Below are positions 1-57,714 of a stretch of 57,714 nucleotides of DNA, one piece after another (position 1 is the stretch's first letter; the number at the start of each line of letters is the position of its first letter). Under the pieces are notes generated by a model. It saw nothing but the letters and a program-made list of their open reading frames with translations. It did no database searches and was not told the DNA's origin. The position numbers and the translations under genes were made by a program. Source of the DNA: Acidaminococcus sp. CAG:917 (lineage in GTDB: Bacteria > Bacillota > Clostridia > Christensenellales > CAG-917); NCBI GenBank assembly GCA_000437555.1, contig FR901028.1, positions 58,817 through 116,530 of the forward strand. Direction: 5' to 3'.

Positions 1-2
1 CC

Positions 3-314
3 GTAAAAGCAATAGTTTCGGCAGGCGGCATACCGTGTCTTGCTCACCCCAAAGCCTATCTTACCGACAAGAGCGCCGAGCTGCTTATCTCGGGACTTGT
101 AAAATACGGACTTAAGGCTCTCGAGGTGTCGTATCCTGCACACAACGAGACGGAAGAAAAGACGCTCAGGGCACTTGCGTCTAAATACCGCCTTATCCCG
201 ACGGCGGGAAGCGACTTCCACTACGAATCCTCCGACGGCTACAACGCCTCGTTTGTTCCCAAAATGGAAGAGGCGGACGTATTAAAACTTCTGCACGGAA
301 ACAAAACAAAATAA
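3..314 (+). CDS. PHP-domain metal-dependent phosphoesterase, C-terminal fragment (5' end outside window)
   Basis: The frame is open from the window edge. It reads ...GGIPCLAHPKAYL...LEVSYPAHNE...PTAGSDFHY, with His/Asp ligand motifs typical of the PHP family. Stop at 312-314. Confidence 0.6.
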   Translation, partial: VKAIVSAGGIPCLAHPKAYLTDKSAELLISGLVKYGLKALEVSYPAHNETEEKTLRALASKYRLIPTAGSDFHYESSDGYNASFVPKMEEADVLKLLHGNKTK

Positions 315-586
315 AGTTTAGTTTCAATTTGTCAATTTTAAGCTTTAGCCATTTTCCATATCAATTTTATTTGCTCATTTTCCTTACTCATTTTCTTTGC
401 TCATCTACGATTTCCTTTATCCCTTTTATTTATTTCATTTATTCATTTCTTTTTGCTCTGAATTTTTTTGCAAAATATAAATCGGGCATTTGTTGTTTTA
501 TATGCAATTCGCCGCATCATTTTAAAGTCATATTTTAACTCCCGCTTTTTTTGTTTAAAAATTCAGTAATTCGACAAACTAAAGAT

Positions 587-1852
587 ATGTATCGGCCGAA
601 AACTTCAATTTTTCGTCAAAAATTTATTTTTATTTTGCTTATTGCGCTTATTCTGTTGCAGGCGGCGATTTTTTCGGCAGCGATTTTTTCTCGTCAGGAT
701 TACCTCGTCGCGTTTGCTTTGGCAAATAATTCCGATAACGGCATAATCGACGCAAAAAATACTTTCGCGCTCAATGTGGAGATAAAAGGCGAAACGATTC
801 CGTTCGAGGCGATTTTCAACGAATCGGCCGCCAAAACGACAAAACGTTTCGGATATTTAAACACCTACAAAGCGGCTTTGAAGTTTACCGACTGCGAGAA
901 AGCGGCGGATTTTATATTCTTAAATCTGACAGCTTTTGCAAACGCTTTAAAACAGAAGTATGCCGTGGAATACATTCCGACGTCCTATTCGTTTAATTCC
1001 GGCAAAATATCCTATCATCAAGGAAGGGACGGATTGAATTTTTCAAAATCCGACTTTTACGAGACGGTATGCAAGGCAATAGACCTGAAGCTGGATAAGG
1101 TGAAAGTAGAGCTTGTCGAAAAGAAAGCGGAAGAACTTTCATCGTTTAAAAACAGCCACATTATCCGCGGACGCTTTTCGACGGCGTTTTATTCAAGCTC
1201 AAACGAGAGAGCGCACAACATTTCGCTTGCGGCTAAAAAGATAGACGGATACGTTTTAAATCCGGGCGAGACGTTTTCCTTTAACGAAGTCGTGGGAAAA
1301 CGCACGAGAGAAAACGGATTCAAAGATGCGAAAGTAATTTTAAACGGCGAATTTACCGACGGCGTGGGCGGAGGAACATGTCAGGTTTCCACGACGCTTT
1401 ATAACTGCGCTCTTCTTTCCGATATGCAGATAATCACTGTAAATCAGCATTCGTTGCCCGTATCATACGTTGCCCCGTCGTTCGACGCTATGGTGTCCGA
1501 CAGCGCCGATTTAAAATTTAAAAATACGTCTCAAGCTCCCGTGACGGTGCATAGCTTTATCAAAGACAGAAATCTGTATTTTTATATGATAGGCGTTAAA
1601 GGCAGAGAAATACAACTTGTTTCCGAAACGCTTAGCGTCATACCCTATAAAACGCAGATAATTACAACGGACGAAGTAACGGAAAAGACGGTAAAAAGAC
1701 AAGGCAAAAACGGTCTTATATCGCAAGGTTATATCGAAGTTTTTGAGGACGGAACAGTCAAAAAGGTTAAGATTAGGAAAAACACTTATAAGGCTCTCGA
1801 CGAAATAATCTTGACGCCTAAACAAGATTTGCTTATTGACTATCTCCCATAA
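587..1852 (+). CDS. VanW-family protein with N-terminal membrane anchor
   Basis: The track ORF is 551..1852. ATG 587 precedes the hydrophobic segment FIFILLIALILLQAAIF. The C-terminal half carries a VanW-type block GYVLNPGETFSFNEVVG...GGGTCQVSTTLYN. The start is uncertain (551 TTG vs 587 ATG). Confidence 0.8.
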   Translation: MYRPKTSIFRQKFIFILLIALILLQAAIFSAAIFSRQDYLVAFALANNSDNGIIDAKNTFALNVEIKGETIPFEAIFNESAAKTTKRFGYLNTYKAALKFTDCEKAADFIFLNLTAFANALKQKYAVEYIPTSYSFNSGKISYHQGRDGLNFSKSDFYETVCKAIDLKLDKVKVELVEKKAEELSSFKNSHIIRGRFSTAFYSSSNERAHNISLAAKKIDGYVLNPGETFSFNEVVGKRTRENGFKDAKVILNGEFTDGVGGGTCQVSTTLYNCALLSDMQIITVNQHSLPVSYVAPSFDAMVSDSADLKFKNTSQAPVTVHSFIKDRNLYFYMIGVKGREIQLVSETLSVIPYKTQIITTDEVTEKTVKRQGKNGLISQGYIEVFEDGTVKKVKIRKNTYKALDEIILTPKQDLLIDYLP

Positions 1853-1894
1853 AATGGTATAATTGTTTTATACTAAATGATAGCGGAGGAATTT

Positions 1895-3637
1895 ATGTCA
1901 TATCTTGATACTTATCAAAATTTTTTAGAAAGCCCTGAGCTTACCGAAGAAGAAAAAGCAAGGCTTTTGGAACTTACCGAAGAAGAAAAGAAAGAAATGT
2001 TTGCAATTCCGCTCGCATTCGGAACGGCAGGAATGAGAGGAGTGCTCGACCAGGGCACAAACCGTATGAACCGTTTTACCGTTCGCAGAGCAACGGAAGG
2101 GCTTGCAAACTATATAGAAACTTTAGGAGAACAGGCAAAACAGCAAGGCATCGTCATTTCATACGATACAAGACGTATGTCAACGGAATTTGCCATACTT
2201 GCGGCAAAAGTGTTGGACGCGCACAATATAAAGGTTTTTCTTTTTGAAAACGTCCGTCCCGTTCCCGTTTGCTCGTTTGCAATAAGGCATTTAAACGCGA
2301 TAGCCGGCATTATGATAACCGCATCGCACAACCCCAAAATTTACAACGGATACAAAGTATACGGCGAGGACGGCGCGCAAATGTCGCCCGAAGCCACGGC
2401 AAAGGTAGTCGAATTTATCGACAAGCTTGACTATTTCGGAATTGCCGAAGCCGACGTCAAACTCGATAAAGAATCCATTGTCGGCAAAGACAATTTAAAA
2501 GTTGATGCAAACGTCACTATAATAGGAAAGTCGCTCGACAACGCCTATTTTAAAGAGATACAAAAACTTTGCCTTTCTGCCGACGCCGTGAAGAAAGTGG
2601 GTAAAAACATCAAAATAGTTTATACCCCCATTCACGGAAGCGGATATATGCCCGTGACGACGATACTCGATATTATGAATATCCCCGTGACCGTCGTGCC
2701 CGAACAGGCAAAGCCCGACACGGAATTTTCAACCGTCAAAGTGCCGAATCCCGAAGAGAGCGACGCGCTTAAAATGGCAATCGAACTTGCCGACAAAATC
2801 GGCAGCGATATCTGCATAGGCACCGACCCCGACTGCGACAGAATGGGCGTGGCAATAAGAAACAGAGAGGGCAAATTCGTGCTTTTAAACGGCAACCAGA
2901 TTGGCGCGCTCCTTTGCGACTATATACTGCTCCGTCATAAGCAAAACGGCACCCTGCCCGCTAACGCCGCTATCGTAAAGACAATAGTCACCACCAATCT
3001 CGCAAACGAGATTGCCGCATCATACGGCGTCAAAACTTTTGACGTTTTGACAGGCTTTAAGTTTATCGGCGAAAAAATCAAAGAGTGGGAAAAGACGGGC
3101 GAATATACCTTTATGTTCGGCTATGAGGAAAGCTACGGATATCTCAGCGGCACGCACGCCAGAGATAAAGACGCCGTGGTCGCCTCTATGCTGTTTGCCG
3201 AAATGGCTTGCTTCTATGAGGCAAAAGGCTCTTCCGTATTCGACCGCCTTATGGAAATTTTCGACACGTTCGGATATTATATCGAAAAATCCGTCTCAAT
3301 CTTCTATGAAGGTCTTGACGGAATGGAAAAAATGAGCGCGATTATGGATAAGGCAAGAAGCACCGCCCTTGATAAAATCGACGAAAAGAAAGTTGTTTCG
3401 ACAAGCGACCTTTTAAATCAAATAGTTATAAACGCCGACGGCTCGAAAGAAGATACACACCTGCCCAAAACTAACGCCATTAAGTGGAAACTCGACGGCG
3501 GCGATTGGGTTTGCGTCCGTCCTTCCGGCACAGAGCCTAAACTCAAAATATACGTTGCAACAAAGGCAGGCTCGTCCGACAAAGCAAACGCCATAGCGGA
3601 AAAATACGTGGCGTATATGAAAGCGTTTTTATCCTGA
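1895..3637 (+). CDS. phosphoglucomutase/phosphomannomutase-family phosphosugar mutase
   Basis: Active-site loop TASHNPKIYNGYKVY and metal loop GTDPDCDRMG. A GGAGG lies 5 nt upstream of ATG 1895, whereas the track start 1877 has no RBS. Confidence 0.9.
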   Translation: MSYLDTYQNFLESPELTEEEKARLLELTEEEKKEMFAIPLAFGTAGMRGVLDQGTNRMNRFTVRRATEGLANYIETLGEQAKQQGIVISYDTRRMSTEFAILAAKVLDAHNIKVFLFENVRPVPVCSFAIRHLNAIAGIMITASHNPKIYNGYKVYGEDGAQMSPEATAKVVEFIDKLDYFGIAEADVKLDKESIVGKDNLKVDANVTIIGKSLDNAYFKEIQKLCLSADAVKKVGKNIKIVYTPIHGSGYMPVTTILDIMNIPVTVVPEQAKPDTEFSTVKVPNPEESDALKMAIELADKIGSDICIGTDPDCDRMGVAIRNREGKFVLLNGNQIGALLCDYILLRHKQNGTLPANAAIVKTIVTTNLANEIAASYGVKTFDVLTGFKFIGEKIKEWEKTGEYTFMFGYEESYGYLSGTHARDKDAVVASMLFAEMACFYEAKGSSVFDRLMEIFDTFGYYIEKSVSIFYEGLDGMEKMSAIMDKARSTALDKIDEKKVVSTSDLLNQIVINADGSKEDTHLPKTNAIKWKLDGGDWVCVRPSGTEPKLKIYVATKAGSSDKANAIAEKYVAYMKAFLS

Positions 3638-3767
3638 CGCGTAATACCGTTGGGCAAAAATGCTCGGTTTGAAAAACTCGAAAAATTTGACGGCAGGATT
3701 TAAAAAGTTTTGCGATGAATTGTCAAACTAAGTGCAACACTTGAAAGTATAATTAACCTTTGCATTT

Positions 3768-3793
3768 AAAAAAGCACCCTTCGGGTGCTTTTT
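3768..3793. terminator. bidirectional intrinsic terminator between convergent genes
   Basis: The hairpin is AAAAAAGCACCC-ttc-GGGTGCTTTTTT, with an A-run on one side and a T-run on the other. Confidence 0.8.
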
Positions 3794-3826
3794 CCATTAT
3801 AAATATTTAAAATATTCTCTCTATGT

Positions 3827-4651
3827 TTATTTTTCAATCGCCTGAGATTGATAGTCTTTTACCTCTGAGGGAACCGAAGCTATAGAGCTATTATCTATAT
3901 CCGTTATCACAAGAGAATAATCCGACACCACTTTTGAGTTTTCAAGAATATGATATAAAACTCCAAAGCTGCCGTTTTCGATAATGAGCTCCGCATTGCT
4001 TCCCTCCATAGGCATTGCCGTGATTTTCGAATTCTCGAGGAAAAGCTGAGGGAATATATAATTGAAAAACAAATTGTCTTCTAAAAAGGTATATTCGTTG
4101 TAGGCGCTGAAACTTTCGTTGCCGAAGACGCTCAAAGGATATTCTGCAGGGGAAGCATAAACGCCTTTCGTTGCGCTGTAAAGAGCAAATTCTCCGTCGG
4201 GATTTTTTATCGGAGCGGAATTCTCAACCGACGTATAATTTTTGAGTGAAATGCTATATTGCGTCTCGCCTTCAACATACTTATATTCCTTTGTCGAATA
4301 TGTCTCGCCGTTTGTCTCATTTACCGTTTCGACGTATGAAATTTTTGACACGTTGTCAACAGAAGCCGTTGCCGTTTCCGACCATATTGCCGTGTCGGAG
4401 TCTGCTGCCGCGTCGTATCTTATCTCTTTTATAACTATGGTATAGCTTTTAGCTTTCTTAACCAGGTTATAAAGATAATCAAACGTCATATCTTCGTAAA
4501 ACATCGGTGACTCCGTTTCAGGCGTCTGACTCTCGCCTTTATCAGACGGATTTGAATTGTTTTTGCTGCTTCCGTTACAGGCGGCAAAAACGACTGCCGA
4601 CAGTATAACGATGAGCAATACAGATAATAATACCAAAAACTTTCTTTTCAT
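3827..4651 (-). CDS. hypothetical lipoprotein
   Basis: Signal peptide MKRKFLVLLSVLLIVILSAVVFAAC with a lipobox (FAAC). The mature part is Ser/Asn/Glu-rich and I recognise no family. Confidence 0.7.
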   Translation of the reverse strand: MKRKFLVLLSVLLIVILSAVVFAACNGSSKNNSNPSDKGESQTPETESPMFYEDMTFDYLYNLVKKAKSYTIVIKEIRYDAAADSDTAIWSETATASVDNVSKISYVETVNETNGETYSTKEYKYVEGETQYSISLKNYTSVENSAPIKNPDGEFALYSATKGVYASPAEYPLSVFGNESFSAYNEYTFLEDNLFFNYIFPQLFLENSKITAMPMEGSNAELIIENGSFGVLYHILENSKVVSDYSLVITDIDNSSIASVPSEVKDYQSQAIEK

Positions 4652-4700
4652 TTTGTCTCACCTTTAAATTTACTTTAGTGTCATTTTACTTTATATAATA

Positions 4701-4733
4701 AAAAAAAGCAATCTTTTATCTTTAAAGATTGCC
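4701..4733 (-). terminator. intrinsic terminator after carB
   Basis: The minus strand reads GCAATCTT-taaagata-AAGATTGC followed by T8. Confidence 0.75.
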
Positions 4734-4806
4734 TTAATTCCGTGTTTTTAATTTGCACCGCTTCAGTCCGACTTTGCTCAAACGGCAAAGTGATTATCCT
4801 TTGTCG

Positions 4807-7800
4807 CTATTCCGCGTCAATTGTCGAAACATTCATAGTAATTTCCTCAAGCACGTCAAGCAAAACTCTTACCGTATCGAGAGACGTAAACACGGTTACG
4901 TTGTTTTCGACGGCGCATTGCCTTATCTGAGAGCCGTCCGAAAGCCTGTGTTCCGAACGGACGTCTCTTGTGTTTATGACGTAGGTGACGTATCCCTGCC
5001 TTATTGAATCGAGCATATCGGTTGACCCTTCGCTTATTTTTTTCCTTATCCTCGTTTTAATGCCGTTGCTCTTTAAAAACTTTGCCGTTCCCTCGGTGGC
5101 TTCTATGTTGAAGCCGAGATTGTAAAAACGCCTTATTAAAGGAAGCGCTTCGCTCTTATCGTCGTCGGCTATCGTAATCAGCACCGTGCCGTAATTCTGC
5201 ACTTTGACTCCCGCCGCCGCAAGCGCTTTATACAGCGCTCTCGTCAGAGTTTTGTCATATCCTATCGCTTCGCCCGTCGATTTCATCTCGGGAGAGAGGT
5301 GCGAATCCATGCCTCGTAGTTTCGCAAACGAAAAAGCGGGAACTTTGACGTACCAACGCTTTTTCTCGTCGGGATAAATTTTATCGAATCCCTGCTCTTT
5401 CAAGCTCTTGCCCAAAATAACGAGCGTTGCGATATCGGCAATCGGATAACCGGTAGCCTTTGACAGAAAAGGAACGGTTCTCGACGAACGCGGATTGACC
5501 TCGATAATATAAACGTTTTCGTCCTTATCCACAATAAACTGAATGTTGTAAAGCCCCTTTATTCCTATTCCCCTGCCAAGTTTCAAGGTGTAGTCTAAAA
5601 TGGTATCCTTAACCTTTTGCGAAATGCTGAACGTGGGATAAACGCTTATCGAATCGCCCGAATGTACGCCCGTCCTTTCGACGAGTTCCATAATGCCGGG
5701 GACGAAGACGTCCTTGCCGTCGCATACGGCGTCTACTTCCACTTCCTTTCCGCTGATGTATTTATCCACCAAAACGGGTTTATCCTCATCGATTTCGACG
5801 GCAGTTTTTAAATAGTGGCGAAGCTGCTGTTCGTTTGCTACAATACGCATTGCCCTGCCTCCCAAGACAAAGCTCGGACGGACAAGCACGGGATAGCCTA
5901 TCTCTCCTGCCGCTTTTATGCCCTCTTCGATATCCGTAACCGCTCTGCCTTTGGGCTGCGGAATTTTTAGCGACGCCAAAAGTTTTTCAAAAGCGTCGCG
6001 GTTTTCCGCCTTTTCGATTGCGGCGCAGTCGGTGCCGATGATATTGACGCCCCTGTCCGTAAGCGGTTGAGCAAGGTTTATCGCAGTCTGACCGCCAAGC
6101 GAAGCTATTACTCCTTCAGGCTTTTCAAATTCAATCACGTTCATGACGTCCTCTGTGCATAGCGGCTCAAAATAAAGCTTGTCCGACGTCGTATAATCCG
6201 TCGAAACGGTTTCGGGATTGTTGTTAATAATTATGGCTTCGTATCCCGCTTGCTTTATGGTTTTTACGGCATGCACGGTGGAGTAGTCAAATTCGACGCC
6301 CTGACCTATACGGATAGGTCCGCTGCCCAAAACGACTACTTTTTTGTTTTCCGACACAACCGATTCGTTCTGCTTTTCATACGTCGAATAAAAATAAGGG
6401 ATATAGCTGTCAAACTCGGAAGCACAGCTGTCAATCATTTTGTATACGGGTTTAATGCCTTTCTTTTGACGCATATTATAAATTTCAAGCTCGTCTGTTT
6501 GCCAAAGTCTTGCGACAGCCTTATCCGAAAAGCCGAACGTCTTTGCCTCTATAAGACATTCCGTATCGCCCTTGTTTTCTTTTAATTTTTCTTCGATATC
6601 GATGATATGCTTTATCTTTGAGATAAAAAACACGTCTATCTTAGTTGCCTTTGCAATTTCCTTCGGCGGGGTTTTAAGTCTTAAAAGCTGAGCTATGGCA
6701 TAAAGTCGGTCGTCCGTGCCTCTTTCGATATATTCAAACAGTTCCGCTTTCGACATAGAATCGAATTTTGCCATATACACGTGGTCTACGCCTATCTCAA
6801 GGGAGCGGACGGCTTTTAAAAGGCTTTCCTCTATCGTTCTGCCCACGCTCATTACTTCGCCGGTCGCTTTCATCTGAGTTCCGAGACAGTTGTTTGCGTC
6901 CTCGAATTTGTCAAACGGAAAACGCGGCATTTTGGTTACCACATAGTCGAGTGACGGCTCAAAAGAAGCGGGAGTATTGGCAAGCATAATTTCGTCGAGG
7001 TTCATTCCTATGCCAATCTTTGCCGATACTCTTGCAATGGGATATCCGCTGGCTTTACTCGCAAGCGCAGACGAACGGCTGACTCTCGGATTTACTTCTA
7101 TAAGATAATATTGAAAAGATTTCGGGTCTAAGGCAAACTGCACGTTGCAACCGCCCTTTATTTTTAATGCTCTGATGATTTTGAGCGCCGACGACCTTAG
7201 CATCTGATATTCTCTGTTTGTGAGAGTCTGCGACGGACAAAAGACAATCGAATCGCCGGTATGTATACCGACGGGGTCAAAATTTTCCATATTGCAAATT
7301 GCAATCGCCGTGTCGTTTGCGTCACGCATTACTTCGTATTCGATTTCTTTATAACCCTTTATACTCTTTTCGACAAGCACCTGGTGAGTGGGCGACAGAT
7401 AAAGTGCGTTTTTGATTATCTCCAAAAATTCCGTTTCGTTGTCGGCAAAACCGCCGCCCGTGCCGCCCAAAGTGAAAGCGGGTCTTAAAACGACGGGATA
7501 TCCTATCTTCTTTACCGCCTCCAAGCCTTCCTCGACGGAATTTGCGATTTCCGACGGCAAAACGGGTTCGCCCAGTCTTTGACATAACTCTTTGAACAGT
7601 TCACGGTCTTCCGCCATTTCGATACTTTCGCTGCTCGTTCCCAAAAGCTCTACACGGCACTCTTTGAGTATGCCTTTTTTCTCAAGCTGCATGGCAATGT
7701 TAAGCCCCGTCTGACCGCCTATACCGGGGATTATCGCGTCCGGTCGTTCATACCTTATAATTCTTGCGACGTATTCGAGCGTCAACGGCTCCATATAAAC

Positions 7801-7989
7801 TTTGTCGGCAACGGACGTATCCGTCATAATGGTTGCCGGGTTAGAGTTGCAAAGCACAACCTCATAGCCCTCTTCTTTAAGGGCGAGGCAAGCCTGCGTT
7901 CCAGCATAGTCGAATTCCGCCGCCTGACCTATAACAATAGGTCCGCTTCCTATAACAAGTATCTTTTTTAAGTCTTCTCTTTTGGGCAT
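4807..7989 (-). CDS. carB: carbamoyl-phosphate synthase large subunit
   Basis: 1060 aa with a duplicated ATP-grasp architecture. N-terminus [33 protein letters not shown], second repeat [17 protein letters not shown], and an MGS-like C-terminus. Confidence 0.97.
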
Positions 7990-9075
7990 TTATTTTTTCT
8001 CCTTCATCGAAATGATGAATTTGTCAAACAGATATGAGCTGTCGCAAGGTCCGGGACAGCTTTCGGGGTGATATTGCACGCTGAAAATGTTGTCCTCTTT
8101 ACACTCTACACCCTCCACCGTGTTGTCGAGAATGTTGACGTGCGTTACTGTGAGCGGCGTGCCCTCTAGGCTCTTGGCGTCGACGGCATATGAATGGTTT
8201 TGCGACGTCACTTCCACTTTGCCGTTTTCAAGATTGCGGACGGGGTGATTTCCTCCCCTGTGTCCGAATTTGAGTTTATACGTCTTTGCGCCGTATGCGA
8301 GCGATATGAGCTGATGACCTAAACAAATTCCGAAAACGGGGTATTTGCCCTTTATCTTTTTAATAAGCTCGATGACAGGCTCGACGTCGGTCGGGTTGCC
8401 GGGGCCGTTTGAAAAAAACACGCCGTCGGGTTTAATTTTAGCAATCTCTTCCGCCGTCGTGTTCCATGGAACGACAATGACGTCGCACTCTCTTTCGTTT
8501 AAAGAGCGGACGATATTAAGTTTTATACCGCAGTCAACAGCGACGACCTTAAACTTTGCGCCTTTGACTTTCGACTCCCACGCCTTTTTACAGCTTACGC
8601 GGCTGACAGCGTCGGTTTTGAGCGGAGTAGTTTTTAAAATTTCCAACGCCTTATCTATAGGCGTATCCGCACTCGTGATGAGCACTTTTCTGCTTCCGAA
8701 ATCCCTTATGGAACGGGTGAGCTGACGTGTATCCACACCGCTTATACCCGTGACGTTATACTTCTTCATAACGTGGTCAAGCGTTGCCACGCTTCCGAAA
8801 TTTGACGGCTCATCGTTATATTCTTTGACTACAAGCCCCCCGATTGTCGGAGTTTTCGTTTCATAGTCCCACGCCGTCATTCCGTAATTGCCGATGAGCG
8901 GATAAGTCATAACAACCGTCTGATAAGTATAAGAAGGGTCGGATACAATTTCTTGATATCCAACCATAGAAGTGTTAAAAACTATTTCCGTTACCTTTTC
9001 GCTTTTGGAGCCGAAATAATAGCCGAAGTATTCGCTTTTGTCCTCAAAAACAAGTTTTGCGTCAAACTTTTTCAT
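7990..9075 (-). CDS. carA: carbamoyl-phosphate synthase small (glutaminase) subunit
   Basis: 361 aa with triad-GATase motifs GICLGHQL and VQYHPE. It directly abuts the carB start. Confidence 0.95.
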
Positions 9076-10685
9076 TGTGACCTCTTTTGTCTTATATCTA
9101 AACCTGCACTTAAAAACTGTTTGAACAGCGGGTGAGGTTTGTTTGGTCTGCTTTTAAATTCGGGGTGAAACTGAACGCCCACATAAAACGGCATGTCGCT
9201 TATTTCCACCGCCTCGACAAGACGGTTGTCGGGTGACGTTCCGCAAACAGTGAGTCCCGCTTCGACGAATTGCTGTCTGTAAACGTTGTTAAACTCATAG
9301 CGGTGGCGGTGTCTTTCGTCTATTTTATCCAATCCGTAAGCTTTTCTCATTACGGTATGCGGAGCGATACCGCAGGGATAACTGCCAAGCCTGAGTGTGC
9401 CGCCCTTGCCGATTTCATCGCTTTGCCCCGGCATAAAATCGATAACCTTATGAGCGCACTCTTTATCGAATTCGCCGGAGTTGGCGTCCGATATTCCCAA
9501 AACGTCCCTTGCGTATTCGATGACGGCAATTTGCATTCCTAAGCATATTCCGAAATACGGCACGCCATTTTCACGCGCGTATTTTGCGGCAAGAATCATT
9601 CCCTCAATACCTCTTTGTCCAAAGCCTCCGGGAACAATGATTGCGTCTACCTCGCCGAGCGCAGACTCGACCGTTTCGTTTGTGAGCGTTTCGGAATCTA
9701 TCCACTTTATCTCGACATCCGAATCAAGCGAATATGCCGCATGCTTCAACGCTTCAGATACGGACAGATAGGCGTCGTGCAAACGCACGTATTTACCTAC
9801 CAATCCCACCGTTATATTTTGCTTCCTGTTTTTTATCTTGTCAATCATTTCACGCCATTCTTTAAGGTTCGGTTCTTTAGTTTTTATCGAAAGTTCACGG
9901 CACACAATTCCCGAAAAGTTTTGCTTTTCCAGCATGAGCGGAGCTTCGTATAAAACGGGGATTGTCATGTTTTCAAACACGCAGTCGCGTTTGACGTTAC
10001 AAAAGAGGGATATCTTGTCAAATATACTTTTTTCCAAAGGCTCGTCGCATCTGAGCACTATTATGTCGGGATTTATTCCCATACCCAAAAGCTCTTTGAC
10101 GGAGTGCTGCGTGGGTTTGGATTTATGCTCGTCGCTGCCCTTTAAATAAGGAACTAAAGTGACGTGTATAAACAAGCTGTTTTCTCTGCCTACCTCGAGG
10201 GATATCTGTCTTACCGCTTCGATAAAGGGCTGCGATTCTATATCGCCTATGGTTCCGCCTATCTCGGTGATGACGACGTCGGCGTCCGTCTTTTTTGCAA
10301 CGGCGTATATAAACTGTTTTATCTCGTCCGTGACGTGAGGTATGACCTGAATTGTAGAGCCTAAATATTCGCCCCTTCTTTCTTTGTTTAAAACGTTCCA
10401 ATAAATCTTGCCCGTCGTAAGGTTGGAATATTTATTGAGGTTTTCATCGATAAATCTTTCATAATGTCCGAGGTCGAGGTCGGTTTCCGCTCCGTCTTCG
10501 GTGACGAACACCTCGCCGTGCTGATAAGGACTCATGGTTCCGGGGTCTACGTTGATATACGGGTCGAGTTTTTGCGCCGCAACCTTTAACCCTCTCGCCT
10601 TTAAAAGTCTGCCCAGCGATGCCGCCGTTATTCCTTTGCCGAGCCCCGAAACGACTCCGCCCGTTACAAATATATATTTTGTCAT
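9072..10685 (-). CDS. pyrG: CTP synthase
   Basis: N-terminus [23 protein letters not shown] and GATase motifs GICLGMQ and QFHPEF. It overlaps the carA start by 4 nt, consistent with an operon. Confidence 0.97.
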
Positions 10686-10808
10686 ATCCTCTCCTTTTCC
10701 GAAATTTACGCAATTTATATTGCCTTTGATTTAAAAATATTTCGTTTGCTTGTTTTTGCCCGATACATAAACTTTCACTGATTATATGCAGCCGATTGGG
10801 CCGTCTTT

Positions 10809-12389
10809 TTAAACTCCGCTGTCGCCGTAGTTTGAAAGCACTCTTGCCGACGGGTCGTCAACCTTGCAACCCGGCCAAGTTTCGTTAGGCATCCAGAATG
10901 CGGGAATCATTTGCGACTGCCCCGTGTAATATTTTTCGAATATTTCACGGTAAAGGAGCGACTCTTTAGATATCGGCGGAACGTGAGCGTATTTCTTTCT
11001 CTTTTCTTCAAATTCCGCATCGGTATATTTTCCGTTTGCGTATTCTTTTAAATAATCGACCATAGAATGTCCCACGGCGTCGGAAAATGCCGCTTTTTCT
11101 CTCATAAGAATATCGTGAGGCAAATAGCTTCCGTCCTCAAAAGCGTGACGCAAAAGATATTTACCCTTGCCGTATACGTTCATCTTCTTTTGAGCGTCTA
11201 TCGCCATAACGTAGCTTGCAAAATCGAGGTCACCGAACGGAACGCGTGCCTCTATCGAGTTTACGGATATGCATCTGTCCGCTCTTAAAACGTCGTAATA
11301 GTGAAGCTCTCTTATTCTCTTTTGCGATTCTTTTTGAAATTCGTCTGCCGACGGCGCAAAGTCGGTGTATTTATATCCGAAAAGCTCGTCCGATATCTCG
11401 CCCGTAAGTAACACTCTGATATCCGTGTTTTCGTGTATGTATTTGCAAACAAGATACATTCCCATGCTTGCCCTTATAGTGGTGATATCATACGTTGCTA
11501 AAAGCTCTATCACTTTTTCGAGAGAATCGATGACCTGCTCTTTCGTCATTATGACCTCGGTGTGATCGGAATGAATGTATTGTGCCACCTGCCTTGCGTA
11601 TTTAAGGTCGATTGCGTCTCCCTCCATACCGATTGCAAACGTCCTTATCGGAGTTTTGTATTCTTTTGCGGCTATTGCGCAGACAAGCGAGGAATCAAGC
11701 CCGCCTGACAGCAAAAATCCCACTTTGGCGTCGGATATAAGCCTCTTTTTAACGGCTGCTACAAGTTTTTCTTTAATGTTTCTGCAAACGGTTTCAAGGT
11801 CGTCCGATACGGTTTTGTCAACCTCTGTCATGTCCCTGTAACAGACAAACTTACCGTCCTCATAATAATGTCCGGGAGGAAACGGAAAAATTTTATCCAC
11901 AAGCCCCATAAGACTTTTCGGCTCTGAAGCAAACATTATATTTTGCGACTTTGTATAACCGTAGTAGAGCGGGCGGATTCCTATCGGGTCCCTTGCCGCT
12001 ATAAACTTGCCTTTTTTGCCGTCGTATATGACAAGCGCAAATTCCGCATCGAGCATTTTAAACATCGAAACGGAATACTTTTCGTAAAGCGGAAGAAGTA
12101 TTTCGCAATCGCTGTCGCTTTTAAAACTATATTCGCTTTTAAGTTCTTCTTTTATCTTCCGATATCCGTATATCTCTCCGTTGCAAACGACATAATTTCC
12201 GTTTAAGGTAAAAGGCTGCATACCTTCAGCGGTCAGCCCCATAATCGAGAGCCTGCCAAAGCCCATTATTCCGTCTTTTAATCCGACTACTTTCATATCG
12301 TCAGGACCTCTCGAGTGCGTCTTATACAATGCCTCTTTTATGTCCTCGCACTCTATATCCCTTCCCGTATAACACATTATCGTACACAT
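10809..12389 (-). CDS. asnB: asparagine synthase (glutamine-hydrolysing)
   Basis: Ntn-type Met-Cys start (MCTIMC...) and the PP-loop LLSGGLDSS. A GAGAGG RBS lies 6 nt upstream of ATG 12389. Confidence 0.9.
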   Translation of the reverse strand: MCTIMCYTGRDIECEDIKEALYKTHSRGPDDMKVVGLKDGIMGFGRLSIMGLTAEGMQPFTLNGNYVVCNGEIYGYRKIKEELKSEYSFKSDSDCEILLPLYEKYSVSMFKMLDAEFALVIYDGKKGKFIAARDPIGIRPLYYGYTKSQNIMFASEPKSLMGLVDKIFPFPPGHYYEDGKFVCYRDMTEVDKTVSDDLETVCRNIKEKLVAAVKKRLISDAKVGFLLSGGLDSSLVCAIAAKEYKTPIRTFAIGMEGDAIDLKYARQVAQYIHSDHTEVIMTKEQVIDSLEKVIELLATYDITTIRASMGMYLVCKYIHENTDIRVLLTGEISDELFGYKYTDFAPSADEFQKESQKRIRELHYYDVLRADRCISVNSIEARVPFGDLDFASYVMAIDAQKKMNVYGKGKYLLRHAFEDGSYLPHDILMREKAAFSDAVGHSMVDYLKEYANGKYTDAEFEEKRKKYAHVPPISKESLLYREIFEKYYTGQSQMIPAFWMPNETWPGCKVDDPSARVLSNYGDSGV

Positions 12390-12686
12390 TTTTTACCTCT
12401 CAAAAATTTCTTTGCCGTTTGCTTGATTTGTCGGTTTTTTTTCCTCATTTGCTTTTAGCACCCACACGGTAACCCGCCTACGCTTTTACGTCCTCACGGT
12501 TTAACGCACTTGCGCTTGTCTTTCGGTTGAGTTTTTCGTTTTAGCCTAAATAAACCGCTTTAAACTTTCTTTTTACACGATAAACAACACTTTTTGCCCT
12601 AATTTTTATTTTGGGATACGGTGTTGTTTTACGTCCTTTTATCTTTTAAATTTTTCTGCGTTTATATTTTGCCGTTTAATCTGCAT

Positions 12687-12714
12687 TTCCCTCTCGGCAT
12701 TTGCCGAGAGGGAA
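12687..12714. terminator. strong hairpin just downstream of the amt::PII stop
   Basis: TTCCCTCTCGGCA-tt-TGCCGAGAGGGAA. The T-run lies on the plus side only, so terminator efficiency for the minus-strand operon is uncertain. Confidence 0.45.
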
Positions 12715-12721
12715 TTTTGTT

Positions 12722-14488
12722 TTATTTTGAATCCTGCAAAGCGTCATATCCTTCTTCGCCGGTTCTTACTTTTACTACGTTTTCAACGTCGTATACGAAA
12801 ATCTTTCCGTCGCCTATTTCGCCTGTATAGAGCGCCGCCTTTGCCGCGTCTATGACTGCCGAAACAGGAACCTTCGATACCACGATATCTACCTGCACTT
12901 TAGGCAACAGATTTACCGTAACCGGAACGCCTCTGTAATATTCCTTCTTGCCTTTCTGCTGTCCGTAACCCATGACGTGTGATACGGTCATGCCTGTGAT
13001 TCCTATTTCCGTCAACGCCGCATTGAGCTTTTGCAATCTTTCCTCTTTGCATATAATCTGCACTTTGGTAAACTTATGTTCTTTATCGTCTGCCGCCGCA
13101 GCTTTTTCAACGCCGCTCTTCTTCTCGCTCGAAACGGATATGGAAGTGTCCTCGTCTAAAACTATTCTGCCTTCTACGTCGAATTCGCCTTTTAATCCTT
13201 CCGCTCCTTCGTATGCCAAGGCATAAGAAGCTACGTTCGGTGCAAAATCGGCATATGCGTTGATAAGTCCGTGTTCGGATACGTCAAGTCCTTTTGTTTC
13301 CTCTTCGGGTTTTACTCTGAGTCCCGCCGTCTTTTTGATGATAAAGAAGAACAGTGTCATAAGTAAAGCCGTATAAGCGCAAACCGTGACTATGCCGAGA
13401 GTCTGTATTCCGAGCTGATACCAGTCGCCCGTATAAAAAAGTCCTTTAAGTCCTGCCGGAGCGTTGGGGTTTGCCAAAAGTCCTACCGCTATCGTTCCCC
13501 AAATTCCGTTTGCAAGATGCACTCCGACTGCGCCGACGGGGTCGTCAATATGCAATTTGAGGTCGATAAATTCTATCACAAGCACCACCAAGAATCCCGA
13601 AACAAGTCCTACGACGGTAGCTCCGATTGCGTCCAATGCCGCACAGCCCGCAGTGACTCCGACAAGTCCCGCAAGACAGGCGTTGATACACATCGACACG
13701 TCGGGCTTTTTGTTTTTAATCCAGGTAAAGATAAGCGTAGTGCACGTTGCCACCGCAGGGGCTATAGTTGTGTTCAAAAAGATTGTGGCAAGTTCGGATA
13801 CGCTTGTCGCCGCCGCTCCGTTGAAGCCGTACCAGCCGAACCAGAGTATGAATGCGCCGAGTGCGCCGAGCGGAATGGAATGTCCCATAATAGCGTTTAC
13901 TTTGATGACCTTACCTTTTTCGTCACGTTCGTATTTTCCGATTCTCGGTCCGACCATGATAGCTCCTATCAATGCGGTGAGTCCGCCCACCATATGTATT
14001 GCCGTAGAGCCTGCGTAATCATAGAATCCCATCTGTGCAAGCCAGCCGCCGCCCCAAATCCAGTGAGCTTCGATAGGATACACGACAAGAGAAATTATCG
14101 CCGAATAAATACAATATGCCGAAAACTTCGTTCTCTCTGCCATGGAGCCTGAAACGATTGTCGCCGCAGTTGCGCAAAACACAAGGTTGAACACAAACTT
14201 AGATGCCTCTGTCAGACCCTCCTCGGGAGAGGCGATAAACTCCGTAAACTTACCGAACAAATCCAGGTTCGGTATGCCCACAAGTCCTGCCAAAGCGTCC
14301 TCGCCCATCATAAGTCCGTAACCTAAAAGCATAAATACTACCGTGCCTATGCAAAAGTCCATAAGGTTTTTCATTATAATGTTGCCGGCGTTCTTTGCAC
14401 GGGTAAATCCCGTTTCAACCATTGCAAATCCTGCCTGCATAAAAAAGACCAATGCCGCACCGATTAAATACCAAAATTCTGTAGTCAT
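12722..14488 (-). CDS. amt: ammonium transporter (Amt) fused to a C-terminal P-II (GlnK/GlnB-like) domain
   Basis: The Amt channel spans residues 1-~415 (e.g. [13 protein letters not shown]-like [11 protein letters not shown]). A ~60-aa linker follows, then a P-II fold FTKVQIICK...[14 protein letters not shown] (T-loop)...[11 protein letters not shown] occupying roughly 12722-13063. Confidence 0.9.
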
Positions 14489-14506
14489 AAAATACTCCTT
14501 TTGAGC

Positions 14507-16597
14507 TTATACTCCGAAAAGCAGCTCTCCGTATGTCGGGAACGGCCAACATTCTTTTGAACATACCGTTTCCGCTTCGTCAGCCAAAAGACGGAGCCTG
14601 CTCATGGCCGGAAGCACCCGGTCACGTATTTTTGCCGACTCGCAAACTACGTCGCTTTCCTCTTTTGCCTTAATCACTTCGTCTTCGAGTTCGCCCGCCA
14701 TATCGAACATGGCGTCGGATATAGTTGAAAGTTTAGAAATCGTCTTTGTTTCAAACATACATTCTACCTTCTCCGAAACCGTTTTCTTTTTAATTACCGT
14801 ATCGCAAAGCTCGCCTACATATTTTTCTATTGCCGGCAAAATCTGTTTTTTTGCCATATCCGCCATCGTGTTCGCTTCGATAATCACCGTTTTGCAATAG
14901 TTTTCAAGCATTATCTCACATCTCGATTCAAGTTCTTCCTTTGTAAAAATTCCATGAGATATAAGCATATCCGCATTCTTTTTATCAAGAAGATGAGGCA
15001 TACAGTCCGCCGTCGTCTTATAGTTTGAAAGTCCTCGTCTTTCGGCTTCGGCAATCCATTCGTCGTCATAGCCGTTGCCGTTGAAAATTATTCTCTTGTG
15101 GTCCTTTATCGTCTTTTTGATGACTTCTTGAAGTTTTGCTTTAAAATCCTGAGCCCCTTCCAGCTTGTCGGCATATTGCTTTAAAGATTCCGCAACCGCC
15201 GCGTTCAGCATCATATTGGCGCACGCTATGCTGTTTGACGAGCCGAGCATCCTGAATTCAAACTTGTTTCCCGTAAAAGCAAACGGCGACGTCCTGTTGC
15301 GGTCGGTAGTGTCTTTAATAAATTTAGGCAACACGTCGACGCCGAGCTTCATTTGCTTTTTCTCTCTTGCGCTGTATGGCTTATCGTTTTCAATCGCTTC
15401 AAGCACCGCGCTGAGTTCTTCGCCCAAAAACATCGATATGACCGCGGGCGGAGCTTCGTTTGCTCCGAGACGGTGGTCGTTGCCCGCCGTCGCAACGGAC
15501 AGTCTCAATAAATCCTGATAGTCGTCAACCGCCTTAATTACGGCGCAGAGGAATATCAAAAATTGTGCGTTTTCATAAGGCGTTTCGCCGGGGGTGAGCA
15601 GATTTACTCCCGTATCCGTCGTCATTGACCAGTTGTTGTGCTTGCCGCTTCCGTTGACTCCTGCAAAAGGTTTTTCGTGCAACAGGCATACAAGGTCATG
15701 ACGCTTTGCCACCTTTTGCATTATCTCCATCGTAAGTTGGTTTTGGTCGGTTGCAATGTTCGTCGTCGAATATATCGGGGCAAGTTCGTGTTGTGCGGGC
15801 GCGACTTCGTTATGTTGAGTCTTTGCAAGAATACCGAGTTTCCAAAGTTCGTCGTTGAGGTCGTGCATAAAGTCAATAACTCTGGGCTTTATAACTCCGA
15901 AATAATGGTCGTCCATCTCCTGACCCTTAGGCGGTTTTGCGCCGAAAAGCGTTCTGCCCGTATAAATCAAATCGGGTCTTTGGTCATACAGCTTTTTGTC
16001 CACCAAAAAATATTCTTGCTCAGGTCCGACGCTCGTTTTAACGCACTTTGCCGTATCGTTTCCGAACAGTTTTAAGATTCTTAGCGCTTGCTTGTTTAAT
16101 GCCTCCATAGAACGCAGAAGCGGAGTTTTTTTGTCAAGTGCCTCGCCTCCGTATGAACAGAAAGCGGTGGGAATACATAGCGTTTTATCCTTTATAAACG
16201 CATAACTCGTCGGGTCCCACGCCGTATAACCTCTTGCCTCAAACGTTGCCCTGAGTCCTCCCGACGGGAAACTCGAGGCGTCGGGTTCGCCCTTTATAAG
16301 TTCCTTTCCCGAAAACTCCATAATCACTCTGCCGTCGGGAGCGGGACTGATAAATCCGTCGTGTTTTTCCGCCGTGATACCCGTCAAAGGTTGAAACCAG
16401 TGCGTGTAGTGCGTCGCACCCTTTTGAACCGCCCAATCTTTCATTGCCGTTGCAACGGCGTTAGCGACCGATAGGTCGAGGGTTGCGCCCTCGTCGATAG
16501 TTTTTCTCAGCGAATTGTATACGTCCGCAGAGAGCATAGAGCGCATAACTCTGTCGTCAAAAACCATACTTGAAAAATAATCCGATACCGTTTGCAT
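14507..16597 (-). CDS. glnN: glutamine synthetase, type III
   Basis: ~696 aa, the size and layout of [20 protein letters not shown] start at 16597 with an AAGGAG RBS. The track ORF start at 16729 runs through the promoter and leader. The gene lies 18 nt upstream of amt::PII. Confidence 0.9.
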
Positions 16598-16644
16598 AAA
16601 TTTTTCTCCTTTTAAATTTTTCGGCAATGCCTGTTTCACGGCAT

Positions 16645-16682
16645 AAAAAAAAGCGTCTTCGAGACTAAGTCTCAAAGACGCC
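16645..16682 (-). terminator. leader (attenuator) terminator in the 5' UTR of the GSIII-amt operon
   Basis: The RNA reads GGCGUCUUUGAGACU-u-AGUCUCGAAGACGC followed by U8. It lies between the promoter (16701-16729) and the start codon (16597). Confidence 0.75.
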
Positions 16683-16691
16683 TTTGCCTTT
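16674..16691 (-). promoter_or_regulatory. hexaloop hairpin AAAGGC[AAAGGC]GUCUUU competing with the leader terminator
   Basis: 6-bp stem including one G-U pair. The last two loop nt and the whole 3' arm are also the 5' arm of the terminator. Confidence 0.5.
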
Positions 16692-16700
16692 TTCGCTTGC

Positions 16701-16729
16701 ATTATACAAAAGGTTTTTTTTGTTGTCAA
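16701..16729 (-). promoter_or_regulatory. sigma-A type promoter of the GSIII-amt operon
   Basis: The minus strand reads TTGACA-17 nt-TATAAT, an exact consensus. Confidence 0.7.
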
Positions 16730-17000
16730 CGATTTTTTTTAAATTTTTTTTCTCTTTTTTTTAGTTTGTTACTTATCTCTTTTCTCTTTTTTCGGCGCAT
16801 ATAAATATATATATAAAAGAGAGTATCATACCCTATCCTATTATTTTTTTCGCTGAATTGTACTCATTTTAATCTGCCGCCGAAGATTGCCTACCGCTGT
16901 TAAATCAAATGCGACTATCCTTTTAAAATTCATACGGCTAAAAGGCAAAATCTTTACCTTTTTTTACCGCAATTTTAAGACAAATTTTTTTGCTCGGTTG

Positions 17001-17029
17001 TTGACAACCTTAAAATACTGTGCTATAAT
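17001..17029 (+). promoter_or_regulatory. sigma-A type promoter of the gltS/glnA/ANTAR operon
   Basis: TTGACA (17001-17006), a 17-nt spacer, then TATAAT (17024-17029). Confidence 0.7.
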
Positions 17030-17039
17030 CTCGCTGAAA

Positions 17040-17057
17040 ATGAGCAAAGACGTTCGT
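17040..17057 (+). promoter_or_regulatory. hexaloop hairpin AUGAGC[AAAGAC]GUUCGU competing with the leader terminator
   Basis: 6-bp stem with two G-U pairs. The loop plus the first 3'-arm nt equal the terminator 5' arm AAAGACG. Confidence 0.5.
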
Positions 17058-17097
17058 TTCAGAGTTTTGACGACTCTGAAAAGGGCGTCTTTTTTTA
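17046..17097 (+). terminator. leader (attenuator) terminator upstream of the split glutamate synthase genes
   Basis: Outer stem AAAGACG/CGUCUUU, inner stem UCAGAG/CUCUGA, then a U7 run. It ends 28 nt before ATG 17125. Confidence 0.7.
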
Positions 17098-17124
17098 TTT
17101 GCAAAAATTACTAAGAGGTCACAA

Positions 17125-18222
17125 ATGGATTTAAAAGAAGGTCAAATCAGAATACCGTCGGGCTGTGCCGTAAGCGCCGTCATCTCGAGAAGCGGACAAG
17201 CGATAAACGGAGAGAAAATCATAAAAAGCATGGTTCCGATGCACGAGAGGTCAAACGGTCTCGGAGGCGGATTTGCGGCATACGGAATATACCCCGATTA
17301 TGCCGACTTTTACGCATTTCATATGTTTTTCGATTCACGGATTTCAAAACAGAACTTTGAAACGTATATTAAAGAATTTTTCGAGATAGTCAAATCGGAG
17401 ATTATTCCGATAAAAAAGATAAAGTCTATCGTGGACGAACCTTTGATAATGAGATATTTTCTTTCTCCTATGAAATCGCGCCTTGCCGACGCACAGCTTG
17501 ACGAACGCGAATTTGTGGCAAGGACGGTAATGCATATAAACTCTGATATAAGCGGAGCGTGTGTAGTTTCAAGTGGTAAAAATATGGGCGTCTTTAAAGC
17601 CGTGGGATATCCTGAGGACGTAGGCGAGTTTTACCGCCTCAGTGAATACGAGGCATATATGTGGACGGCGCACGGAAGATATCCGACAAATACTCCGGGC
17701 TGGTGGGGCGGCGCTCACCCTTTCGGACTTTTGGATTATACCGTAGTCCATAACGGCGAGATATCGTCATACGATGCAAACAGACGTTTTATAGAAATGT
17801 TCGGATATAAATGCACTCTGCAAACGGATACGGAAGTCATAACTTATATCGCCGATTATCTTTTACGCAGACAAAAGCTGACCCTCGCCGAAACGGCATC
17901 GGTTATTGCGGCACCTTTCTGGAGCACGATTGAAAAATGCTCAAAGGAGCAAAAAGAAAAACTGACCTATTTGAGATACGTATTTTCCTCTTTGCTGATA
18001 ACGGGTCCTTTTTCCATAATACTCGGCTTTGACGGCGGACTTATGGCATTGAACGACCGATTAAAACTGCGTTCCATGGTGACGGGCGAAAAAGACGATT
18101 TGTTTTTTATAGCAAGTGAAGAAGCCGCCATAAGAGCTATGGAACCGAAAGCGGAAAACATCTATTCCCCCGACGGCGGCGAGCCGATAATAGTAAAAGT
18201 AGAAAAGGAGGCACAAAAGTGA
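17125..18222 (+). CDS. glutamate synthase, class-II glutamine amidotransferase subunit (archaeal-type split GltS)
   Basis: Ntn-GATase layout with a Cys near the N-terminus (IPSGCAVSAV) and ...HGRYPTNTPGWWGGAHPF...VVHNGEISS. Confidence 0.8.
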   Translation: MDLKEGQIRIPSGCAVSAVISRSGQAINGEKIIKSMVPMHERSNGLGGGFAAYGIYPDYADFYAFHMFFDSRISKQNFETYIKEFFEIVKSEIIPIKKIKSIVDEPLIMRYFLSPMKSRLADAQLDEREFVARTVMHINSDISGACVVSSGKNMGVFKAVGYPEDVGEFYRLSEYEAYMWTAHGRYPTNTPGWWGGAHPFGLLDYTVVHNGEISSYDANRRFIEMFGYKCTLQTDTEVITYIADYLLRRQKLTLAETASVIAAPFWSTIEKCSKEQKEKLTYLRYVFSSLLITGPFSIILGFDGGLMALNDRLKLRSMVTGEKDDLFFIASEEAAIRAMEPKAENIYSPDGGEPIIVKVEKEAQK

Positions 18223-19724
18223 AAGCAGATTATCTTTACCCCGAATATGAAATCATAAGAAACGACGCACTTTGCACAAAGTGCCGTCTTTGCGAAAAAG
18301 AATGTTCAAACGGCGTGCATTTCTTTATTGCGGAAAAAGGAATACTTGCGTCGGACTCGTCAAAATGCGTAAACTGTATGCGTTGCGTTGCTACCTGTCC
18401 CGTCCATGCAATTAAAATCGTAAAGAGCGGAGCCGATTTTACTTACAACGCGAACTGGACGTCGGACGTGATAAGAGAAATTTTCAAACAGTCGGCAACG
18501 GGCGGTGTTTTGCTCTCTTCTATGGGAAATCCCAAACCTTTGCCCGTCTATTGGGATAAAATTTTACTTAATGCCTCGCAGGTGACAAACCCCTCTATCG
18601 ACCCGCTCAGAGAGCCTATGGAAACAAAGCTATTTTTGGGAAAAAAGCCGTCGAACATTGTCCGAGACGAAAACGGCAAAATGGTTTTAAATACTCCTCC
18701 GTCGCTTGAGCTTTCCCTGCCCGTAATGTTTTCGGCAATGAGCTACGGTTCGATAAGCTACAACGCTCACGAATGCCTTGCCCGCGCGGCAACGAAGCTC
18801 GGCACTTTTTACAACACGGGAGAAGGCGGGCTTCACAAAAACTTTTATAAATACGGCAACAGCACGATTGTTCAGGTGGCGTCGGGAAGATTCGGCGTGC
18901 ATAAAGATTACCTCGAAGCGGGTGCGGCAGTGGAAATCAAAATGGGACAGGGCGCAAAGCCGGGTATAGGCGGTCACCTGCCCGGCTCGAAAATCGTGGA
19001 CGACGTCTCAAAGACGAGAATGATTCCGACAGGCTCGGACGCCATATCCCCCGCCCCTCACCACGACATTTATTCTATTGAGGATTTACGTCAGCTTGTT
19101 TTTTCATTAAAAGAGGCAACGGAATATAAAAAGCCGATTTTCGTCAAAGTTGCCGCAGTGCACAATATTGCCGCTATAGCAAGCGGAATCGCAAGAAGCG
19201 GAGCAGACGCCATAGTTATAGACGGTTTCAGAGGCGGCACGGGAGCTGCCCCTACAAGAATAAGAGATAACGTGGGAATCCCCGTTGAGCTTGCTCTTGC
19301 CGCAGTCGACAGCAGACTAAGACAGGAAGGAATAAGAAACGACGTTTCGCTCATCGTCGGCGGAAGCATAAGAAGTTCTGCCGACGTAATAAAAGCGATT
19401 GCCTTGGGTGCGGACGCATGCTATATCGCAACCGCCGCCCTCATATCGCTCGGCTGTCATCTTTGCCGAAACTGTCAGAGCGGAAAATGCAATTGGGGAA
19501 TCGCTACCCAACGCCCCGAACTTGTAGCAAGACTCAATCCCGATGAAGGCAGCGAAAGACTTATTTGTTTGCTTACCGCTTGGAAAAGAGAAATCAAAGA
19601 GTTTATGGGGGCAATGGGTATAAACTCTATCGAAGCGCTTAAAGGCAACCGCCTTATGCTCAGAGGTATCGGGCTTAGCGAAACGGAACTCAACGTGCTT
19701 GGCATAAAACACGCAGGCGAATAA
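18219..19724 (+). CDS. glutamate synthase FMN/Fe-S (synthase) subunit with N-terminal 2x[4Fe-4S] ferredoxin domain
   Basis: CTKCRLCEKEC and CVNCMRCVATCP motifs. The GltS FMN-domain blocks follow: EIKMGQGAKPGIGGHLPG, ISPAPHHDIYSIEDL and DGFRGGTGAAP. It overlaps the upstream gene by 4 nt. Confidence 0.85.
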   Translation: MKADYLYPEYEIIRNDALCTKCRLCEKECSNGVHFFIAEKGILASDSSKCVNCMRCVATCPVHAIKIVKSGADFTYNANWTSDVIREIFKQSATGGVLLSSMGNPKPLPVYWDKILLNASQVTNPSIDPLREPMETKLFLGKKPSNIVRDENGKMVLNTPPSLELSLPVMFSAMSYGSISYNAHECLARAATKLGTFYNTGEGGLHKNFYKYGNSTIVQVASGRFGVHKDYLEAGAAVEIKMGQGAKPGIGGHLPGSKIVDDVSKTRMIPTGSDAISPAPHHDIYSIEDLRQLVFSLKEATEYKKPIFVKVAAVHNIAAIASGIARSGADAIVIDGFRGGTGAAPTRIRDNVGIPVELALAAVDSRLRQEGIRNDVSLIVGGSIRSSADVIKAIALGADACYIATAALISLGCHLCRNCQSGKCNWGIATQRPELVARLNPDEGSERLICLLTAWKREIKEFMGAMGINSIEALKGNRLMLRGIGLSETELNVLGIKHAGE

Positions 19725-19741
19725 ACAAAAAGGAGACGACT

Positions 19742-20464
19742 ATGATAACAATAGACGCAACAATGCAAGACAACGCAGCTCTTTGCAATATGATAAAACA
19801 GTCTGATGACGACGTTAAAATCTCGCAATGTCTCGGCGAGAGATTTTTGGGAGCCGGTCTTAAAGATAAGTATATCGAAATCGACGGCACGCCGGGAAAC
19901 GCTCTCGGAGCATATCTCGACGGTGCAAGCATAACCGTCAACGGCAATGCTCAGGACGCCGTCGGCGATACTATGAACGCAGGCACCATTGTAGTTTACG
20001 GCAACGTAGGCGATGCTGTCGGATATGCAATGCGCGGAGGTAAAATTTATATCAAAGGAAACGCAGGCTATCGGGCGGGCATTCATATAAAGGCTTATAA
20101 GGAAAAATTTCCCGTCATTGTGATAGGCGGCAGATGCGGCAGTTTTTTGGGCGAATACCAGGCAGGCGGATTGATTATTGTTTTGGGTCTTAATAAATCG
20201 TCTAAAAACGTGACGGGCAATTTCCCCTGCACGGGTATGCACGGTGGAAAAGTTCTTATAAGGGGGGATATAAGCGGTATAACTTTTCCCGAACAGGTAA
20301 ACGTCGAAAAAGCGACGGAATCGGATATGTCTGAAGCCATGCCATATATTAAAGAGTTCTGCTCGCTTTTCGGTTACGACGTTTCGGAAGTGATAAACTG
20401 TGCTTTCAGCGCCGTCAAGCCCGACAGCTCAAACCCGTATAAGCAAATGTATGTGGAAAATTAA
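19742..20464 (+). CDS. glutamate synthase GXGXG-repeat (beta-helix) subunit
   Basis: Repeats GNALGAYLDGASITVNGNAQDAVGDTMNAGTIVVYGNVGDAVGYAMRGGKIYIKGNAGYRAG, typical of GltB C-terminal / FwdC-like domains. Confidence 0.8.
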   Translation: MITIDATMQDNAALCNMIKQSDDDVKISQCLGERFLGAGLKDKYIEIDGTPGNALGAYLDGASITVNGNAQDAVGDTMNAGTIVVYGNVGDAVGYAMRGGKIYIKGNAGYRAGIHIKAYKEKFPVIVIGGRCGSFLGEYQAGGLIIVLGLNKSSKNVTGNFPCTGMHGGKVLIRGDISGITFPEQVNVEKATESDMSEAMPYIKEFCSLFGYDVSEVINCAFSAVKPDSSNPYKQMYVEN

Positions 20465-20487
20465 TCCTGATAATTTTTCATTTTACT

Positions 20488-20576
20488 GCGCCGCCGAGTG
20501 TATCCGACAATAAAATTTTTTTAGCTGTATTTGCAAAAATTTTATTTTGTATTGACACTGCGGCGGCGTTTAATTT
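20488..20576 (+). terminator. long composite hairpin after the gltS genes (possible terminator/processing site)
   Basis: GC-rich outer stem GCGCCGCCGAGTG / CACTGCGGCGGCG with a 1-nt bulge. It encloses an AT-rich inner hairpin ACAATAAAATTTTT / AAAAATTTTATTTTGT and is followed by TTTAATTT. Confidence 0.5.
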
Positions 20577-20581
20577 ATTAT
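20552..20581 (+). promoter_or_regulatory. possible internal promoter for the GS-I-like gene
   Basis: TTGACA (20552-20557), an 18-nt spacer, then TATTAT (20576-20581). The -35 sits inside the 3' arm of the composite hairpin. Confidence 0.35.
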
Positions 20582-20695
20582 TATATTGTTATATAATTTT
20601 GTTTATATTATAATTATATTTAAAATAAATCTAAATCAAATAAAAGCTAAATTAAAAAAGTAAATCCGACATACACAAAATAAACAGGTGAAAAT

Positions 20696-21907
20696 ATGAG
20701 TTATTCAGAAAAAGAAGTTATGCAATATTGTGCCGAAGAGGACGTAAAATTCATTCGTCTTGCCTTTTGCGACGTTTTCGGAGTTCAAAAAAACATCTCC
20801 GTTATGCCGAGTCAACTGCCCAAAGTTTTTAAGCACGGCATTGCCATAGACGCTTCCGCTATTGACGGTTTCGGTCAGGAAGGACGTTCGGATTTGTTTT
20901 TATATCCCGACCCTTCCACGCTCACTGTTTTGCCGTGGCGTCCCGAACACGGCAGAGTGGTAAGAATGTTTTGCAGAATATGCAATCCCGATAAAACCAC
21001 TTTCATAAACGATACCAGAAGCATTTTGGTTAAAGCCGTCGCCGACGCTAAAGAAGCGGGCTATAATTTCAATTTCGGCTCCGAGCTTGAGTTTTATCTC
21101 TTTAAACTCGACGAAAAGGGAAACCGAACGTATATTCCGCACGACGACGCAGGTTATATGGATATCGCACCCGACGACAGAGGCGAAAACGTGCGCCGTG
21201 AAATTTGCCTCACCTTAGAGCAAATGGAAATCGTTCCCGAAGGCTCGCACCACGAAGAAGGCCCGGGACAAAACGAAATAGATTTTGAATATTCCGACCC
21301 GCTGACTGCCGCCGACAGAGCGATAACTTTCAAATCGGTTGTCAAGACGATAGCGGCAAGAAACGGTCTTTATGCCGATTTTTCTCCCAAACCCCTTACC
21401 GACCAACCCGGTTCGGGATTTCACGTGAATATCTCGGTTGGCGACGGAAAAAACGGCGAACTTATGCCCTACCTTATCTCGGGAATCCTTGACAAAATTC
21501 GCGAGATATCTCTTTTTTTAAATCCCTCCGAAAATTCTTACGAACGTTTGGGCAGTTTTAAAGCTCCCAAATATGTTTCGTGGTCTATTGAAAACCGCTC
21601 GCAACTTATAAGAATTCCCGCCGCAGTCGAAAACTTTAAGAGACTTGAGCTGCGCTCGCCCGACCCGACTTCGAATCCTTATATAGGCTTTGCGTTGCTC
21701 ATTTACGCTTGCATAGAAGGACTTGACGGACATCTTCCGCTTCCTGAGCCTGCGGACATAAATTTTTATACTGCAAGCGAGGAAATCTTAAGCCGCTTCA
21801 AATCCCTGCCCCTCAGCCTTGAAGAGGCAAAGAAAACGGCAGCGGCAAGCGATTTTGTCAACAAACATTTACCGTCCTCTTTGATTGACGCCTACCTTAA
21901 TAAATAA
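20696..21907 (+). CDS. glnA: type I glutamine synthetase-like protein (short, atypical)
   Basis: GS-I blocks GSELEFYLF, SHHEEGPGQNEIDF, GSGFHVN, NSYERL, NRSQLIRIP and LELRSPD. At 403 aa it is ~40 aa shorter than typical GS-I. The flap motif reads SFKAP instead of GYEAP. Confidence 0.85.
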   Translation: MSYSEKEVMQYCAEEDVKFIRLAFCDVFGVQKNISVMPSQLPKVFKHGIAIDASAIDGFGQEGRSDLFLYPDPSTLTVLPWRPEHGRVVRMFCRICNPDKTTFINDTRSILVKAVADAKEAGYNFNFGSELEFYLFKLDEKGNRTYIPHDDAGYMDIAPDDRGENVRREICLTLEQMEIVPEGSHHEEGPGQNEIDFEYSDPLTAADRAITFKSVVKTIAARNGLYADFSPKPLTDQPGSGFHVNISVGDGKNGELMPYLISGILDKIREISLFLNPSENSYERLGSFKAPKYVSWSIENRSQLIRIPAAVENFKRLELRSPDPTSNPYIGFALLIYACIEGLDGHLPLPEPADINFYTASEEILSRFKSLPLSLEEAKKTAAASDFVNKHLPSSLIDAYLNK

Positions 21908-21919
21908 ACGGAGATAAAT

Positions 21920-22504
21920 ATGTCGCTTCAGGAAAGGATTTACAGCGTTTTAGTCGTATCGACATCGGACAAGTTTCTATCGTCCGTATCTCCCCTTTTG
22001 CCCGAAGCGTCATTTTCCCCGATAGACAGAGCAGATAGCGTATCCAAAGCTAAAAGACGGCTGATTGACAAAAGTTATGATATCTTACTCATAAACTCTC
22101 CGCTGTCCGATGAAGACGGCTGTAAACTCGCAATAGATTTCTGCGGCTTATCAAACGGCGTCGCCCTCTTGTTTGTGGCAAGAGAACTTTATCACGAGTT
22201 CTATGATAAAACCGTCGACTTCGGCGTTATGACCGTTCCCACGCCCACAAGCGTTCAGGTCGTATCTCAATCGCTCGATTATACAAGAGCGGTAATAGAA
22301 CGCCTTAAAAGGTTTAACCGCACCGTGACCACCGTTCAGGAAAAAATGAAAGAGATACGGATAGTCAACCGTGCTAAATGGGTTCTCATCAATGAGCTTA
22401 AAATGACGGAAGAGGACGCGCACCGCTATATTGAAAAACAGGCTATGGACAGATGCATCTCCAAAGCGACGGTAGCGCAGAATATTATAAACACATATAA
22501 ATAA
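21920..22504 (+). CDS. ANTAR-domain RNA-binding antiterminator with pseudo-receiver N-terminal domain
   Basis: C-terminus NRAKWVLINELKMTEEDAHRYIEKQAMDRCISKATVAQNII matches the ANTAR pattern. The N-terminal receiver-like fold has Asn59 (YDILLIN) where the phospho-Asp is expected. It lies 12 nt after the GS-I-like gene. Confidence 0.85.
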   Translation: MSLQERIYSVLVVSTSDKFLSSVSPLLPEASFSPIDRADSVSKAKRRLIDKSYDILLINSPLSDEDGCKLAIDFCGLSNGVALLFVARELYHEFYDKTVDFGVMTVPTPTSVQVVSQSLDYTRAVIERLKRFNRTVTTVQEKMKEIRIVNRAKWVLINELKMTEEDAHRYIEKQAMDRCISKATVAQNIINTYK

Positions 22505-22698
22505 GGACGGCTCACCGCCCTTTTAATTTACCCTTTTAAATTCGGTGAAAGTTACATTCACTCTATCCGCCTGCTTAAATATTATTTTTAAAAAGCGTTT
22601 TAATTTCCGCAGTTGCTCCCGATTCCGACTTTCTGTTTATCTTTGGCCATAGAATTTAAAGACGGAATTTTAAGATAATGCACTATAAAATCCCATAT

Positions 22699-22727
22699 AA
22701 AAAAGCCCGAACGCTGTCGGGCTTTTC
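22699..22727. terminator. bidirectional intrinsic terminator
   Basis: AAAAAGCCCGA-acgctg-TCGGGCTTTT between the convergent ANTAR and DtxR-like genes. Confidence 0.75.
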
Positions 22728-22730
22728 ATT

Positions 22731-22791
22731 ATTTAGGGTTTTATCATTTCGGGTTTTATTTATTTAGGGTTTTATTATTTCGTTTTTATTT
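22731..22791. repeat. two tandem ~31-nt repeats
   Basis: ATTTAGGGTTTTATCATTTCGGGTTTTATTT is followed by ATTTAGGGTTTTATTATTTCGTTTTTATTT. The second copy runs into the 3' end of the DtxR-like CDS. Confidence 0.6.
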
Positions 22792-23151
22792 GTTGACGAA
22801 ATTTTTTATAATTTCAAACAACTCGTCCGAAACGACGTGTTCTATTCTGCAAGCGTTTTCTTCTGCCAAAGCGGAATTCGCGCCTATCTTCTCGAGTGCC
22901 TTGGTCAGCACCATATGCCTTTCGTAAATCTTTTCCGCTCTCGACTTCCCCTCGGACGTAAAGGCTATATCTCCGCTTGTTCTGTCAAGCGTTATATAGC
23001 CTTTTTTTACCAAAAGGTTAACTCCCTTTGACACGCTCGACTTTGCATAATTAAGCTCATCGACAATATCCACCGAACGCACGTTCGCTTTTTTCTTTTT
23101 CAAAAGGAAGATTGTTTCAAGATACATTTCCTCTGATTCTTTCGTCCGCAT
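22786..23151 (-). CDS. DtxR/MntR-family metal-dependent transcriptional regulator (short form)
   Basis: MRTKESEEMYLETIFLL...VRSVDIVDELNYAKSSVSKGVNLLVKKGYI (wHTH) then ...YERHMVLTKAL. GGAGG lies 5 nt before ATG 23151. Confidence 0.75.
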   Translation of the reverse strand: MRTKESEEMYLETIFLLKKKKANVRSVDIVDELNYAKSSVSKGVNLLVKKGYITLDRTSGDIAFTSEGKSRAEKIYERHMVLTKALEKIGANSALAEENACRIEHVVSDELFEIIKNFVNK

Positions 23152-23225
23152 ATTTGCCTCCAAAGCTATTTTACTCCATTTAAGATTTTTTGTAAAGGCT
23201 ATTTGATTTCCGTTTGTTTTCCGAT

Positions 23226-23447
23226 TTAATTATTTTCCTTTACCTTTTTAGCTTCGCCGCAAAAACTCAAAACGCCGACAAGTTCCTCGGCTAAGACCTT
23301 GGCTTTGGTATTTTTGTTCCTTACCGCCGTTGTCAATATATATTCTATTTCGGAATTGAGCGAGCGAAAATCGTCGGCAGCCATTTTATTTAACTCCTCC
23401 CACAGCGTAGGAGATATCCTTAATATAAGCTGTTTTTTTTCGGTCAT
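23226..23447 (-). CDS. Arc/CopG-like ribbon-helix-helix DNA-binding protein
   Basis: MTEKKQLILRISPTLWEELNKMAADDFRSLNSEIEYILTTAV is a typical RHH pattern. The track ORF start 23594 overlaps the SPFH gene, while ATG 23447 lies 8 nt after the SPFH stop. Confidence 0.7.
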   Translation of the reverse strand: MTEKKQLILRISPTLWEELNKMAADDFRSLNSEIEYILTTAVRNKNTKAKVLAEELVGVLSFCGEAKKVKENN

Positions 23448-23454
23448 AAACGCC

Positions 23455-24414
23455 TCAATACAGACTTCCGCTGTTGACCACCGGCTGGGCGTCTTTATTG
23501 GCGCAAAGCACCACCATAAGACTTGACACCATTTGCGCTTTCCTTTCGTCGTCGAGTTCGACAAGACCCGTACTCGAAAGTTTTTCGAGAGCAAGCTCCA
23601 CCATTCCTACCGCTCCTTCGACAATGGTAGTTCTTGCGTCTACGACTGCCTTTGCCTGCTGTCTTTGTAGCATAGCGGCGGCGATTTCCTGAGCGTAAGC
23701 AAGGTGGGCTATCCTTGCTTCGACGACTTCGATTCCTGCGATATCCACCCTTTGCTGAAGCTCGTCGCAAAGAGTTTTGGCAATTTCCTGAGCGCTTCCT
23801 CTCAGCGACTTTTCATCGCCGTCGTCGCTTATGTCGTAGGGGTATTGTCTTGCAATATTTCTTATGGCGGCGTCGCTCTGTATCGATATGAAATTGACGT
23901 AGTTATCGACGTTAAACACCGCCTTTGCGGTATCTTTTATCCTCCAGATAACTACGACGCCTATCTCGATAGGATTACCCTCGGCGTCATTGACCTTTTG
24001 CTTATCGTTGTTGAGCGTCATCGCCTTGAGGGATACGTAGTTGCGCCTTGCCATATTGGGAACGGCGGCAGGATTAAATTTTTTGCAAAGCGGATTATAA
24101 AGATAAAATCCTTCCTGTTTTATCGTACCGCTGTATTTACCGAAAAGCACAAGCACCAAAGCCTCGTTGGGCGAAACAACGGCAAAACCGCCCGCCATTA
24201 TGGCATAAACGGGTATAAGCAAATATCCTATGACGTAAACCGCCACAATGGAATTCATATGTCCCAACACTATCATAGCCGTAGAGCCTGCGGCAATCAA
24301 AAGAAAAAGCAACACGCCGATATAACCGTTTAACGGTTTAAGTATCTTTTCGGTATAGTCGCCTTTAACCTTAGCCATAGCCTCGCTATTCAAATTTTTG
24401 TTCCCCTTTTCCAT
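23455..24414 (-). CDS. SPFH/Band-7 (stomatin/prohibitin-like) membrane protein
   Basis: Two N-terminal TM helices, then an SPFH core ...VVIWRIKDTAKAVFNVDNY...IAHLAYAQEIAAAMLQRQQA. GGAGG RBS. Confidence 0.8.
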   Translation of the reverse strand: MEKGNKNLNSEAMAKVKGDYTEKILKPLNGYIGVLLFLLIAAGSTAMIVLGHMNSIVAVYVIGYLLIPVYAIMAGGFAVVSPNEALVLVLFGKYSGTIKQEGFYLYNPLCKKFNPAAVPNMARRNYVSLKAMTLNNDKQKVNDAEGNPIEIGVVVIWRIKDTAKAVFNVDNYVNFISIQSDAAIRNIARQYPYDISDDGDEKSLRGSAQEIAKTLCDELQQRVDIAGIEVVEARIAHLAYAQEIAAAMLQRQQAKAVVDARTTIVEGAVGMVELALEKLSSTGLVELDDERKAQMVSSLMVVLCANKDAQPVVNSGSLY

Positions 24415-24667
24415 AATTACCTCCGTATGACTTTTTGTTTTCTTTCTCGTTTTCTTTTGTTTGTCTTTTAGTTTTCTTTTTGTTTTTTTGTTTTTATTGT
24501 TTGATTTCCTTTTTATGATATATGACTATTTTGTTTTATGCCCTAACTTTTGTCCGTCTTATCTTTTGCAACCGTTTTGTTTTAGCGAGGCTTTATATAC
24601 GGCAAACAATATTTTCCGCCTTTTCGCCGCCTGCCGTGCCTTTCGATTTCCGCCAGCCTATTAAACC

Positions 24668-25144
24668 TTAACCGTTTAAAACTCCTTTTTCTTTTAAGAC
24701 GCTTTCTATTTTTTCTTTTGCAGCGTCTATATCCGCCGCATATCTGATTTTTATCTTTTTGTAATCTGTGATCAAAAACACGTCTCCGTAAGGATAAGCC
24801 TTGCCGTATTTGTTTTTAAAATGCGACACTTTAACCTCTTTTACAGACTTGACAGCGATTGCCTGCCTGTTGAAAAAATCGAAAAAGTTTTCCGAATCGG
24901 TTTTTACGAGCAGACTGTCGGGAAGATTTATATATTTTATATGGGATATGACGCCCAATATCAAAGGCACGGCGATCAACGCGCCTATCCCGATAAAAAC
25001 ATATCTTATAAAAAGAACGTCCTCTTCAAGCGGCAGTAAAAATGCCACCAAAAACATTGCCAGCACGCATAGTCCGAAAAATACTTCCATAAATATAAAT
25101 TCGGTTTTATGCTTATATTCTTTTTTTAAAAGCACTTCTCCCAC
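24668..25144 (-). CDS. hypothetical membrane protein (2 TM + small soluble domain)
   Basis: GTG start with an AGGAG RBS. TM helices FMEVFFGLCVLAMFLVAFLL and FIGIGALIAVPLILGVI. No family recognised. Confidence 0.6.
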   Translation of the reverse strand: MGEVLLKKEYKHKTEFIFMEVFFGLCVLAMFLVAFLLPLEEDVLFIRYVFIGIGALIAVPLILGVISHIKYINLPDSLLVKTDSENFFDFFNRQAIAVKSVKEVKVSHFKNKYGKAYPYGDVFLITDYKKIKIRYAADIDAAKEKIESVLKEKGVLNG

Positions 25145-25198
25145 GCTATATCTCCTCTTTTTGTTTTGATATTAAAATAGTATCACAATTATATCATT

Positions 25199-25228
25199 TT
25201 GTCAATATATGTCAAATCTTCTTAGAAT
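25199..25228 (+). promoter_or_regulatory. possible orphan promoter
   Basis: TTGTCA-18 nt-TAGAAT. No ORF follows before the terminator at 25417-25449. Confidence 0.3.
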
Positions 25229-25259
25229 ATGAAATAACGATAAAACTTAATTGCGATTT

Positions 25260-25421
25260 CATAAAGATACCGATTTTATAAAGTCTTTCTTATTATGATT
25301 CGAGACAAAACAATATTCCGACTATAAAAACCGCATTGCGACTTAATACGAAAAGCCTTTCTGCTCAGTAGAATACCGCATTGCAATCCAATACGAAACC
25401 GCATTACAATTTAAGACAAAA
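25260..25421. repeat. four degenerate ~23-nt direct repeats (ATTGCGAYTTMATAMRAAA core)
   Basis: The cores start at 25260 (ATTGCGATTTCATAAAGATA), 25335 (ATTGCGACTTAATACGAAA), 25380 (ATTGCAATCCAATACGAAA) and 25403 (ATTACAATTTAAGACAAAA). The last two copies are exactly tandem, 23 nt apart. Confidence 0.6.
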
Positions 25422-25449
25422 GAGCGGCAAAGCCGCTCTTTTGCTTTTG
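25417..25449. terminator. bidirectional intrinsic terminator
   Basis: AGAGCGGC-aaa-GCCGCTCT flanked by an A-rich 5' side and TTTGCTTTT on the 3' side. Confidence 0.7.
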
Positions 25450-25523
25450 GAAGATGGTTTGCAACAAACCTTAAAATGGAAATCCTAAATCTACGACAAT
25501 TTAGGCAGGAGAAAACAAATTTA

Positions 25524-25966
25524 TCAGTAAAGCCGTTTTATTATATCGGCGCATTTATCGATCCCTAAAACTCCGCTGTTCAAAGTGATATGGTAGTTTT
25601 GGGCATGCCCCCATTTCATATTGGTATAAAAGCTGTGATATGAGGTGCGTCGCTTGTCTTTGTCCTTTAAACGCTGTTCGGGCGACGCTCCCCTCTCGCC
25701 GTAAACTTCAACAATTCTTTTGGCTCTGAAGTCCATATCGGCGTGAATGAAAACTTTCAGACAATTCGCTTTTTCGCTTAATATATAGTCGGCGCACCTG
25801 CCCACAATGACGCAAGGACCTTTTTGAGCAAGGTCGACGATAATCCGATATTGTATTTACCACAAATAGTCTTCGTTTGAAGGTCCGAACGCGCGGCTTG
25901 CAAGATTGGATAAAAATCCGCCCGTGGAATACTCGCCCGCTTCCGAAACGTATTTTTCGCCTTTCC
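25524..25966 (-). pseudogene. cytidylate kinase-like family gene remnant (5'-truncated and frameshifted)
   Basis: The C-terminal part is intact (GRCADYILS...FIHADMDFRAKRI...YHSFYT...). The upstream part ...EGEKYVSEAGEYSTGGFLSNLASRAFGPSNEDYLW* is in another frame. No P-loop N-terminus is present. Confidence 0.65.
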
Positions 25967-25983
25967 ACCGCTTCCCTCGCTTT

Positions 25984-26274
25984 CCGCAAAATCAGGATTT
26001 TGCGGATTTCATTTGTTAGTTATAAAGCAAACGTATCTTAGGCGAGCGAAGCGAGCGACTCGCAAAAAGCCTGCTTTTTGCGGATTATAAAGGTTTCAAA
26101 AAATGGAGCAAATTTGCCTTTTAATTTTATCCTATTGAAAAATTCGTGAAAGCCTGCTTTCACGAACGCCTAAAGCGTTTTCGTGAATAAGGCAGTGTTT
26201 TTCCGCCACACGCCATAAATGAAAGAAAACGGCTTTAGCCGTTTTCTGATAAATAAGGCGGTGTTTTACCGCCA
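25984..26274. repeat. cluster of at least six independent palindromic hairpins
   Basis: CCGCAAAAT/ATTTTGCGG (25984-26005), CGCAAAAAGC/GCTTTTTGCG (26061-26082), TCGTGAAAGC/GCTTTCACGA (26144-26165), GAAAACGGC/GCCGTTTTC (26225-26246) and GGCGG/CCGCC (26258-26274). A degenerate copy AATAAGGCAGTGTTTTTCCGCCA matches AATAAGGCGGTGTTTTACCGCCA. Confidence 0.7.
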
Positions 26275-26351
26275 TGGTCTGGGTGACAAGAATTGAACTT
26301 GCGACCTCTAGAACCCCATTCTAGCGCGCTACCAAACTGCGCCACACCCAG
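26275..26351 (-). tRNA. tRNA-Pro (anticodon GGG)
   Basis: 77-nt cloverleaf folded by hand. Acceptor CTGGGTG/CACCCAG (C1-G72), D stem GCGC/GCGC, anticodon stem CTAGA/TCTAG with loop A-T-GGG-G-T, T arm GCAAG-TTCAATT-CTTGT, discriminator A and an encoded CCA. Confidence 0.85.
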
Positions 26352-26372
26352 TCGCTTTGTTTGACTTACTTC

Positions 26373-26400
26373 ATTATACCCGAAATTTTAAAAATTTCAA
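26373..26400 (-). promoter_or_regulatory. promoter of tRNA-Pro
   Basis: The minus strand reads TTGAAA-16 nt-TATAAT, ending ~21 nt upstream of the mature tRNA 5' end. Confidence 0.55.
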
Positions 26401-26629
26401 TCGTTTAACATATCTTTTTAATTATTTTTATTTTTTATTTTAAAAGCCGTTACTGTTTTTATATTCAGACACTTTTGAAATTTACCTTATTTTTAAAAGA
26501 TTAGCTTTTTCAATTTCCGTTTTGTATTATTTAATCTATCGAAGACTTTTGCATATCCCCCCCCACATTATAGAATCGACAAGATATATCATTTTTTGTA
26601 ATTATTTTTTAAATTTACTATTGACATTT

Positions 26630-26667
26630 ATTATATAATGAATATTATATAATTATGATTATATAAT
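26630..26667. promoter_or_regulatory. three copies of the 10-bp palindrome ATTATATAAT at an exact 14-bp pitch (candidate TetR operator array overlapping the promoter)
   Basis: The copies are at 26630-26639, 26644-26653 and 26658-26667. A TTGACA lies at 26621-26626 immediately upstream. Confidence 0.5.
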
Positions 26668-26804
26668 TAAAATAAAGTCTGACGGTAAACTGACGGCTTA
26701 TTGTGCAGGCTTTATTATATAAAGGTCGTTTGGGATATAAAGTCTGAAATTGACAACAATAAAGAAAAGGCTTTCGGGCGATGCGTGTATTTAAGAGGTA
26801 AAAG

Positions 26805-27353
26805 ATGGGACCTAAGGTAAAAATTCAAAAAGAACAGATAACCGATGCGGCATTTGAAATCGTGCGCAAAGGCGGAATGGATTCGCTTACCGCAAAATCG
26901 CTTGCGGCAAAACTTAAATGTTCTACCCAGCCTATTTTTTGCCATTATAAAGGTATGAACGATTTAAAGAGCGTCATAGGTCAAAAAGCGGAAGACTATT
27001 TCAGAGAATGTTTAAGCAGACCCATTCAGGGTATAAGCTCGTTTAAAGCGGTTGGATTAAATTATATTGAATTCGCTGCACGCGAAAAAGGACTTTTTAA
27101 AACGCTTTATATGCACAAAAGATTGGGCGACGTTTTTCTTGACGAAAAAAACGAAGAATATATTTTAAAAGTTATGGACGAAAATCCCGGACTTGATAAG
27201 GGCGAGGCGCAGAGGGTATTCAAAGAACTTTGGATATTTTCGCACGGTATAGCCTCTATGATTGCGACGGAAACGGCTTCTTTTTCGGAAACCGAAATTC
27301 AGACGATGCTTACGGACGTATATAAAGGTATTTTAAAATCCTTTCAAAATTAA
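26805..27353 (+). CDS. TetR/AcrR-family transcriptional regulator
   Basis: N-terminal HTH KEQITDAAFEIVRKGGMDSLTAKSLAAKLKCSTQPIFCHYKGMNDL. 182 aa. Confidence 0.85.
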   Translation: MGPKVKIQKEQITDAAFEIVRKGGMDSLTAKSLAAKLKCSTQPIFCHYKGMNDLKSVIGQKAEDYFRECLSRPIQGISSFKAVGLNYIEFAAREKGLFKTLYMHKRLGDVFLDEKNEEYILKVMDENPGLDKGEAQRVFKELWIFSHGIASMIATETASFSETEIQTMLTDVYKGILKSFQN

Positions 27354-27385
27354 AATTATAAAACTTAAACTTTAAGGAGGTAAAT

Positions 27386-28912
27386 ATGGACAAATACGAT
27401 GCAGTGGTTATCGGTGGCGGAAACGGCGGACTTGTTGCGGCAATACGTTTGCTTCAGGGCGGAGCAAAAGTTTTGCTTGTGGAAAAGCACAATCTCCCCG
27501 GCGGTTTTGCCACGAGTTTCAAAAGAGGCAGATTTGAATTTGAAGCCTCTCTGCACGAACTGAACGACTTCGGAACAAAGGATAATGCCGGAGACGTAAG
27601 AGACCTTTTCGACGCACTCGGCGTTACCGACAAAATCGATTGGACGGAAATTCCCGAGGCTTACAGAGTCATATCGAGGGAAGAGAAAATCGACGCTACC
27701 ATGCCGTTTGGCATAAAAGCGTTTATCGACAAAATGGAGTCATACGTTCCCGGAAGCAGAACGTCGATGGAAAAGTTCTTCGAGCTTGCCAAGACGATAC
27801 ATGCGGCACAGGCATATTCTAACTCGGTAAACGGCGCAACGGATAAAAAGGTCATGCTGTCGAAATACGACAATTTTGTCAGAGTGGGCTCATACTCTGT
27901 CAACGAGGTTTTAGACGCATTAAAGATGCCCAAAAAAGCAAAGGACATTTTAAACGCATATTGGTGTTACCTTGGCGCACACTGCGACGACCTAAGCTTT
28001 ATCCACTATGCTTCAATGGTTTACAGATATATCACCAAAGGTGCGTCGATGCCCAAAATGCGCTCGCACGAGATATCTCTCGCCCTTGTCGAAAGGATAA
28101 GAGAGCTGGGCGGCGACGTGTGGTTTAACACGGAAGCGGTTAAAATTCTGACGGGTGGCGACGGAATAGAGGGCGTCGTTTTGAACGGCGGCAAGACGAT
28201 ACAGACAAGACACGTCATAGCCAACTGCGCTCCGCACCTCGTATACGGCAAAATGATAGACAACGTCCCCGAACGTATCGTAAAGGCGACAAACGCAAGA
28301 AAGTTTGCAGGCAGAGGTCTTACCATGTTCTTGGGGCTCAACAAGAGCGCAGACGAGCTGGGTATCGAGAATCACAACTATTTCCTATACGACACGATGG
28401 ATTCTAAAAAGCAATACGAGCTCATGAAAAAGATTTCCACAAACAAGGTTCAGGCGACCGTATGCCTAAACAGAGCGTATCCCGAATGCTCGCCTAAGGG
28501 CACGTGTATGATGTATTTTACCACGCTGTTTATGGAAGACGATTGGGGCAACGTTTCGGCAAAAGACTATTTCAAGGTGAAAGACGAATACGCAAAAGTG
28601 ATGATTGACCGTTTTGAAAAAGATACGGGCTCGAAGATTTCCGACTCTATCGAGGAAATTTCTCTTGCTACGCCCATGACCTACGCTCACTACTGCGGAC
28701 ACCCCGAAGGCGACATATACGGATACGAGTCGCAATATTGGGACGGACTCACTCCCCGTCTTTTGATGATGAACGAAGATTATCAAAACGGTATAAGAGG
28801 CTTAAGATTTGCAGGCGGATATTCGATGAGACTTTCGGGATATTCAAGCGCATATTTCTCAGGCGACATTTCAGGCCGACAGACTGTCGGAGATATAAAG
28901 AGGGAGGGTTAA
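27386..28912 (+). CDS. phytoene desaturase (CrtI)/RetSat-like NAD(P)/FAD-dependent oxidoreductase
   Basis: Rossmann start MDKYDAVVIGGGNGGLVAAIRLLQGGAKVLLVEKHNLPGG. 508 aa with a C-terminal GLRFAGG block. AAGGAGG RBS. Confidence 0.75.
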   Translation: MDKYDAVVIGGGNGGLVAAIRLLQGGAKVLLVEKHNLPGGFATSFKRGRFEFEASLHELNDFGTKDNAGDVRDLFDALGVTDKIDWTEIPEAYRVISREEKIDATMPFGIKAFIDKMESYVPGSRTSMEKFFELAKTIHAAQAYSNSVNGATDKKVMLSKYDNFVRVGSYSVNEVLDALKMPKKAKDILNAYWCYLGAHCDDLSFIHYASMVYRYITKGASMPKMRSHEISLALVERIRELGGDVWFNTEAVKILTGGDGIEGVVLNGGKTIQTRHVIANCAPHLVYGKMIDNVPERIVKATNARKFAGRGLTMFLGLNKSADELGIENHNYFLYDTMDSKKQYELMKKISTNKVQATVCLNRAYPECSPKGTCMMYFTTLFMEDDWGNVSAKDYFKVKDEYAKVMIDRFEKDTGSKISDSIEEISLATPMTYAHYCGHPEGDIYGYESQYWDGLTPRLLMMNEDYQNGIRGLRFAGGYSMRLSGYSSAYFSGDISGRQTVGDIKREG

Positions 28913-28915
28913 ACT

Positions 28916-30064
28916 ATGGCATTCCGTTTTAAGAAACAGATTTTCGGTTTTATGGATTTAATCAGGTTTACCAAAATGGTAGACAAAAGACGCAGCAAGC
29001 TCGATAACGCTTCTGCCGCCCCTCTGCCTGTCACATACAGAGTTAACGAAACGGCAAAAATTTTGCACCCCTCTCCGCTTGACGTAAAACTTGTGGAAGT
29101 AGTGCAAAACAATTCGGATACAAAAACTTTCACGTTTCAACTTCCTCAAAAGGCATTTTTCCGCGCAGGTCAATATGCCGTATTAAGAGCCAAAATCGGC
29201 GAAAGCCTTGTTTCGAGACCTTACGCCATTTCGTCATCGCCGTATACCGCGCTAAACGAAGGCAAGGTTTGCATAACTATCAAAAAGTCGGGCTATTTCA
29301 GCTCTTATATGTTTGACAGCGCAAAGGAAGGCGATGACTTTACAATCAGTCTTCCGTTCGGTAACTTTTTCTATGAATCTCTTAAGGATTGCCCGCATAT
29401 CGTCGGCATTGCAGGCGGAAGCGGTATTACTCCTTTCTATTCGATGATTCAGGCAATAGAGGAAGGAAGCGAAGATTTCAAACTGACTTTGTTCTATGGA
29501 GCAAAGACGTCAAAAGACCTCGTTTTTAAAGAAGAGCTTGACAAAGTCAAAAACGACAAAATTAAAATCGTTTACGTTTTGAGCGACGAAAAGAGCGCAG
29601 AATACGAAAACGGATTTATAAGCGCTGACATTATCAAAAAATATGTCGACGGCGACTTTACGGCAATGCTCTGCGGACCCAATGCAATGTATAATTTCGT
29701 TGACGGAGAACTCGCCAAAATGGGCATAAGCGGTAAATTTGTAAAACACGAAGCAAACTGCACGGCTTCAAGAGACGTCAAGCCTCAGAAATTCAACCTT
29801 ACCGTTCATATTCAGGACTGCGTATACAATATCGAGGCGGACTCGTGCGATACTTTGCTCACTTCTATGGAGAAAGCGGGACTTTCCGTTCCTGCAAGAT
29901 GCCGTGCCGGCGGTTGCGGCTTCTGCCACAGCAAACTCGTCAAGGGCAAATTTTCTATCGCAGGTGCGGACAAACGCCGTCTTGCCGACTCCAAGTTCGG
30001 ATATATCCACCCCTGCTGCTCTTACCCCGATTCGGATATCGAACTTATCGTTCCGAGAGGTTAA
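28916..30064 (+). CDS. ferredoxin-NAD(P)+ reductase-like flavoprotein with C-terminal plant-type [2Fe-2S] domain
   Basis: FAD motif RPYAISS, NAD motif GIAGGSGITP and a Cys cluster CRAGGCGFC...C. It starts 4 nt after the upstream stop and has a GGGAGGG RBS. Confidence 0.8.
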   Translation: MAFRFKKQIFGFMDLIRFTKMVDKRRSKLDNASAAPLPVTYRVNETAKILHPSPLDVKLVEVVQNNSDTKTFTFQLPQKAFFRAGQYAVLRAKIGESLVSRPYAISSSPYTALNEGKVCITIKKSGYFSSYMFDSAKEGDDFTISLPFGNFFYESLKDCPHIVGIAGGSGITPFYSMIQAIEEGSEDFKLTLFYGAKTSKDLVFKEELDKVKNDKIKIVYVLSDEKSAEYENGFISADIIKKYVDGDFTAMLCGPNAMYNFVDGELAKMGISGKFVKHEANCTASRDVKPQKFNLTVHIQDCVYNIEADSCDTLLTSMEKAGLSVPARCRAGGCGFCHSKLVKGKFSIAGADKRRLADSKFGYIHPCCSYPDSDIELIVPRG

Positions 30065-30194
30065 GCCTTTTCCTTTAAAGCAAGGCGAATCGGCTTTATT
30101 AATATGTTTTGCGGACAAACTGTCCTGACAAAACGAGATAACTAAGCTTGTTAAAATTAAGACATAAAGAGCCACACGCCCTGCAATATAAATT

Positions 30195-30226
30195 AAAAGC
30201 GGATAAGATTTCTTATCCGCTTTTTT
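30195..30226. terminator. bidirectional intrinsic terminator
   Basis: AAAAGCGGATAAG-atttc-TTATCCGCTTTTTT between the convergent reductase gene and hppA. Confidence 0.8.
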
Positions 30227-30338
30227 ACGTTTGAATTTTTCAACATTGTTTAAAGCTCTTTAAAAAACATACGCTTTTATTTTTTTAAAAATACCGCCTT
30301 TTAAATTTCAAGAAATTAAATGAAATTTTAAATAAGAT

Positions 30339-32537
30339 TTACAGCGGAATTCCTATAATTCCGTTTACGGCATTGATAACAACAAACAAAGTTGTAGCAA
30401 CGGTGGACATCATTTTTATGAAAATATCGAGAGCAACGCCTACGACGTCCTTTCTGGTATCTCCTACCGTATCGCCGGTAACGGAAGCCTTGTGCGCCGC
30501 AGACCCTTTGCCATAGCCTTTAAGACCTCCGCTTTCGATAAACTTTTTGGCGTTATCAAACGCACCGCCCGAATTTCCCATAAAGATTGCACGGGGTATT
30601 GCCACGATTGTAGCCCCAAGCAAAATGCCAAGGACGAAATCGACGCCAAAGAATATTCCGCCCACAAACGGCACCGCTAAGGCGATGACCGACGGCAAAA
30701 GCATACGCCTTAGTGCCGATTTTGTCGCGAGCGAAACGAGCTCGTTGTAATCGGGCGTCTTTTTACCGCTCAGAACGTCGGGGTCGCTGAGCTGTCTGTC
30801 GCCGACGTCCGCAAGCTCTTTTGCCGATTTAATGGTGTTGTCGGTAAGTATGGCGCAGAAAAATTCAATCAAGGCACCGCCGATTATACAGCCCGCTATA
30901 ACTATAAAACTTGAAACCGTCGGGGTTTCAAGATTGAATCCGGAATAATTTCCGACGTATGCCACTATGAGCGATACCGTGGCAAACGCCGCCGAGCCGA
31001 TTGCAAATCCCTTGCCTATCGCCGCCGTCGTATTTCCTACCGAATCGAGTTTATCCGTTATAACCCTGACTTCGGGGTCGAGGTGACAAGATTCTGCAAG
31101 ACCGCCTGCGTTGTCCGCTATCGGTCCGAAAGCGTCAATCGAAACCGTCGTTCCGACAAACGAAAGCATACCGAGCGCAGCGATTGCAATGCCGTATGTT
31201 CCGCACACATAGCCGGATATCAATAACGATACGCCTATAATGAGAATGGGCAACAGACAGGATTTAGAACCGACGGCGTCGCCCTTTGTCACGACAAACG
31301 CTTCGCCCTCGGTAGCGTATTCCGCTATCTGCCTTGTCGGCTTGTGGTCGGCACTTGTGTAATATTCGGTAATCATTCCGATTGCAACGCCGCTGATAAT
31401 ACCGAGTATGGCGCATATCCAAGGCGAAGCCCAACCTGCTTTAAAGCCTGCCGCCGCAAGCACAGACGGGTCAATACCTCTGCCGAAAGCGAGATAAGAC
31501 GCTACGCCGCCAAGGCCTATCGACATCGCCGCCGAAACATAGGTGGCTATATCGAGTTCTTTGGACGGATTTTGCGACATCTTTTTAATCGCAACAAATC
31601 CAAGCCCTATAATGCAACCGATAAGACCGCCGCCCGCAATGATAAGCGGATAAATATAACTTGAGGTGAAAAAAGCCGCCGTAAGAGTCGAGCCGTTTTG
31701 AGTGAGAAGCGAAACGGCAACGATTATACTTGCCGACATTGTGGCGACAAAACTTTCCAAAAGGTCGGAACAGTTTCCCGCTATGTCGTTTACGTTATCG
31801 CCTATAAAGTCTGCTATAACGTTTGGCACTCTGCTGTCGTCTTCTGGAAGGTCGTTTCTTATTTTGCCGAGTATATCGGCAGAGATATCCGCCGCCTTGG
31901 TATAATTTCCTCCCGCCACTCTGTTGAACATGGCAACGGTCGAACAGCCAAGCGAATAGGTCGTGACACGCATAACCGACGTGTTCGTCATGAGCGCGGC
32001 AAAATCGATAATGCCGTTTCCGTTGAAAGCGGGCAGGTCTTTGAGTCCCACGCCCGTCAGGGTATCGACGCTTTGCGGTCCGACGCCTGCGGCAAGCACT
32101 ATGATGAGCAAGCCCAAAATACCGAACGCCTGAACGCTCAGCCCCGATATACTGCCGCCCGTAAGCGCGGTTTTTACCGTCGCTCCTACGCTTAGCGTTT
32201 CCCTTGCCGTGTTAGCCGTCCTTACGTTTGCAAGCGTTGCGCTTTTCATACCCAAAACGCATACTATACTCGACATCGCCGCGCCGAGAATGTATGTAAG
32301 TCCGCTCCACTTTTCGATGAACAGAGAGAACAAAACTGCGAGTAAAGCCACGACTATACCTATCGTGGTAAACTCTTTTCTGATAAATACGTTGGCGCCT
32401 TTTCTTATGATTTTGCTCATATACCGCATCTGAGAAGTGCCTTCGCTAAGACGGCTTATTTTGATGAAGCAACCGACGACATACAATATCGCAAAGGCGC
32501 ATACACCGATTAGACCGTACAACCAAATATTTCCCAT
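30339..32537 (-). CDS. hppA: membrane-integral cation-translocating pyrophosphatase
   Basis: 732 aa and polytopic. Motifs GDNVNDIAG, DAFGPIADNAGG, GNTTAAIGKG and GDTVGDTRKD. Confidence 0.9.
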   Translation of the reverse strand: MGNIWLYGLIGVCAFAILYVVGCFIKISRLSEGTSQMRYMSKIIRKGANVFIRKEFTTIGIVVALLAVLFSLFIEKWSGLTYILGAAMSSIVCVLGMKSATLANVRTANTARETLSVGATVKTALTGGSISGLSVQAFGILGLLIIVLAAGVGPQSVDTLTGVGLKDLPAFNGNGIIDFAALMTNTSVMRVTTYSLGCSTVAMFNRVAGGNYTKAADISADILGKIRNDLPEDDSRVPNVIADFIGDNVNDIAGNCSDLLESFVATMSASIIVAVSLLTQNGSTLTAAFFTSSYIYPLIIAGGGLIGCIIGLGFVAIKKMSQNPSKELDIATYVSAAMSIGLGGVASYLAFGRGIDPSVLAAAGFKAGWASPWICAILGIISGVAIGMITEYYTSADHKPTRQIAEYATEGEAFVVTKGDAVGSKSCLLPILIIGVSLLISGYVCGTYGIAIAALGMLSFVGTTVSIDAFGPIADNAGGLAESCHLDPEVRVITDKLDSVGNTTAAIGKGFAIGSAAFATVSLIVAYVGNYSGFNLETPTVSSFIVIAGCIIGGALIEFFCAILTDNTIKSAKELADVGDRQLSDPDVLSGKKTPDYNELVSLATKSALRRMLLPSVIALAVPFVGGIFFGVDFVLGILLGATIVAIPRAIFMGNSGGAFDNAKKFIESGGLKGYGKGSAAHKASVTGDTVGDTRKDVVGVALDIFIKMMSTVATTLFVVINAVNGIIGIPL

Positions 32538-32568
32538 TTCCCACCTTTAAAATTTTTTGATTGCTTTC

Positions 32569-32596
32569 ATTATACCACCGTGAAAAAATATTTCAA
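32569..32596 (-). promoter_or_regulatory. promoter of hppA
   Basis: The minus strand reads TTGAAA-16 nt-TATAAT with an extended -10 (TGgTATAAT). Confidence 0.55.
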
Positions 32597-32805
32597 TAGG
32601 CTTTTGATTTTTGTGTATATACCAAAAGCATTTGCCGTCTGCAAGCGGAAAATTTTTAAATTAAAATACATAAATTTTTTTAGATACTTTAAAAAATAAA
32701 ACTCAACGAAATTCGGTCAAAGGGAATTCGATTAAATAATTTGATTGAAAATAATAAATTTTTATTGGCAGTAATAGCCTTCTGAATTTTGCTTTATACT
32801 TTTGC

Positions 32806-32831
32806 AACAAAAAACCGCTTACAAAGCGGTG
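32806..32831 (-). terminator. intrinsic terminator overlapping the stop of the DUF4422-like gene
   Basis: The minus strand reads ACCGCTT-tgta-AGCGGT followed by TTTTTGTTG. The stop codon lies in the loop. Confidence 0.6.
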
Positions 32832-33700
32832 CGTTTTTTGCGGATATAATAAATCCTTTTGGGAATAAAATATAAAATCAAAGGTTTTATACAAATTAAA
32901 AATCCCGCCTTTTTCTCCTTAAAGTTTTGCTTTACCTCGGCAAGAACTTCTTTAAACTTCTTCTTTTCCCTCAAAAACATAATGGGCAGATAGTTTGCCT
33001 TTTTGCCCTGCTCCAATATGTAGGCAAAGTATATTCCCGTAAGTCTTTCGGTTATAAACATTCTTTCGGTCGGATGCTTTGTCTGCTTTTCGTATTTTTC
33101 CAAAACCGTAAACATAAAATTGCAATAGTCGAAAAACTCCTGCTTTTTGAATATAAATGCATTGTAAAAAAACGTCTTTTTCCCCTTTGCATAGTCGGTT
33201 GCAATTCTCGTCATATAAGGGAAATCCTGATTTATGATTTTAAGCACTAAATTGAAATCGTCGGCGTGATGAGTAAACTTATAGTTTTTATAAACGGACG
33301 AACGCACGTTTGGCATAGGTGCGATAAAATCGACGCCTTCTAAAACCTTATCCACGTTTTCGGGCGAATAATTGAGCTTGTCAAAAATTCCTTCTGTTGA
33401 ACACGTATCGTAAAAAGCGTATTTTCTTTTTTCAAAAATAAAAAAACGTCTGTAATGATTTAAGCCTATATAATCGGGATTGCCTATTTTATCATAGTTT
33501 TTCCACGCCCAATATACTGCGGTAAATTCATTATATGTCAAGTTTTTATCCGAGATATTGTCGCCCGTATCGTCGCCTATCATATTTTGGGCGAGGTAGT
33601 CGTAATCGTCGCCGTGTCCCAAATGTATAGGCAAAAACACTTCGTTTTTAACGATAGGTGATTTTTTATGATATGCGACTAAAATCTTCAAATTTGCCAT
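32819..33700 (-). CDS. DUF4422-like glycosyltransferase-related exopolysaccharide biosynthesis protein
   Basis: MANLKILVAYHKKSPIVKNEVFLPIHLG... is a typical N-terminus of this family. 293 aa. Confidence 0.65.
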   Translation of the reverse strand: MANLKILVAYHKKSPIVKNEVFLPIHLGHGDDYDYLAQNMIGDDTGDNISDKNLTYNEFTAVYWAWKNYDKIGNPDYIGLNHYRRFFIFEKRKYAFYDTCSTEGIFDKLNYSPENVDKVLEGVDFIAPMPNVRSSVYKNYKFTHHADDFNLVLKIINQDFPYMTRIATDYAKGKKTFFYNAFIFKKQEFFDYCNFMFTVLEKYEKQTKHPTERMFITERLTGIYFAYILEQGKKANYLPIMFLREKKKFKEVLAEVKQNFKEKKAGFLICIKPLILYFIPKRIYYIRKKRTAL

Positions 33701-34047
33701 TTAAATATTTTCCTTTGTCAGATAGCCCGCTAATGACTTAAAAATATCAAGCTCTGACAAACACGGGCTATTATTATGTTTTGCAAAAGTTTAAACAATA
33801 TTTAACCTTTGCAGGCAACATATGCCGTTTGCCGATATTTTTTATATCGCTGAATTTAGCTTTTTATTAAGCGCGCTTGTATACGGCGTTTACCGAAATA
33901 TCAATGTCTTATAAAATTCCTTATAAAATATCGCTATTATCAAAAGCCTGTATTTTATGATTTATATATTTGTTTATTGTTTGTTTAATTATATATTTAT
34001 ATTATATATTATAAATCGTTACATTTAAAGGCTTTTAAGAAACATTT

Positions 34048-35925
34048 TTATTTTTCGGGCGATGAATCGCAGTTACCGTCAAAAATCTTTTTCCATACGT
34101 CGGGACTTGTCATATCCGTATTAAGGTATTTACGCTTTGCGCTGTTAAACCCGAAAAGAAGAGCAAGCGACGCGCTTGACAGTTTAAATAAAGCGGCAAT
34201 ATCGGAAAATATGCTCTTTTTGGTTATAAATCCCGACTTAGTATGTTTGTTGTATTGCAACGCCTTTTTGACCTTATATAAATGTCGGGGGCGGCATTTT
34301 GTCATATCCACACACACAAAACGTCTTTTTGCTCCGTAGAATACCGAGGGAATCAGATGCCCGTTGAGCGTCAAAGCGGCGATGGAGCGGTTATATTTTT
34401 CGGGCTCGTAAAAAGTCATGGCGTCCGTGTCGTAGCCTGATTGCTTTAACTCGTCTTTGCTTAGCTGCTTTACGCTTTTTTCCCTTAAACTCATATGAAG
34501 TTTATCGGCAGGCGTTTCAAGCAAAAATTTCGGACCCTTTAAAAAGTCCTTCGCTCCACGGACGGCAAAGTCAACGGCAAAATATCTTAATTGGACAACC
34601 GATTTCGCCACCATTCGGGCAAGCTTTTTAATTGCGAAAAATACTCCGCCCTTTTTATGACGGCAATAAGTTATAAGCTCGTTTCTCAGCCAATAATAAT
34701 CGAGTTCGGGGACGTATTTATTTTCGAAACGCTCGTGCCACACCCCTATACCGTTGACAAGCAAAATTTCGCTTAGCGTCCGCATACCGTATTCGACGTC
34801 GTCGCCCTTTATAAAGTAAGGCATTGGCAAACCGTATTTTTTCGCTTTTGCCAAAGGAGTGCAAAGATACCACCAACCGCAGTATAGTACGTCTTCTTCT
34901 CTCTCATTTAACAAAAGGTCAAAATCCCGTGTAAGGTTGTAAAATCTGCCGTACGGAGCCTGCACTACGCCGTCGGTATACGCGCCCGACTCGAACTGCA
35001 TATATCTTTTGTCAAGACACAGCATCTGTCCGCCGATGGAAAGTTCGGACGGATTTGCGGCATAGCACATAAGCTTATATGTTTTATAGAGAACGCTCTC
35101 GTCAAACTGCAAGTCATCGTCCATCAAAAGAAAATGCGTAAAAGCGCCGACCTCTTGAAGATAAATTATTCCTCTTGTAAAACCGCCCGCGCCTCCCAGA
35201 TTCTTGTTTTTTATAACGGTTATCCCGTCGCCCGATATACCGCTCAACGTCCCTGCGTTATCGACTACCACCGCCTCGAACGCGCGTTTGATTTCACCGT
35301 CGCCCGCGAAAAATTGCGACAGTTTTTTTACGTTGTTCAAAACGTAGTTCTCCCTTTTATAGGTGCAAATAACTATTCCTATTTTGGGATTTGCCGTCCT
35401 GGCGTTTTCGGTAAAATAACTTCCGCTCAAAAATTTGCCTTTTTCGGAAAGGCATCGAAGTTTTAAATAAAAATATCCCTCTGCGCCTAAATTGTCGAGA
35501 TTGACCTTCAATTCGCATTCGCCCGAGGTTTTAACGCTATGCAAGACCTCGTTTTCTATCTCAATTGACTTTGCGCTGTCCTCTAAAATTTTTTCAAATT
35601 CTTCTTCGGGAGCAAAATCCCTTTTAGCGGCTTTTTCCTTTTTTGCCAGTCTTTCAAACTTATCCTTCTGTGAGGGATTAAAAGTCGATTTTATCAATTC
35701 CACGAAAAAATCGCCCTCTAAAACGAGGTGCGCTATAACGTCTTTAATGACCGTATGTTTTTTAATTTTAGAATAGGAAAAACAGTTGAAATAAGTATCA
35801 AAAGTGACTTCGTCGCCCTTTTTAAAACAAAGACAGCCCGAAATATTTCGGGCGTTTCCTTTGAAATATAGCCCCGACGAGCTGTCGTTTGCGTCGGGAA
35901 GGGTTAGCGAAAAAAGCTTATCCAT
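34048..35925 (-). CDS. large family-2 glycosyltransferase, GlfT2-like (putative galactofuranosyltransferase)
   Basis: GT-A core GIVICTYKRENYV...VVVDNAG...FLLMDDDLQF flanked by ~180-aa N- and ~200-aa C-terminal domains. It overlaps the glf stop by 8 nt. Confidence 0.7.
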   Translation of the reverse strand: MDKLFSLTLPDANDSSSGLYFKGNARNISGCLCFKKGDEVTFDTYFNCFSYSKIKKHTVIKDVIAHLVLEGDFFVELIKSTFNPSQKDKFERLAKKEKAAKRDFAPEEEFEKILEDSAKSIEIENEVLHSVKTSGECELKVNLDNLGAEGYFYLKLRCLSEKGKFLSGSYFTENARTANPKIGIVICTYKRENYVLNNVKKLSQFFAGDGEIKRAFEAVVVDNAGTLSGISGDGITVIKNKNLGGAGGFTRGIIYLQEVGAFTHFLLMDDDLQFDESVLYKTYKLMCYAANPSELSIGGQMLCLDKRYMQFESGAYTDGVVQAPYGRFYNLTRDFDLLLNEREEDVLYCGWWYLCTPLAKAKKYGLPMPYFIKGDDVEYGMRTLSEILLVNGIGVWHERFENKYVPELDYYWLRNELITYCRHKKGGVFFAIKKLARMVAKSVVQLRYFAVDFAVRGAKDFLKGPKFLLETPADKLHMSLREKSVKQLSKDELKQSGYDTDAMTFYEPEKYNRSIAALTLNGHLIPSVFYGAKRRFVCVDMTKCRPRHLYKVKKALQYNKHTKSGFITKKSIFSDIAALFKLSSASLALLFGFNSAKRKYLNTDMTSPDVWKKIFDGNCDSSPEK

Positions 35926-37024
35926 TTAATTCTCTGCTTGCGGTATCGAGCGCATAGGCTATGACTTTATCCATATCAAAATATTTATAAGCTCCCAGCC
36001 TGCCTCCGAATATGACGTCGGGACGGGTTTGGGCAAGTGATAAATATTTTTGATAAAGCGCATTGTTTGAATCGTTGTTGACGGGATAATAAGGTTCGTC
36101 TCCCTTTTTCCATTCCTTGGAATATTCTTTGGAAATGACCGTCTTGGGCTGAGTGCCGAATTCAAAATGCTTGTGTTCTATTATTCTCGTATAGGGCACC
36201 TTTGCGTCCGTATAATTTACGACGGCATTGCCCTGATAATTATCCGTGTCGATAACCTCCGTTTCAAACCGAACGGAGCGGTATTCGAGTGCGCCGAGGC
36301 TGTAATCGAAAAAGCGGTCTATCATTCCCGAAAATACAGTCTTTGAAGCTATATCGGGATTATCTTTTATAAAATCGAAATAGTCTGTGTTTAACAGAAC
36401 CTTGGTTCCGTCAAGCATATTCTCCACCATCGAGGTGTATCCGCCCTCCGCAACGCCCTGATAGCGGTCGTTGAAATAGTTGTTATCATATATAAATCTT
36501 AAAGGCAGTCTTTTTATAATAAACGCCGGAAGCTCGCTGCAAGGTCTGCCCCATTGTTTTTCGGTGTAGCCCTTGATGAGCTTTTCGTAAACGTCCGTGC
36601 CCACAAGACTGAGCGCCTGTTCTTCGAGATTGGACGGTTCGGCGATGTTTAAATCGGCAATCTGCTTTTCGATAATCTGCTTTGCTTCTGCCGGCGTTTT
36701 GATATTCCACATTTTGGAAAACGTATTCATATTGAAGGGCAGATTATAAAGCTCGTCTTTATATATCGCCACGGGAGAATTTATATAATTGTTAAACTTC
36801 GCAAAACTGTTGACATACTGCCACACTCTCTCGTCCGAGGTATGAAAGATATGCGCTCCGTAAACGTGCACGTTTATGCCCTCGACGTTTTTCGTATATA
36901 CGTTTCCGGCTATGTGTCCCCTCTTTTCGATGACAAGACACTTCTTGCCCTTTTGCTTTGCTTCATAGGCGAACACGGCTCCGAAAAGTCCTGCCCCTAC
37001 TATAAGATAATCGTATTTTGCCAT
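35918..37024 (-). CDS. glf: UDP-galactopyranose mutase
   Basis: MAKYDYLIVGAGLFGAVFAYEAKQKGKKCLVIEKRGHIAGN... The track ORF begins 12 nt upstream at a GTG. Confidence 0.92.
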   Translation of the reverse strand: MAKYDYLIVGAGLFGAVFAYEAKQKGKKCLVIEKRGHIAGNVYTKNVEGINVHVYGAHIFHTSDERVWQYVNSFAKFNNYINSPVAIYKDELYNLPFNMNTFSKMWNIKTPAEAKQIIEKQIADLNIAEPSNLEEQALSLVGTDVYEKLIKGYTEKQWGRPCSELPAFIIKRLPLRFIYDNNYFNDRYQGVAEGGYTSMVENMLDGTKVLLNTDYFDFIKDNPDIASKTVFSGMIDRFFDYSLGALEYRSVRFETEVIDTDNYQGNAVVNYTDAKVPYTRIIEHKHFEFGTQPKTVISKEYSKEWKKGDEPYYPVNNDSNNALYQKYLSLAQTRPDVIFGGRLGAYKYFDMDKVIAYALDTASRELNG

Positions 37025-37131
37025 TCTGTTTTCCACTTCTTTTTCTTTTTACTTCTTTATAACGCCGACGCTTAAACGCCCTGTTCGGTTTTGCGTTTAA
37101 TAATCGTTTGTTTTATTTAAGCTTGTCCCTT

Positions 37132-38076
37132 TTAAGGATTTTGTTTACAGTCGAGAGTATATGCGTCGGCGACCTCGTTGACGTCGCCCTCCATAAACAC
37201 TCTTCCGTCTTTGAGCCACACCGCTTTTTCGCAGAGGTCCTTGACGGATTGCATGGAATGGGATACGACGATAAACGTGACACCCGATTTTTTCAGTTCC
37301 GCAATTTTGTCTGCGCACTTCTGTCTGAAAGGAGCGTCGCCCACGCTGAGAATCTCGTCGACCAAAAGAATGTCGGGATTGACGTCCACCGCAATGGAAA
37401 AGCCGAGACGGGCAAGCATACCTGCCGAATAGTTTTTGAGCGGAACGCTCATAAACTTTTCCAGTTCGGAAAAGGCGACTATGCTGTCGTATTTTTTGTC
37501 CATTTCCTTTTTGGTAAAGCCGAGCATTGCCCCGTTAAGGTAAACGTTTTCCTTGCCCGATGCGTCCATATCGAACCCTGCGCCGAGTTTTAAAAGCGGC
37601 ACCATATTTCCACGGGTGAAGATTCTGCCCTCGGTAGGCTCCAAAATTCCCGAAATCAATCTCAAAAGCGTGCTTTTGCCTGCGCCGTTTCTGCCGATGA
37701 GCGCAACCGATTCGCCACGATAAACTTTGAGCGATACGTCCTTTACCGCCCAGAAGTCTTCGTATTTAATTTTGCGTTTTAAAAATTTTATGAAGTATTC
37801 TTTTATATTGTCGATTTTCTCCGTCAAAAGTCTGAATTTCATCGAAACGCATTTTGCGTCGACAAGCACGTTTTCGTCTTCCGTTTCCGAAACCTTTTCG
37901 TTTGCAAAAGGCAATATCAATTTTTTTTGTCTGTCATTTTCGGCGGCGCTAAAATCCCCGACGCTGCCCGTTGCCGTGCCGTTTTGCGTTTCGACGGATA
38001 AAGCGGAATTTGCGCTTCCGTCGGATTGAGGATTATCGTTTTTGACAAGCAAATCTTTTTCGTCCGACATAAACAC
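37132..38076 (-). CDS. polysaccharide/teichoic-acid export ABC transporter ATP-binding protein (TagH/Wzt-like)
   Basis: Walker A GRNGAGKST, signature YSAGM and Walker B ILLVDE, with a ~70-aa low-complexity N-terminal extension. Confidence 0.85.
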   Translation of the reverse strand: MFMSDEKDLLVKNDNPQSDGSANSALSVETQNGTATGSVGDFSAAENDRQKKLILPFANEKVSETEDENVLVDAKCVSMKFRLLTEKIDNIKEYFIKFLKRKIKYEDFWAVKDVSLKVYRGESVALIGRNGAGKSTLLRLISGILEPTEGRIFTRGNMVPLLKLGAGFDMDASGKENVYLNGAMLGFTKKEMDKKYDSIVAFSELEKFMSVPLKNYSAGMLARLGFSIAVDVNPDILLVDEILSVGDAPFRQKCADKIAELKKSGVTFIVVSHSMQSVKDLCEKAVWLKDGRVFMEGDVNEVADAYTLDCKQNP

Positions 38077-38886
38077 CTAAATGTAAAGAATGAATTTTTT
38101 GCGCTGCCATCTGAAAACGAGATAGCCGACCAAGAACATCAATATACCCGCTCCGTAGCAGATGAGATGCTCCTGCCATGTGGGCACGATGCCCATAAGT
38201 ATATCCCTGAAATATGCAAGATAATGCGTCATGGGATTATAAGTCAAAACGCTCTGGACGTAATCGGGAAGAATCGTAGCCGCATAAAATACGGGGGTGA
38301 GATACATCCACAGCGTTAAAAACACGTTGTATAAATGCGAGACGTCTCTAAATCTGACGTAAAGAGTGCAAAGGAAAAAGGACAGCCCGAGACTGAATAA
38401 AAATATCGACGGAAGCCACGGCACGAACAGCATGAGCATAGTCGGGTGGAACGTGACTCCGTTGGGTATCCTTATCAACATCACGATAATGAGGGCAATG
38501 AGCGAAAAGCCGAAATTTACGACGGAAGAAAGCACGCTCGAAGTGGGAAAAACATAATACGGCACTCTCGTTTTCGTGAGCAGGTCATAGTTGTTTACCA
38601 TACAAGGCAATGCCTGCACGGTAGCCATTCGCATAAGCGTGAAAACAATGCTTCCCGAAAGAACGTAAACGGGATAATCCATATCTATTCCGTTTCTGCC
38701 GAAAATCTGAGAGAAGACAAACGCCAAAACAAGCATAGTGAGAAGCGGATTTAAAACCGTCCACAATACGCCCAAAAAAGAACGACGATACTGATTTTTT
38801 ATATTTTTCTTCACCATCGTCCACATAATGACGACGGATTTTTTAAATACCAATGCGTTGGCTTTTGACTTTTCGTGATTTACCAT
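38077..38886 (-). CDS. ABC-2 type polysaccharide export permease (TagG/Wzm-like)
   Basis: 269 aa with ~6 TM helices. It directly abuts the ATPase gene. Confidence 0.8.
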   Translation of the reverse strand: MVNHEKSKANALVFKKSVVIMWTMVKKNIKNQYRRSFLGVLWTVLNPLLTMLVLAFVFSQIFGRNGIDMDYPVYVLSGSIVFTLMRMATVQALPCMVNNYDLLTKTRVPYYVFPTSSVLSSVVNFGFSLIALIIVMLIRIPNGVTFHPTMLMLFVPWLPSIFLFSLGLSFFLCTLYVRFRDVSHLYNVFLTLWMYLTPVFYAATILPDYVQSVLTYNPMTHYLAYFRDILMGIVPTWQEHLICYGAGILMFLVGYLVFRWQRKKFILYI

Positions 38887-39417
38887 TTTATCCTACCGAG
38901 CAAGAGCAAAAAATTCTGCCCTGCTTAAATGCTGTGTAAAGCCTGTATATTTTAGCATAGTGCGCCTTTAATGTCAAACGTATGCAATCTTTAGAGAACC
39001 CTTTAATATTGTTGACAATTTAAAGAGCAATTTTTTCAATTTTTTTTATAATTTTGTTTATTTCATTTTCGTTTAATAATCTGCTGTTATAGTCGGGGTG
39101 CGATAAAGTTTAGCACAAATTTTCCTTCCCCCCTTTTAGCGGCAAAAGATAAACCTCGTTTTGTCTTTTGCCGCGTCTATTATAGGGAAATCTATTTCGG
39201 ACTTTTCGCACAAAGACGTCGTTAAATCTTTCGCATCAAAAATAAAAACTTATTTAAGCGTGAATATGAGTCAGTTTATCAGATACTCAAAAATGGCGAC
39301 AAAACGCAGGTAAGAGCTCGTTTTGTTTAATGACACAAAAAAGCAAAACTCAATTATCCTTGCCTTTTTTACTCTTTTTTGTTAAAATTCGGCTATAATA
39401 ATTATGAGGAAACATAA

Positions 39418-40887
39418 TTGAATACGTCTAAAACAAGAGAAAAAATAGAAAACGGAATCGGCAAAATTCCGGCTAAGATAAAAGACTTTTTTTATTCCGA
39501 CGTTTATATTTTAGCGGTGGCATTGATTTCGTTTATTGCATGGGCAAGCGGAATTATCGCTTTAGGGTTTATTCTTATAATACTTATTGCGTCTTTTGCT
39601 TTGATAATAATCGATGACGCCCAACCTATGTTTCCGCTTTTATTTTTCGTTCCTTTTTGCATTTCCGACACGACCGACATTTCGCAGTATTACCCTCTGC
39701 TCCCCTTTTTGGCAATCCTTATTGCGGCGCTTGTCTTTCATATAGTTTTTTACCGACCGAAAAAGTTTAAAACGGGCGAGGCGTTTTATTCTCAGATTGC
39801 CGTTTCCGTCGCCCTTATATTGGGCGGCTGCACCTCCGTTTCGGCGCAAAGATATCTCGGAGCGCTTTCTTACACATTGTTGCTCGGCGTGGGCGTGCTC
39901 TTTGTTTACGTCGTTTTCAGGAATTATATTAAAAATTCAAAGATTGATTCATACGATTATATGGCGAAGACGCTGATGTATATGGGGCTTGTCATGGTGC
40001 TTCAGATTTTCACCTATTACGCCCGCCACCGTTTCGGCACGGATATTTCCACATGGAACGCCTATGAATGGATAAATCTCGGTTGGGGCATCGACAACAA
40101 CGCGGCGACGTTGTTGCTCATTGCCGCTCCGGCAACGTTTTATCTGTCGACAAAATCGCATCGACCTTTCCCATTTCTTCTATTAGGATTTGTGCAATAT
40201 GCCGCCATAATACTCTCGTTTTCGAGAGGCTCTATATTGGTGGCGCTTGTCACCGCGCCTTTTGTAGTTCTTTTGACGCTGTGGAAAGCCGAAAACAAAT
40301 GGGAAACGTTTATCGTTTGCGCCGCCGCGGTTATGTTTGTATTTGTGGCAATCTTGGCTCTGTATAAAGAAATTAATGCCATGACGGCACAGATTTTTGT
40401 AGACGGAATTTCATCGAACAGCAGAGTAGCGCTTTACCTTGAGGCGCTCGAGTGTTTTAAAAATCATCCGCTTTTCGGAGTGGGAGGAGGATATAACGGC
40501 ACTAACTTTGAAAATCACGTCGTCGAGGTCGTTTTTTATTGGTTCCATTCCACACCCTTTGAAATCATAGGCGGCTACGGACTTTTGGGTATAGCGGCAT
40601 ACGGATACAATTATTATAAGAGAATAAAAGTCACCACAAGGGATATGTTCAAAGATTCCTTTACGCAGTTTATTATACTTTCCGTTCTGGGGTTTGAACT
40701 CTATTCGCTTGTCGATACGGGCACTTTTGTTCCCATACCCAATATGTTTATAATATTCTCGCTTATGGCTCTTATGGAATTCGTGCAGCAAAACGACAAA
40801 TCTATAAACAAATTTTTGAGCGGCAACAGTCAGTGTGCATATTGCCGAATTGCACGCCAAAGGGCAAATATCCGCAAAGCCGCATAG
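39418..40887 (+). CDS. O-antigen ligase/polymerase-family (Wzy_C-like) polytopic membrane protein
   Basis: At least 10 TM helices and the loop motif FSRGSILVAL. The TTG start comes from the track and is uncertain. Confidence 0.65.
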   Translation: MNTSKTREKIENGIGKIPAKIKDFFYSDVYILAVALISFIAWASGIIALGFILIILIASFALIIIDDAQPMFPLLFFVPFCISDTTDISQYYPLLPFLAILIAALVFHIVFYRPKKFKTGEAFYSQIAVSVALILGGCTSVSAQRYLGALSYTLLLGVGVLFVYVVFRNYIKNSKIDSYDYMAKTLMYMGLVMVLQIFTYYARHRFGTDISTWNAYEWINLGWGIDNNAATLLLIAAPATFYLSTKSHRPFPFLLLGFVQYAAIILSFSRGSILVALVTAPFVVLLTLWKAENKWETFIVCAAAVMFVFVAILALYKEINAMTAQIFVDGISSNSRVALYLEALECFKNHPLFGVGGGYNGTNFENHVVEVVFYWFHSTPFEIIGGYGLLGIAAYGYNYYKRIKVTTRDMFKDSFTQFIILSVLGFELYSLVDTGTFVPIPNMFIIFSLMALMEFVQQNDKSINKFLSGNSQCAYCRIARQRANIRKAA

Positions 40888-41054
40888 ACCGTAAAACTAA
40901 AACCGCCATATAAGGGCACAAAACCAAGCGATATCCGCCCGACTTATTCCCATTTAAAGAGCATAGGCTTAAGGCGTTAAAACAAAAATAAAAATCAAAA
41001 GATACCACCGTCAAATTCGTTGTTTTCGTCTTCGTTTTGCGGTAAAATGAACTT

Positions 41055-41813
41055 ATGATAATAATATACAGATTTTTAAAATCTTTACTCGACAAAATTT
41101 TTGCGCTTATCGGCATTATAATTTTTATGCCGCTTATTATCATACTTTCAATCGCAGTAGCCATAGATAGCAAGGGCCCCGCCATTTTCCTGCAAGAGAG
41201 AGTGGGTAAAGGCGAAAAGATTTTTAAAATGGTCAAATTCCGCACTATGCGCACGACGGGTATTCCATTCGACATAAACAACCCGGTTATAGAAGACGAT
41301 AATCAAAACCTTACCAAGGTAGGCAGGTTTATAAGACGTTTTAAACTTGACGAATTTTTGCAACTTTTTAACGTGCTTAAAGGTGATATGAGTTTTATAG
41401 GTCCCCGCCCTTTGCTCCCCGTTTATTTAGAGCAGTATCAGCCGTGGGAAAAGGAAAAGTTTAAACTAAAACCCGGTATGAGCGGGCTTGCCCAAGTCAA
41501 CGGAAACGGCCACCTTTCGGGAGCGGAAAGAAGCTACTATGACGTGTTGTATATAAAAAAGGAAAATCCTTTTACCGATTTGGGTATTGTTTTTAAAACG
41601 CTTTTAGTCGTTCTGCGCGGAGAAGAAAAATACTTAAGGCACGTAAGCGAAAAAGAACTGAACTTAATTAGCGAGGAATTTGAAACTACGGGAAAAATTT
41701 CAAGAAAAAAATATAAAGCGTGCTCCGAAGGTATTAAAGTTAAAAAGGATTCCGAAACAAAAGGCGATAGTTCTACAAAAGCTGAATCGCCCGACAAAAC
41801 TTATGGCGAATAA
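41055..41813 (+). CDS. polyprenyl-phosphate sugar-phosphate transferase (small bacterial sugar transferase family)
   Basis: One TM helix, then KMVKFRTM, FIGPRP and PGMSGLAQV blocks. The C-terminal ~60 aa is a charged tail. Confidence 0.85.
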   Translation: MIIIYRFLKSLLDKIFALIGIIIFMPLIIILSIAVAIDSKGPAIFLQERVGKGEKIFKMVKFRTMRTTGIPFDINNPVIEDDNQNLTKVGRFIRRFKLDEFLQLFNVLKGDMSFIGPRPLLPVYLEQYQPWEKEKFKLKPGMSGLAQVNGNGHLSGAERSYYDVLYIKKENPFTDLGIVFKTLLVVLRGEEKYLRHVSEKELNLISEEFETTGKISRKKYKACSEGIKVKKDSETKGDSSTKAESPDKTYGE

Positions 41814-41997
41814 AGTACAAATACGTTTTATTTGATTTCAGGAAGGCAAAATACCCGCCGGTTTTTGTCTTCTTTTTTTATAGCTTCTTTTAGTTTTATA
41901 TTCCAAAATATGGAAAAAATTTTTTAAATTATTTCCTTTTTTTGCTTTTAATTATGAGGAAAGTGATATACAATATTAATAATAAACGGAGGGGTAT

Positions 41998-42177
41998 ATG
42001 ATAGCGACGACAGATATTCAAACAATGCGCAACGAATTGAAACAAAAGAGCGAAAATCTTTTTAATGCCCTTATCGATTGCAATACACAGGAAGAATTTG
42101 ACGATTTGCGCTCCGCATATATCGAAACGGTAAAACAGCTCGAAGCTTTAGACGACTCTATCCCTAAACGAGGCTAA
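41998..42177 (+). CDS. unlisted small ORF, 59-aa predicted helical protein
   Basis: GGAGGGG RBS 4 nt before ATG 41998. Sequence MIATTDIQTMRNELKQKSENLFNALIDCNTQEEFDDLRSAYIETVKQLEALDDSIPKRG. A terminator follows at 42186-42212. Confidence 0.55.
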   Translation: MIATTDIQTMRNELKQKSENLFNALIDCNTQEEFDDLRSAYIETVKQLEALDDSIPKRG

Positions 42178-42185
42178 ACGAAATT

Positions 42186-42212
42186 AAAAACAACGCCAAG
42201 CGTTGTTTTTTT
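42186..42212 (+). terminator. intrinsic terminator
   Basis: AAAAACAACGC-caa-GCGTTGTTTTTTT. Confidence 0.8.
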
Positions 42213-42385
42213 ATACTTTTATTTCTTTTCATTCTATCGTTAAATTGCCTTTACGGTTTGTTGCCCTATACTTTGCTGTCTGAACGGATAATACGCTTTT
42301 TAAAGATTTTGTTTGTTTTTTAATTTATATCCTTGATTTAATAGTTTGACCTTTTTATAAAAGCATAATTTTAAAATTTAATAAT

Positions 42386-43357
42386 TTAATATTGCTTTAA
42401 TATATCCGACAGCATTTCTTTAAACCGGTCAATCACGGCTGCGGGCGATACGATTTTAAGTCTGTTTTTAAATGTGGCGCACCAAGCAAAAAAAGTAGGG
42501 CTTATCTGCACGTTTACGGTGACGTCAAATTTGCCGTCGGAGCATGCCGTCATCTTAACTTTTTCACCGAAACGGTCGACGATAATCGTTGACATGGAAT
42601 TGTCACATCTCAGCGTCACCTTTTCGCTCTCCCCGAAAAACATCGAGAAACTTTGCCTTGGGTGCTTGTTATAATTGAAACTCTTTACACACTCAGACGG
42701 TTTGATATCCTCGTCGGTAACGGTTACGTCTTCCGTTTTGTCTATGCGGTAGCTTGACAGTTCATCGTGATTGTCGCTGTATGCCACGAGATAATAGTTA
42801 TCCTCGCTTATCACCAAAGCCACGGGATTCAATATATATTTAGCCCCGCCTTTGCGATATACTTTTTTGCCGTTTATGTCGAAATCGAAATATTTAAACG
42901 AAACCTTCTTTTTTAAACTTATGCCGTCCAACAGAGTATCGACGCTGTAAAAAACCTTATCGTTCGAATGCTTTACCGCATCAAAACAGACAACTCCTCT
43001 TTTTAAAAGTTCTCCTTTATAGGGTCCCGCCTTGCGCGCTATTTTTTCGGCAAGCGAATCGGTCTTTTTAGCGGAAATAAACCTTGCCGCCTCCACCGCG
43101 TCAAGCAAAATTTTCAGTTCCGCCACGTCGAAGTCGGAATTGACAAGATAATATCCGCTGCTATATCCCATTCTTACCTTGACAACGTCGTAGCCGTTTT
43201 CCGCCAAAACTTTAAAATCGTCATAGAGAGCCTTTCTTTCCGCCTCGATTCCCTCTGAATAGAGAGCCTCGGATATCTCTGACAGCGTGAGCGGATGTGA
43301 TTCATCGCTTTTTGTTTTAAGTATTTCAATTAGCTTTAAAATTCTTTCTTTCGCCAT
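42386..43357 (-). CDS. WYL-domain transcriptional regulator (wHTH-WYL-WCX architecture)
   Basis: N-terminal HTH ILKLIEILKTKSDESHPLTLSEISEAL. Central WYL-type block VSFKYFDFDINGKKVYRKGGAKYILNPVALVISEDNYYLVAYS...YRIDK. Confidence 0.8.
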   Translation of the reverse strand: MAKERILKLIEILKTKSDESHPLTLSEISEALYSEGIEAERKALYDDFKVLAENGYDVVKVRMGYSSGYYLVNSDFDVAELKILLDAVEAARFISAKKTDSLAEKIARKAGPYKGELLKRGVVCFDAVKHSNDKVFYSVDTLLDGISLKKKVSFKYFDFDINGKKVYRKGGAKYILNPVALVISEDNYYLVAYSDNHDELSSYRIDKTEDVTVTDEDIKPSECVKSFNYNKHPRQSFSMFFGESEKVTLRCDNSMSTIIVDRFGEKVKMTACSDGKFDVTVNVQISPTFFAWCATFKNRLKIVSPAAVIDRFKEMLSDILKQY

Positions 43358-43623
43358 ATCGGTTTTAATATATCATAAAAAGAATAAAATAAAAAGGCAA
43401 ACAAGTTATTTTGTCGCCTTTTTATTCTTCGCGCCCGATTTGGAGAATACTTTTTACGGCGCGAAAAGCTTTTTATTTGTATGACAAAACGTTTTTTGAA
43501 ATTATCTTATATATCTGCCTCACCTGCTTGTTATTGATATACCCTTAAAAGTTTAACTCAACCCGTGTTTTTATTTCTCGGTTAAAACAACCGTTTATTA
43601 TACTTTACCGCAATATAGTCCGT

Positions 43624-43932
43624 TTAAATAAACTCGGCATAAGGCGATACCCTTTCAATCTCCATCCGGCTCATTATGCTTTTTAATTTTCCGGGCATAT
43701 AGCCCCTCTTGAAAAAAGGGTCGTTAGCGTTTACCGCCACCAGATAATCGTAGCTGTCTCGGTCGATTTCCGTTACGGATATAATGGGGTTTTTTAACTC
43801 TTTATTGACGTGCGCTTCCTGTTTTGCTATTTCCACGGCTTCCTTGAGGTTCGGCGCTTTTACGGCAAAACTTATAGGGACGTAAGCGTTTTTTTTGAAA
43901 ATTCCGCATTTTGCTATTACTCTGAAAAACAT
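43624..43932 (-). CDS. hypothetical 102-aa protein
   Basis: AGGAGG lies 8 nt before ATG 43932 (MFFRVIAKCGIFKKNAYVPISF...). The track start at 44013 has no RBS. No family recognised. Confidence 0.6.
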   Translation of the reverse strand: MFFRVIAKCGIFKKNAYVPISFAVKAPNLKEAVEIAKQEAHVNKELKNPIISVTEIDRDSYDYLVAVNANDPFFKRGYMPGKLKSIMSRMEIERVSPYAEFI

Positions 43933-43991
43933 ATTTTCTTCCTCCTTGCTTTCAATTACGGCTTTATTGTATATCGGTTTTTTAAAAACTC

Positions 43992-44009
43992 TGTCCGAAA
44001 TTTCGGACA
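43992..44009. promoter_or_regulatory. perfect 18-bp palindrome TGTCCGAAATTTCGGACA (candidate operator)
   Basis: It sits 60-77 bp upstream of ATG 43932, next to a TACAAT -10-like element on the minus strand. Confidence 0.45.
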
Positions 44010-44374
44010 CCAATTTATGTTTTTTATACCGTATAAAGCGTGTATCGCAAAAATGTTTAACTAATCCGAAAATGTGTCAATTAAAAACGTCAATTTATAT
44101 TAAATTTCAAGTCACGTTATTTATAAAAAAGTTGTTTTTTGACGGTTGCCCTTTTTCGGTTAAAGCTTTTGCCGCCGTTGCGTAAAAGGTTTTAGTTAAT
44201 ATAATTTTTCGGGCAAATAAATTAAGGGCATATCGTTTTATGGAAATAATAAAAAAATTCAGATGATTTGCCCTAAACATTTTTTGGTCGCATATTTGAG
44301 TATAATATCTTGTATGTGTAGCAAAATAAAATAGTCGAAAGACAAATTAAAAACAAATTTAAACGGAGGAACGA

Positions 44375-44521
44375 ATGAAAAAGATTTTCAAAACAGGTCA
44401 AAAACCCGGCAGAGGCGTTTACGATTGCACAAACTGCCACACAAAGGTTGAACTTGAAGCACAATCCAAGATGCCGCCTTGCCCTAAATGCACCAACAAC
44501 GAATTTACCAAGGAACGCTAA
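44375..44521 (+). CDS. unlisted small ORF, 48-aa zinc-ribbon protein
   Basis: GGAGG lies 5 nt before the ATG. Sequence MKKIFKTGQKPGRGVYDCTNCHTKVELEAQSKMPPCPKCTNNEFTKER, with two CxxC pairs. Confidence 0.6.
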   Translation: MKKIFKTGQKPGRGVYDCTNCHTKVELEAQSKMPPCPKCTNNEFTKER

Positions 44522-44694
44522 GCTTTATATTTTTTAACTTCCGTCAACGCCCGACAAACGTTTTATAGGGCGCAAAACTAAAGTGACGGATTAATATAAT
44601 AAGTATAAAGAAAATGCGTATAACAACAGGCATTTTAAATCAAGAGCAATTTTTGATAAAATTTATATGTAAGATTTGCGCTATGCGCAAAAAT

Positions 44695-44721
44695 AAAGAA
44701 GGGGTGTTCCCCTTCTTTTTT
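44695..44721. terminator. intrinsic terminator (bidirectional)
   Basis: AAAGAAGGGG-tgtt-CCCCTTCTTTTTT. Confidence 0.8.
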
Positions 44722-44814
44722 ATATGCCTCGGTTTTTCTTTCCCGTTTATTCAAGAGGCTAAGTAAAAGATATTTTAAGCCTTATTTTGTTGAATAACAA
44801 TAAGCGCTTTAAAA

Positions 44815-45858
44815 CTATTTTCCTTTTAAAACCTCATAAGCCAAAGCCGGATTATCCGTTATGATTGCGTCTGCCCTCGATTTTATCAAAGAACGCATCT
44901 CGTCTTTATCGTTTATTGTCCAATACTGCACTGCGATGTCGTAATGGTGGCAATAATCGATAAAAGCCGCCCCGCCCGTTTTAAAAAATTTGAGGTTAGG
45001 TATTTGCAAAACTTCAAACTTTACGCCGTATTTATTTAAATTTACGTTAAACAAAAATCTATAATATGTCAAAAGAGCTTCGGCAGGCGACGCCGACCTT
45101 GCCAAAGAGGGATATTTTTCATCGAGGTATTTTAATGTTTCCGATTTAAAAGAACCTATAATTACCTTATCGGTCAATCCCTTTTGGGATAAAATTTCAT
45201 AAACCTTATCCGCGGCTCTTTTCCCGAGACTTCCGCCGTCTTTTATTTCCACTATGTATCTTAAGTCGCTCCTTTTAGCTTCACAATATGCAAGAACTTC
45301 TTCAAAAGCGGGAATTTTTACCTGTTCGGGAATATCGTTTCCCCTCAGTCCTCTGTATGGCATAGTTCCGTTTTCGGCTAAAAAGTTTTCCCCCATATTG
45401 AGCTGTTTTAACTCAGTCAGAGTTTTCTCGCTCGCCTTTACTTTTTCTTTGCCGAAAAATTCAGCCGAATTGCTCGTCCTGTCAAGAGTTTCGTCGTGAA
45501 GCAGCACAAGTTCGTTATCCTTGGTAAGTCTTAGGTCGAATTCTAAAATATCGACGCTGTATTCGACAGATTCAAGGCAGTTGATAAATGCGCTCATTGT
45601 ATTCTCGGGCGCAAGAGCTCCGCCCGCTCTGTGAGCAGACAAGAGCGCGCGCTCGTCAAACAGAATAAACGGATTGTCCCCGTCATAACTGAGCACGGGG
45701 TCTACCCTTTGTAAAGAAGACGTCGCAACGGGAAGAAGAAGCAAAAGAGTTATTAAAACATACACGCAAAACATGACGCCTAAAATTTTAAACGCCTTTT
45801 TCGTTCTGTATATGTGTCCGAAATTTTTTCGGATTTTACTCTCCCGCAAAAATTCCAT
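44815..45858 (-). CDS. glycerophosphodiester phosphodiesterase (GDPD family), membrane-anchored
   Basis: N-terminal TM helix, then SAHRAGGALAPENTMSAF and EFDLRLTKDNELVLLHDETLDRTS. Confidence 0.85.
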   Translation of the reverse strand: MEFLRESKIRKNFGHIYRTKKAFKILGVMFCVYVLITLLLLLPVATSSLQRVDPVLSYDGDNPFILFDERALLSAHRAGGALAPENTMSAFINCLESVEYSVDILEFDLRLTKDNELVLLHDETLDRTSNSAEFFGKEKVKASEKTLTELKQLNMGENFLAENGTMPYRGLRGNDIPEQVKIPAFEEVLAYCEAKRSDLRYIVEIKDGGSLGKRAADKVYEILSQKGLTDKVIIGSFKSETLKYLDEKYPSLARSASPAEALLTYYRFLFNVNLNKYGVKFEVLQIPNLKFFKTGGAAFIDYCHHYDIAVQYWTINDKDEMRSLIKSRADAIITDNPALAYEVLKGK

Positions 45859-46084
45859 ATTTTTATTTTACCACTTCGTACCGACGCTTTCAACTTCTAT
45901 TTTATTGCGCCGCTTTAAATTAATAGTGGGCGCCGATAAACTTTTGCGCACAAGTCAAATTATATTTTTCTTTCGCCTTAGACTTTGCAATTTTTAAAAT
46001 TGCTTGACGTATACTTTTTAAATCGGAAAAATCAACGGTATATAATTTACGGATAATACATAAGACAAAATATAAATTTAAATT

Positions 46085-46112
46085 AAAAACGTCGGTTAAC
46101 CCGACGAAAAAA
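46085..46112 (-). terminator. second hairpin/terminator downstream of spo0A
   Basis: CGTCGG-ttaac-CCGACG flanked by A/T runs. The minus strand has a T5 tail. Confidence 0.5.
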
Positions 46113-46128
46113 GCTTTATATTAAATAA

Positions 46129-46153
46129 TTAAAAAGAAAGGCAATGGCCTTTC
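46129..46153 (-). terminator. intrinsic terminator immediately after the spo0A stop
   Basis: The minus strand reads GAAAGGC-catt-GCCTTTC followed by TTTTTAATT. Confidence 0.7.
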
Positions 46154-46909
46154 TCAGCAGACGCCCTCTAAGAGCATTTTGTCGGCAACAAGTGCGATAA
46201 ATTCACCGTTTGTAGGCTTTTCGTTTGCCGAATAAACCTTGATACCGAATATGTTGTTAATGTTTTCGATTTTACCCCTGTTCCAGCTTACTTCGATTGC
46301 GTGTCTTATAGCTCTTTCCACCTTGGACGGAGTCGTCTGAAATCTTTCGGCAATCGTCGGGTAAAGCCTCTTGGTTATAGAGTTTATTATATCAGGCTCG
46401 AATATCGCCATTTTTATAGCCTCTCTCAAAAACTGATAACCTTTAATGTGAGCGGGTATTCCCACCGATATGAAAATATAAGCAATTCTCTCGTCGAGCG
46501 CCTTTGAATAGGGCTTTTCGGGGCGCACCGTCTTTTCACCTCTTGACGATTCGTTCATAAATCTCAATAGAGTGTCAAACGAAAACGGTTTGGCAAGATA
46601 ATACTGCGCGCCGTATCTTATAGATTTTGAAACAAAGCCGTCAGCGGAAAGCTGCGACATCATAATGATTGTCGGTTCCGTCTCTAATGCCGCCGTATTT
46701 ATGCTTTGCAATACGCCGAAGCCGTCAAGCTCGGGCATAACGATATCGATTAAAGCAAAGTTCGGGCTGAGTTTTTCGATAGCCGTTACGGCTTCTCGAC
46801 CGTCTGAAGCAATCCCCACTATTTCATAGTCATTCGTCTTGTTGAAGTAGTCTTTCAGCTGTTCAACGAAAGCTGTATTGTCATCTGCAATAACTATTGT
46901 TTTTTTCAT
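46154..46909 (-). CDS. spo0A: sporulation master regulator Spo0A
   Basis: Receiver domain (IVIADDN..., LIDIVMPELDG) plus the diagnostic Spo0A C-domain GIPAHIKGYQFLREAI...ITKRLYPTIAERFQTTPSKVERAIRHAIEVSWNRG. Confidence 0.95.
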   Translation of the reverse strand: MKKTIVIADDNTAFVEQLKDYFNKTNDYEIVGIASDGREAVTAIEKLSPNFALIDIVMPELDGFGVLQSINTAALETEPTIIMMSQLSADGFVSKSIRYGAQYYLAKPFSFDTLLRFMNESSRGEKTVRPEKPYSKALDERIAYIFISVGIPAHIKGYQFLREAIKMAIFEPDIINSITKRLYPTIAERFQTTPSKVERAIRHAIEVSWNRGKIENINNIFGIKVYSANEKPTNGEFIALVADKMLLEGVC

Positions 46910-46986
46910 GCTTCTCCTCCTAAAATTTAAAAAACAGCATTTTACTCATATATTTTTAGCTTCATAAGGAGTATTTTAATCTAGTT

Positions 46987-46993
46987 TGTCGAA
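46987..46993 (+). promoter_or_regulatory. consensus 0A box TGTCGAA upstream of spo0A
   Basis: Exact match to the 7-mer, ~80 bp upstream of the spo0A ATG. Confidence 0.5.
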
Positions 46994-47083
46994 GGGTAAC
47001 GGTAATTTCATAAAAAAATAAAAATTTGCCTTTCTTGGTATTATTATATCACCATTTTTTCGCTATGGCAATTTTTTGAAGAA

Positions 47084-47160
47084 TATTTTCACTTATTTTT
47101 CACGTTTTTTTCACCTATTTTTCACCATTTTTCGTCAAAATTATTCTTATTTCGTCATTT
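47084..47160. repeat. helically phased T-tract repeats (TTTTTCAC x4 at an 11-bp pitch, then TTTCGTCA x2)
   Basis: CAC/CGTC cores at 47090, 47101, 47112, 47123, 47133 and 47153. The two TTCGTCA elements are TGACGAA (0A-box-like TGNCGAA) on the minus strand. Confidence 0.65.
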
Positions 47161-47239
47161 TTTTATTTTTAGCAAATCGAGTATATTTTTTCTCTTTTGG
47201 GACAACATATTATTGAACGAAAGTTCAAAGGAGAAAGAT

Positions 47240-47350
47240 ATGGCAAACACGAGTAAATCTGTTAAGTCACAAAGAAGCTCTAAAAACTGCGGCAGCAAGT
47301 CTGTTAAGAACTGCGGAAGCGGTTGCGGTTGCGATAAGGCTTCAAAATAA
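47240..47350 (+). CDS. unlisted small ORF, 36-aa Lys/Ser/Cys-rich peptide
   Basis: AAGGAG lies 7 nt before the ATG. Sequence MANTSKSVKSQRSSKNCGSKSVKNCGSGCGCDKASK. A strong terminator follows at 47376-47419. Confidence 0.5.
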   Translation: MANTSKSVKSQRSSKNCGSKSVKNCGSGCGCDKASK

Positions 47351-47375
47351 TTAAGGCAAAGTCTTTAATTAAATA

Positions 47376-47419
47376 AAATATCCGACGGTTTGCATTGACA
47401 TTCCGTCGGATATTTTTTA
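47376..47419. terminator. bidirectional intrinsic terminator
   Basis: ATATCCGACGG-14 nt-CCGTCGGATAT with flanking A and T runs. Confidence 0.75.
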
Positions 47420-47584
47420 TTTTTTGCTTTAAAAGTCTTTTAAAATATTTAGCGACAGTGTCTTAACTTTTAACTGGCTTTTATTCGATATAAGACTAAA
47501 CGAACGGAAGGTTAAACTTGTTGATGTTTCCATCTGTAATTCAGCCTCCTCATTTGCGGTATAAATTAATACGCGCTGCCTTTA

Positions 47585-47612
47585 TTGACAAATTTTTTTA
47601 CCGAATTATAAT
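47585..47612 (+). promoter_or_regulatory. promoter of the acetyltransferase gene
   Basis: TTGACA-16 nt-TATAAT. Confidence 0.55.
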
Positions 47613-47649
47613 AAAATAAAAAAAACAACAGCTTATATCAAGAGGGTTT

Positions 47650-48282
47650 ATGGAAGAATTTGAAAAAATGAAGTCGGGGCTTTTATACAATCCCGCCGAA
47701 CAAGGCATAGCCAAAATACACAACCGTATTATGGCACTTTGCGAAAAGCTCAACAAAGTATCGATAAAAAATCAGCCCCTAAGGCGCAAAATTTTAAAAA
47801 AGATTATTCCCGATATGGGAGACGGAGCATTTATAGTATCGCCGTTTAATTGCGAATACGGTTCAAATATTAAGATAGGAAAAAACTTTTTTTCAAACTT
47901 TAACTGCATAATTTTGGACGTCGCTCCCGTGAAAATCGGCGACAACGTGATGTTCGGGCCTCACGTTACCATAGCAACGCCGATGCATCCCCTTGTAGCT
48001 TCCGAACGAGCGGTGCAAGACTACGGCGACGGAATATACGACCTTGAATACTCCCGTCCGATAACGATAGGAAACGGCGTCTGGCTTGCCTCAAACGTAA
48101 CGGTTATCGGAGGAGTTACGATAGGAGACGAATGCGTCGTCGGCGCAGGTTCTGTGGTAACAAGGGATTTACCAAGCGGATATCTTTGTATGGGCACACC
48201 TTGCAAACCGATAAGAAAAATCACTGAAGAAGACAAACTTCACGTCAAAGAGACATATGAAGCCTGCCGCCCGTTAAAATGA
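47650..48282 (+). CDS. maltose/galactoside O-acetyltransferase-family (hexapeptide repeat) acetyltransferase
   Basis: N-terminal Mac-type helix MEEFEKMKSGLLYNP and left-handed beta-helix repeats IGDNVMFGPHVTI...IGNGVWLASNVTVIGGVTIGDECVVGAGSVV. Confidence 0.85.
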   Translation: MEEFEKMKSGLLYNPAEQGIAKIHNRIMALCEKLNKVSIKNQPLRRKILKKIIPDMGDGAFIVSPFNCEYGSNIKIGKNFFSNFNCIILDVAPVKIGDNVMFGPHVTIATPMHPLVASERAVQDYGDGIYDLEYSRPITIGNGVWLASNVTVIGGVTIGDECVVGAGSVVTRDLPSGYLCMGTPCKPIRKITEEDKLHVKETYEACRPLK

Positions 48283-48453
48283 TATTTATACGATATTCCG
48301 TCTTTATAGCGTATAAACTTGGCTTTATGATTTAAAATGCGAGCGATTTAAAAGCATTTTATTGCTCCTCTATTATCAATAACTATAATTAAAGCTTTTT
48401 AAATGCAACCGCTTTAAAGTTTATCTTCAAATTGCAACAATTTTTAATGTGAT

Positions 48454-48481
48454 AAAAAAAAGCACCTTATGGTGCTTTTTT
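48454..48481. terminator. bidirectional intrinsic terminator
   Basis: AAAAAAAAGCACC-ttat-GGTGCTTTTTT. Confidence 0.8.
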
Positions 48482-48543
48482 CGGCTTTATAAAGTCCGTT
48501 AAAATTTTTTGAAAACCGTTTCCCGCAGTCCGTTTAACCGAAT

Positions 48544-49494
48544 TCAGTTAACGTGACTTATAAGTCCTATGCTGCCGGGCAACACACCCGAAATACCTAT
48601 ACTGCTGTTGCCGTTAATAACGTGATTTTCGTCCGCAGTCGCGGTTCCTACCTTGCCGAGATTGAAAATCATATCGCCGACGGCGCCTGCAATTCTTTGA
48701 TTGATTACCGCCGTCGATTCGCCGCCGCTGCCTATTTCGCTTGAAAGCATCTTGAGTATAGCTTCGGAAGCCGTAGTATCGGTGTCGTTAATCTTGAGCG
48801 ATGCAGGAGAGAGCGCGAGCCTGCCGTCTCCGTCAACTCCCGTTATCTTAAGGTATGACACGATATATACCTTTGACGGAATTTTGACAAAGCTCTTTAC
48901 TACGGAAATGGCTTCTTCGATAGCCGACTTAAATGAAGATATATCCGCTTCGAGCACCACTCTGATTGACTTTCCGCTTGAATTTGAATTGACTGTAAAT
49001 TCTTTCACGGTTGCATTCATATCTTTGATTGCTTTTAAATCGGGATGTGATTCCGTAGCCGACGAAACCGCTTTCGCAAACAAGAACGCCAAAGTCTTGT
49101 CATCGTATATATGATAATATTCCTTGCCGTAAATAATTTTGCCCGTGTATAGAGAGGAATAATCTATAACTCCGCCTCCCGATATCGCATCGGAATTGGC
49201 AAGCTGAGTTTTGGCGTTGTCCGCCTCCGTAGTGCCGTCATATCTGTTTTTTACAATCTGCTGTTCGTCCGGAGAATAAATTACCTTAAACGCCTTGGCA
49301 ATATCTATTAGTTTTGTATCCCCGAGTCCTAAACTTTGCATACTTTCGCCTTCTAAGATTGCCTTATCGCCGAAACCTAACTGATTGGGCGTAAGGTTGA
49401 CAACGATTAAAATTGCAAGACCGATTAACAAAATTATCGCCAAAAGAACGCAAATTGCAATGATAAGTTTTTTTAATCCGTGTGCTGCCGCCAT
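48544..49494 (-). CDS. hypothetical membrane-anchored protein
   Basis: A single N-terminal TM helix (LIIAICVLLAIILLIGLAILIVV), then a ~280-aa soluble region with no recognised motif. Confidence 0.6.
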   Translation of the reverse strand: MAAAHGLKKLIIAICVLLAIILLIGLAILIVVNLTPNQLGFGDKAILEGESMQSLGLGDTKLIDIAKAFKVIYSPDEQQIVKNRYDGTTEADNAKTQLANSDAISGGGVIDYSSLYTGKIIYGKEYYHIYDDKTLAFLFAKAVSSATESHPDLKAIKDMNATVKEFTVNSNSSGKSIRVVLEADISSFKSAIEEAISVVKSFVKIPSKVYIVSYLKITGVDGDGRLALSPASLKINDTDTTASEAILKMLSSEIGSGGESTAVINQRIAGAVGDMIFNLGKVGTATADENHVINGNSSIGISGVLPGSIGLISHVN

Positions 49495-49717
49495 GTGTTT
49501 CTCCTTTTTTCTTTCTTTGGTTTATTTCATTGATATTTTACAGTATAAATCGGATTTGTCAAAATCTTTTGGTCTATTTTAATGCATATTTTCACTATTG
49601 TCAACTTTTTAGCAAAATAAATTTACATTTTTGTGAATATTGGCCGTTTTTGTTTTTCCCTGCCGTATTCGCAAGTAGCTTTTATCTGCGCTTACTGTCT
49701 CGTAGTAGCAAAAAAAT

Positions 49718-49745
49718 AAAAAGCCTTAAAGGCTTTTTATTTTAA
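49718..49745. terminator. bidirectional intrinsic terminator
   Basis: AAAAAGCC-ttaaa-GGCTTTTT followed by ATTTT. Confidence 0.75.
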
Positions 49746-49778
49746 AACATTTTATATTTCCGTTTACAGCGGCTTATT

Positions 49779-51449
49779 TTATTTATCGTCGCCTTGTTCC
49801 TCGGACTCGGAAAAATCTTCTTTACCAGAAGCGGGCTCTCTGCCGTCACTGTCCTCGGAATCGTTATCGATTTGATTTTCCTCGTTTGCCCTATTTTTGC
49901 CCGACTCGTCATCGGTTATCGGATTTTTTTCTGAGTCGGTGTTGCTTGCGTTTTCGGTAGTGCTTTCGCCGATATCCTTTGCGAAAACATTCTCGGACGG
50001 GTCTATAGCATTTTTCGCTTTTTTACCTTCGAGATATCTTTTTCCGCCTTCGGTTATTTCCCTTCCTGCGCTCGTCACGTTGATATATCCTAAATAAATG
50101 AGATAAGGCTCGATTTGCTGTTCTACAATATTTCTTCCCTCGCCTATAGCGCTGCAAAGGGTATCTATGCCCACAGGACCGCCGTCGAATTTATAGAGTA
50201 TGGCGCTAAGATAGTTCGTATCCGTATCGTCAAGCCCGGACTCGTCAACTCCAAGCTGTTTAAAGCATGATGAGGTGATTTCTTTTCCGATTATGGAAAC
50301 GCCTGTAAGCTGAGCTTTATCTCTTATTCTCTTGACAAATCTGTTGCATATTCTCGGAACTCCTCTTGACCGCTTCGCTATGTCGAGTGCGCCCTCGTCA
50401 TCAAGAATATAACCGAGTTTGCTCATAGAGGCCTTTGCAAGAGCCGCGAGCTCCGATTCGGAATATGGCTCAAGCTTAAACTGCAATGGGAACCTGTCAC
50501 GCATAGGCTTAGATAAAAGTCCGCTGTGCGTCGTTGCACCTATGAGCGTAAACGGCGGAAGGCTGAGCGTTACGTTTTTCGCATCCCTTCCTCTCTGTTT
50601 ATCGAGATAGCTAAGCTCAAAATCTTCCATTGCCGTATATATCGCCTCTGCCGCCGACGGACTTATACGGTGTATTTCGTCGATAAACACTACGTCGCCC
50701 TTTTTGACGTTTTTAATGACGTCGACAAAATCTTCGGCGTCTTTAACGGTAGGTCCGCTCATCACTATACAGTTTCCGCCCATCTCGTTAGCTATTATTT
50801 TCGCAAGAGTAGTCTTACCGAGACCTGCCGAGCCGAACATCAAAATATGCTCTAAAGCCTCTCCCCTCTTTTTTGCCGCAAGTATTGCCTCTTTAAGTCG
50901 CGGCTTTATTTGTTCTTGCCCCATATATTCTGAAAGAGTCATAACTCTTAAAGGGTTATTAGTGTTGGCAAAACTTCCGTATCCTCTATCCTCGCCGTCC
51001 GCCTGCGTTGAAGTTTCTTGCTCGTCTTGAACGGCGTTATCGGACCTGCTGTCCTGTTGTGCGCCGTTATCGTCGGATAACCCGTCTGATGCGTCAGGCA
51101 ATTTTTGGTCTTTCTTTTCTTCGACCTCGGTTACCCATTGCTCGAAATCGTCAAGAGCTTTCGACGCGCTTGCGCCTTTTGATTTTATAATAAGTTTTCG
51201 TCCCGTAAGCTCGAAGTAAACGTCGGCAACCGCCTCGGCAGAAGTCAGTTTGCGAACCATCTCAACCAAACGGAAGCCACGCGCATTGCACTTTGTTCTC
51301 TCGTTAAAATCCATTTTGGCGTATTCGTCAAGTTTTGCGGCACACTCTAAAAGCGCAAGTTTTATATACTTGACGCTTTTTCCGTTCTCCATTGCTTCAA
51401 TGGCTTCGTTATATATTTTATTTATTTCATTATGATATTTTGCGTTCAT
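49779..51449 (-). CDS. RuvB-like AAA+ ATPase with ~165-aa N-terminal and ~70-aa acidic C-terminal extensions
   Basis: Core (approx. 49995-50948) with Walker A GSAGLGKTTLA, Walker B VVFIDEIHRI, FTLIGATTHSGLLSKPMRDRF, RSRGVPRICNRFVKRIRD and GLDDTDTNYL. 556 aa versus ~330-350 for typical RuvB. There is no ruvA adjacent. Confidence 0.8.
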   Translation of the reverse strand: MNAKYHNEINKIYNEAIEAMENGKSVKYIKLALLECAAKLDEYAKMDFNERTKCNARGFRLVEMVRKLTSAEAVADVYFELTGRKLIIKSKGASASKALDDFEQWVTEVEEKKDQKLPDASDGLSDDNGAQQDSRSDNAVQDEQETSTQADGEDRGYGSFANTNNPLRVMTLSEYMGQEQIKPRLKEAILAAKKRGEALEHILMFGSAGLGKTTLAKIIANEMGGNCIVMSGPTVKDAEDFVDVIKNVKKGDVVFIDEIHRISPSAAEAIYTAMEDFELSYLDKQRGRDAKNVTLSLPPFTLIGATTHSGLLSKPMRDRFPLQFKLEPYSESELAALAKASMSKLGYILDDEGALDIAKRSRGVPRICNRFVKRIRDKAQLTGVSIIGKEITSSCFKQLGVDESGLDDTDTNYLSAILYKFDGGPVGIDTLCSAIGEGRNIVEQQIEPYLIYLGYINVTSAGREITEGGKRYLEGKKAKNAIDPSENVFAKDIGESTTENASNTDSEKNPITDDESGKNRANEENQIDNDSEDSDGREPASGKEDFSESEEQGDDK

Positions 51450-51579
51450 AATTTACTCCTTTTGTCAATTATAACACACATTTATTGTAAATACAATAGT
51501 TATATAAAAATTGCGAAAAAAATTTAAAAAAACAGAATGTAAAAAATGACGCTACGCCCGATAAAATCAAAATATATAC

Positions 51580-52779
51580 TTATTTTCTTTGTTTATAATA
51601 AGTCGCAAGACCGCCTTCGCTTGTTTCTCTGTATCGGCTGGATAAATCCTTGCCTGTCTGATACATTGTTTTTACTACCGTATCAAAAGAAATCTTTCGC
51701 GTAACGGTAAGGAAATTGGCGAAATTGAATGCCGTTAAAGCCATCATTGCGGCAACGGCGTTACGCTCTATGCAAGGTATCTGAACAAGTCCCGCCACGG
51801 GGTCGCAGGTAAGACCGAGGTGATGCTCCATTCCCACTTCCGCCGCATATTCTATTTGCTCTATATCCATACCGAACAACTGACAAAGTCCCGCCGCCGC
51901 CATAGAGCAAGCACTGCCTATCTCCGCCTGACATCCGCATTCCGCTCCGGATATCGAAGCGTTTTGCTTAATAAGATTTCCTATAAGCCCTGCCACCGCC
52001 AAGGCGTCGACGATTTGGTCGTTTGAAAAGCCTTGTTTGTCCTGCATATATTTGAGCACGCTCGGCACTACTCCGCAGCTTCCGCAGGTGGGAGCGGTGA
52101 CAATCATACCGCCCGCCGCATTTTCTTCCGCCGCGGCAAAAGCGTATGAACACACGATTCTGCTTTGCCTTGTCTCGGGGGATTCGTCGATATGCTTTTG
52201 TCTGAAAAAGTTCCTTGCCTTTCTCTGGACGTCGAGTCCTCCCTCCAAAACGCCGCTTGCCTTTAGACCGTTTTTGATTTCCGTTTTCATTGCCTCCCAC
52301 ATTTCTTCAAGATACGGCTTGATGTCGGGTTCGCATTTGTAAATATAGTCAAGCAATGTAATATCGTTTTCCTCGCAGTATGCCTTTATGTCGTCGAATT
52401 TGTTGAGGTCATATACGTCTACGGCAAGCTCCTCTGCCTTTCCGTTTATCATTATCGCGCCGCCGCCTATGCTGAGCACTTCCCAAAATCCGATTTCCTT
52501 TCCTTTCTTATACGCCCAAAAACGCATAGTATTCGGGTGAGACAGATTCATATCGTTAAGGTCAAATTCCACCTTTGCCTTATCTCCCAGAACTTCCAAA
52601 ATGGCCTTATCGGTTTGGTGCCCCTTTCCCGTGAGCGCGAGCGAGCCGTAAAGTTTTACGAGATAGCTGTCCGCATCGGGAAACTCCTTTAAAAAAAGAG
52701 TAGCCGCTTTGTTGGGGCCTATCGTATGGGATGAGGACGGACCTCTGCCTATTTTGTATAATTCTTTTAGAGATTTCAT
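51580..52779 (-). CDS. sdaA: L-serine ammonia-lyase (iron-sulfur dependent), single-chain form
   Basis: N-terminus MKSLKELYKIGRGPSSSHTIGP. 399 aa with beta- and alpha-type regions in one ORF. Confidence 0.85.
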   Translation of the reverse strand: MKSLKELYKIGRGPSSSHTIGPNKAATLFLKEFPDADSYLVKLYGSLALTGKGHQTDKAILEVLGDKAKVEFDLNDMNLSHPNTMRFWAYKKGKEIGFWEVLSIGGGAIMINGKAEELAVDVYDLNKFDDIKAYCEENDITLLDYIYKCEPDIKPYLEEMWEAMKTEIKNGLKASGVLEGGLDVQRKARNFFRQKHIDESPETRQSRIVCSYAFAAAEENAAGGMIVTAPTCGSCGVVPSVLKYMQDKQGFSNDQIVDALAVAGLIGNLIKQNASISGAECGCQAEIGSACSMAAAGLCQLFGMDIEQIEYAAEVGMEHHLGLTCDPVAGLVQIPCIERNAVAAMMALTAFNFANFLTVTRKISFDTVVKTMYQTGKDLSSRYRETSEGGLATYYKQRK

Positions 52780-53008
52780 ATTAACCTACCGAAATTCTTT
52801 TCCGAAATTGATTTTAGCATATATTGCAAAAAGTAGCAATATCAAAAATTTTAATTTTTTCGTCATAGCTGTATTTGTTCTGAATAACGAATAAGCTATA
52901 TAAGCTTTTTAACTTTTTCAAACGAATAACCGCCGTTTAACCTCAATTCTCATATCCGGCTTTAAAGAACGTTTAGCTAAAACAAAAATGGCTCCCTTTT
53001 GCAAAAAC

Positions 53009-53037
53009 AAAAACGCAGAGCGTTTGCTCTGCGTTTT
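53009..53037. terminator. bidirectional intrinsic terminator
   Basis: AAAACGCAGAGC-gttt-GCTCTGCGTTTT. Confidence 0.8.
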
Positions 53038-53053
53038 AATTTCGGCTTGTTGT

Positions 53054-54010
53054 TTATTCCGCCTTTTTAGATTTTTTGCCGCTCTTTTTGGGGGCTGCGT
53101 CCTCGACGTTTTTAACCTCTTCGACGGCGGCTTCAACCTGCGCTTCTTCTTCCGCTTGCGGCTGTCCCTTTTCGAGTTTCACTTCTGCCGTATCTTCCGA
53201 TTTGACTTCGCCGGCTTCTGCCACCGCGTTTTCGACAGCTTCGCCTTCTGCGGTTTCGCCCTCTACTAATTCGCCCTCGGCGTTTTCATCCGCTTGGGCT
53301 TTCTTTGACTTCTTGGTATTCCAATTTCTCATGATGAAGAATTTGTTGGCAAGGAAGCAAAGAACGAGTGCCGTAAGACCGCCTGCGAGCATTCCCGTTA
53401 TCGTGATAAGGAAGCTGATAAAGCCTGTCGGGTCGGCTCCGCCGTTTGCCGCTTTGTAAGCGTCGGTGCAAGCCGTTGAAACAACGCCTCCGAGGTATGT
53501 TTGCAAAATTATAATGAGTATTGCCGTGATTGCATAAGCTATTGCGGCTATGACTACGTTGTTGGTCGCCTTAAACGTCTTTTTGCGGTTTAGGACAAAG
53601 GTCATTACCTGTCCTATGATAGCTCCGAGCAAGAATCCGATAAAGTCGCCCGTTGACGGGTGGTTAAAAACAAACCAATGGAAGGGATAATCCGTGCCAA
53701 GTTCGGGAACGGCTTCGAGAGCGTATTTGAACACCATATTGGTGACAAACTGCGACGCTCCGCAGATGATACTGAACAGGAAAAAGAGGACCATCTGACG
53801 CAAATCTTCGTGCGCCTGTATGTAGGCAATCATTGCCTTTATACCTTTTTTCTTGGGTTTGTCGGTTGCTTCTTCGCCCGTCTCGCCGCTCACCGCTTCG
53901 ACTGAGTTTTCGTCTGCAACAGCTTCGGCTTTTGTGTTTTCGGCTTCGGCGACTTCTTCGACGTCGGTCTGAACAACGGCGTCCTGCGCTTTGGCGTTTA
54001 ATTCGTCCAT
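53054..54010 (-). CDS. GtrA-family membrane protein with acidic low-complexity N- and C-terminal tails
   Basis: 4-TM core (LFFLFSIICGASQFVTNMVFKY...). Glu/Ala/Val-rich tails of ~60 aa (N-terminal) and ~90 aa (C-terminal). Confidence 0.65.
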   Translation of the reverse strand: MDELNAKAQDAVVQTDVEEVAEAENTKAEAVADENSVEAVSGETGEEATDKPKKKGIKAMIAYIQAHEDLRQMVLFFLFSIICGASQFVTNMVFKYALEAVPELGTDYPFHWFVFNHPSTGDFIGFLLGAIIGQVMTFVLNRKKTFKATNNVVIAAIAYAITAILIIILQTYLGGVVSTACTDAYKAANGGADPTGFISFLITITGMLAGGLTALVLCFLANKFFIMRNWNTKKSKKAQADENAEGELVEGETAEGEAVENAVAEAGEVKSEDTAEVKLEKGQPQAEEEAQVEAAVEEVKNVEDAAPKKSGKKSKKAE

Positions 54011-54114
54011 AATTTTCTCCTTTATATTTATGACTTTAATATTATAACCTTTGTTAACCGTTTAGTCAATATCCAATTTGTGCCACGGGCGCTTGATTGT
54101 CAGTGTTTAAACTC

Positions 54115-56034
54115 TTAGCGTCCTTTACGCTTTTTAGCTTGTCCTTTTCCCTTTTTTACCGTAACGGCAGTTTTAGGATTTGCTGTCTGACGGCTTGCTT
54201 CGCTCCTTTCAAAATATATTTTGCGGGCTTTAGTTTCCGCTTCGGCATAGTTTAGCGCTGTCAGGTCGGCTTTTTGCGTTTTAAAATTGTTGCTTTTCGT
54301 TACTGCTTTGGTTTTTGCGTTTAAATTTTTGTTCGCTTTTCTTTTTGCTTCGCCCTGCGCCTTCGTGTTTAAGGATTTGTTTTGCCTTTCAAACTCCGAA
54401 ACGCCTTGAGCTTTTGAAGATTTAAATTGATTTTTTTTCAATTTCGGATTGCCACCTTTGGCATTTGAGTATTTTCCCTTAACAGGCACCGCCGCATTGA
54501 CGGTTTTGGGGCGTTCTCCTTTAAAATCTACCGCAGATTGCGCTTTTGCATTTTGCCCCTTTGCTCCTTTTTTCTTTTCGCCCTTAAACAGAGGCTTTAT
54601 GCTGTTTGCTCCCTTTAAGTTTTTTTGATTCTTCTTCGCACTCTGTCCGCTTTGTCTTTGACTGCCTGCCTCCTCAAAAGCGACAAACCTGCCGTTGACC
54701 TTGACTCCGTCAAGTTTTAACGCCGTCTTGAAATTATCCTCTGACACCTCAAAGAAGGAATAGACCTCGGCAATCCTGACAGAGAAGATATCCGCAACGG
54801 AAATTCCCGTCTTTTGCGATATGAATTTTTTCAAGCCTCCCTCGTCAAAACCGTCGACGCTTCCTATGCCGCAAAATATTTTCTTTTTTTCAATCTGCTG
54901 ATTTGACTTTTTCTCTTTCGGAACAAAGTTTTCGCTGAGCCCGTCAATATTTAATTCTTCTATCGGCGTATTTGTAAGCTTTTCATAAAGATTAAGACGG
55001 TAGATATCTTTTTTTGTGGCAAACGAAAAAGCTTCGCCCGCGCGGTTGGCTCTTGCCGTTCTTCCTATTCGGTGAACGTAAAACTCCTCATCGAGCGGAA
55101 GGTCATAGTTGAACACCGCTTCCACGCTATCGACGTCTATACCTCTTGCCGCAACGTCGGTAGCAACGAGCACGTTGAGTTTTTTGTCACGGTATGCCCT
55201 CATGGTTTTATCTCTGAGTCTTTGCTTTAAGTCGCCGTGAATTTTGTCGCATAAATACCCGTCTTTGTCCAGCTTTTCATACAGGGCGTCTACCCTTGAC
55301 TTTGTATTGCAAAAAACGAGCGACAGCTTAAAATCCTTATCCTTTAAAATGCGCCTCAGCGCCTCGTATTTGTTTTCCTCTTTGAGTTTGATATAAAACT
55401 GCTTTATATCGGGGACGTCGAGGTCGCCCACCGTCGTTTTTACGAAAACGGGATTATTTTGGAAATCGGCGGATACCTTTTTTATCTCTTCGGACAAAGT
55501 TGCGCTGAACAGTGCGGTTTGCCTTATCTTGGGCATTGCTTTAACGATAAGCCTAATATCCGGCAAAAAGCCCATGTCCAGCATTTCGTCCGCTTCGTCA
55601 AGTACTAAAGTTTTTATGCCGTGCAGTTTCAGAGTCTTTCTTCGTATATGGTCGATAACTCTGCCGGGAGTGCCTACGACAATCTGCGGTTTTTTTCTTA
55701 AATCCGCCATTTGTTTTTCAACACTCTGCCCGCCGAAAAGTGCGGTGATTTTTATTGCCGTGACCGCCGCTATACGCTTTAGCTCTCGCTCTATCTGCAT
55801 TGCAAGTTCTCTTGTCGGGCATAGCACAAGCGTCTGAACAAGCGGATTCGATTCGTATGCGCCCTCTATTGCGGGAACGCCGAAAGCACAGGTTTTTCCT
55901 GTGCCGGTGGGTGCCTGAACGAGGCAGTCGAACCCGTCAAGCATTAAGGGGATAACTTTTTCCTGCACGGGCGTGGGCGAAGTGAAGCCCATTATCGACA
56001 GCGCAGATTTGATTTCCCCTTTTATATTCAACAA
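54115..56034 (-). CDS. DEAD-box ATP-dependent RNA helicase with DbpA-type RNA-binding domain and Lys-rich tail
   Basis: Motifs AQAPTGTGKT-like (VQAPTGTGKT), DEAD (VLDEADEML), SAT (FSATL) and HRIGRTAR. The TTG start is from the track. The C-terminal ~170 aa is a K/N/A-rich tail. Confidence 0.9.
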   Translation of the reverse strand: MLNIKGEIKSALSIMGFTSPTPVQEKVIPLMLDGFDCLVQAPTGTGKTCAFGVPAIEGAYESNPLVQTLVLCPTRELAMQIERELKRIAAVTAIKITALFGGQSVEKQMADLRKKPQIVVGTPGRVIDHIRRKTLKLHGIKTLVLDEADEMLDMGFLPDIRLIVKAMPKIRQTALFSATLSEEIKKVSADFQNNPVFVKTTVGDLDVPDIKQFYIKLKEENKYEALRRILKDKDFKLSLVFCNTKSRVDALYEKLDKDGYLCDKIHGDLKQRLRDKTMRAYRDKKLNVLVATDVAARGIDVDSVEAVFNYDLPLDEEFYVHRIGRTARANRAGEAFSFATKKDIYRLNLYEKLTNTPIEELNIDGLSENFVPKEKKSNQQIEKKKIFCGIGSVDGFDEGGLKKFISQKTGISVADIFSVRIAEVYSFFEVSEDNFKTALKLDGVKVNGRFVAFEEAGSQRQSGQSAKKNQKNLKGANSIKPLFKGEKKKGAKGQNAKAQSAVDFKGERPKTVNAAVPVKGKYSNAKGGNPKLKKNQFKSSKAQGVSEFERQNKSLNTKAQGEAKRKANKNLNAKTKAVTKSNNFKTQKADLTALNYAEAETKARKIYFERSEASRQTANPKTAVTVKKGKGQAKKRKGR

Positions 56035-56059
56035 TTCAAACGATTCTATTGTTTTTTAC

Positions 56060-56698
56060 CTAAATGCTCATCCAACCGTCATCGGAGGGATTGGAACGGA
56101 ACTTAATGAGCATTTCCTTTTCCTTTTCATCGATATATCCCGTCTCTAGTGCAACTTCGACGACTGCGTCAAAGTTGGATACGGAGTGATTTACGACACA
56201 GGCCGCTTCTAATTTTTCGATACCCTTTTTAAGACCGTAAGTAAACACGGAAACGATTCCCAGAACGGTGGCACCTGCTTCCCTGAGTGCGTTTACCACG
56301 TCGATTGACGAACCGCCCGTTGAGATGAGGTCCTCGACAACGACTACTTTTTTTCCGCTCGGATTGGCTCCCTCGATTTTGTTTTCTCTGCCGTGCGTCT
56401 TTTCGCTCGAACGAACGTAGCCCATAGGCAATGAGAGTATTTCGCTCATTATGGCGGCGTGCGGTATGCCTGCCGTAGACGTTCCGAAAAGAGCCTCACA
56501 TTCGTGATATTCTTTTTTGACTATATCCGCAAGGGCATTTTCGATAAATCTTCTTTCTTCGGGGTATGCAAGGGTAAGACGGTTGTCGCAGTATATAGGC
56601 GATTTAATTCCGCTTGCCCAGGTAAAAGGCTGAGTAGGACGTAAAAATACAGCCTTGACTTTGAGTAAAATTTTTGCAACTTCTTTTTGTATATCCAT
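56060..56698 (-). CDS. pyrE: orotate phosphoribosyltransferase
   Basis: PRPP-binding loop VVVVEDLISTGGS. 212 aa. Confidence 0.9.
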   Translation of the reverse strand: MDIQKEVAKILLKVKAVFLRPTQPFTWASGIKSPIYCDNRLTLAYPEERRFIENALADIVKKEYHECEALFGTSTAGIPHAAIMSEILSLPMGYVRSSEKTHGRENKIEGANPSGKKVVVVEDLISTGGSSIDVVNALREAGATVLGIVSVFTYGLKKGIEKLEAACVVNHSVSNFDAVVEVALETGYIDEKEKEMLIKFRSNPSDDGWMSI

Positions 56699-56947
56699 AA
56701 TTTCACCTTGTAATCGAATTTTTTATTTTGAAAATGTGTCGAGTTTTAAAGCGTGTTGTGTTCAAACTGTCTTCGGCTTTAATTTAGCGTTTGCCTAAAC
56801 CGCCTTGTATAAATTTTTCGGTTTAGCCTTTAACGATATAGCTGTACCGATTGAAAACAGTTTCACCTAAATTCATAAAGACGGTTTAAACAGTTAAAAA
56901 TTGAAGTTTAAACACGCATAAAGATAAATAATGTTTGCTTTGCTCTT

Positions 56948-57631
56948 TTAGTCCGCAAACTGCTTAAGACACTCTTTATATGCCTCAAGCGGATTTTGCG
57001 CTCCCGTTATCGAACGTCCGACTACGATATAGTCGCTTCCCTGCTCTTTTGCAAACGCCGGAGTCGCCACTCTCTTTTGGTCGCCCTTACCGTCGCCTTC
57101 GAGTCTAATTCCCGGCGTTACGGATATAAGTCCTATACTTTTTGCCAAAGGAGCTTCGTAGGGAGAACAGACTATTCCGTCAAGTCCCGCCGCCTTTGCG
57201 TTTTCGGCATATTTTTTAACGGCTTCGGAAGCGGTGAGATTTATTTTCAATTCGTCGCTAAGAGTTTTGTCGTCAAGCGACGTCAAAATGGTGACGGCAA
57301 TCAGTTTGGTTTTTCCGCCCTCTTCGTCGAGTGCTCTTTTTGCCCACTTCATCATCTCTATACCGCCGCCTGCATGCACGTTTGTTATATCTACGCCGAG
57401 CGAGGCAAGATTTTTCATTGCCTTGTATACGGTATTGGGTATATCGTGAAGTTTAAGGTCAAGGAATATTTTATATCCCCTCTCTTTAAGCTCCCTTACC
57501 ATGGGCGCTCCCTCTTTGTAAAACAGTTCCATACCTATTTTCAGAAAAGGCTTAGCGTCGCCCATTTTGGCTAAAAAATTTTCAAGTGCGGCTTTGTCGG
57601 CAAAGTCGCACGCTATCATAACGTCTCTCAT
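56948..57631 (-). CDS. pyrF: orotidine 5'-phosphate decarboxylase
   Basis: Motifs FLDLKLHDIPNT and ...DYIVVGRSI. 227 aa. Confidence 0.92.
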   Translation of the reverse strand: MRDVMIACDFADKAALENFLAKMGDAKPFLKIGMELFYKEGAPMVRELKERGYKIFLDLKLHDIPNTVYKAMKNLASLGVDITNVHAGGGIEMMKWAKRALDEEGGKTKLIAVTILTSLDDKTLSDELKINLTASEAVKKYAENAKAAGLDGIVCSPYEAPLAKSIGLISVTPGIRLEGDGKGDQKRVATPAFAKEQGSDYIVVGRSITGAQNPLEAYKECLKQFAD

Positions 57632-57714
57632 TGTGCCCTCCCGATTATATCGGATATTTTTTCCGTTTTAATTTTATTCAATACGGCAGGAAGCGTTTCT
57701 ATTATTTCTTTGCA
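57628..57714 (-). CDS. pyrD: C-terminal fragment of an upstream gene, probably dihydroorotate dehydrogenase (5' end outside window)
   Basis: The open frame ...CKEIIETLPAVLNKIKTEKISDIIGRAQ* overlaps the pyrF start through ATGA. The assignment rests on operon context plus weak C-terminal resemblance. Confidence 0.45.
   Translation of the reverse strand, partial: CKEIIETLPAVLNKIKTEKISDIIGRAQ

Follow-up and report, generated by a model that had tools for sequence, protein, structure and literature searches.

EutV is an ANTAR protein and phosphorylated response regulator that targets ethanolamine use in Enterococcus faecalis, where the EutV/EutW system acts on the eut leaders (PMC3369931, PMC8934654). 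Its substrates contain two hexaloop hairpins, P1 and P2, separated by a constrained linker, and full binding by EutV needs both stem-loops (PMC3369931). The hexaloops (AAAGAC or AAAGGC) carry A at position 1 and G at position 4, and the 3′ side of the hairpin serves as the 5′ arm of a terminator. A single hexaloop, in which G4 stacks on Tyr164, is the smallest unit that ANTAR binds, and single hexaloops are expected by Walshe et al. to work only where the transcribing polymerase imposes no time constraint (PMC8934654). The ANTAR substrates studied experimentally (eut, nasF, and ami) are all described as dual hairpins.

NasR is a one-component ANTAR regulator of Klebsiella oxytoca that contains a NIT sensor domain and acts by antitermination in nitrogen metabolism. 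Its nasF substrate is described as two hairpins, of which P2 has the sequence GGAU-AAAGGC-GUCC. The AmiR receiver domain is not known to be phosphorylated. In AmiC-AmiR of Pseudomonas aeruginosa and NasS-NasT of Paracoccus denitrificans (PMC3795266), a partner sensor protein rather than phosphorylation controls the ANTAR protein. Both sensors resemble periplasmic binding proteins, for amide and nitrate, respectively.

Nitrogen sensing and response are poorly worked out in strict anaerobes of the gut and rumen; to our knowledge, NtrBC is absent from these organisms and TnrA/GlnR often is as well. In Bacillus, a GS-I-alpha enzyme senses nitrogen status and controls the DNA-binding regulator TnrA or GlnR by direct contact. 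ANTAR control of clostridial nitrogen genes is already known in principle: ANTAR RNA matches lie upstream of clostridial GS, GOGAT, Amt, and AsnB genes (PMC3369931 Table S2, Ramesh 2012), and NitR is an ANTAR antiterminator of the GS/GOGAT genes in Clostridium saccharobutylicum (PMC6316151). The NitR gene lies beside a GS-I gene in C. saccharobutylicum and C. acetobutylicum, and GS/GOGAT antitermination under nitrogen limitation has been proposed for it.

Promoters, genes, and leaders of the two operons

The window, which is the whole 57.7-kb stretch of DNA analyzed here, contains only two exact TTGACA-17-TATAAT promoters, compared with 0.01 expected from shuffled sequences. They point away from each other and precede two operons of ammonium assimilation, which comprise the following features.

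12722..14488, minus strand: ammonium transporter-PII fusion (Amt::PII), second gene of the minus operon; Pfam Ammonium_transp and P-II
14507..16597, minus strand: glutamine synthetase type III (GSIII), first regulated gene on this strand; Pfam GSIII_N, Gln-synt_C, and Gln-synt_C-ter
16701..16729, minus strand: promoter of the GSIII-Amt::PII operon, exact TTGACA-17-TATAAT; 9 nt between the -10 hexamer and the hairpin
17001..17029, plus strand: promoter of the gltS operon, exact TTGACA-17-TATAAT, its -10 box preceded by TG; 10 nt between the -10 hexamer and the hairpin
17125..20464, plus strand: split archaeal-type glutamate synthase (gltS), with GATase_2 at 17125-18222, Glu_synthase with Fer4 at 18219-19724, and GXGXG at 19742-20464
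20552..20581, plus strand: candidate internal promoter TTGACA-18-TATTAT before the GS-like/ANTAR pair; consensus match only, at 11 of 12 positions
20696..21907, plus strand: GS-I-alpha-like protein, 403 aa; Pfam Gln-synt_N and Gln-synt_C
21920..22504, plus strand: ANTAR antiterminator protein, 194 aa, whose N-terminal domain is a pseudo-receiver; Pfam ANTAR score 57.1 bits (cut-off 27.3)

GSIII and Amt::PII are separated by 18 nt. The promoter-like site at 20552-20581 falls in an AT-rich spacer of 230 nt, so the GS-like/ANTAR pair may also be transcribed separately, in addition to the gltS operon transcript. The initial annotation had placed both operons behind exact consensus promoters and had read gltS, the GS-I-like gene, and the ANTAR gene as one plus-strand operon; the promoters, genes, and their order stand, and the possible internal promoter is a correction to the latter reading. 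The locus shares with the NitR system an ANTAR gene paired with a GS-I gene and targets among GS/GOGAT genes, which are gltS and GSIII here, a comparison that covers gene pairing and targets in a system that also includes an antisense RNA. Unlike in the NitR system, the regulated glutamine synthetase is of type III. In C. thermocellum, the same gene set (ANTAR, GS-I, split GOGAT, and GSIII) occupies one cluster, Clo1313_2030-2038.

Each transcript begins with a leader that contains two overlapping structures upstream of the first start codon.

16645..16685, minus strand: leader terminator GCGUCUUUGAGAC-UUA-GUCUCGAAGACGC with a U8 tract at 16652-16645; folding energy -23.9 kcal/mol, z = -7.0
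16674..16691, minus strand: antiterminator hairpin AAAGGC[AAAGGC]GUCUUU, class B; 5′ arm 16691-16686, hexaloop 16685-16680, 3′ arm 16679-16674
17040..17057, plus strand: antiterminator hairpin AUGAGC[AAAGAC]GUUCGU, class A; 5′ arm 17040-17045, hexaloop 17046-17051, 3′ arm 17052-17057
17046..17096, plus strand: leader terminator AAAGACGUUC.UUUCAGAGUU...GACUCUGAAA.GGGCGUCUUU with stem 17046-17089 and a U7 tract at 17090-17096; folding energy -24.6 kcal/mol, z = -5.9

Both hairpins fold into six pairs and a hexaloop, with energies of -3.5 (minus) and -3.9 (plus) kcal/mol, and the minus terminator stem spans 16685 to 16649 when its A/U extension is included. In each leader, the loop and 3′ arm of the hairpin fall within the 5′ arm of the terminator, which makes the two structures mutually exclusive. 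Folding thus agrees with the initial annotation, which had described a strong hairpin followed by a run of seven or eight U residues in each leader, a 6-bp hairpin with an AAAGRC hexaloop, and competition between the two.

Covariance model R1, built on the hairpins of relatives, scores the minus site at 31.8 bits and the plus site at 28.0 bits; the next-best site in the window reaches 14.3. Other exact GCAAAGACGT matches at 6537, 8280, and 29501 lie in a coding-like context, have no stem or terminator, and score below 15 bits. No attenuator was found before AsnB (12390-12721) or before the GS-like gene (20465-20695). An Rfam scan of the leaders returned no match at the gathering threshold and only chance-level matches at E values up to 10.

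Conservation of the leader hairpin in Clostridia

The comparative set consists of 80 Clostridia loci from Christensenellaceae, Oscillospiraceae, and Lachnospiraceae, which were fetched through homologs of the ANTAR protein. Model R1 places about 100 hairpin sites in 45 of these 80 loci, and the core GCAAAGRCGT is found in 43. The initial annotation had suggested aligning the leaders of orthologous GSIII and gltS operons in relatives to look for stem covariation and loop conservation, and both are seen: the hairpin is present in 40 of the 45 loci with at least 6.5 kb of sequence upstream of the ANTAR gene.

Across 98 sites, the loop is AAAGGC (65 sites), AAAGGU (10), AAGGGC (8), AAAGAC (6), AAUGGC (5), or AACGGC (4). 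Variation is confined to positions 3, 5, and 6, and A1, A2, and G4 are the same at every site, a pattern that agrees with the published ANTAR consensus AAHGRH/AAHGDV. The two window loops, AAAGGC and AAAGAC, are identical to those published for nasF P2 (AAAGGC), eutG P2 (AAAGAC), and eutA P2 (AAAGGC), which bears out the earlier suggestion that AAAGRC follows the ANTAR rule for loop positions 1 (A) and 4 (G).

Stem sequences covary around an unchanged loop. Compensatory changes at three pairs distinguish class A (AUGAGC/GUUCAU) from class B (AAAGGC/GUCUUU), and further variants include ACGGGC/GUUCGU and GAAGGC/GUCUUC; the alignment was pre-filtered for at least five of six pairs, and most of the covariation reduces to the two sequence classes and so represents few independent events. 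In a relative with 96% identical GSIII, the plus hairpin stem has two substitutions that both keep pairing, although relatives this close are uninformative on selection because their intergenic region is 99% identical.

The hairpins of relatives have a mean energy of -3.9 kcal/mol, and the terminators have a median of -24.4 kcal/mol. A strict automated best-terminator test finds a terminator that uses the hairpin 3′ arm at 87 of 98 sites; a simpler test based on the first U run gives 73 of 93, which is an undercount.

Genes downstream of the hairpin in the ANTAR-anchored loci encode gltS subunits, the GS-like/ANTAR pair, GSIII, Amt-PII, AsnB, GDH, GuaA, PyrG, PurA, PurC, and IlvE. A motif-first scan of metagenome contigs finds GSIII downstream in 60 of 98 cases and adds GDH, PurC, PyrG, GlmS, GatC, and a Na/Glu symporter as further downstream genes. 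The ANTAR gene lies within or beside the regulated operons at nearly every ANTAR-anchored locus, a co-occurrence that is partly built in because the ANTAR protein was the basis for selecting the 80 loci. The motif-first scan corrects this sampling bias in part, and an ANTAR homolog is encoded in 13 of its 47 metagenome stretches of at least 9 kb. Homologs of the window protein’s ANTAR family occur in at least 582 stretches of species-representative genomes.

The ANTAR protein and its GS-I-like neighbor

Judged by its sequence, the product of 21920-22504 is a true ANTAR protein. Its family profile matches Rv1626, AmiR, EutV, and NasR (1S8N, 1QO0, 6WSH, and 4AKK). The EutV residues that contact RNA have equivalents in the window protein (K143 to R147, K147 to R151, K149 to K153, E160 to E164, and Y164 to H168), and EutV R142 aligns with I146. 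AmiR likewise carries His at the position where EutV stacks on G4.

The N-terminal domain is a pseudo-receiver. Its phospho-acceptor Asp is replaced by Asn59, which is invariant in 18 homologs; the Rv1626 segment DLVIMD aligns with DILLIN, and the N-terminal acidic pair is replaced by Ser/Ala/Ser. With Asn in place of Asp, phosphorylation at the usual site would not occur, which sets the protein apart from EutV and from two-component regulators with a phosphorylated receiver domain.

In 66 of 67 loci, the GS-like gene directly precedes the ANTAR gene. The GS-like product matches Firmicute GS-I structures at E values of about 1e-97 and apparently retains the catalytic motifs, but it lacks an internal segment and about 35 to 40 C-terminal residues of those structures. 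Gene adjacency, the Asp-to-Asn change, and analogy make this protein a possible nitrogen-status sensor and partner of the ANTAR protein. AmiC-AmiR and NasS-NasT offer a likeness in their partner-controlled ANTAR proteins, whereas the candidate sensor here is a glutamine synthetase paralog whose interaction is suggested by its genomic position. GS-TnrA/GlnR of Bacillus offers another likeness, in which a GS-I-alpha protein acts as a nitrogen sensor through contact; those regulators bind DNA, whereas the window regulator is predicted to bind RNA, and the window paralog is shortened (403 aa) and dedicated to a regulator gene.

Substrate architecture, alternative readings, and predicted control

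The window leaders share with the ANTAR-target RNAs of Ramesh 2012 an A1/G4 hexaloop, its overlap with the terminator 5′ arm, and an ANTAR protein encoded nearby; the tandem P1 and P2 arrangement is absent from them. They differ from EutV substrates in having only a P2-like hairpin, located at the 5′ end of the RNA, and in serving ammonium assimilation rather than ethanolamine use. The minus-leader loop is also that of nasF P2, and both systems would act by antitermination in nitrogen metabolism; the NIT domain, one-component organization, and two-hairpin substrate of NasR have no counterpart in the window. The initial annotation had noted one hexaloop hairpin per leader and had proposed a scan with an ANTAR-target covariance model. 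Model R1, with a single hairpin, matches both leaders, whereas the dual-hairpin model R2 (from Ramesh Fig. S2) scores them at 9.3 and 8.6 bits (E = 1.6 and 2.5) and locates P1 in the promoter or P2 within the terminator. As read from the leaders and their relatives, the window attenuators are a conserved single-hairpin, 5′-terminal variant of the ANTAR substrate in which P1 is absent. The variant is of a known kind, since ANTAR control of clostridial GS/GOGAT genes had already been predicted (Ramesh 2012; NitR).

The requirement of EutV for both stem-loops and the dual form of every studied substrate would favor a classical dual-hairpin substrate whose P1 was overlooked, for example because the true transcription start lies further upstream. 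This is quite unlikely given the position of the promoters: at 60 of the 71 sites with a recognizable promoter, the hairpin follows the end of the -10 box by 7-11 nt, which leaves no space for P1. Second A..G hexaloop hairpins are not enriched between -60 and +60 around the 98 sites (upstream, 10 seen against about 12 expected), and the only hexaloop-hairpin peak nearby (+62 to +90) corresponds to another complete attenuator; the R2 scores point the same way. It is somewhat more conceivable, if still improbable, that the hairpin is read by another trans-acting factor (the GS-like protein, PII, another RNA-binding protein, or a small RNA) and that the ANTAR protein works at other sites. The substrate is missing one of the features by which ANTAR targets are defined, the co-occurrence of hairpin and ANTAR gene owes something to sampling, and ANTAR binding is itself a prediction. 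The loop is nevertheless identical to known ANTAR loops with the same read positions kept, the equivalents of the EutV contact residues are retained, and the ANTAR gene accompanies the regulated operons at nearly all loci and is enriched in motif-first loci.

The conserved GCAAAGGCGT element is in part a palindrome and occupies roughly +5 to +25 of strong promoters, as would suit a DNA operator for a repressor bound just past the transcription start, with the RNA hairpin incidental. About a quarter of the sites, however, have no promoter and lie inside operons with their own terminator, as in the GDH/GSIII gap of loci L057, L018, L005, and L043. The sites have the same orientation as the gene that follows, the asymmetric loop does not change, and the arms covary for pairing that includes G-U, which is meaningless in DNA; an operator is thus very improbable. 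The least probable reading is that the terminators are unregulated or generically leaky and that the AAAGRC-GU core is a by-product of a design of A-tract, GC-stem, and U-tract. The AAAG of the loop can pair with the U-tract, where minimum free energy folds of both leaders extend the terminator stem, and part of the loop conservation could therefore reflect terminator design. That account leaves unexplained the complementary 5′ arm upstream of the terminator, the exact six-base loop, the invariance of A1, A2, and G4 with a free position 3, and the restriction to nitrogen genes with only two sites in 57.7 kb.

The preferred reading, which we consider probable, is that both leaders are ANTAR-controlled nitrogen attenuators, each a single-hairpin read-through switch whose ANTAR protein is most likely controlled by the GS-I-like protein. 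The earlier proposal of an ANTAR-controlled attenuation regulon for ammonium assimilation gains support from the loop match, conservation, and covariation, and ANTAR binding and regulated read-through are its predicted steps. Both operons would be transcribed from strong, probably constitutive sigma-70-type promoters, with control exerted later, at the leader terminators. The first 18-20 nt of each transcript would fold into the weak 6-bp hairpin with its AAAGRC hexaloop, corresponding to the terminator-overlapping P2 without the upstream “recruitment” hairpin P1. By default, the arm of the more stable terminator (about -24 kcal/mol, compared with about -4 for the hairpin) would displace this hairpin, and transcription would end ahead of the start codon. 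Under nitrogen limitation, the ANTAR protein (21920-22504) would, as a dimer, grip the hexaloop through A1, A2, and a flipped-out G4. The bound hairpin would be locked and withhold the 5′ arm of the terminator, which would permit read-through into GSIII-Amt::PII and gltS. Read-through probably extends to the GS-like and ANTAR genes, which would constitute positive autoregulation. ANTAR activity would most likely be set by protein-protein contact with the upstream-encoded GS-I-like protein, which may sense glutamine, glutamate, or ATP status in a manner comparable to AmiC/AmiR, NasS/NasT, and the feedback-inhibited GS of TnrA/GlnR control.

The roughly 100 natural attenuators without P1 provide a direct test of the “successive binding” model, according to which the protein is recruited by P1 while P2 is yet to be transcribed. 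They also respond to Walshe et al. 2022, who called for single-hexaloop targets to be sought bioinformatically (PMC8934654). In practice, the 18-nt hairpin model recovers regulon members whose scores under dual-hairpin models do not rise above chance.

A broader proposal is more tentative and, taken as a whole, somewhat likelier to fail than to hold. It is hypothesized that one 5′-terminal hexaloop hairpin suffices for co-transcriptional antitermination by ANTAR and P1 is dispensable, that a non-phosphorylatable ANTAR protein is switched by a dedicated, shortened GS-I paralog responsive to nitrogen status, and that many Clostridia of the gut and rumen (Christensenellales, Oscillospirales, and Lachnospirales) use the two as their master switch for nitrogen assimilation, with control over GSIII, GOGAT, GDH, Amt-PII, AsnB, and a number of enzymes that consume glutamine or aspartate. 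The data outline a compact and widespread circuit in which a putative GS-like sensor and a pseudo-receiver ANTAR protein would act on one-hairpin attenuators of GSIII, GOGAT, GDH, Amt, and amidotransferase genes.

Leaders of the divergent nitrogen locus

The initial annotation read the two divergent leaders of this locus as ANTAR-controlled attenuators for ammonium assimilation, and the follow-up analysis supports that reading. The minus leader is the 5' part of the GSIII-Amt::PII transcript, and the plus leader is the 5' part of the gltS operon transcript.

Features of the divergent locus (window coordinates; genes assigned by Pfam)
12722-14488, minus strand: ammonium transporter-PII fusion (Amt::PII)
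14507-16597, minus strand: glutamine synthetase type III (GSIII)
16598-17124: intergenic region between the divergent gene sets, 527 nt
17125-18222, plus strand: GATase_2, part of a split archaeal-type glutamate synthase
18219-19724, plus strand: Glu_synthase and ferredoxin domain, split archaeal-type glutamate synthase
19742-20464, plus strand: GXGXG, part of a split archaeal-type glutamate synthase
20696-21907, plus strand: GS-I-like gene
21920-22504, plus strand: ANTAR-domain gene

Both operons have the exact TTGACA-17-TATAAT promoters claimed for them, and these are the only two such matches in the 57.7-kb window, against 0.01 in shuffles. The minus-leader terminator folds at -23.9 kcal/mol (z = -7.0) and is followed by eight U, and the plus-leader terminator folds at -24.6 kcal/mol (z = -5.9) and is followed by seven U. 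The 18-nt hairpins lie exactly where they had been placed, at 16691-16674 (minus) and 17040-17057 (plus), and fold into the described 6-bp stem and hexaloop at -3.5 and -3.9 kcal/mol, respectively. As proposed, the loop and 3' arm lie inside the terminator 5' arm in both leaders, so hairpin and terminator are mutually exclusive. R1, a covariance model of the single hairpin built from 61 sites, finds only the two leaders in the window (31.8 and 28.0 bits; next best 14.3 bits).

Amt::PII is a single 588-aa protein with a GlnK-like PII domain, and the fusion is found again in many relatives. The GSIII frame (14507-16729, minus) stays open across the leader, and the mechanical ORF is 740 aa long; GSIII is given as 731 aa instead of 696 in several public gene calls, which thus annotate the leader and terminator as coding. 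The Amt::PII stop and the AsnB start are separated by 330 untranslated nt (12390-12721, minus; folding z = -3.2 versus shuffles), which match no Rfam family and contain no ANTAR-type hairpin. A hairpin at 12687-12714, upstream of AsnB, has a T-run on the plus strand only. An AT-rich spacer of 230 nt (20465-20695, plus) precedes the GS-like gene and contains a promoter-like TTGACA-18-TATTAT at 20552-20581 and GC-rich segments at ~20489-20497 and ~20561-20568 with potential for long-range pairing; the GS-like/ANTAR pair may have its own promoter besides read-through from gltS. On the 3' side of the ANTAR gene, a terminator-like hairpin (22701-22726) precedes short direct repeats, TTTAGGGTTTTAT(C/T)ATTTCG, at 22728-22790 (plus).

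Conservation and putative target genes

ANTAR-protein homologues were collected, and an alignment of 18 served to retrieve 80 loci in species-representative genomes of Christensenellaceae, Oscillospiraceae, Lachnospiraceae, and unclassified Clostridia, with ANTAR proteins 48-57% identical to that of the window. The 10-mer GCAAAGRCGT, common to both window leaders, is present in 43 of the 80 ANTAR-anchored loci, typically as a divergent pair ~150-300 nt apart, each copy between a promoter just 5' and a terminator just 3'. R1 finds ~100 sites across the same 80 loci. Orthologous leaders, whose comparison the initial annotation had proposed as a check, carry an R1 site in 40 of the 45 loci that extend 6.5 kb or more beyond the 5' end of the ANTAR gene; some of the other five have variants closed by AC...GU, not GC...GU.

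Over 98 sites, the hexaloop is AAAGGC (65), AAAGGU (10), AAGGGC (8), AAAGAC (6), AAUGGC (5), or AACGGC (4); positions 1, 2, and 4 are invariant and position 3 is any of the four bases. Class A stems (AUGAGC/GUUCAU) occur in leaders of gltS type and of GS-like/ANTAR, and class B stems (AAAGGC/GUCUUU) in those of GSIII and others. Covariation in the stems, likewise suggested as a check, takes the form of compensatory changes between the classes at three of six pairs, in an alignment pre-filtered to at least five pairs and with few independent events, since most covariation lies between class A and class B. Pairing is also kept in the variants ACGGGC/GUUCGU and GAAGGC/GUCUUC. In a strict automated test, a terminator using the hairpin 3' arm follows 87 of the 98 sites; most of the remaining 11 either show a visibly weaker U-tract or mirror a palindromic terminator.

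Among the fetched loci, many relatives have two complete attenuators (hairpin and terminator each) in series before GSIII, 62-90 nt apart (L028, L036, L038, L047, L053, L076, L077), where the window has one. In the relatives L081 and L082 (1965-2505), the intergenic region is 99% identical to window 16594-17130 and GSIII is 96% identical; pairing survives both substitutions in the stem of the gltS hairpin (A-U to G-U; U-G to U-A). L083 and L084 (1-4597; GSIII 82% identical) are rearranged, with GXGXG, GS-like, ANTAR, GSIII, and AsnB all co-directional; GSIII is separated from the ANTAR gene by a class B attenuator that has a promoter of its own. In relatives, AsnB lies directly after GSIII or behind its own class B attenuator. 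The best species-representative match to the window ANTAR protein is 57% identical among the matches listed, and ANTAR and GSIII proteins 91-100% identical to the window's are common in metagenome assemblies; the source organism seems to have no close representative in the species-representative collection. The named relatives closest in GSIII are Eubacteriales, Clostridiales, and Candidatus Ornithoclostridium.

In the ANTAR-anchored loci, class A sites precede the gltS operon, which often has an extra ferredoxin and pyridine-nucleotide oxidoreductase gene and runs on into GS-like and ANTAR, or directly precede the GS-like/ANTAR pair. Class B sites precede GSIII, Amt-PII, AsnB, glutamate dehydrogenase, GMP synthase, CTP synthase, PurA, PurC, and branched-chain aminotransferase. 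To escape the bias of ANTAR-anchored sampling, metagenome contigs were scanned with the class B 18-mer alone. GSIII lies downstream in 60 of 98 matches with a downstream ORF, and GDH, PurC, PyrG, GlmS, GatC, AsnB, and a sodium/glutamate symporter follow others; a few matches in soil or marine samples lack a terminator and look accidental. Of the 47 stretches of at least 9 kb, 13 contain an ANTAR homologue, a share that by rough estimate is far above expectation from one to three ANTAR genes per genome.

The ANTAR protein and its proposed GS-like partner

The 194-aa product of 21920-22504 matches Pfam ANTAR at 57.1 bits (cut-off 27.3), and its family profile matches Rv1626, AmiR, EutV, and NasR among solved structures. 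Alignment to EutV, read against the contacts in the EutV-RNA complex (PMC8934654), places R147, R151, K153, and E164 at the basic and acidic contact residues. A EutV tyrosine stacks on the flipped-out G4 (PMC8934654); the invariant histidine H168 occupies its position, and AmiR likewise has a histidine there. The N-terminal domain is receiver-like, but its phospho-acceptor Asp is replaced by an invariant Asn (N59) and its acidic pair by Ser/Ala/Ser, so the protein is not an ordinary response regulator.

In 66 of 67 loci, the ANTAR gene directly follows the GS-I-like gene. The GS-I-like product is close to Firmicute GS-I-alpha (E ~1e-97), lacks an internal segment and ~35-40 C-terminal residues, and appears to retain the catalytic motifs. 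By analogy with AmiC-AmiR, NasS-NasT, and GS-TnrA, we infer that it could be a sensor that would hold or release the ANTAR protein according to nitrogen status.

Alternative readings and known systems

All studied ANTAR substrates have been described as two hexaloop hairpins, P2 overlapping the terminator and P1 upstream of it. Given only one stem-loop, EutV binds far more weakly (PMC3369931). The leaders could accordingly be dual-hairpin substrates with a missed P1, but -10 spacing, a hairpin scan, and a dual-hairpin model contradict this and extend the single hairpin per leader described initially to the whole family. Of 71 sites (among 98) with a recognisable sigma-70-type promoter, 60 have 7-11 nt between the end of the -10 box and the hairpin (window: 9 and 10 nt), so the hairpin must start within the first few nt of the RNA. 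An extra A..G hexaloop hairpin is not enriched from -60 to +60 around the 98 sites; a peak appears only at +62 to +90, where at least a dozen relatives have a second full attenuator, terminator included. Under the dual-hairpin model, built from 26 top-ranked hits in Fig. S2 of Ramesh et al., the window leaders reach 9.3 bits (E = 1.6) and 8.6 bits (E = 2.5), and do so only if "P1" is put over the promoter or "P2" within the terminator. The hairpin conserved in this family is the counterpart of P2, which serves antitermination.

That the hairpin is a mere by-product of the terminator is contradicted by its gene specificity and by its complementary 5' arm, fixed six-base loop, and pattern of invariant positions, which terminator design alone does not explain. 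A DNA operator is likewise contradicted: some sites are internal and have no promoter, sites are co-oriented with the downstream gene, stems contain G-U pairs, and the covarying stem surrounds a fixed asymmetric loop. A different trans-acting factor reading the hairpin is disfavoured by the loop identity with ANTAR substrates, the retained RNA-contact residues of the ANTAR protein, and gene linkage.

As a prediction, ANTAR control of Firmicute nitrogen genes is already established. In several Clostridia, Table S2 of Ramesh 2012 places ANTAR hits ahead of GS, GOGAT, Amt, and AsnB genes (PMC3369931). For Clostridium NitR, such control has the standing of a genetic proposal (PMC6316151), and C. 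thermocellum carries the genes of the window locus in its cluster Clo1313_2030-2038. Desulfitobacterium hits 057 and 095, low-ranked in the Ramesh alignment, precede GS and a glutamate-synthase homologue (PMC3369931). Each has a good GAGC-AAAGGC-GCUC hairpin after a degenerate "P1" and looks like the window's single-hairpin leaders. Walshe et al. redefined the minimal ANTAR binding unit as a single hexaloop, called for searches for such targets, and expected them where no transcribing polymerase sets a time limit (PMC8934654); those of the window and its relatives are located in transcription attenuators. The literature searched, which includes few subscription papers, yielded no description of the conserved single-hairpin, 5'-terminal architecture or of the pseudo-receiver/GS-like pairing as an input.

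Both leaders are probably ANTAR-dependent attenuators that work through a single hexaloop hairpin, and the genes behind such sites would form a coherent regulon of ammonium assimilation and of enzymes that spend glutamine or aspartate nitrogen.

What the first reader, a model, noticed from the sequence alone, without database searches (positions are those of the whole stretch)
20696..22504. Atypical GS-I-like protein coupled to a kinase-less pseudo-receiver ANTAR regulator, a possible sensor-antiterminator pair
Seen: the 403-aa GS-I-like ORF keeps most catalytic blocks (ELEF, HHE, QNEIDF, GSGFHVN, NRSQLIRIP, LELRSPD). It lacks the last ~30 aa of typical GS-I. By eye alignment it has SFKAP (Lys289, codon 21560-21562) where canonical GS-I has GYEAP, the Glu flap (E327 in E. 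coli numbering) involved in ammonium deprotonation and active-site closure. Twelve nt downstream lies an ANTAR protein. Its receiver-like domain has Asn59 (codon 22094-22096) at the expected phospho-Asp position and appears to lack the conserved beta5 Lys (MTVPTP). No histidine kinase is present in the window. A bona fide GS (type III) is encoded 4 kb away. Established: the AmiR pseudo-receiver is controlled by protein-protein sequestration (AmiC), and a glnA-linked antiterminator-type regulator has been described in solventogenic clostridia. Inference: the GS-like protein may act as the glutamine/ammonium sensor, or as a gamma-glutamyl ligase of altered specificity, that gates the ANTAR protein. 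That mechanism has not been characterised.
Basis: partly seen in the sequence, partly recalled or inferred. Interest (0 to 1): 0.7.

Follow-up and report, generated by a model that had tools for sequence, protein, structure and literature searches.

The report
Glutamine-synthetase-like sensor paired with RNA antiterminator
A remodelled, probably non-catalytic copy of glutamine synthetase is always encoded next to a kinase-less RNA-binding antiterminator in hundreds of gut Clostridia, and the pair most likely senses glutamine and switches the nitrogen-assimilation operons on and off.

Summary
The 403-aa GS-I-alpha-like protein has Lys289 at the flap-Glu position in 81/81 relatives. It also has Ala for S53, Pro for N264, a flap one residue shorter, and lacks about 26 C-terminal residues. 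All metal, ATP and glutamate ligands are kept. The ANTAR protein 12 nt downstream has a receiver fold with Asn59 at the phospho-Asp site (74/77). None of the 41 main ORFs of the window is a histidine kinase.

New here:
- The pair is adjacent in 78/78 species genomes and 75/77 metagenome loci.
- Sister clades have lost the n2 metal ligands but still keep the ANTAR partner. Glutamine synthesis is therefore not the conserved function.
- A conserved 5'-terminal hairpin with an AAAGGC-type hexaloop (A1, G4) overlaps an intrinsic terminator. It precedes the GS-III/AmtB-PII and GOGAT operons in the window, and GDH, pyrG and amtB elsewhere.

Best model (inferred, not shown): the GS-like protein senses glutamine and sequesters the antiterminator. 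This resembles GS-TnrA/GlnR and AmiC-AmiR. It is a new variant of the poorly understood clostridial glnA-nitR system. Binding, sign and ligand are untested.

The parts
20696..21907 (+). GS-I-alpha-like protein (403 aa): short Lys flap, no C-terminal tail. Proposed glutamine sensor or pseudo-enzyme.
   Evidence: Pfam Gln-synt_N plus Gln-synt_C. TIGR00653 scores 331.7, below its cut-off of 429. About 42% identity and TM 0.92 to GSI-alpha structures. Family statistics.
21560..21562 (+). Codon of Lys289, at the position of the flap Glu (E. coli E327, B. subtilis E304).
   Evidence: AAA in the sequence. Alignment. Lys in 81/81 relatives.
20858..20860 (+). Codon of Ala55, at the position of the ammonium-site residue E. 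coli S53 (motif DASA instead of DGSS).
   Evidence: Ala in 76/81 relatives.
21407..21409 (+). Codon of Pro238, at the position of E. coli N264 (glutamate-binding loop).
   Evidence: Pro in 75/81 relatives.
21920..22504 (+). ANTAR antiterminator (194 aa) with a pseudo-receiver domain. NitR-like.
   Evidence: ANTAR domain 57 bits. The AF2 model shows a (beta-alpha)5 receiver, a long coiled-coil helix and the ANTAR helices. Foldseek top hits are Rv1626, EutV and AmiR.
22094..22096 (+). Codon of Asn59, at the phospho-acceptor position at the end of beta3.
   Evidence: AAC in the sequence. Aligned to the Asp of Rv1626. Beta3 spans residues 55-59 in the model. Asn in 74/77 and 62/73 relatives.
17001..17029 (+). 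Consensus sigma-70 promoter (TTGACA-17-TATAAT) of the GOGAT operon.
   Evidence: 12/12 match. The same promoter lies at the same distance from the hairpin in about 50 related loci.
17038..17059 (+). Proposed ANTAR binding site: 5'-terminal hairpin AAAUGAGC-[AAAGAC]-GUUCGUUU. The hexaloop at 17046-17051 has A1 and G4.
   Evidence: The hairpin alone folds at -6.5 kcal/mol. Covariation.
17046..17096 (+). Intrinsic terminator of the GOGAT leader. Its 5' arm is the hexaloop plus the 3' strand of the hairpin, so the two structures exclude each other.
   Evidence: Fold energy about -29 to -30 kcal/mol, z about -6.2 to -6.5.
17125..20464 (+). Three-gene glutamate synthase operon (GATase-2, FMN/4Fe-4S, GXGXG). 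Proposed target of the antiterminator.
   Evidence: Pfam. Synteny.
16701..16729 (-). Consensus sigma-70 promoter of the GS-III/AmtB-PII operon.
   Evidence: 12/12 match.
16674..16691 (-). Proposed ANTAR binding site: hairpin AAAGGC-[AAAGGC]-GUCUUU, with the loop at 16685-16680.
   Evidence: The same hairpin lies upstream of GS-III in most related loci.
16645..16685 (-). Intrinsic terminator of the GS-III leader. It overlaps the loop and the 3' strand of the hairpin.
   Evidence: 17-bp stem followed by a T run. Fold energy -25.9 kcal/mol.
12722..16597 (-). GS type III (14510-16597) and an AmtB-PII fusion (12722-14488). Proposed target operon.
   Evidence: Pfam GSIII_N, Gln-synt_C, Ammonium_transp and P-II.
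20488..20581 (+). Long hairpin (20488-20569) plus a promoter-like site (20552-20581) in the AT-rich spacer before the GS-like gene. In this organism the pair appears to have its own promoter and no hexaloop leader.
   Evidence: Fold energy -35.7 kcal/mol, z -4.8. Promoter scan 11/12. Most relatives have the GS-like gene 4-20 nt after the GXGXG gene instead.

Best explanation
The two genes encode a two-protein nitrogen switch. The GS-I-alpha-derived protein no longer serves mainly to make glutamine; GS-III does that. It keeps the amino-acid and nucleotide pocket and acts as the sensor, most likely of glutamine.

When nitrogen is plentiful, the sensor binds the Asn-type pseudo-receiver of the ANTAR protein and holds it inactive. 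When glutamine falls, the ANTAR dimer is free. It then binds the AAAGGC-type hexaloop hairpin at the very 5' end of the nascent leaders. This stops the overlapping terminator from forming and allows transcription of GS-III/AmtB-PII and GOGAT. In relatives the same applies to the pair itself and to GDH, pyrG and amtB.

Shown here:
- the residue changes;
- the strict pairing of the two genes;
- the degenerate sister clades;
- the leaders, their covariation and their mutual exclusivity with the terminators.

Inferred:
- that the ANTAR protein binds these hairpins;
- that the GS-like protein binds the ANTAR protein;
- the ligand and the sign of control.
For: 1. Pairing. An ANTAR gene lies directly downstream, on the same strand, in 78/78 genome loci with room. 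The same holds in 75/77 metagenome loci of the wider short-flap lineage. The gap is often 1-30 nt.

2. No phosphorylation route. Asn replaces the phospho-Asp in 74/77 and 62/73 relatives. The acidic pair and the beta4 Thr/Ser are absent. No kinase is in the window.

3. GS chemistry is not the conserved function.
- The flap residue is K in the window's clade and E, L, S, D or R in sister clades.
- At least three sister groups have lost the n2 metal ligands (Ec E129 to A/S, E357 to K/I/L). They keep the n1 ligands, R321 and the ANTAR neighbour.
- TIGR00653 scores below its cut-off.

4. A separate GS-III is present and sits in the regulon.

5. RNA targets.
- The hexaloop hairpin with A1 and G4 follows a consensus promoter by about 10-13 nt and overlaps a strong terminator.
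- Pairing is 82.7% against 68% in shuffles (0/500). Cells with changes on both sides number 189 against 92. Slid controls give at most 50%.
- Other stems flank the same loop in distant loci.

6. Hairpin stability. The hairpin alone is weak (-4.6 to -6.5 kcal/mol) against -26 to -29 for the terminator. The default is therefore termination, and a protein is needed for read-through.

7. The regulon is coherent: GS-III, AmtB-PII, GOGAT, GDH, CTP synthase.

8. Literature.
- NitR of C. saccharobutylicum is an ANTAR antiterminator that induces GS/GOGAT genes, by a mechanism described as not fully understood (PMC6316151).
- C. thermocellum has the same layout: ANTAR Clo1313_2030, type I GS 2031, GOGAT 2032-2036 (PMC4676874, PMC9888227).
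- Deleting that type I GS 'deregulates nitrogen metabolism' (title of Rydzak 2017, cited in PMC9888227). The details of that paper are from my memory only.
Against: - No direct evidence of a protein-protein contact.
- The window's clade keeps every metal, ATP and glutamate ligand, so it may still be an enzyme.
- In solventogenic clostridia the glnA next to nitR is, from my memory, an active canonical GS. Adjacency alone therefore does not prove a sensor role.
- I could not obtain the Clo1313_2031 sequence, so the link to the knockout phenotype rests on synteny.
- The RNA motif has one hexaloop, not the classical two.
- In the window and about 11 relatives the pair has no hexaloop leader of its own.
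- Residue correlations between flap type and ANTAR columns are confounded by phylogeny.
Confidence: 0.55

Rival explanations
1. The GS-like protein is simply an active glutamine synthetase isoenzyme co-transcribed with its regulator. The ANTAR protein senses nitrogen status on its own or through another partner, such as the PII domain fused to AmtB or a small ligand bound by the pseudo-receiver.
For: All n1/n2 metal ligands, R321, R339, R344, R359, D50 and Y179 are invariant in the window's clade. The fold is GSI-alpha with TM 0.92. The glnA-nitR operon of C. saccharobutylicum has, from my memory, an active GS. A PII domain is in the regulon.
Against: The flap Glu, S53 and N264 are replaced family-wide, and the C-terminal tail is lost. 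Sister clades with destroyed n2 sites keep the pairing. TIGR00653 scores below its cut-off. A GS-III is present. The one canonical long-flap GS found in the metagenome set (L130) has no ANTAR neighbour.
Confidence: 0.2
2. Same pair, opposite sign. The GS-like protein is a co-activator that promotes dimerisation or RNA binding of the ANTAR protein under nitrogen limitation, rather than sequestering it under nitrogen excess.
For: The pairing and regulon evidence is the same as for the best explanation. Phosphorylation normally drives ANTAR dimerisation (PMC8934654), and here something must replace it.
Against: The C. thermocellum type I GS deletion is reported to up-regulate nitrogen-assimilation genes (from my memory of Rydzak 2017; only the title is verified). 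That fits a negative role. Known kinase-less ANTAR systems (AmiC-AmiR, NasS-NasT; PMC3795266) work by sequestration.
Confidence: 0.12
3. The protein is a gamma-glutamyl ligase with an amine substrate other than ammonium. Its substrate or product is the signal, or it is just a metabolic enzyme of the operon.
For: The ammonium site is specifically remodelled (S53 to A, E327 to K, flap shortened) while the glutamate/ATP site is kept. This is the pattern known for PuuA- and GlnA3-type enzymes (my knowledge).
Against: The PuuA model NF045547 scores 187 bits against a cut-off of 650. No gamma-glutamyl-amine catabolic genes are in the window. The flap residue varies freely in sister clades, and some have lost a metal site.
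Confidence: 0.08

Closest known systems
glnA-nitR of Clostridium saccharobutylicum / C. acetobutylicum (NitR ANTAR antiterminator; Stutz 2007, as cited in PMC6316151)
   Same: An ANTAR gene lies directly downstream of a type I GS gene and next to the glutamate synthase genes. It is proposed to antiterminate GS/GOGAT genes under nitrogen limitation.
   Different: There the GS is, from my memory, a canonical active GSI-alpha of about 443 aa. Here the GS partner has a short Lys flap, no C-terminal tail and sub-threshold GlnA scores, and GS-III is the likely working enzyme. I could not test NitR sequence orthology or its phospho-site residue. The sensing mechanism of NitR is unknown in the literature I could read.
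Clostridium thermocellum cluster Clo1313_2030-2036 (Cthe_0195-0201)
   Same: Same gene order: GOGAT genes, type I GS, ANTAR response regulator. It is described as one nitrogen operon (PMC3478167, PMC4676874). Deleting the type I GS deregulates nitrogen metabolism (title of Rydzak 2017).
   Different: I could not obtain the sequence of Clo1313_2031, so its membership in the short-flap lineage is untested.
Bacillus subtilis GS-TnrA/GlnR (trigger enzyme; PDB 4s0r, 7tfa)
   Same: A GSI-alpha acts as the glutamine sensor and controls a regulator by direct binding. The flap and the R62 region form the feedback-inhibited state (my knowledge).
   Different: There the partners are MerR-type DNA-binding proteins and GS stays a full enzyme. 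Here the partner would be an RNA-binding ANTAR protein, and the GS is remodelled (R62 position is D or Q, flap Glu is Lys).
AmiC-AmiR (PDB 1qo0) and NasS-NasT
   Same: A kinase-less ANTAR protein with a non-phosphorylated receiver is controlled by sequestration by a co-transcribed ligand-binding protein (PMC3795266). AmiR is a Foldseek hit.
   Different: There the sensor is a periplasmic-binding-protein fold (AmiC, NasS), not a GS fold. The ligands are amides or nitrate.
EutV/EutW dual-hexaloop antitermination (PMC3369931, PMC8934654)
   Same: A hexaloop with A1 and G4 sits on a short stem that competes with an intrinsic terminator. Nitrogen-metabolism regulons were predicted in Firmicutes.
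   Different: Here there is one hexaloop hairpin at the extreme 5' end of the transcript, sometimes as tandem hairpin-terminator modules, not a P1-P2 pair. There is also no kinase.

Membership tests
Glutamine synthetase type I (GSI-alpha) fold | Gln-synt_N beta-grasp plus Gln-synt_C catalytic domain; overall fold | tested here: met
   Pfam 80.6 and 281.8 bits. Foldseek TM 0.92 to 8s59, 7tdp and 4lni.
Functional type I glutamate-ammonia ligase (TIGR00653 equivalog) | Score at or above the curated cut-off | tested here: not met
   331.7 bits against a cut-off of 429.15.
Functional type I glutamate-ammonia ligase | Flap Glu (Ec E327 / Bs E304) and ammonium-site Ser (Ec S53) | tested here: not met
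   Lys289 in 81/81 and Ala55 in 76/81. The flap is one residue shorter.
Functional type I glutamate-ammonia ligase | n1/n2 metal ligands and ATP/glutamate arginines | tested here: met
   E130, E132, E187, E194, H243, E318, R284, R301, R306 and R320 are invariant or nearly so. Sister clades have lost E129/E357.
Functional type I glutamate-ammonia ligase | C-terminal helices (inter-ring 'thong') of about 26 residues | tested here: not met
   The alignment ends at residue 420 of 446. The tail is 0 residues in the clade against 26 in sister clades.
Functional type I glutamate-ammonia ligase | Glutamine synthetase activity | not testable with these tools
   Needs an enzyme assay.
ANTAR RNA-binding regulators (PF03861) | ANTAR domain above the gathering score, preceded by a coiled-coil helix | tested here: met
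   57.1 bits against 27.3. The AF2 model has helix 112-160 followed by the ANTAR helices. EutV, Rv1626 and AmiR are the top structural hits.
Phosphorylatable response-regulator receiver | Receiver (beta-alpha)5 fold | tested here: met
   AF2 secondary structure. Many receiver domains hit at TM 0.75-0.84 relative to the target. Pfam Response_reg scores only 18.1 against 30.2.
Phosphorylatable response-regulator receiver | Phospho-acceptor Asp at the end of beta3, acidic pair after beta1, Thr/Ser after beta4, Lys after beta5 | tested here: not met
   N59 (74/77 Asn). S14 and T15 in place of the acidic pair. A87 (R/K in the family). T108 in the window, although the family has K in 69/77.
Phosphorylatable response-regulator receiver | Cognate histidine kinase nearby | tested here: not met
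   No HisKA or HATPase_c in the 41 main ORFs of the window. None was seen between the conserved genes in the related loci.
AmiR/NasT-type sequestration-controlled ANTAR | Non-phosphorylated receiver plus a co-transcribed ligand-binding partner gene | tested here: met
   Asn59 at the phospho-site. The GS-like gene lies directly upstream in 78/78 and 75/77 loci.
AmiR/NasT-type sequestration-controlled ANTAR | Physical, ligand-dependent complex with the partner | not testable with these tools
   No complex prediction or experiment was available.
ANTAR target RNA (Ramesh 2012) | Hexaloop with A at position 1 and G at position 4 on a short stem | tested here: met
   Loops AAAGAC and AAAGGC in the window. 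AAAGGC dominates in 160 loci. Covariation.
ANTAR target RNA (Ramesh 2012) | Hairpin overlaps an intrinsic terminator | tested here: met
   The loop plus the 3' strand form the 5' arm of the terminator.
ANTAR target RNA (Ramesh 2012) | Two hexaloop hairpins (P1, P2) separated by a linker | tested here: not met
   The hairpin starts about 10-13 nt after the -10 box in about 50 loci, which leaves no room for an upstream P1. The terminator loops are not conserved hexaloops.
NitR of C. saccharobutylicum | Sequence orthology to NitR | not tested
   No NitR sequence was reachable. Only the synteny (GS gene, ANTAR gene, GOGAT genes) matches (PMC6316151, PMC4676874).
Gamma-glutamylputrescine synthetase (PuuA, NF045547) | Score at or above the curated cut-off | tested here: not met
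   187.5 bits against 650.

The most novel reading that the evidence does not exclude
A very large lineage of GS-I-derived proteins, some clearly pseudo-enzymes, is the missing nitrogen sensor of gut and cellulolytic Clostridia. It was found in at least 573 species genomes and at least 562 metagenome loci. The protein binds glutamine through its retained n1/R321 pocket. Through its remodelled short flap it captures the Asn-type pseudo-receiver of a NitR-like ANTAR protein. This controls a single-hexaloop antitermination regulon that includes GS-III, AmtB-PII, GOGAT, GDH and CTP synthase.
Probability: 0.45. Interest if true: 0.85.

Novelty: new variant of a known kind. Interest (0 to 1): 0.72.

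Why it matters
- The review I could read describes clostridial nitrogen regulation as not fully understood (PMC6316151), and none of the papers I could read names a sensor for NitR-type antiterminators.
- This pair offers a concrete, testable sensor. It would be an enzyme-derived receptor coupled to an RNA-binding antiterminator.
- The regulon can be read directly from the sequence.
- The pair occurs in hundreds of abundant human and animal gut species and in the same gene layout as in C. thermocellum. There, manipulating this locus changes amino-acid secretion and ethanol yield.
- It would also be a clear case of a core metabolic enzyme evolving stepwise into a pseudo-enzyme regulator. The series runs from an active-looking E-flap form, to the K-flap tail-less form, to forms that have lost the n2 metal site.

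Tried and rejected
- Rfam at gathering threshold over the whole window found only a tRNA and no known leader family.
- I tried to link the family to C. thermocellum Clo1313_2031 by sequence. The Rydzak 2017 paper is not held. Cluster names gave only Bullifex porci and Clostridiales MAGs. The link remains unresolved.
- Mutual information between flap type (K or E) and ANTAR columns gave many clade-specific differences, including charge changes at ANTAR positions 8, 127, 135 and 138. These cannot be separated from phylogeny, so I did not use them.
- I searched for a second (P1) hexaloop and for hexaloop leaders before asnB, pyrG and carAB in the window. None was found.
- Phosphotransfer from GS-bound gamma-glutamyl phosphate to the receiver was considered. 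I rejected it because the acceptor Asp is Asn.
- Chance adjacency is rejected by the 78/78 and 75/77 pairing.
- A local truncation or frameshift as the cause of the short C-terminus is rejected. Relatives are 401-409 aa in 81/81.
- PDB sequence searches show no solved structure of a close homologue of either protein or of such a complex.
Full report

Yes. The window carries a 403-aa ORF at 20696-21907 (+). Twelve nucleotides later, behind a GGAG ribosome-binding site, lies a 194-aa ORF at 21920-22504 (+).

The first ORF is a two-domain glutamine synthetase by Pfam (Gln-synt_N 80.6 bits, Gln-synt_C 281.8 bits). It falls below NCBI's equivalog cut-off for type I GS (TIGR00653, 331.7 against 429.15). 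It is far below the PuuA and type III models. Its nearest solved relatives are GSI-alpha enzymes (P. polymyxa, L. monocytogenes, B. subtilis, S. aureus, M. mazei) at E about 1e-97 and about 40-42% identity.

The HMMER alignments place query 'YERL-GSFKAPK' on 'YKRLVPGYEAPC'. Lys289 (codon AAA, 21560-21562) therefore occupies the flap-Glu position, and the flap is one residue shorter. The same alignments show four further changes:
- 'DASA' in place of 'DGSS' (Ec S53 to Ala55);
- Gln61 at the position of B. subtilis Arg62;
- Pro238 at Ec N264;
- a deletion of about 12 residues after GSGFHVN, and an end about 26 residues before the GSI-alpha C-terminus.

The AF2 model (pLDDT 81, pTM 0.88) superposes on GSI-alpha structures with TM 0.92.

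The second ORF has an ANTAR domain (57 bits). Its match to the Pfam receiver model is sub-threshold (18 against 30 bits). Asn59 (AAC, 22094-22096) aligns with the phospho-Asp of Rv1626, and 'VPTP' aligns with 'VKPF'. The AF2 model (pLDDT 85) is a (beta-alpha)5 receiver with Asn59 at the C-terminal end of beta3. A long helix (112-160) and the ANTAR helices follow. The top structural matches are Rv1626, EutV and AmiR.

Pfam scans of all 41 main ORFs of the window found no histidine kinase domain. The only other receiver is Spo0A. GS-III lies at 14510-16597 (-).

**2. These are family traits.**

The GS-like protein has many homologues of 401-409 aa at 63-70% identity. A scan of one genome per GTDB species found at least 573 species. 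They include Lachnospiraceae, Oscillospiraceae, Christensenellaceae, Acutalibacteraceae, Ruminococcus, Neglectibacter, Merdimmobilis and Mediterraneibacter.

In 81 sequences:
- Lys289 is invariant;
- Ala55 occurs in 76/81 and Pro238 in 75/81;
- the Arg62 position is Asp in 61/81;
- every n1/n2 metal ligand (E130, E132, E187, E194, H243, E318), the arginines R284, R301, R306, R316 and R320, D52 and Y154 are invariant or nearly so.

In the ANTAR family Asn59 occurs in 74/77. The acidic pair after beta1 and the Thr/Ser after beta4 are absent. The beta5 Lys-Pro is normally retained (69/77). The window protein and its closest relatives are exceptions at that position.

**3. The two genes are a unit.**

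In all 78 genome loci that have sequence downstream of the GS-like gene, an ANTAR homologue (E 1e-22 to 1e-70) follows directly on the same strand. The usual layout is GS-III (divergent), then GOGAT genes, GS-like, ANTAR. The GS-like gene typically starts 4-20 nt after the GXGXG gene. This matches the Clo1313_2030-2036 / Cthe_0195-0201 cluster of C. thermocellum (PMC4676874, PMC3478167, PMC9888227).

The window differs. A 231-nt AT-rich spacer separates GOGAT from the pair. It holds a long hairpin (20488-20569) and a promoter-like site (20552-20581).

**4. A wider radiation shows that GS chemistry is dispensable.**

An exhaustive search of cluster representatives found 907 representatives at E<1e-30. 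Many share the short flap 'R[LF]Gxx-X-AP', with X being E, K, L, Q, G, T, D or N, with or without the 26-residue tail.

I fetched 80 metagenome loci using the non-K outgroups as query. In 75 of the 77 loci with room, an ANTAR gene is again directly downstream. Its phospho-site is Asn in 62/73 and Asp in only 7.

Within this set, three groups have lost the n2 metal ligands while keeping the n1 ligands, R321 and the ANTAR neighbour:
- L081-085 (human gut, cluster of about 1,360 members): Ec E129 to Ala, E357 to Lys, D50 to Asn.
- L112, L142, L144-147 and L149 (human gut, cluster of about 1,420 members): E129 to Ser, E357 to Ile/Leu, flap Leu or Arg.
- L098: several further ligands lost.

The assignment of E131/E212/E220 to n1 and E129/H269/E357 to n2 is from my knowledge of the Salmonella enzyme. 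The one locus with a canonical 'RLVPGYEAP' flap (L130) has no ANTAR neighbour.

The conserved feature of the lineage is therefore the pairing and the amino-acid pocket, not catalysis. The K-flap, tail-less form in the window is a derived state. The closest outgroup, P0242, keeps both the Glu and the tail.

**5. The RNA targets.**

Both nitrogen operons next to the pair start with a perfect TTGACA-17-TATAAT promoter (17001-17029 on +, 16729-16701 on -). Each has a short leader ending in a strong intrinsic terminator, with fold energies of -26 to -30 kcal/mol and z of -5 to -6.5.

Immediately after the predicted start site each leader can instead form a small hairpin with a hexaloop that has A at position 1 and G at position 4:
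- AAAUGAGC-[AAAGAC]-GUUCGUUU at 17038-17059;
- AAAGGC-[AAAGGC]-GUCUUU at 16691-16674.

The loop plus the 3' strand form the 5' arm of the terminator, so the two structures exclude each other. A1/G4 hexaloops overlapping terminators are the defined ANTAR recognition element (PMC3369931, PMC8934654).

The element is conserved across the 80 genome loci:
- Type A ('UGAGC-AAAGGC-GUUCA') lies 10-13 nt after a consensus promoter. It precedes the GOGAT operon, or the GS-like gene itself when GOGAT is elsewhere.
- Type B ('AAGGC-AAAGGC-GUCUU') lies before GS-III, sometimes in tandem.

Under strict criteria 45/62 operon leaders and 12/19 GS-III leaders carry it. Several of the misses are near-matches.

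I then anchored only on the 10-nt core and a downstream T-run. On that set the outer stem pairs are 82.7% paired against 68% in shuffles (0/500). Cells with changes on both sides number 189 against 92, and slid controls give at most 50%.

More distant loci keep the AAAGGC loop on quite different stems (ACAGC/GCUGU, UACAC/GUGUA, GAUAAAC/GUUUAUC). The same element precedes glutamate dehydrogenase (L017, L069, L089), CTP synthase (L020, L060) and amtB (L106).

Unlike the classical target there is only one hexaloop. The promoter leaves no room for an upstream P1. Rfam has no matching family.

**6. Mechanism.**

The hairpin alone is weak (-4.6 to -6.5 kcal/mol), so termination is the default and a protein must stabilise the hairpin. 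The co-encoded ANTAR protein is the obvious candidate. It cannot be phosphorylated, because Asn replaces the acceptor Asp and no kinase is nearby. Another input is therefore needed.

The invariably co-encoded GS-derived protein keeps a glutamate/glutamine pocket even where catalysis is lost. It is the best candidate for that input. Two established systems point the same way:
- GS-TnrA/GlnR in Bacillus, where feedback-inhibited GS binds the regulator;
- AmiC-AmiR and NasS-NasT, where a sensor protein sequesters a kinase-less ANTAR protein (PMC3795266).

I therefore favour glutamine-dependent sequestration (confidence 0.55). The title of Rydzak et al. 2017 reports that deleting the type I GS of the syntenic C. 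thermocellum cluster 'deregulates nitrogen metabolism'. From my memory the mutant shows a starvation-like response despite high glutamine, which fits a negative sensor. I could not read that paper or verify that Clo1313_2031 has the short flap.

Rivals are:
- an active GS with an independently sensing ANTAR protein (0.2);
- the same pair with the opposite sign (0.12);
- a ligase of altered specificity (0.08).

**7. Comparison and novelty.**

The kind of system is known in outline: NitR next to glnA in solventogenic clostridia, and ANTAR regulons for nitrogen genes predicted in Firmicutes in 2012. The review I could read calls the mechanism not fully understood (PMC6316151).

Searches of the paper library for ANTAR together with GS or GlnA found no description of a GS-like/ANTAR complex. 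The PDB holds no close homologue of either protein.

What is new here:
- the definition of a huge short-flap GS-like lineage strictly paired with Asn-type pseudo-receiver ANTAR proteins;
- the evidence that it includes pseudo-enzymes;
- the single-hexaloop 5'-terminal leader and its regulon.

I rate it a new variant of a known kind, with interest 0.72.

Noticed in passing
window 4810-12389 (-): carB, carA, pyrG and an asnB-like gene lie in a row directly beside the amtB-PII/GS-III operon. All are glutamine-amidotransferase enzymes. No hexaloop leader precedes them here, although pyrG carries one in L020 and L060. The 330-nt leader before asnB (12390-12720) is unexplained.
   Followed up: partly
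window 17125-20464; L002 3560-5260: The window's GOGAT operon has three genes. Most related loci carry an extra gene of about 1.6 kb between the FMN and GXGXG genes. In L002 its product looks, by eye, like a pyridine-nucleotide-disulfide oxidoreductase; I ran no Pfam scan on it.
   Followed up: partly
L081-L085, L112, L142, L144-L147, L149, L098: These are abundant human-gut sister clades of the GS-like protein (clusters of about 1,360 and 1,420 members). They have lost the n2 metal ligands (Ec E129, E357) but keep the n1 ligands and the ANTAR neighbour. They are likely true pseudo-enzymes.
   Followed up: partly
L017 (-2328), L069 (+7949), L089 (+8111), L020 (-4334), L060 (-4335), L106 (-1372), L057 (-469): The same hexaloop/terminator element precedes what I identified by eye from the translations as glutamate dehydrogenase, CTP synthase, amtB and possibly adenylosuccinate synthetase. 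The last identification is the weakest. The regulon is thus wider than GS/GOGAT.
   Followed up: partly
window 20465-20695: An AT-rich 231-nt insertion with an 82-nt hairpin and its own promoter-like site separates the pair from the GOGAT operon. Most relatives have the genes abutting. The pair may be expressed constitutively in this organism.
   Followed up: no
window 20876-20878 (Gln61) and 21560-21562 (Lys289): The position of B. subtilis Arg62, which latches the Glu flap in the feedback-inhibited state, is Asp in 61/81 K-flap proteins. This could be a charge-swapped Asp/Lys latch. The window itself has Gln.
   Followed up: no
P0241, P0246, P0341 (representative library): Giant proteins of 4424, 2757 and 1356 aa carry 12, 6 and 3 GS-like stretches. 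They are either real multi-GS proteins or gene-calling artefacts.
   Followed up: no
window 26278-26351 (-), 46157-46909 (-), 42389-43357 (-): A tRNA gene, Spo0A (which points to a spore-forming Firmicute lineage) and a WYL/WCX-domain regulator.
   Followed up: no
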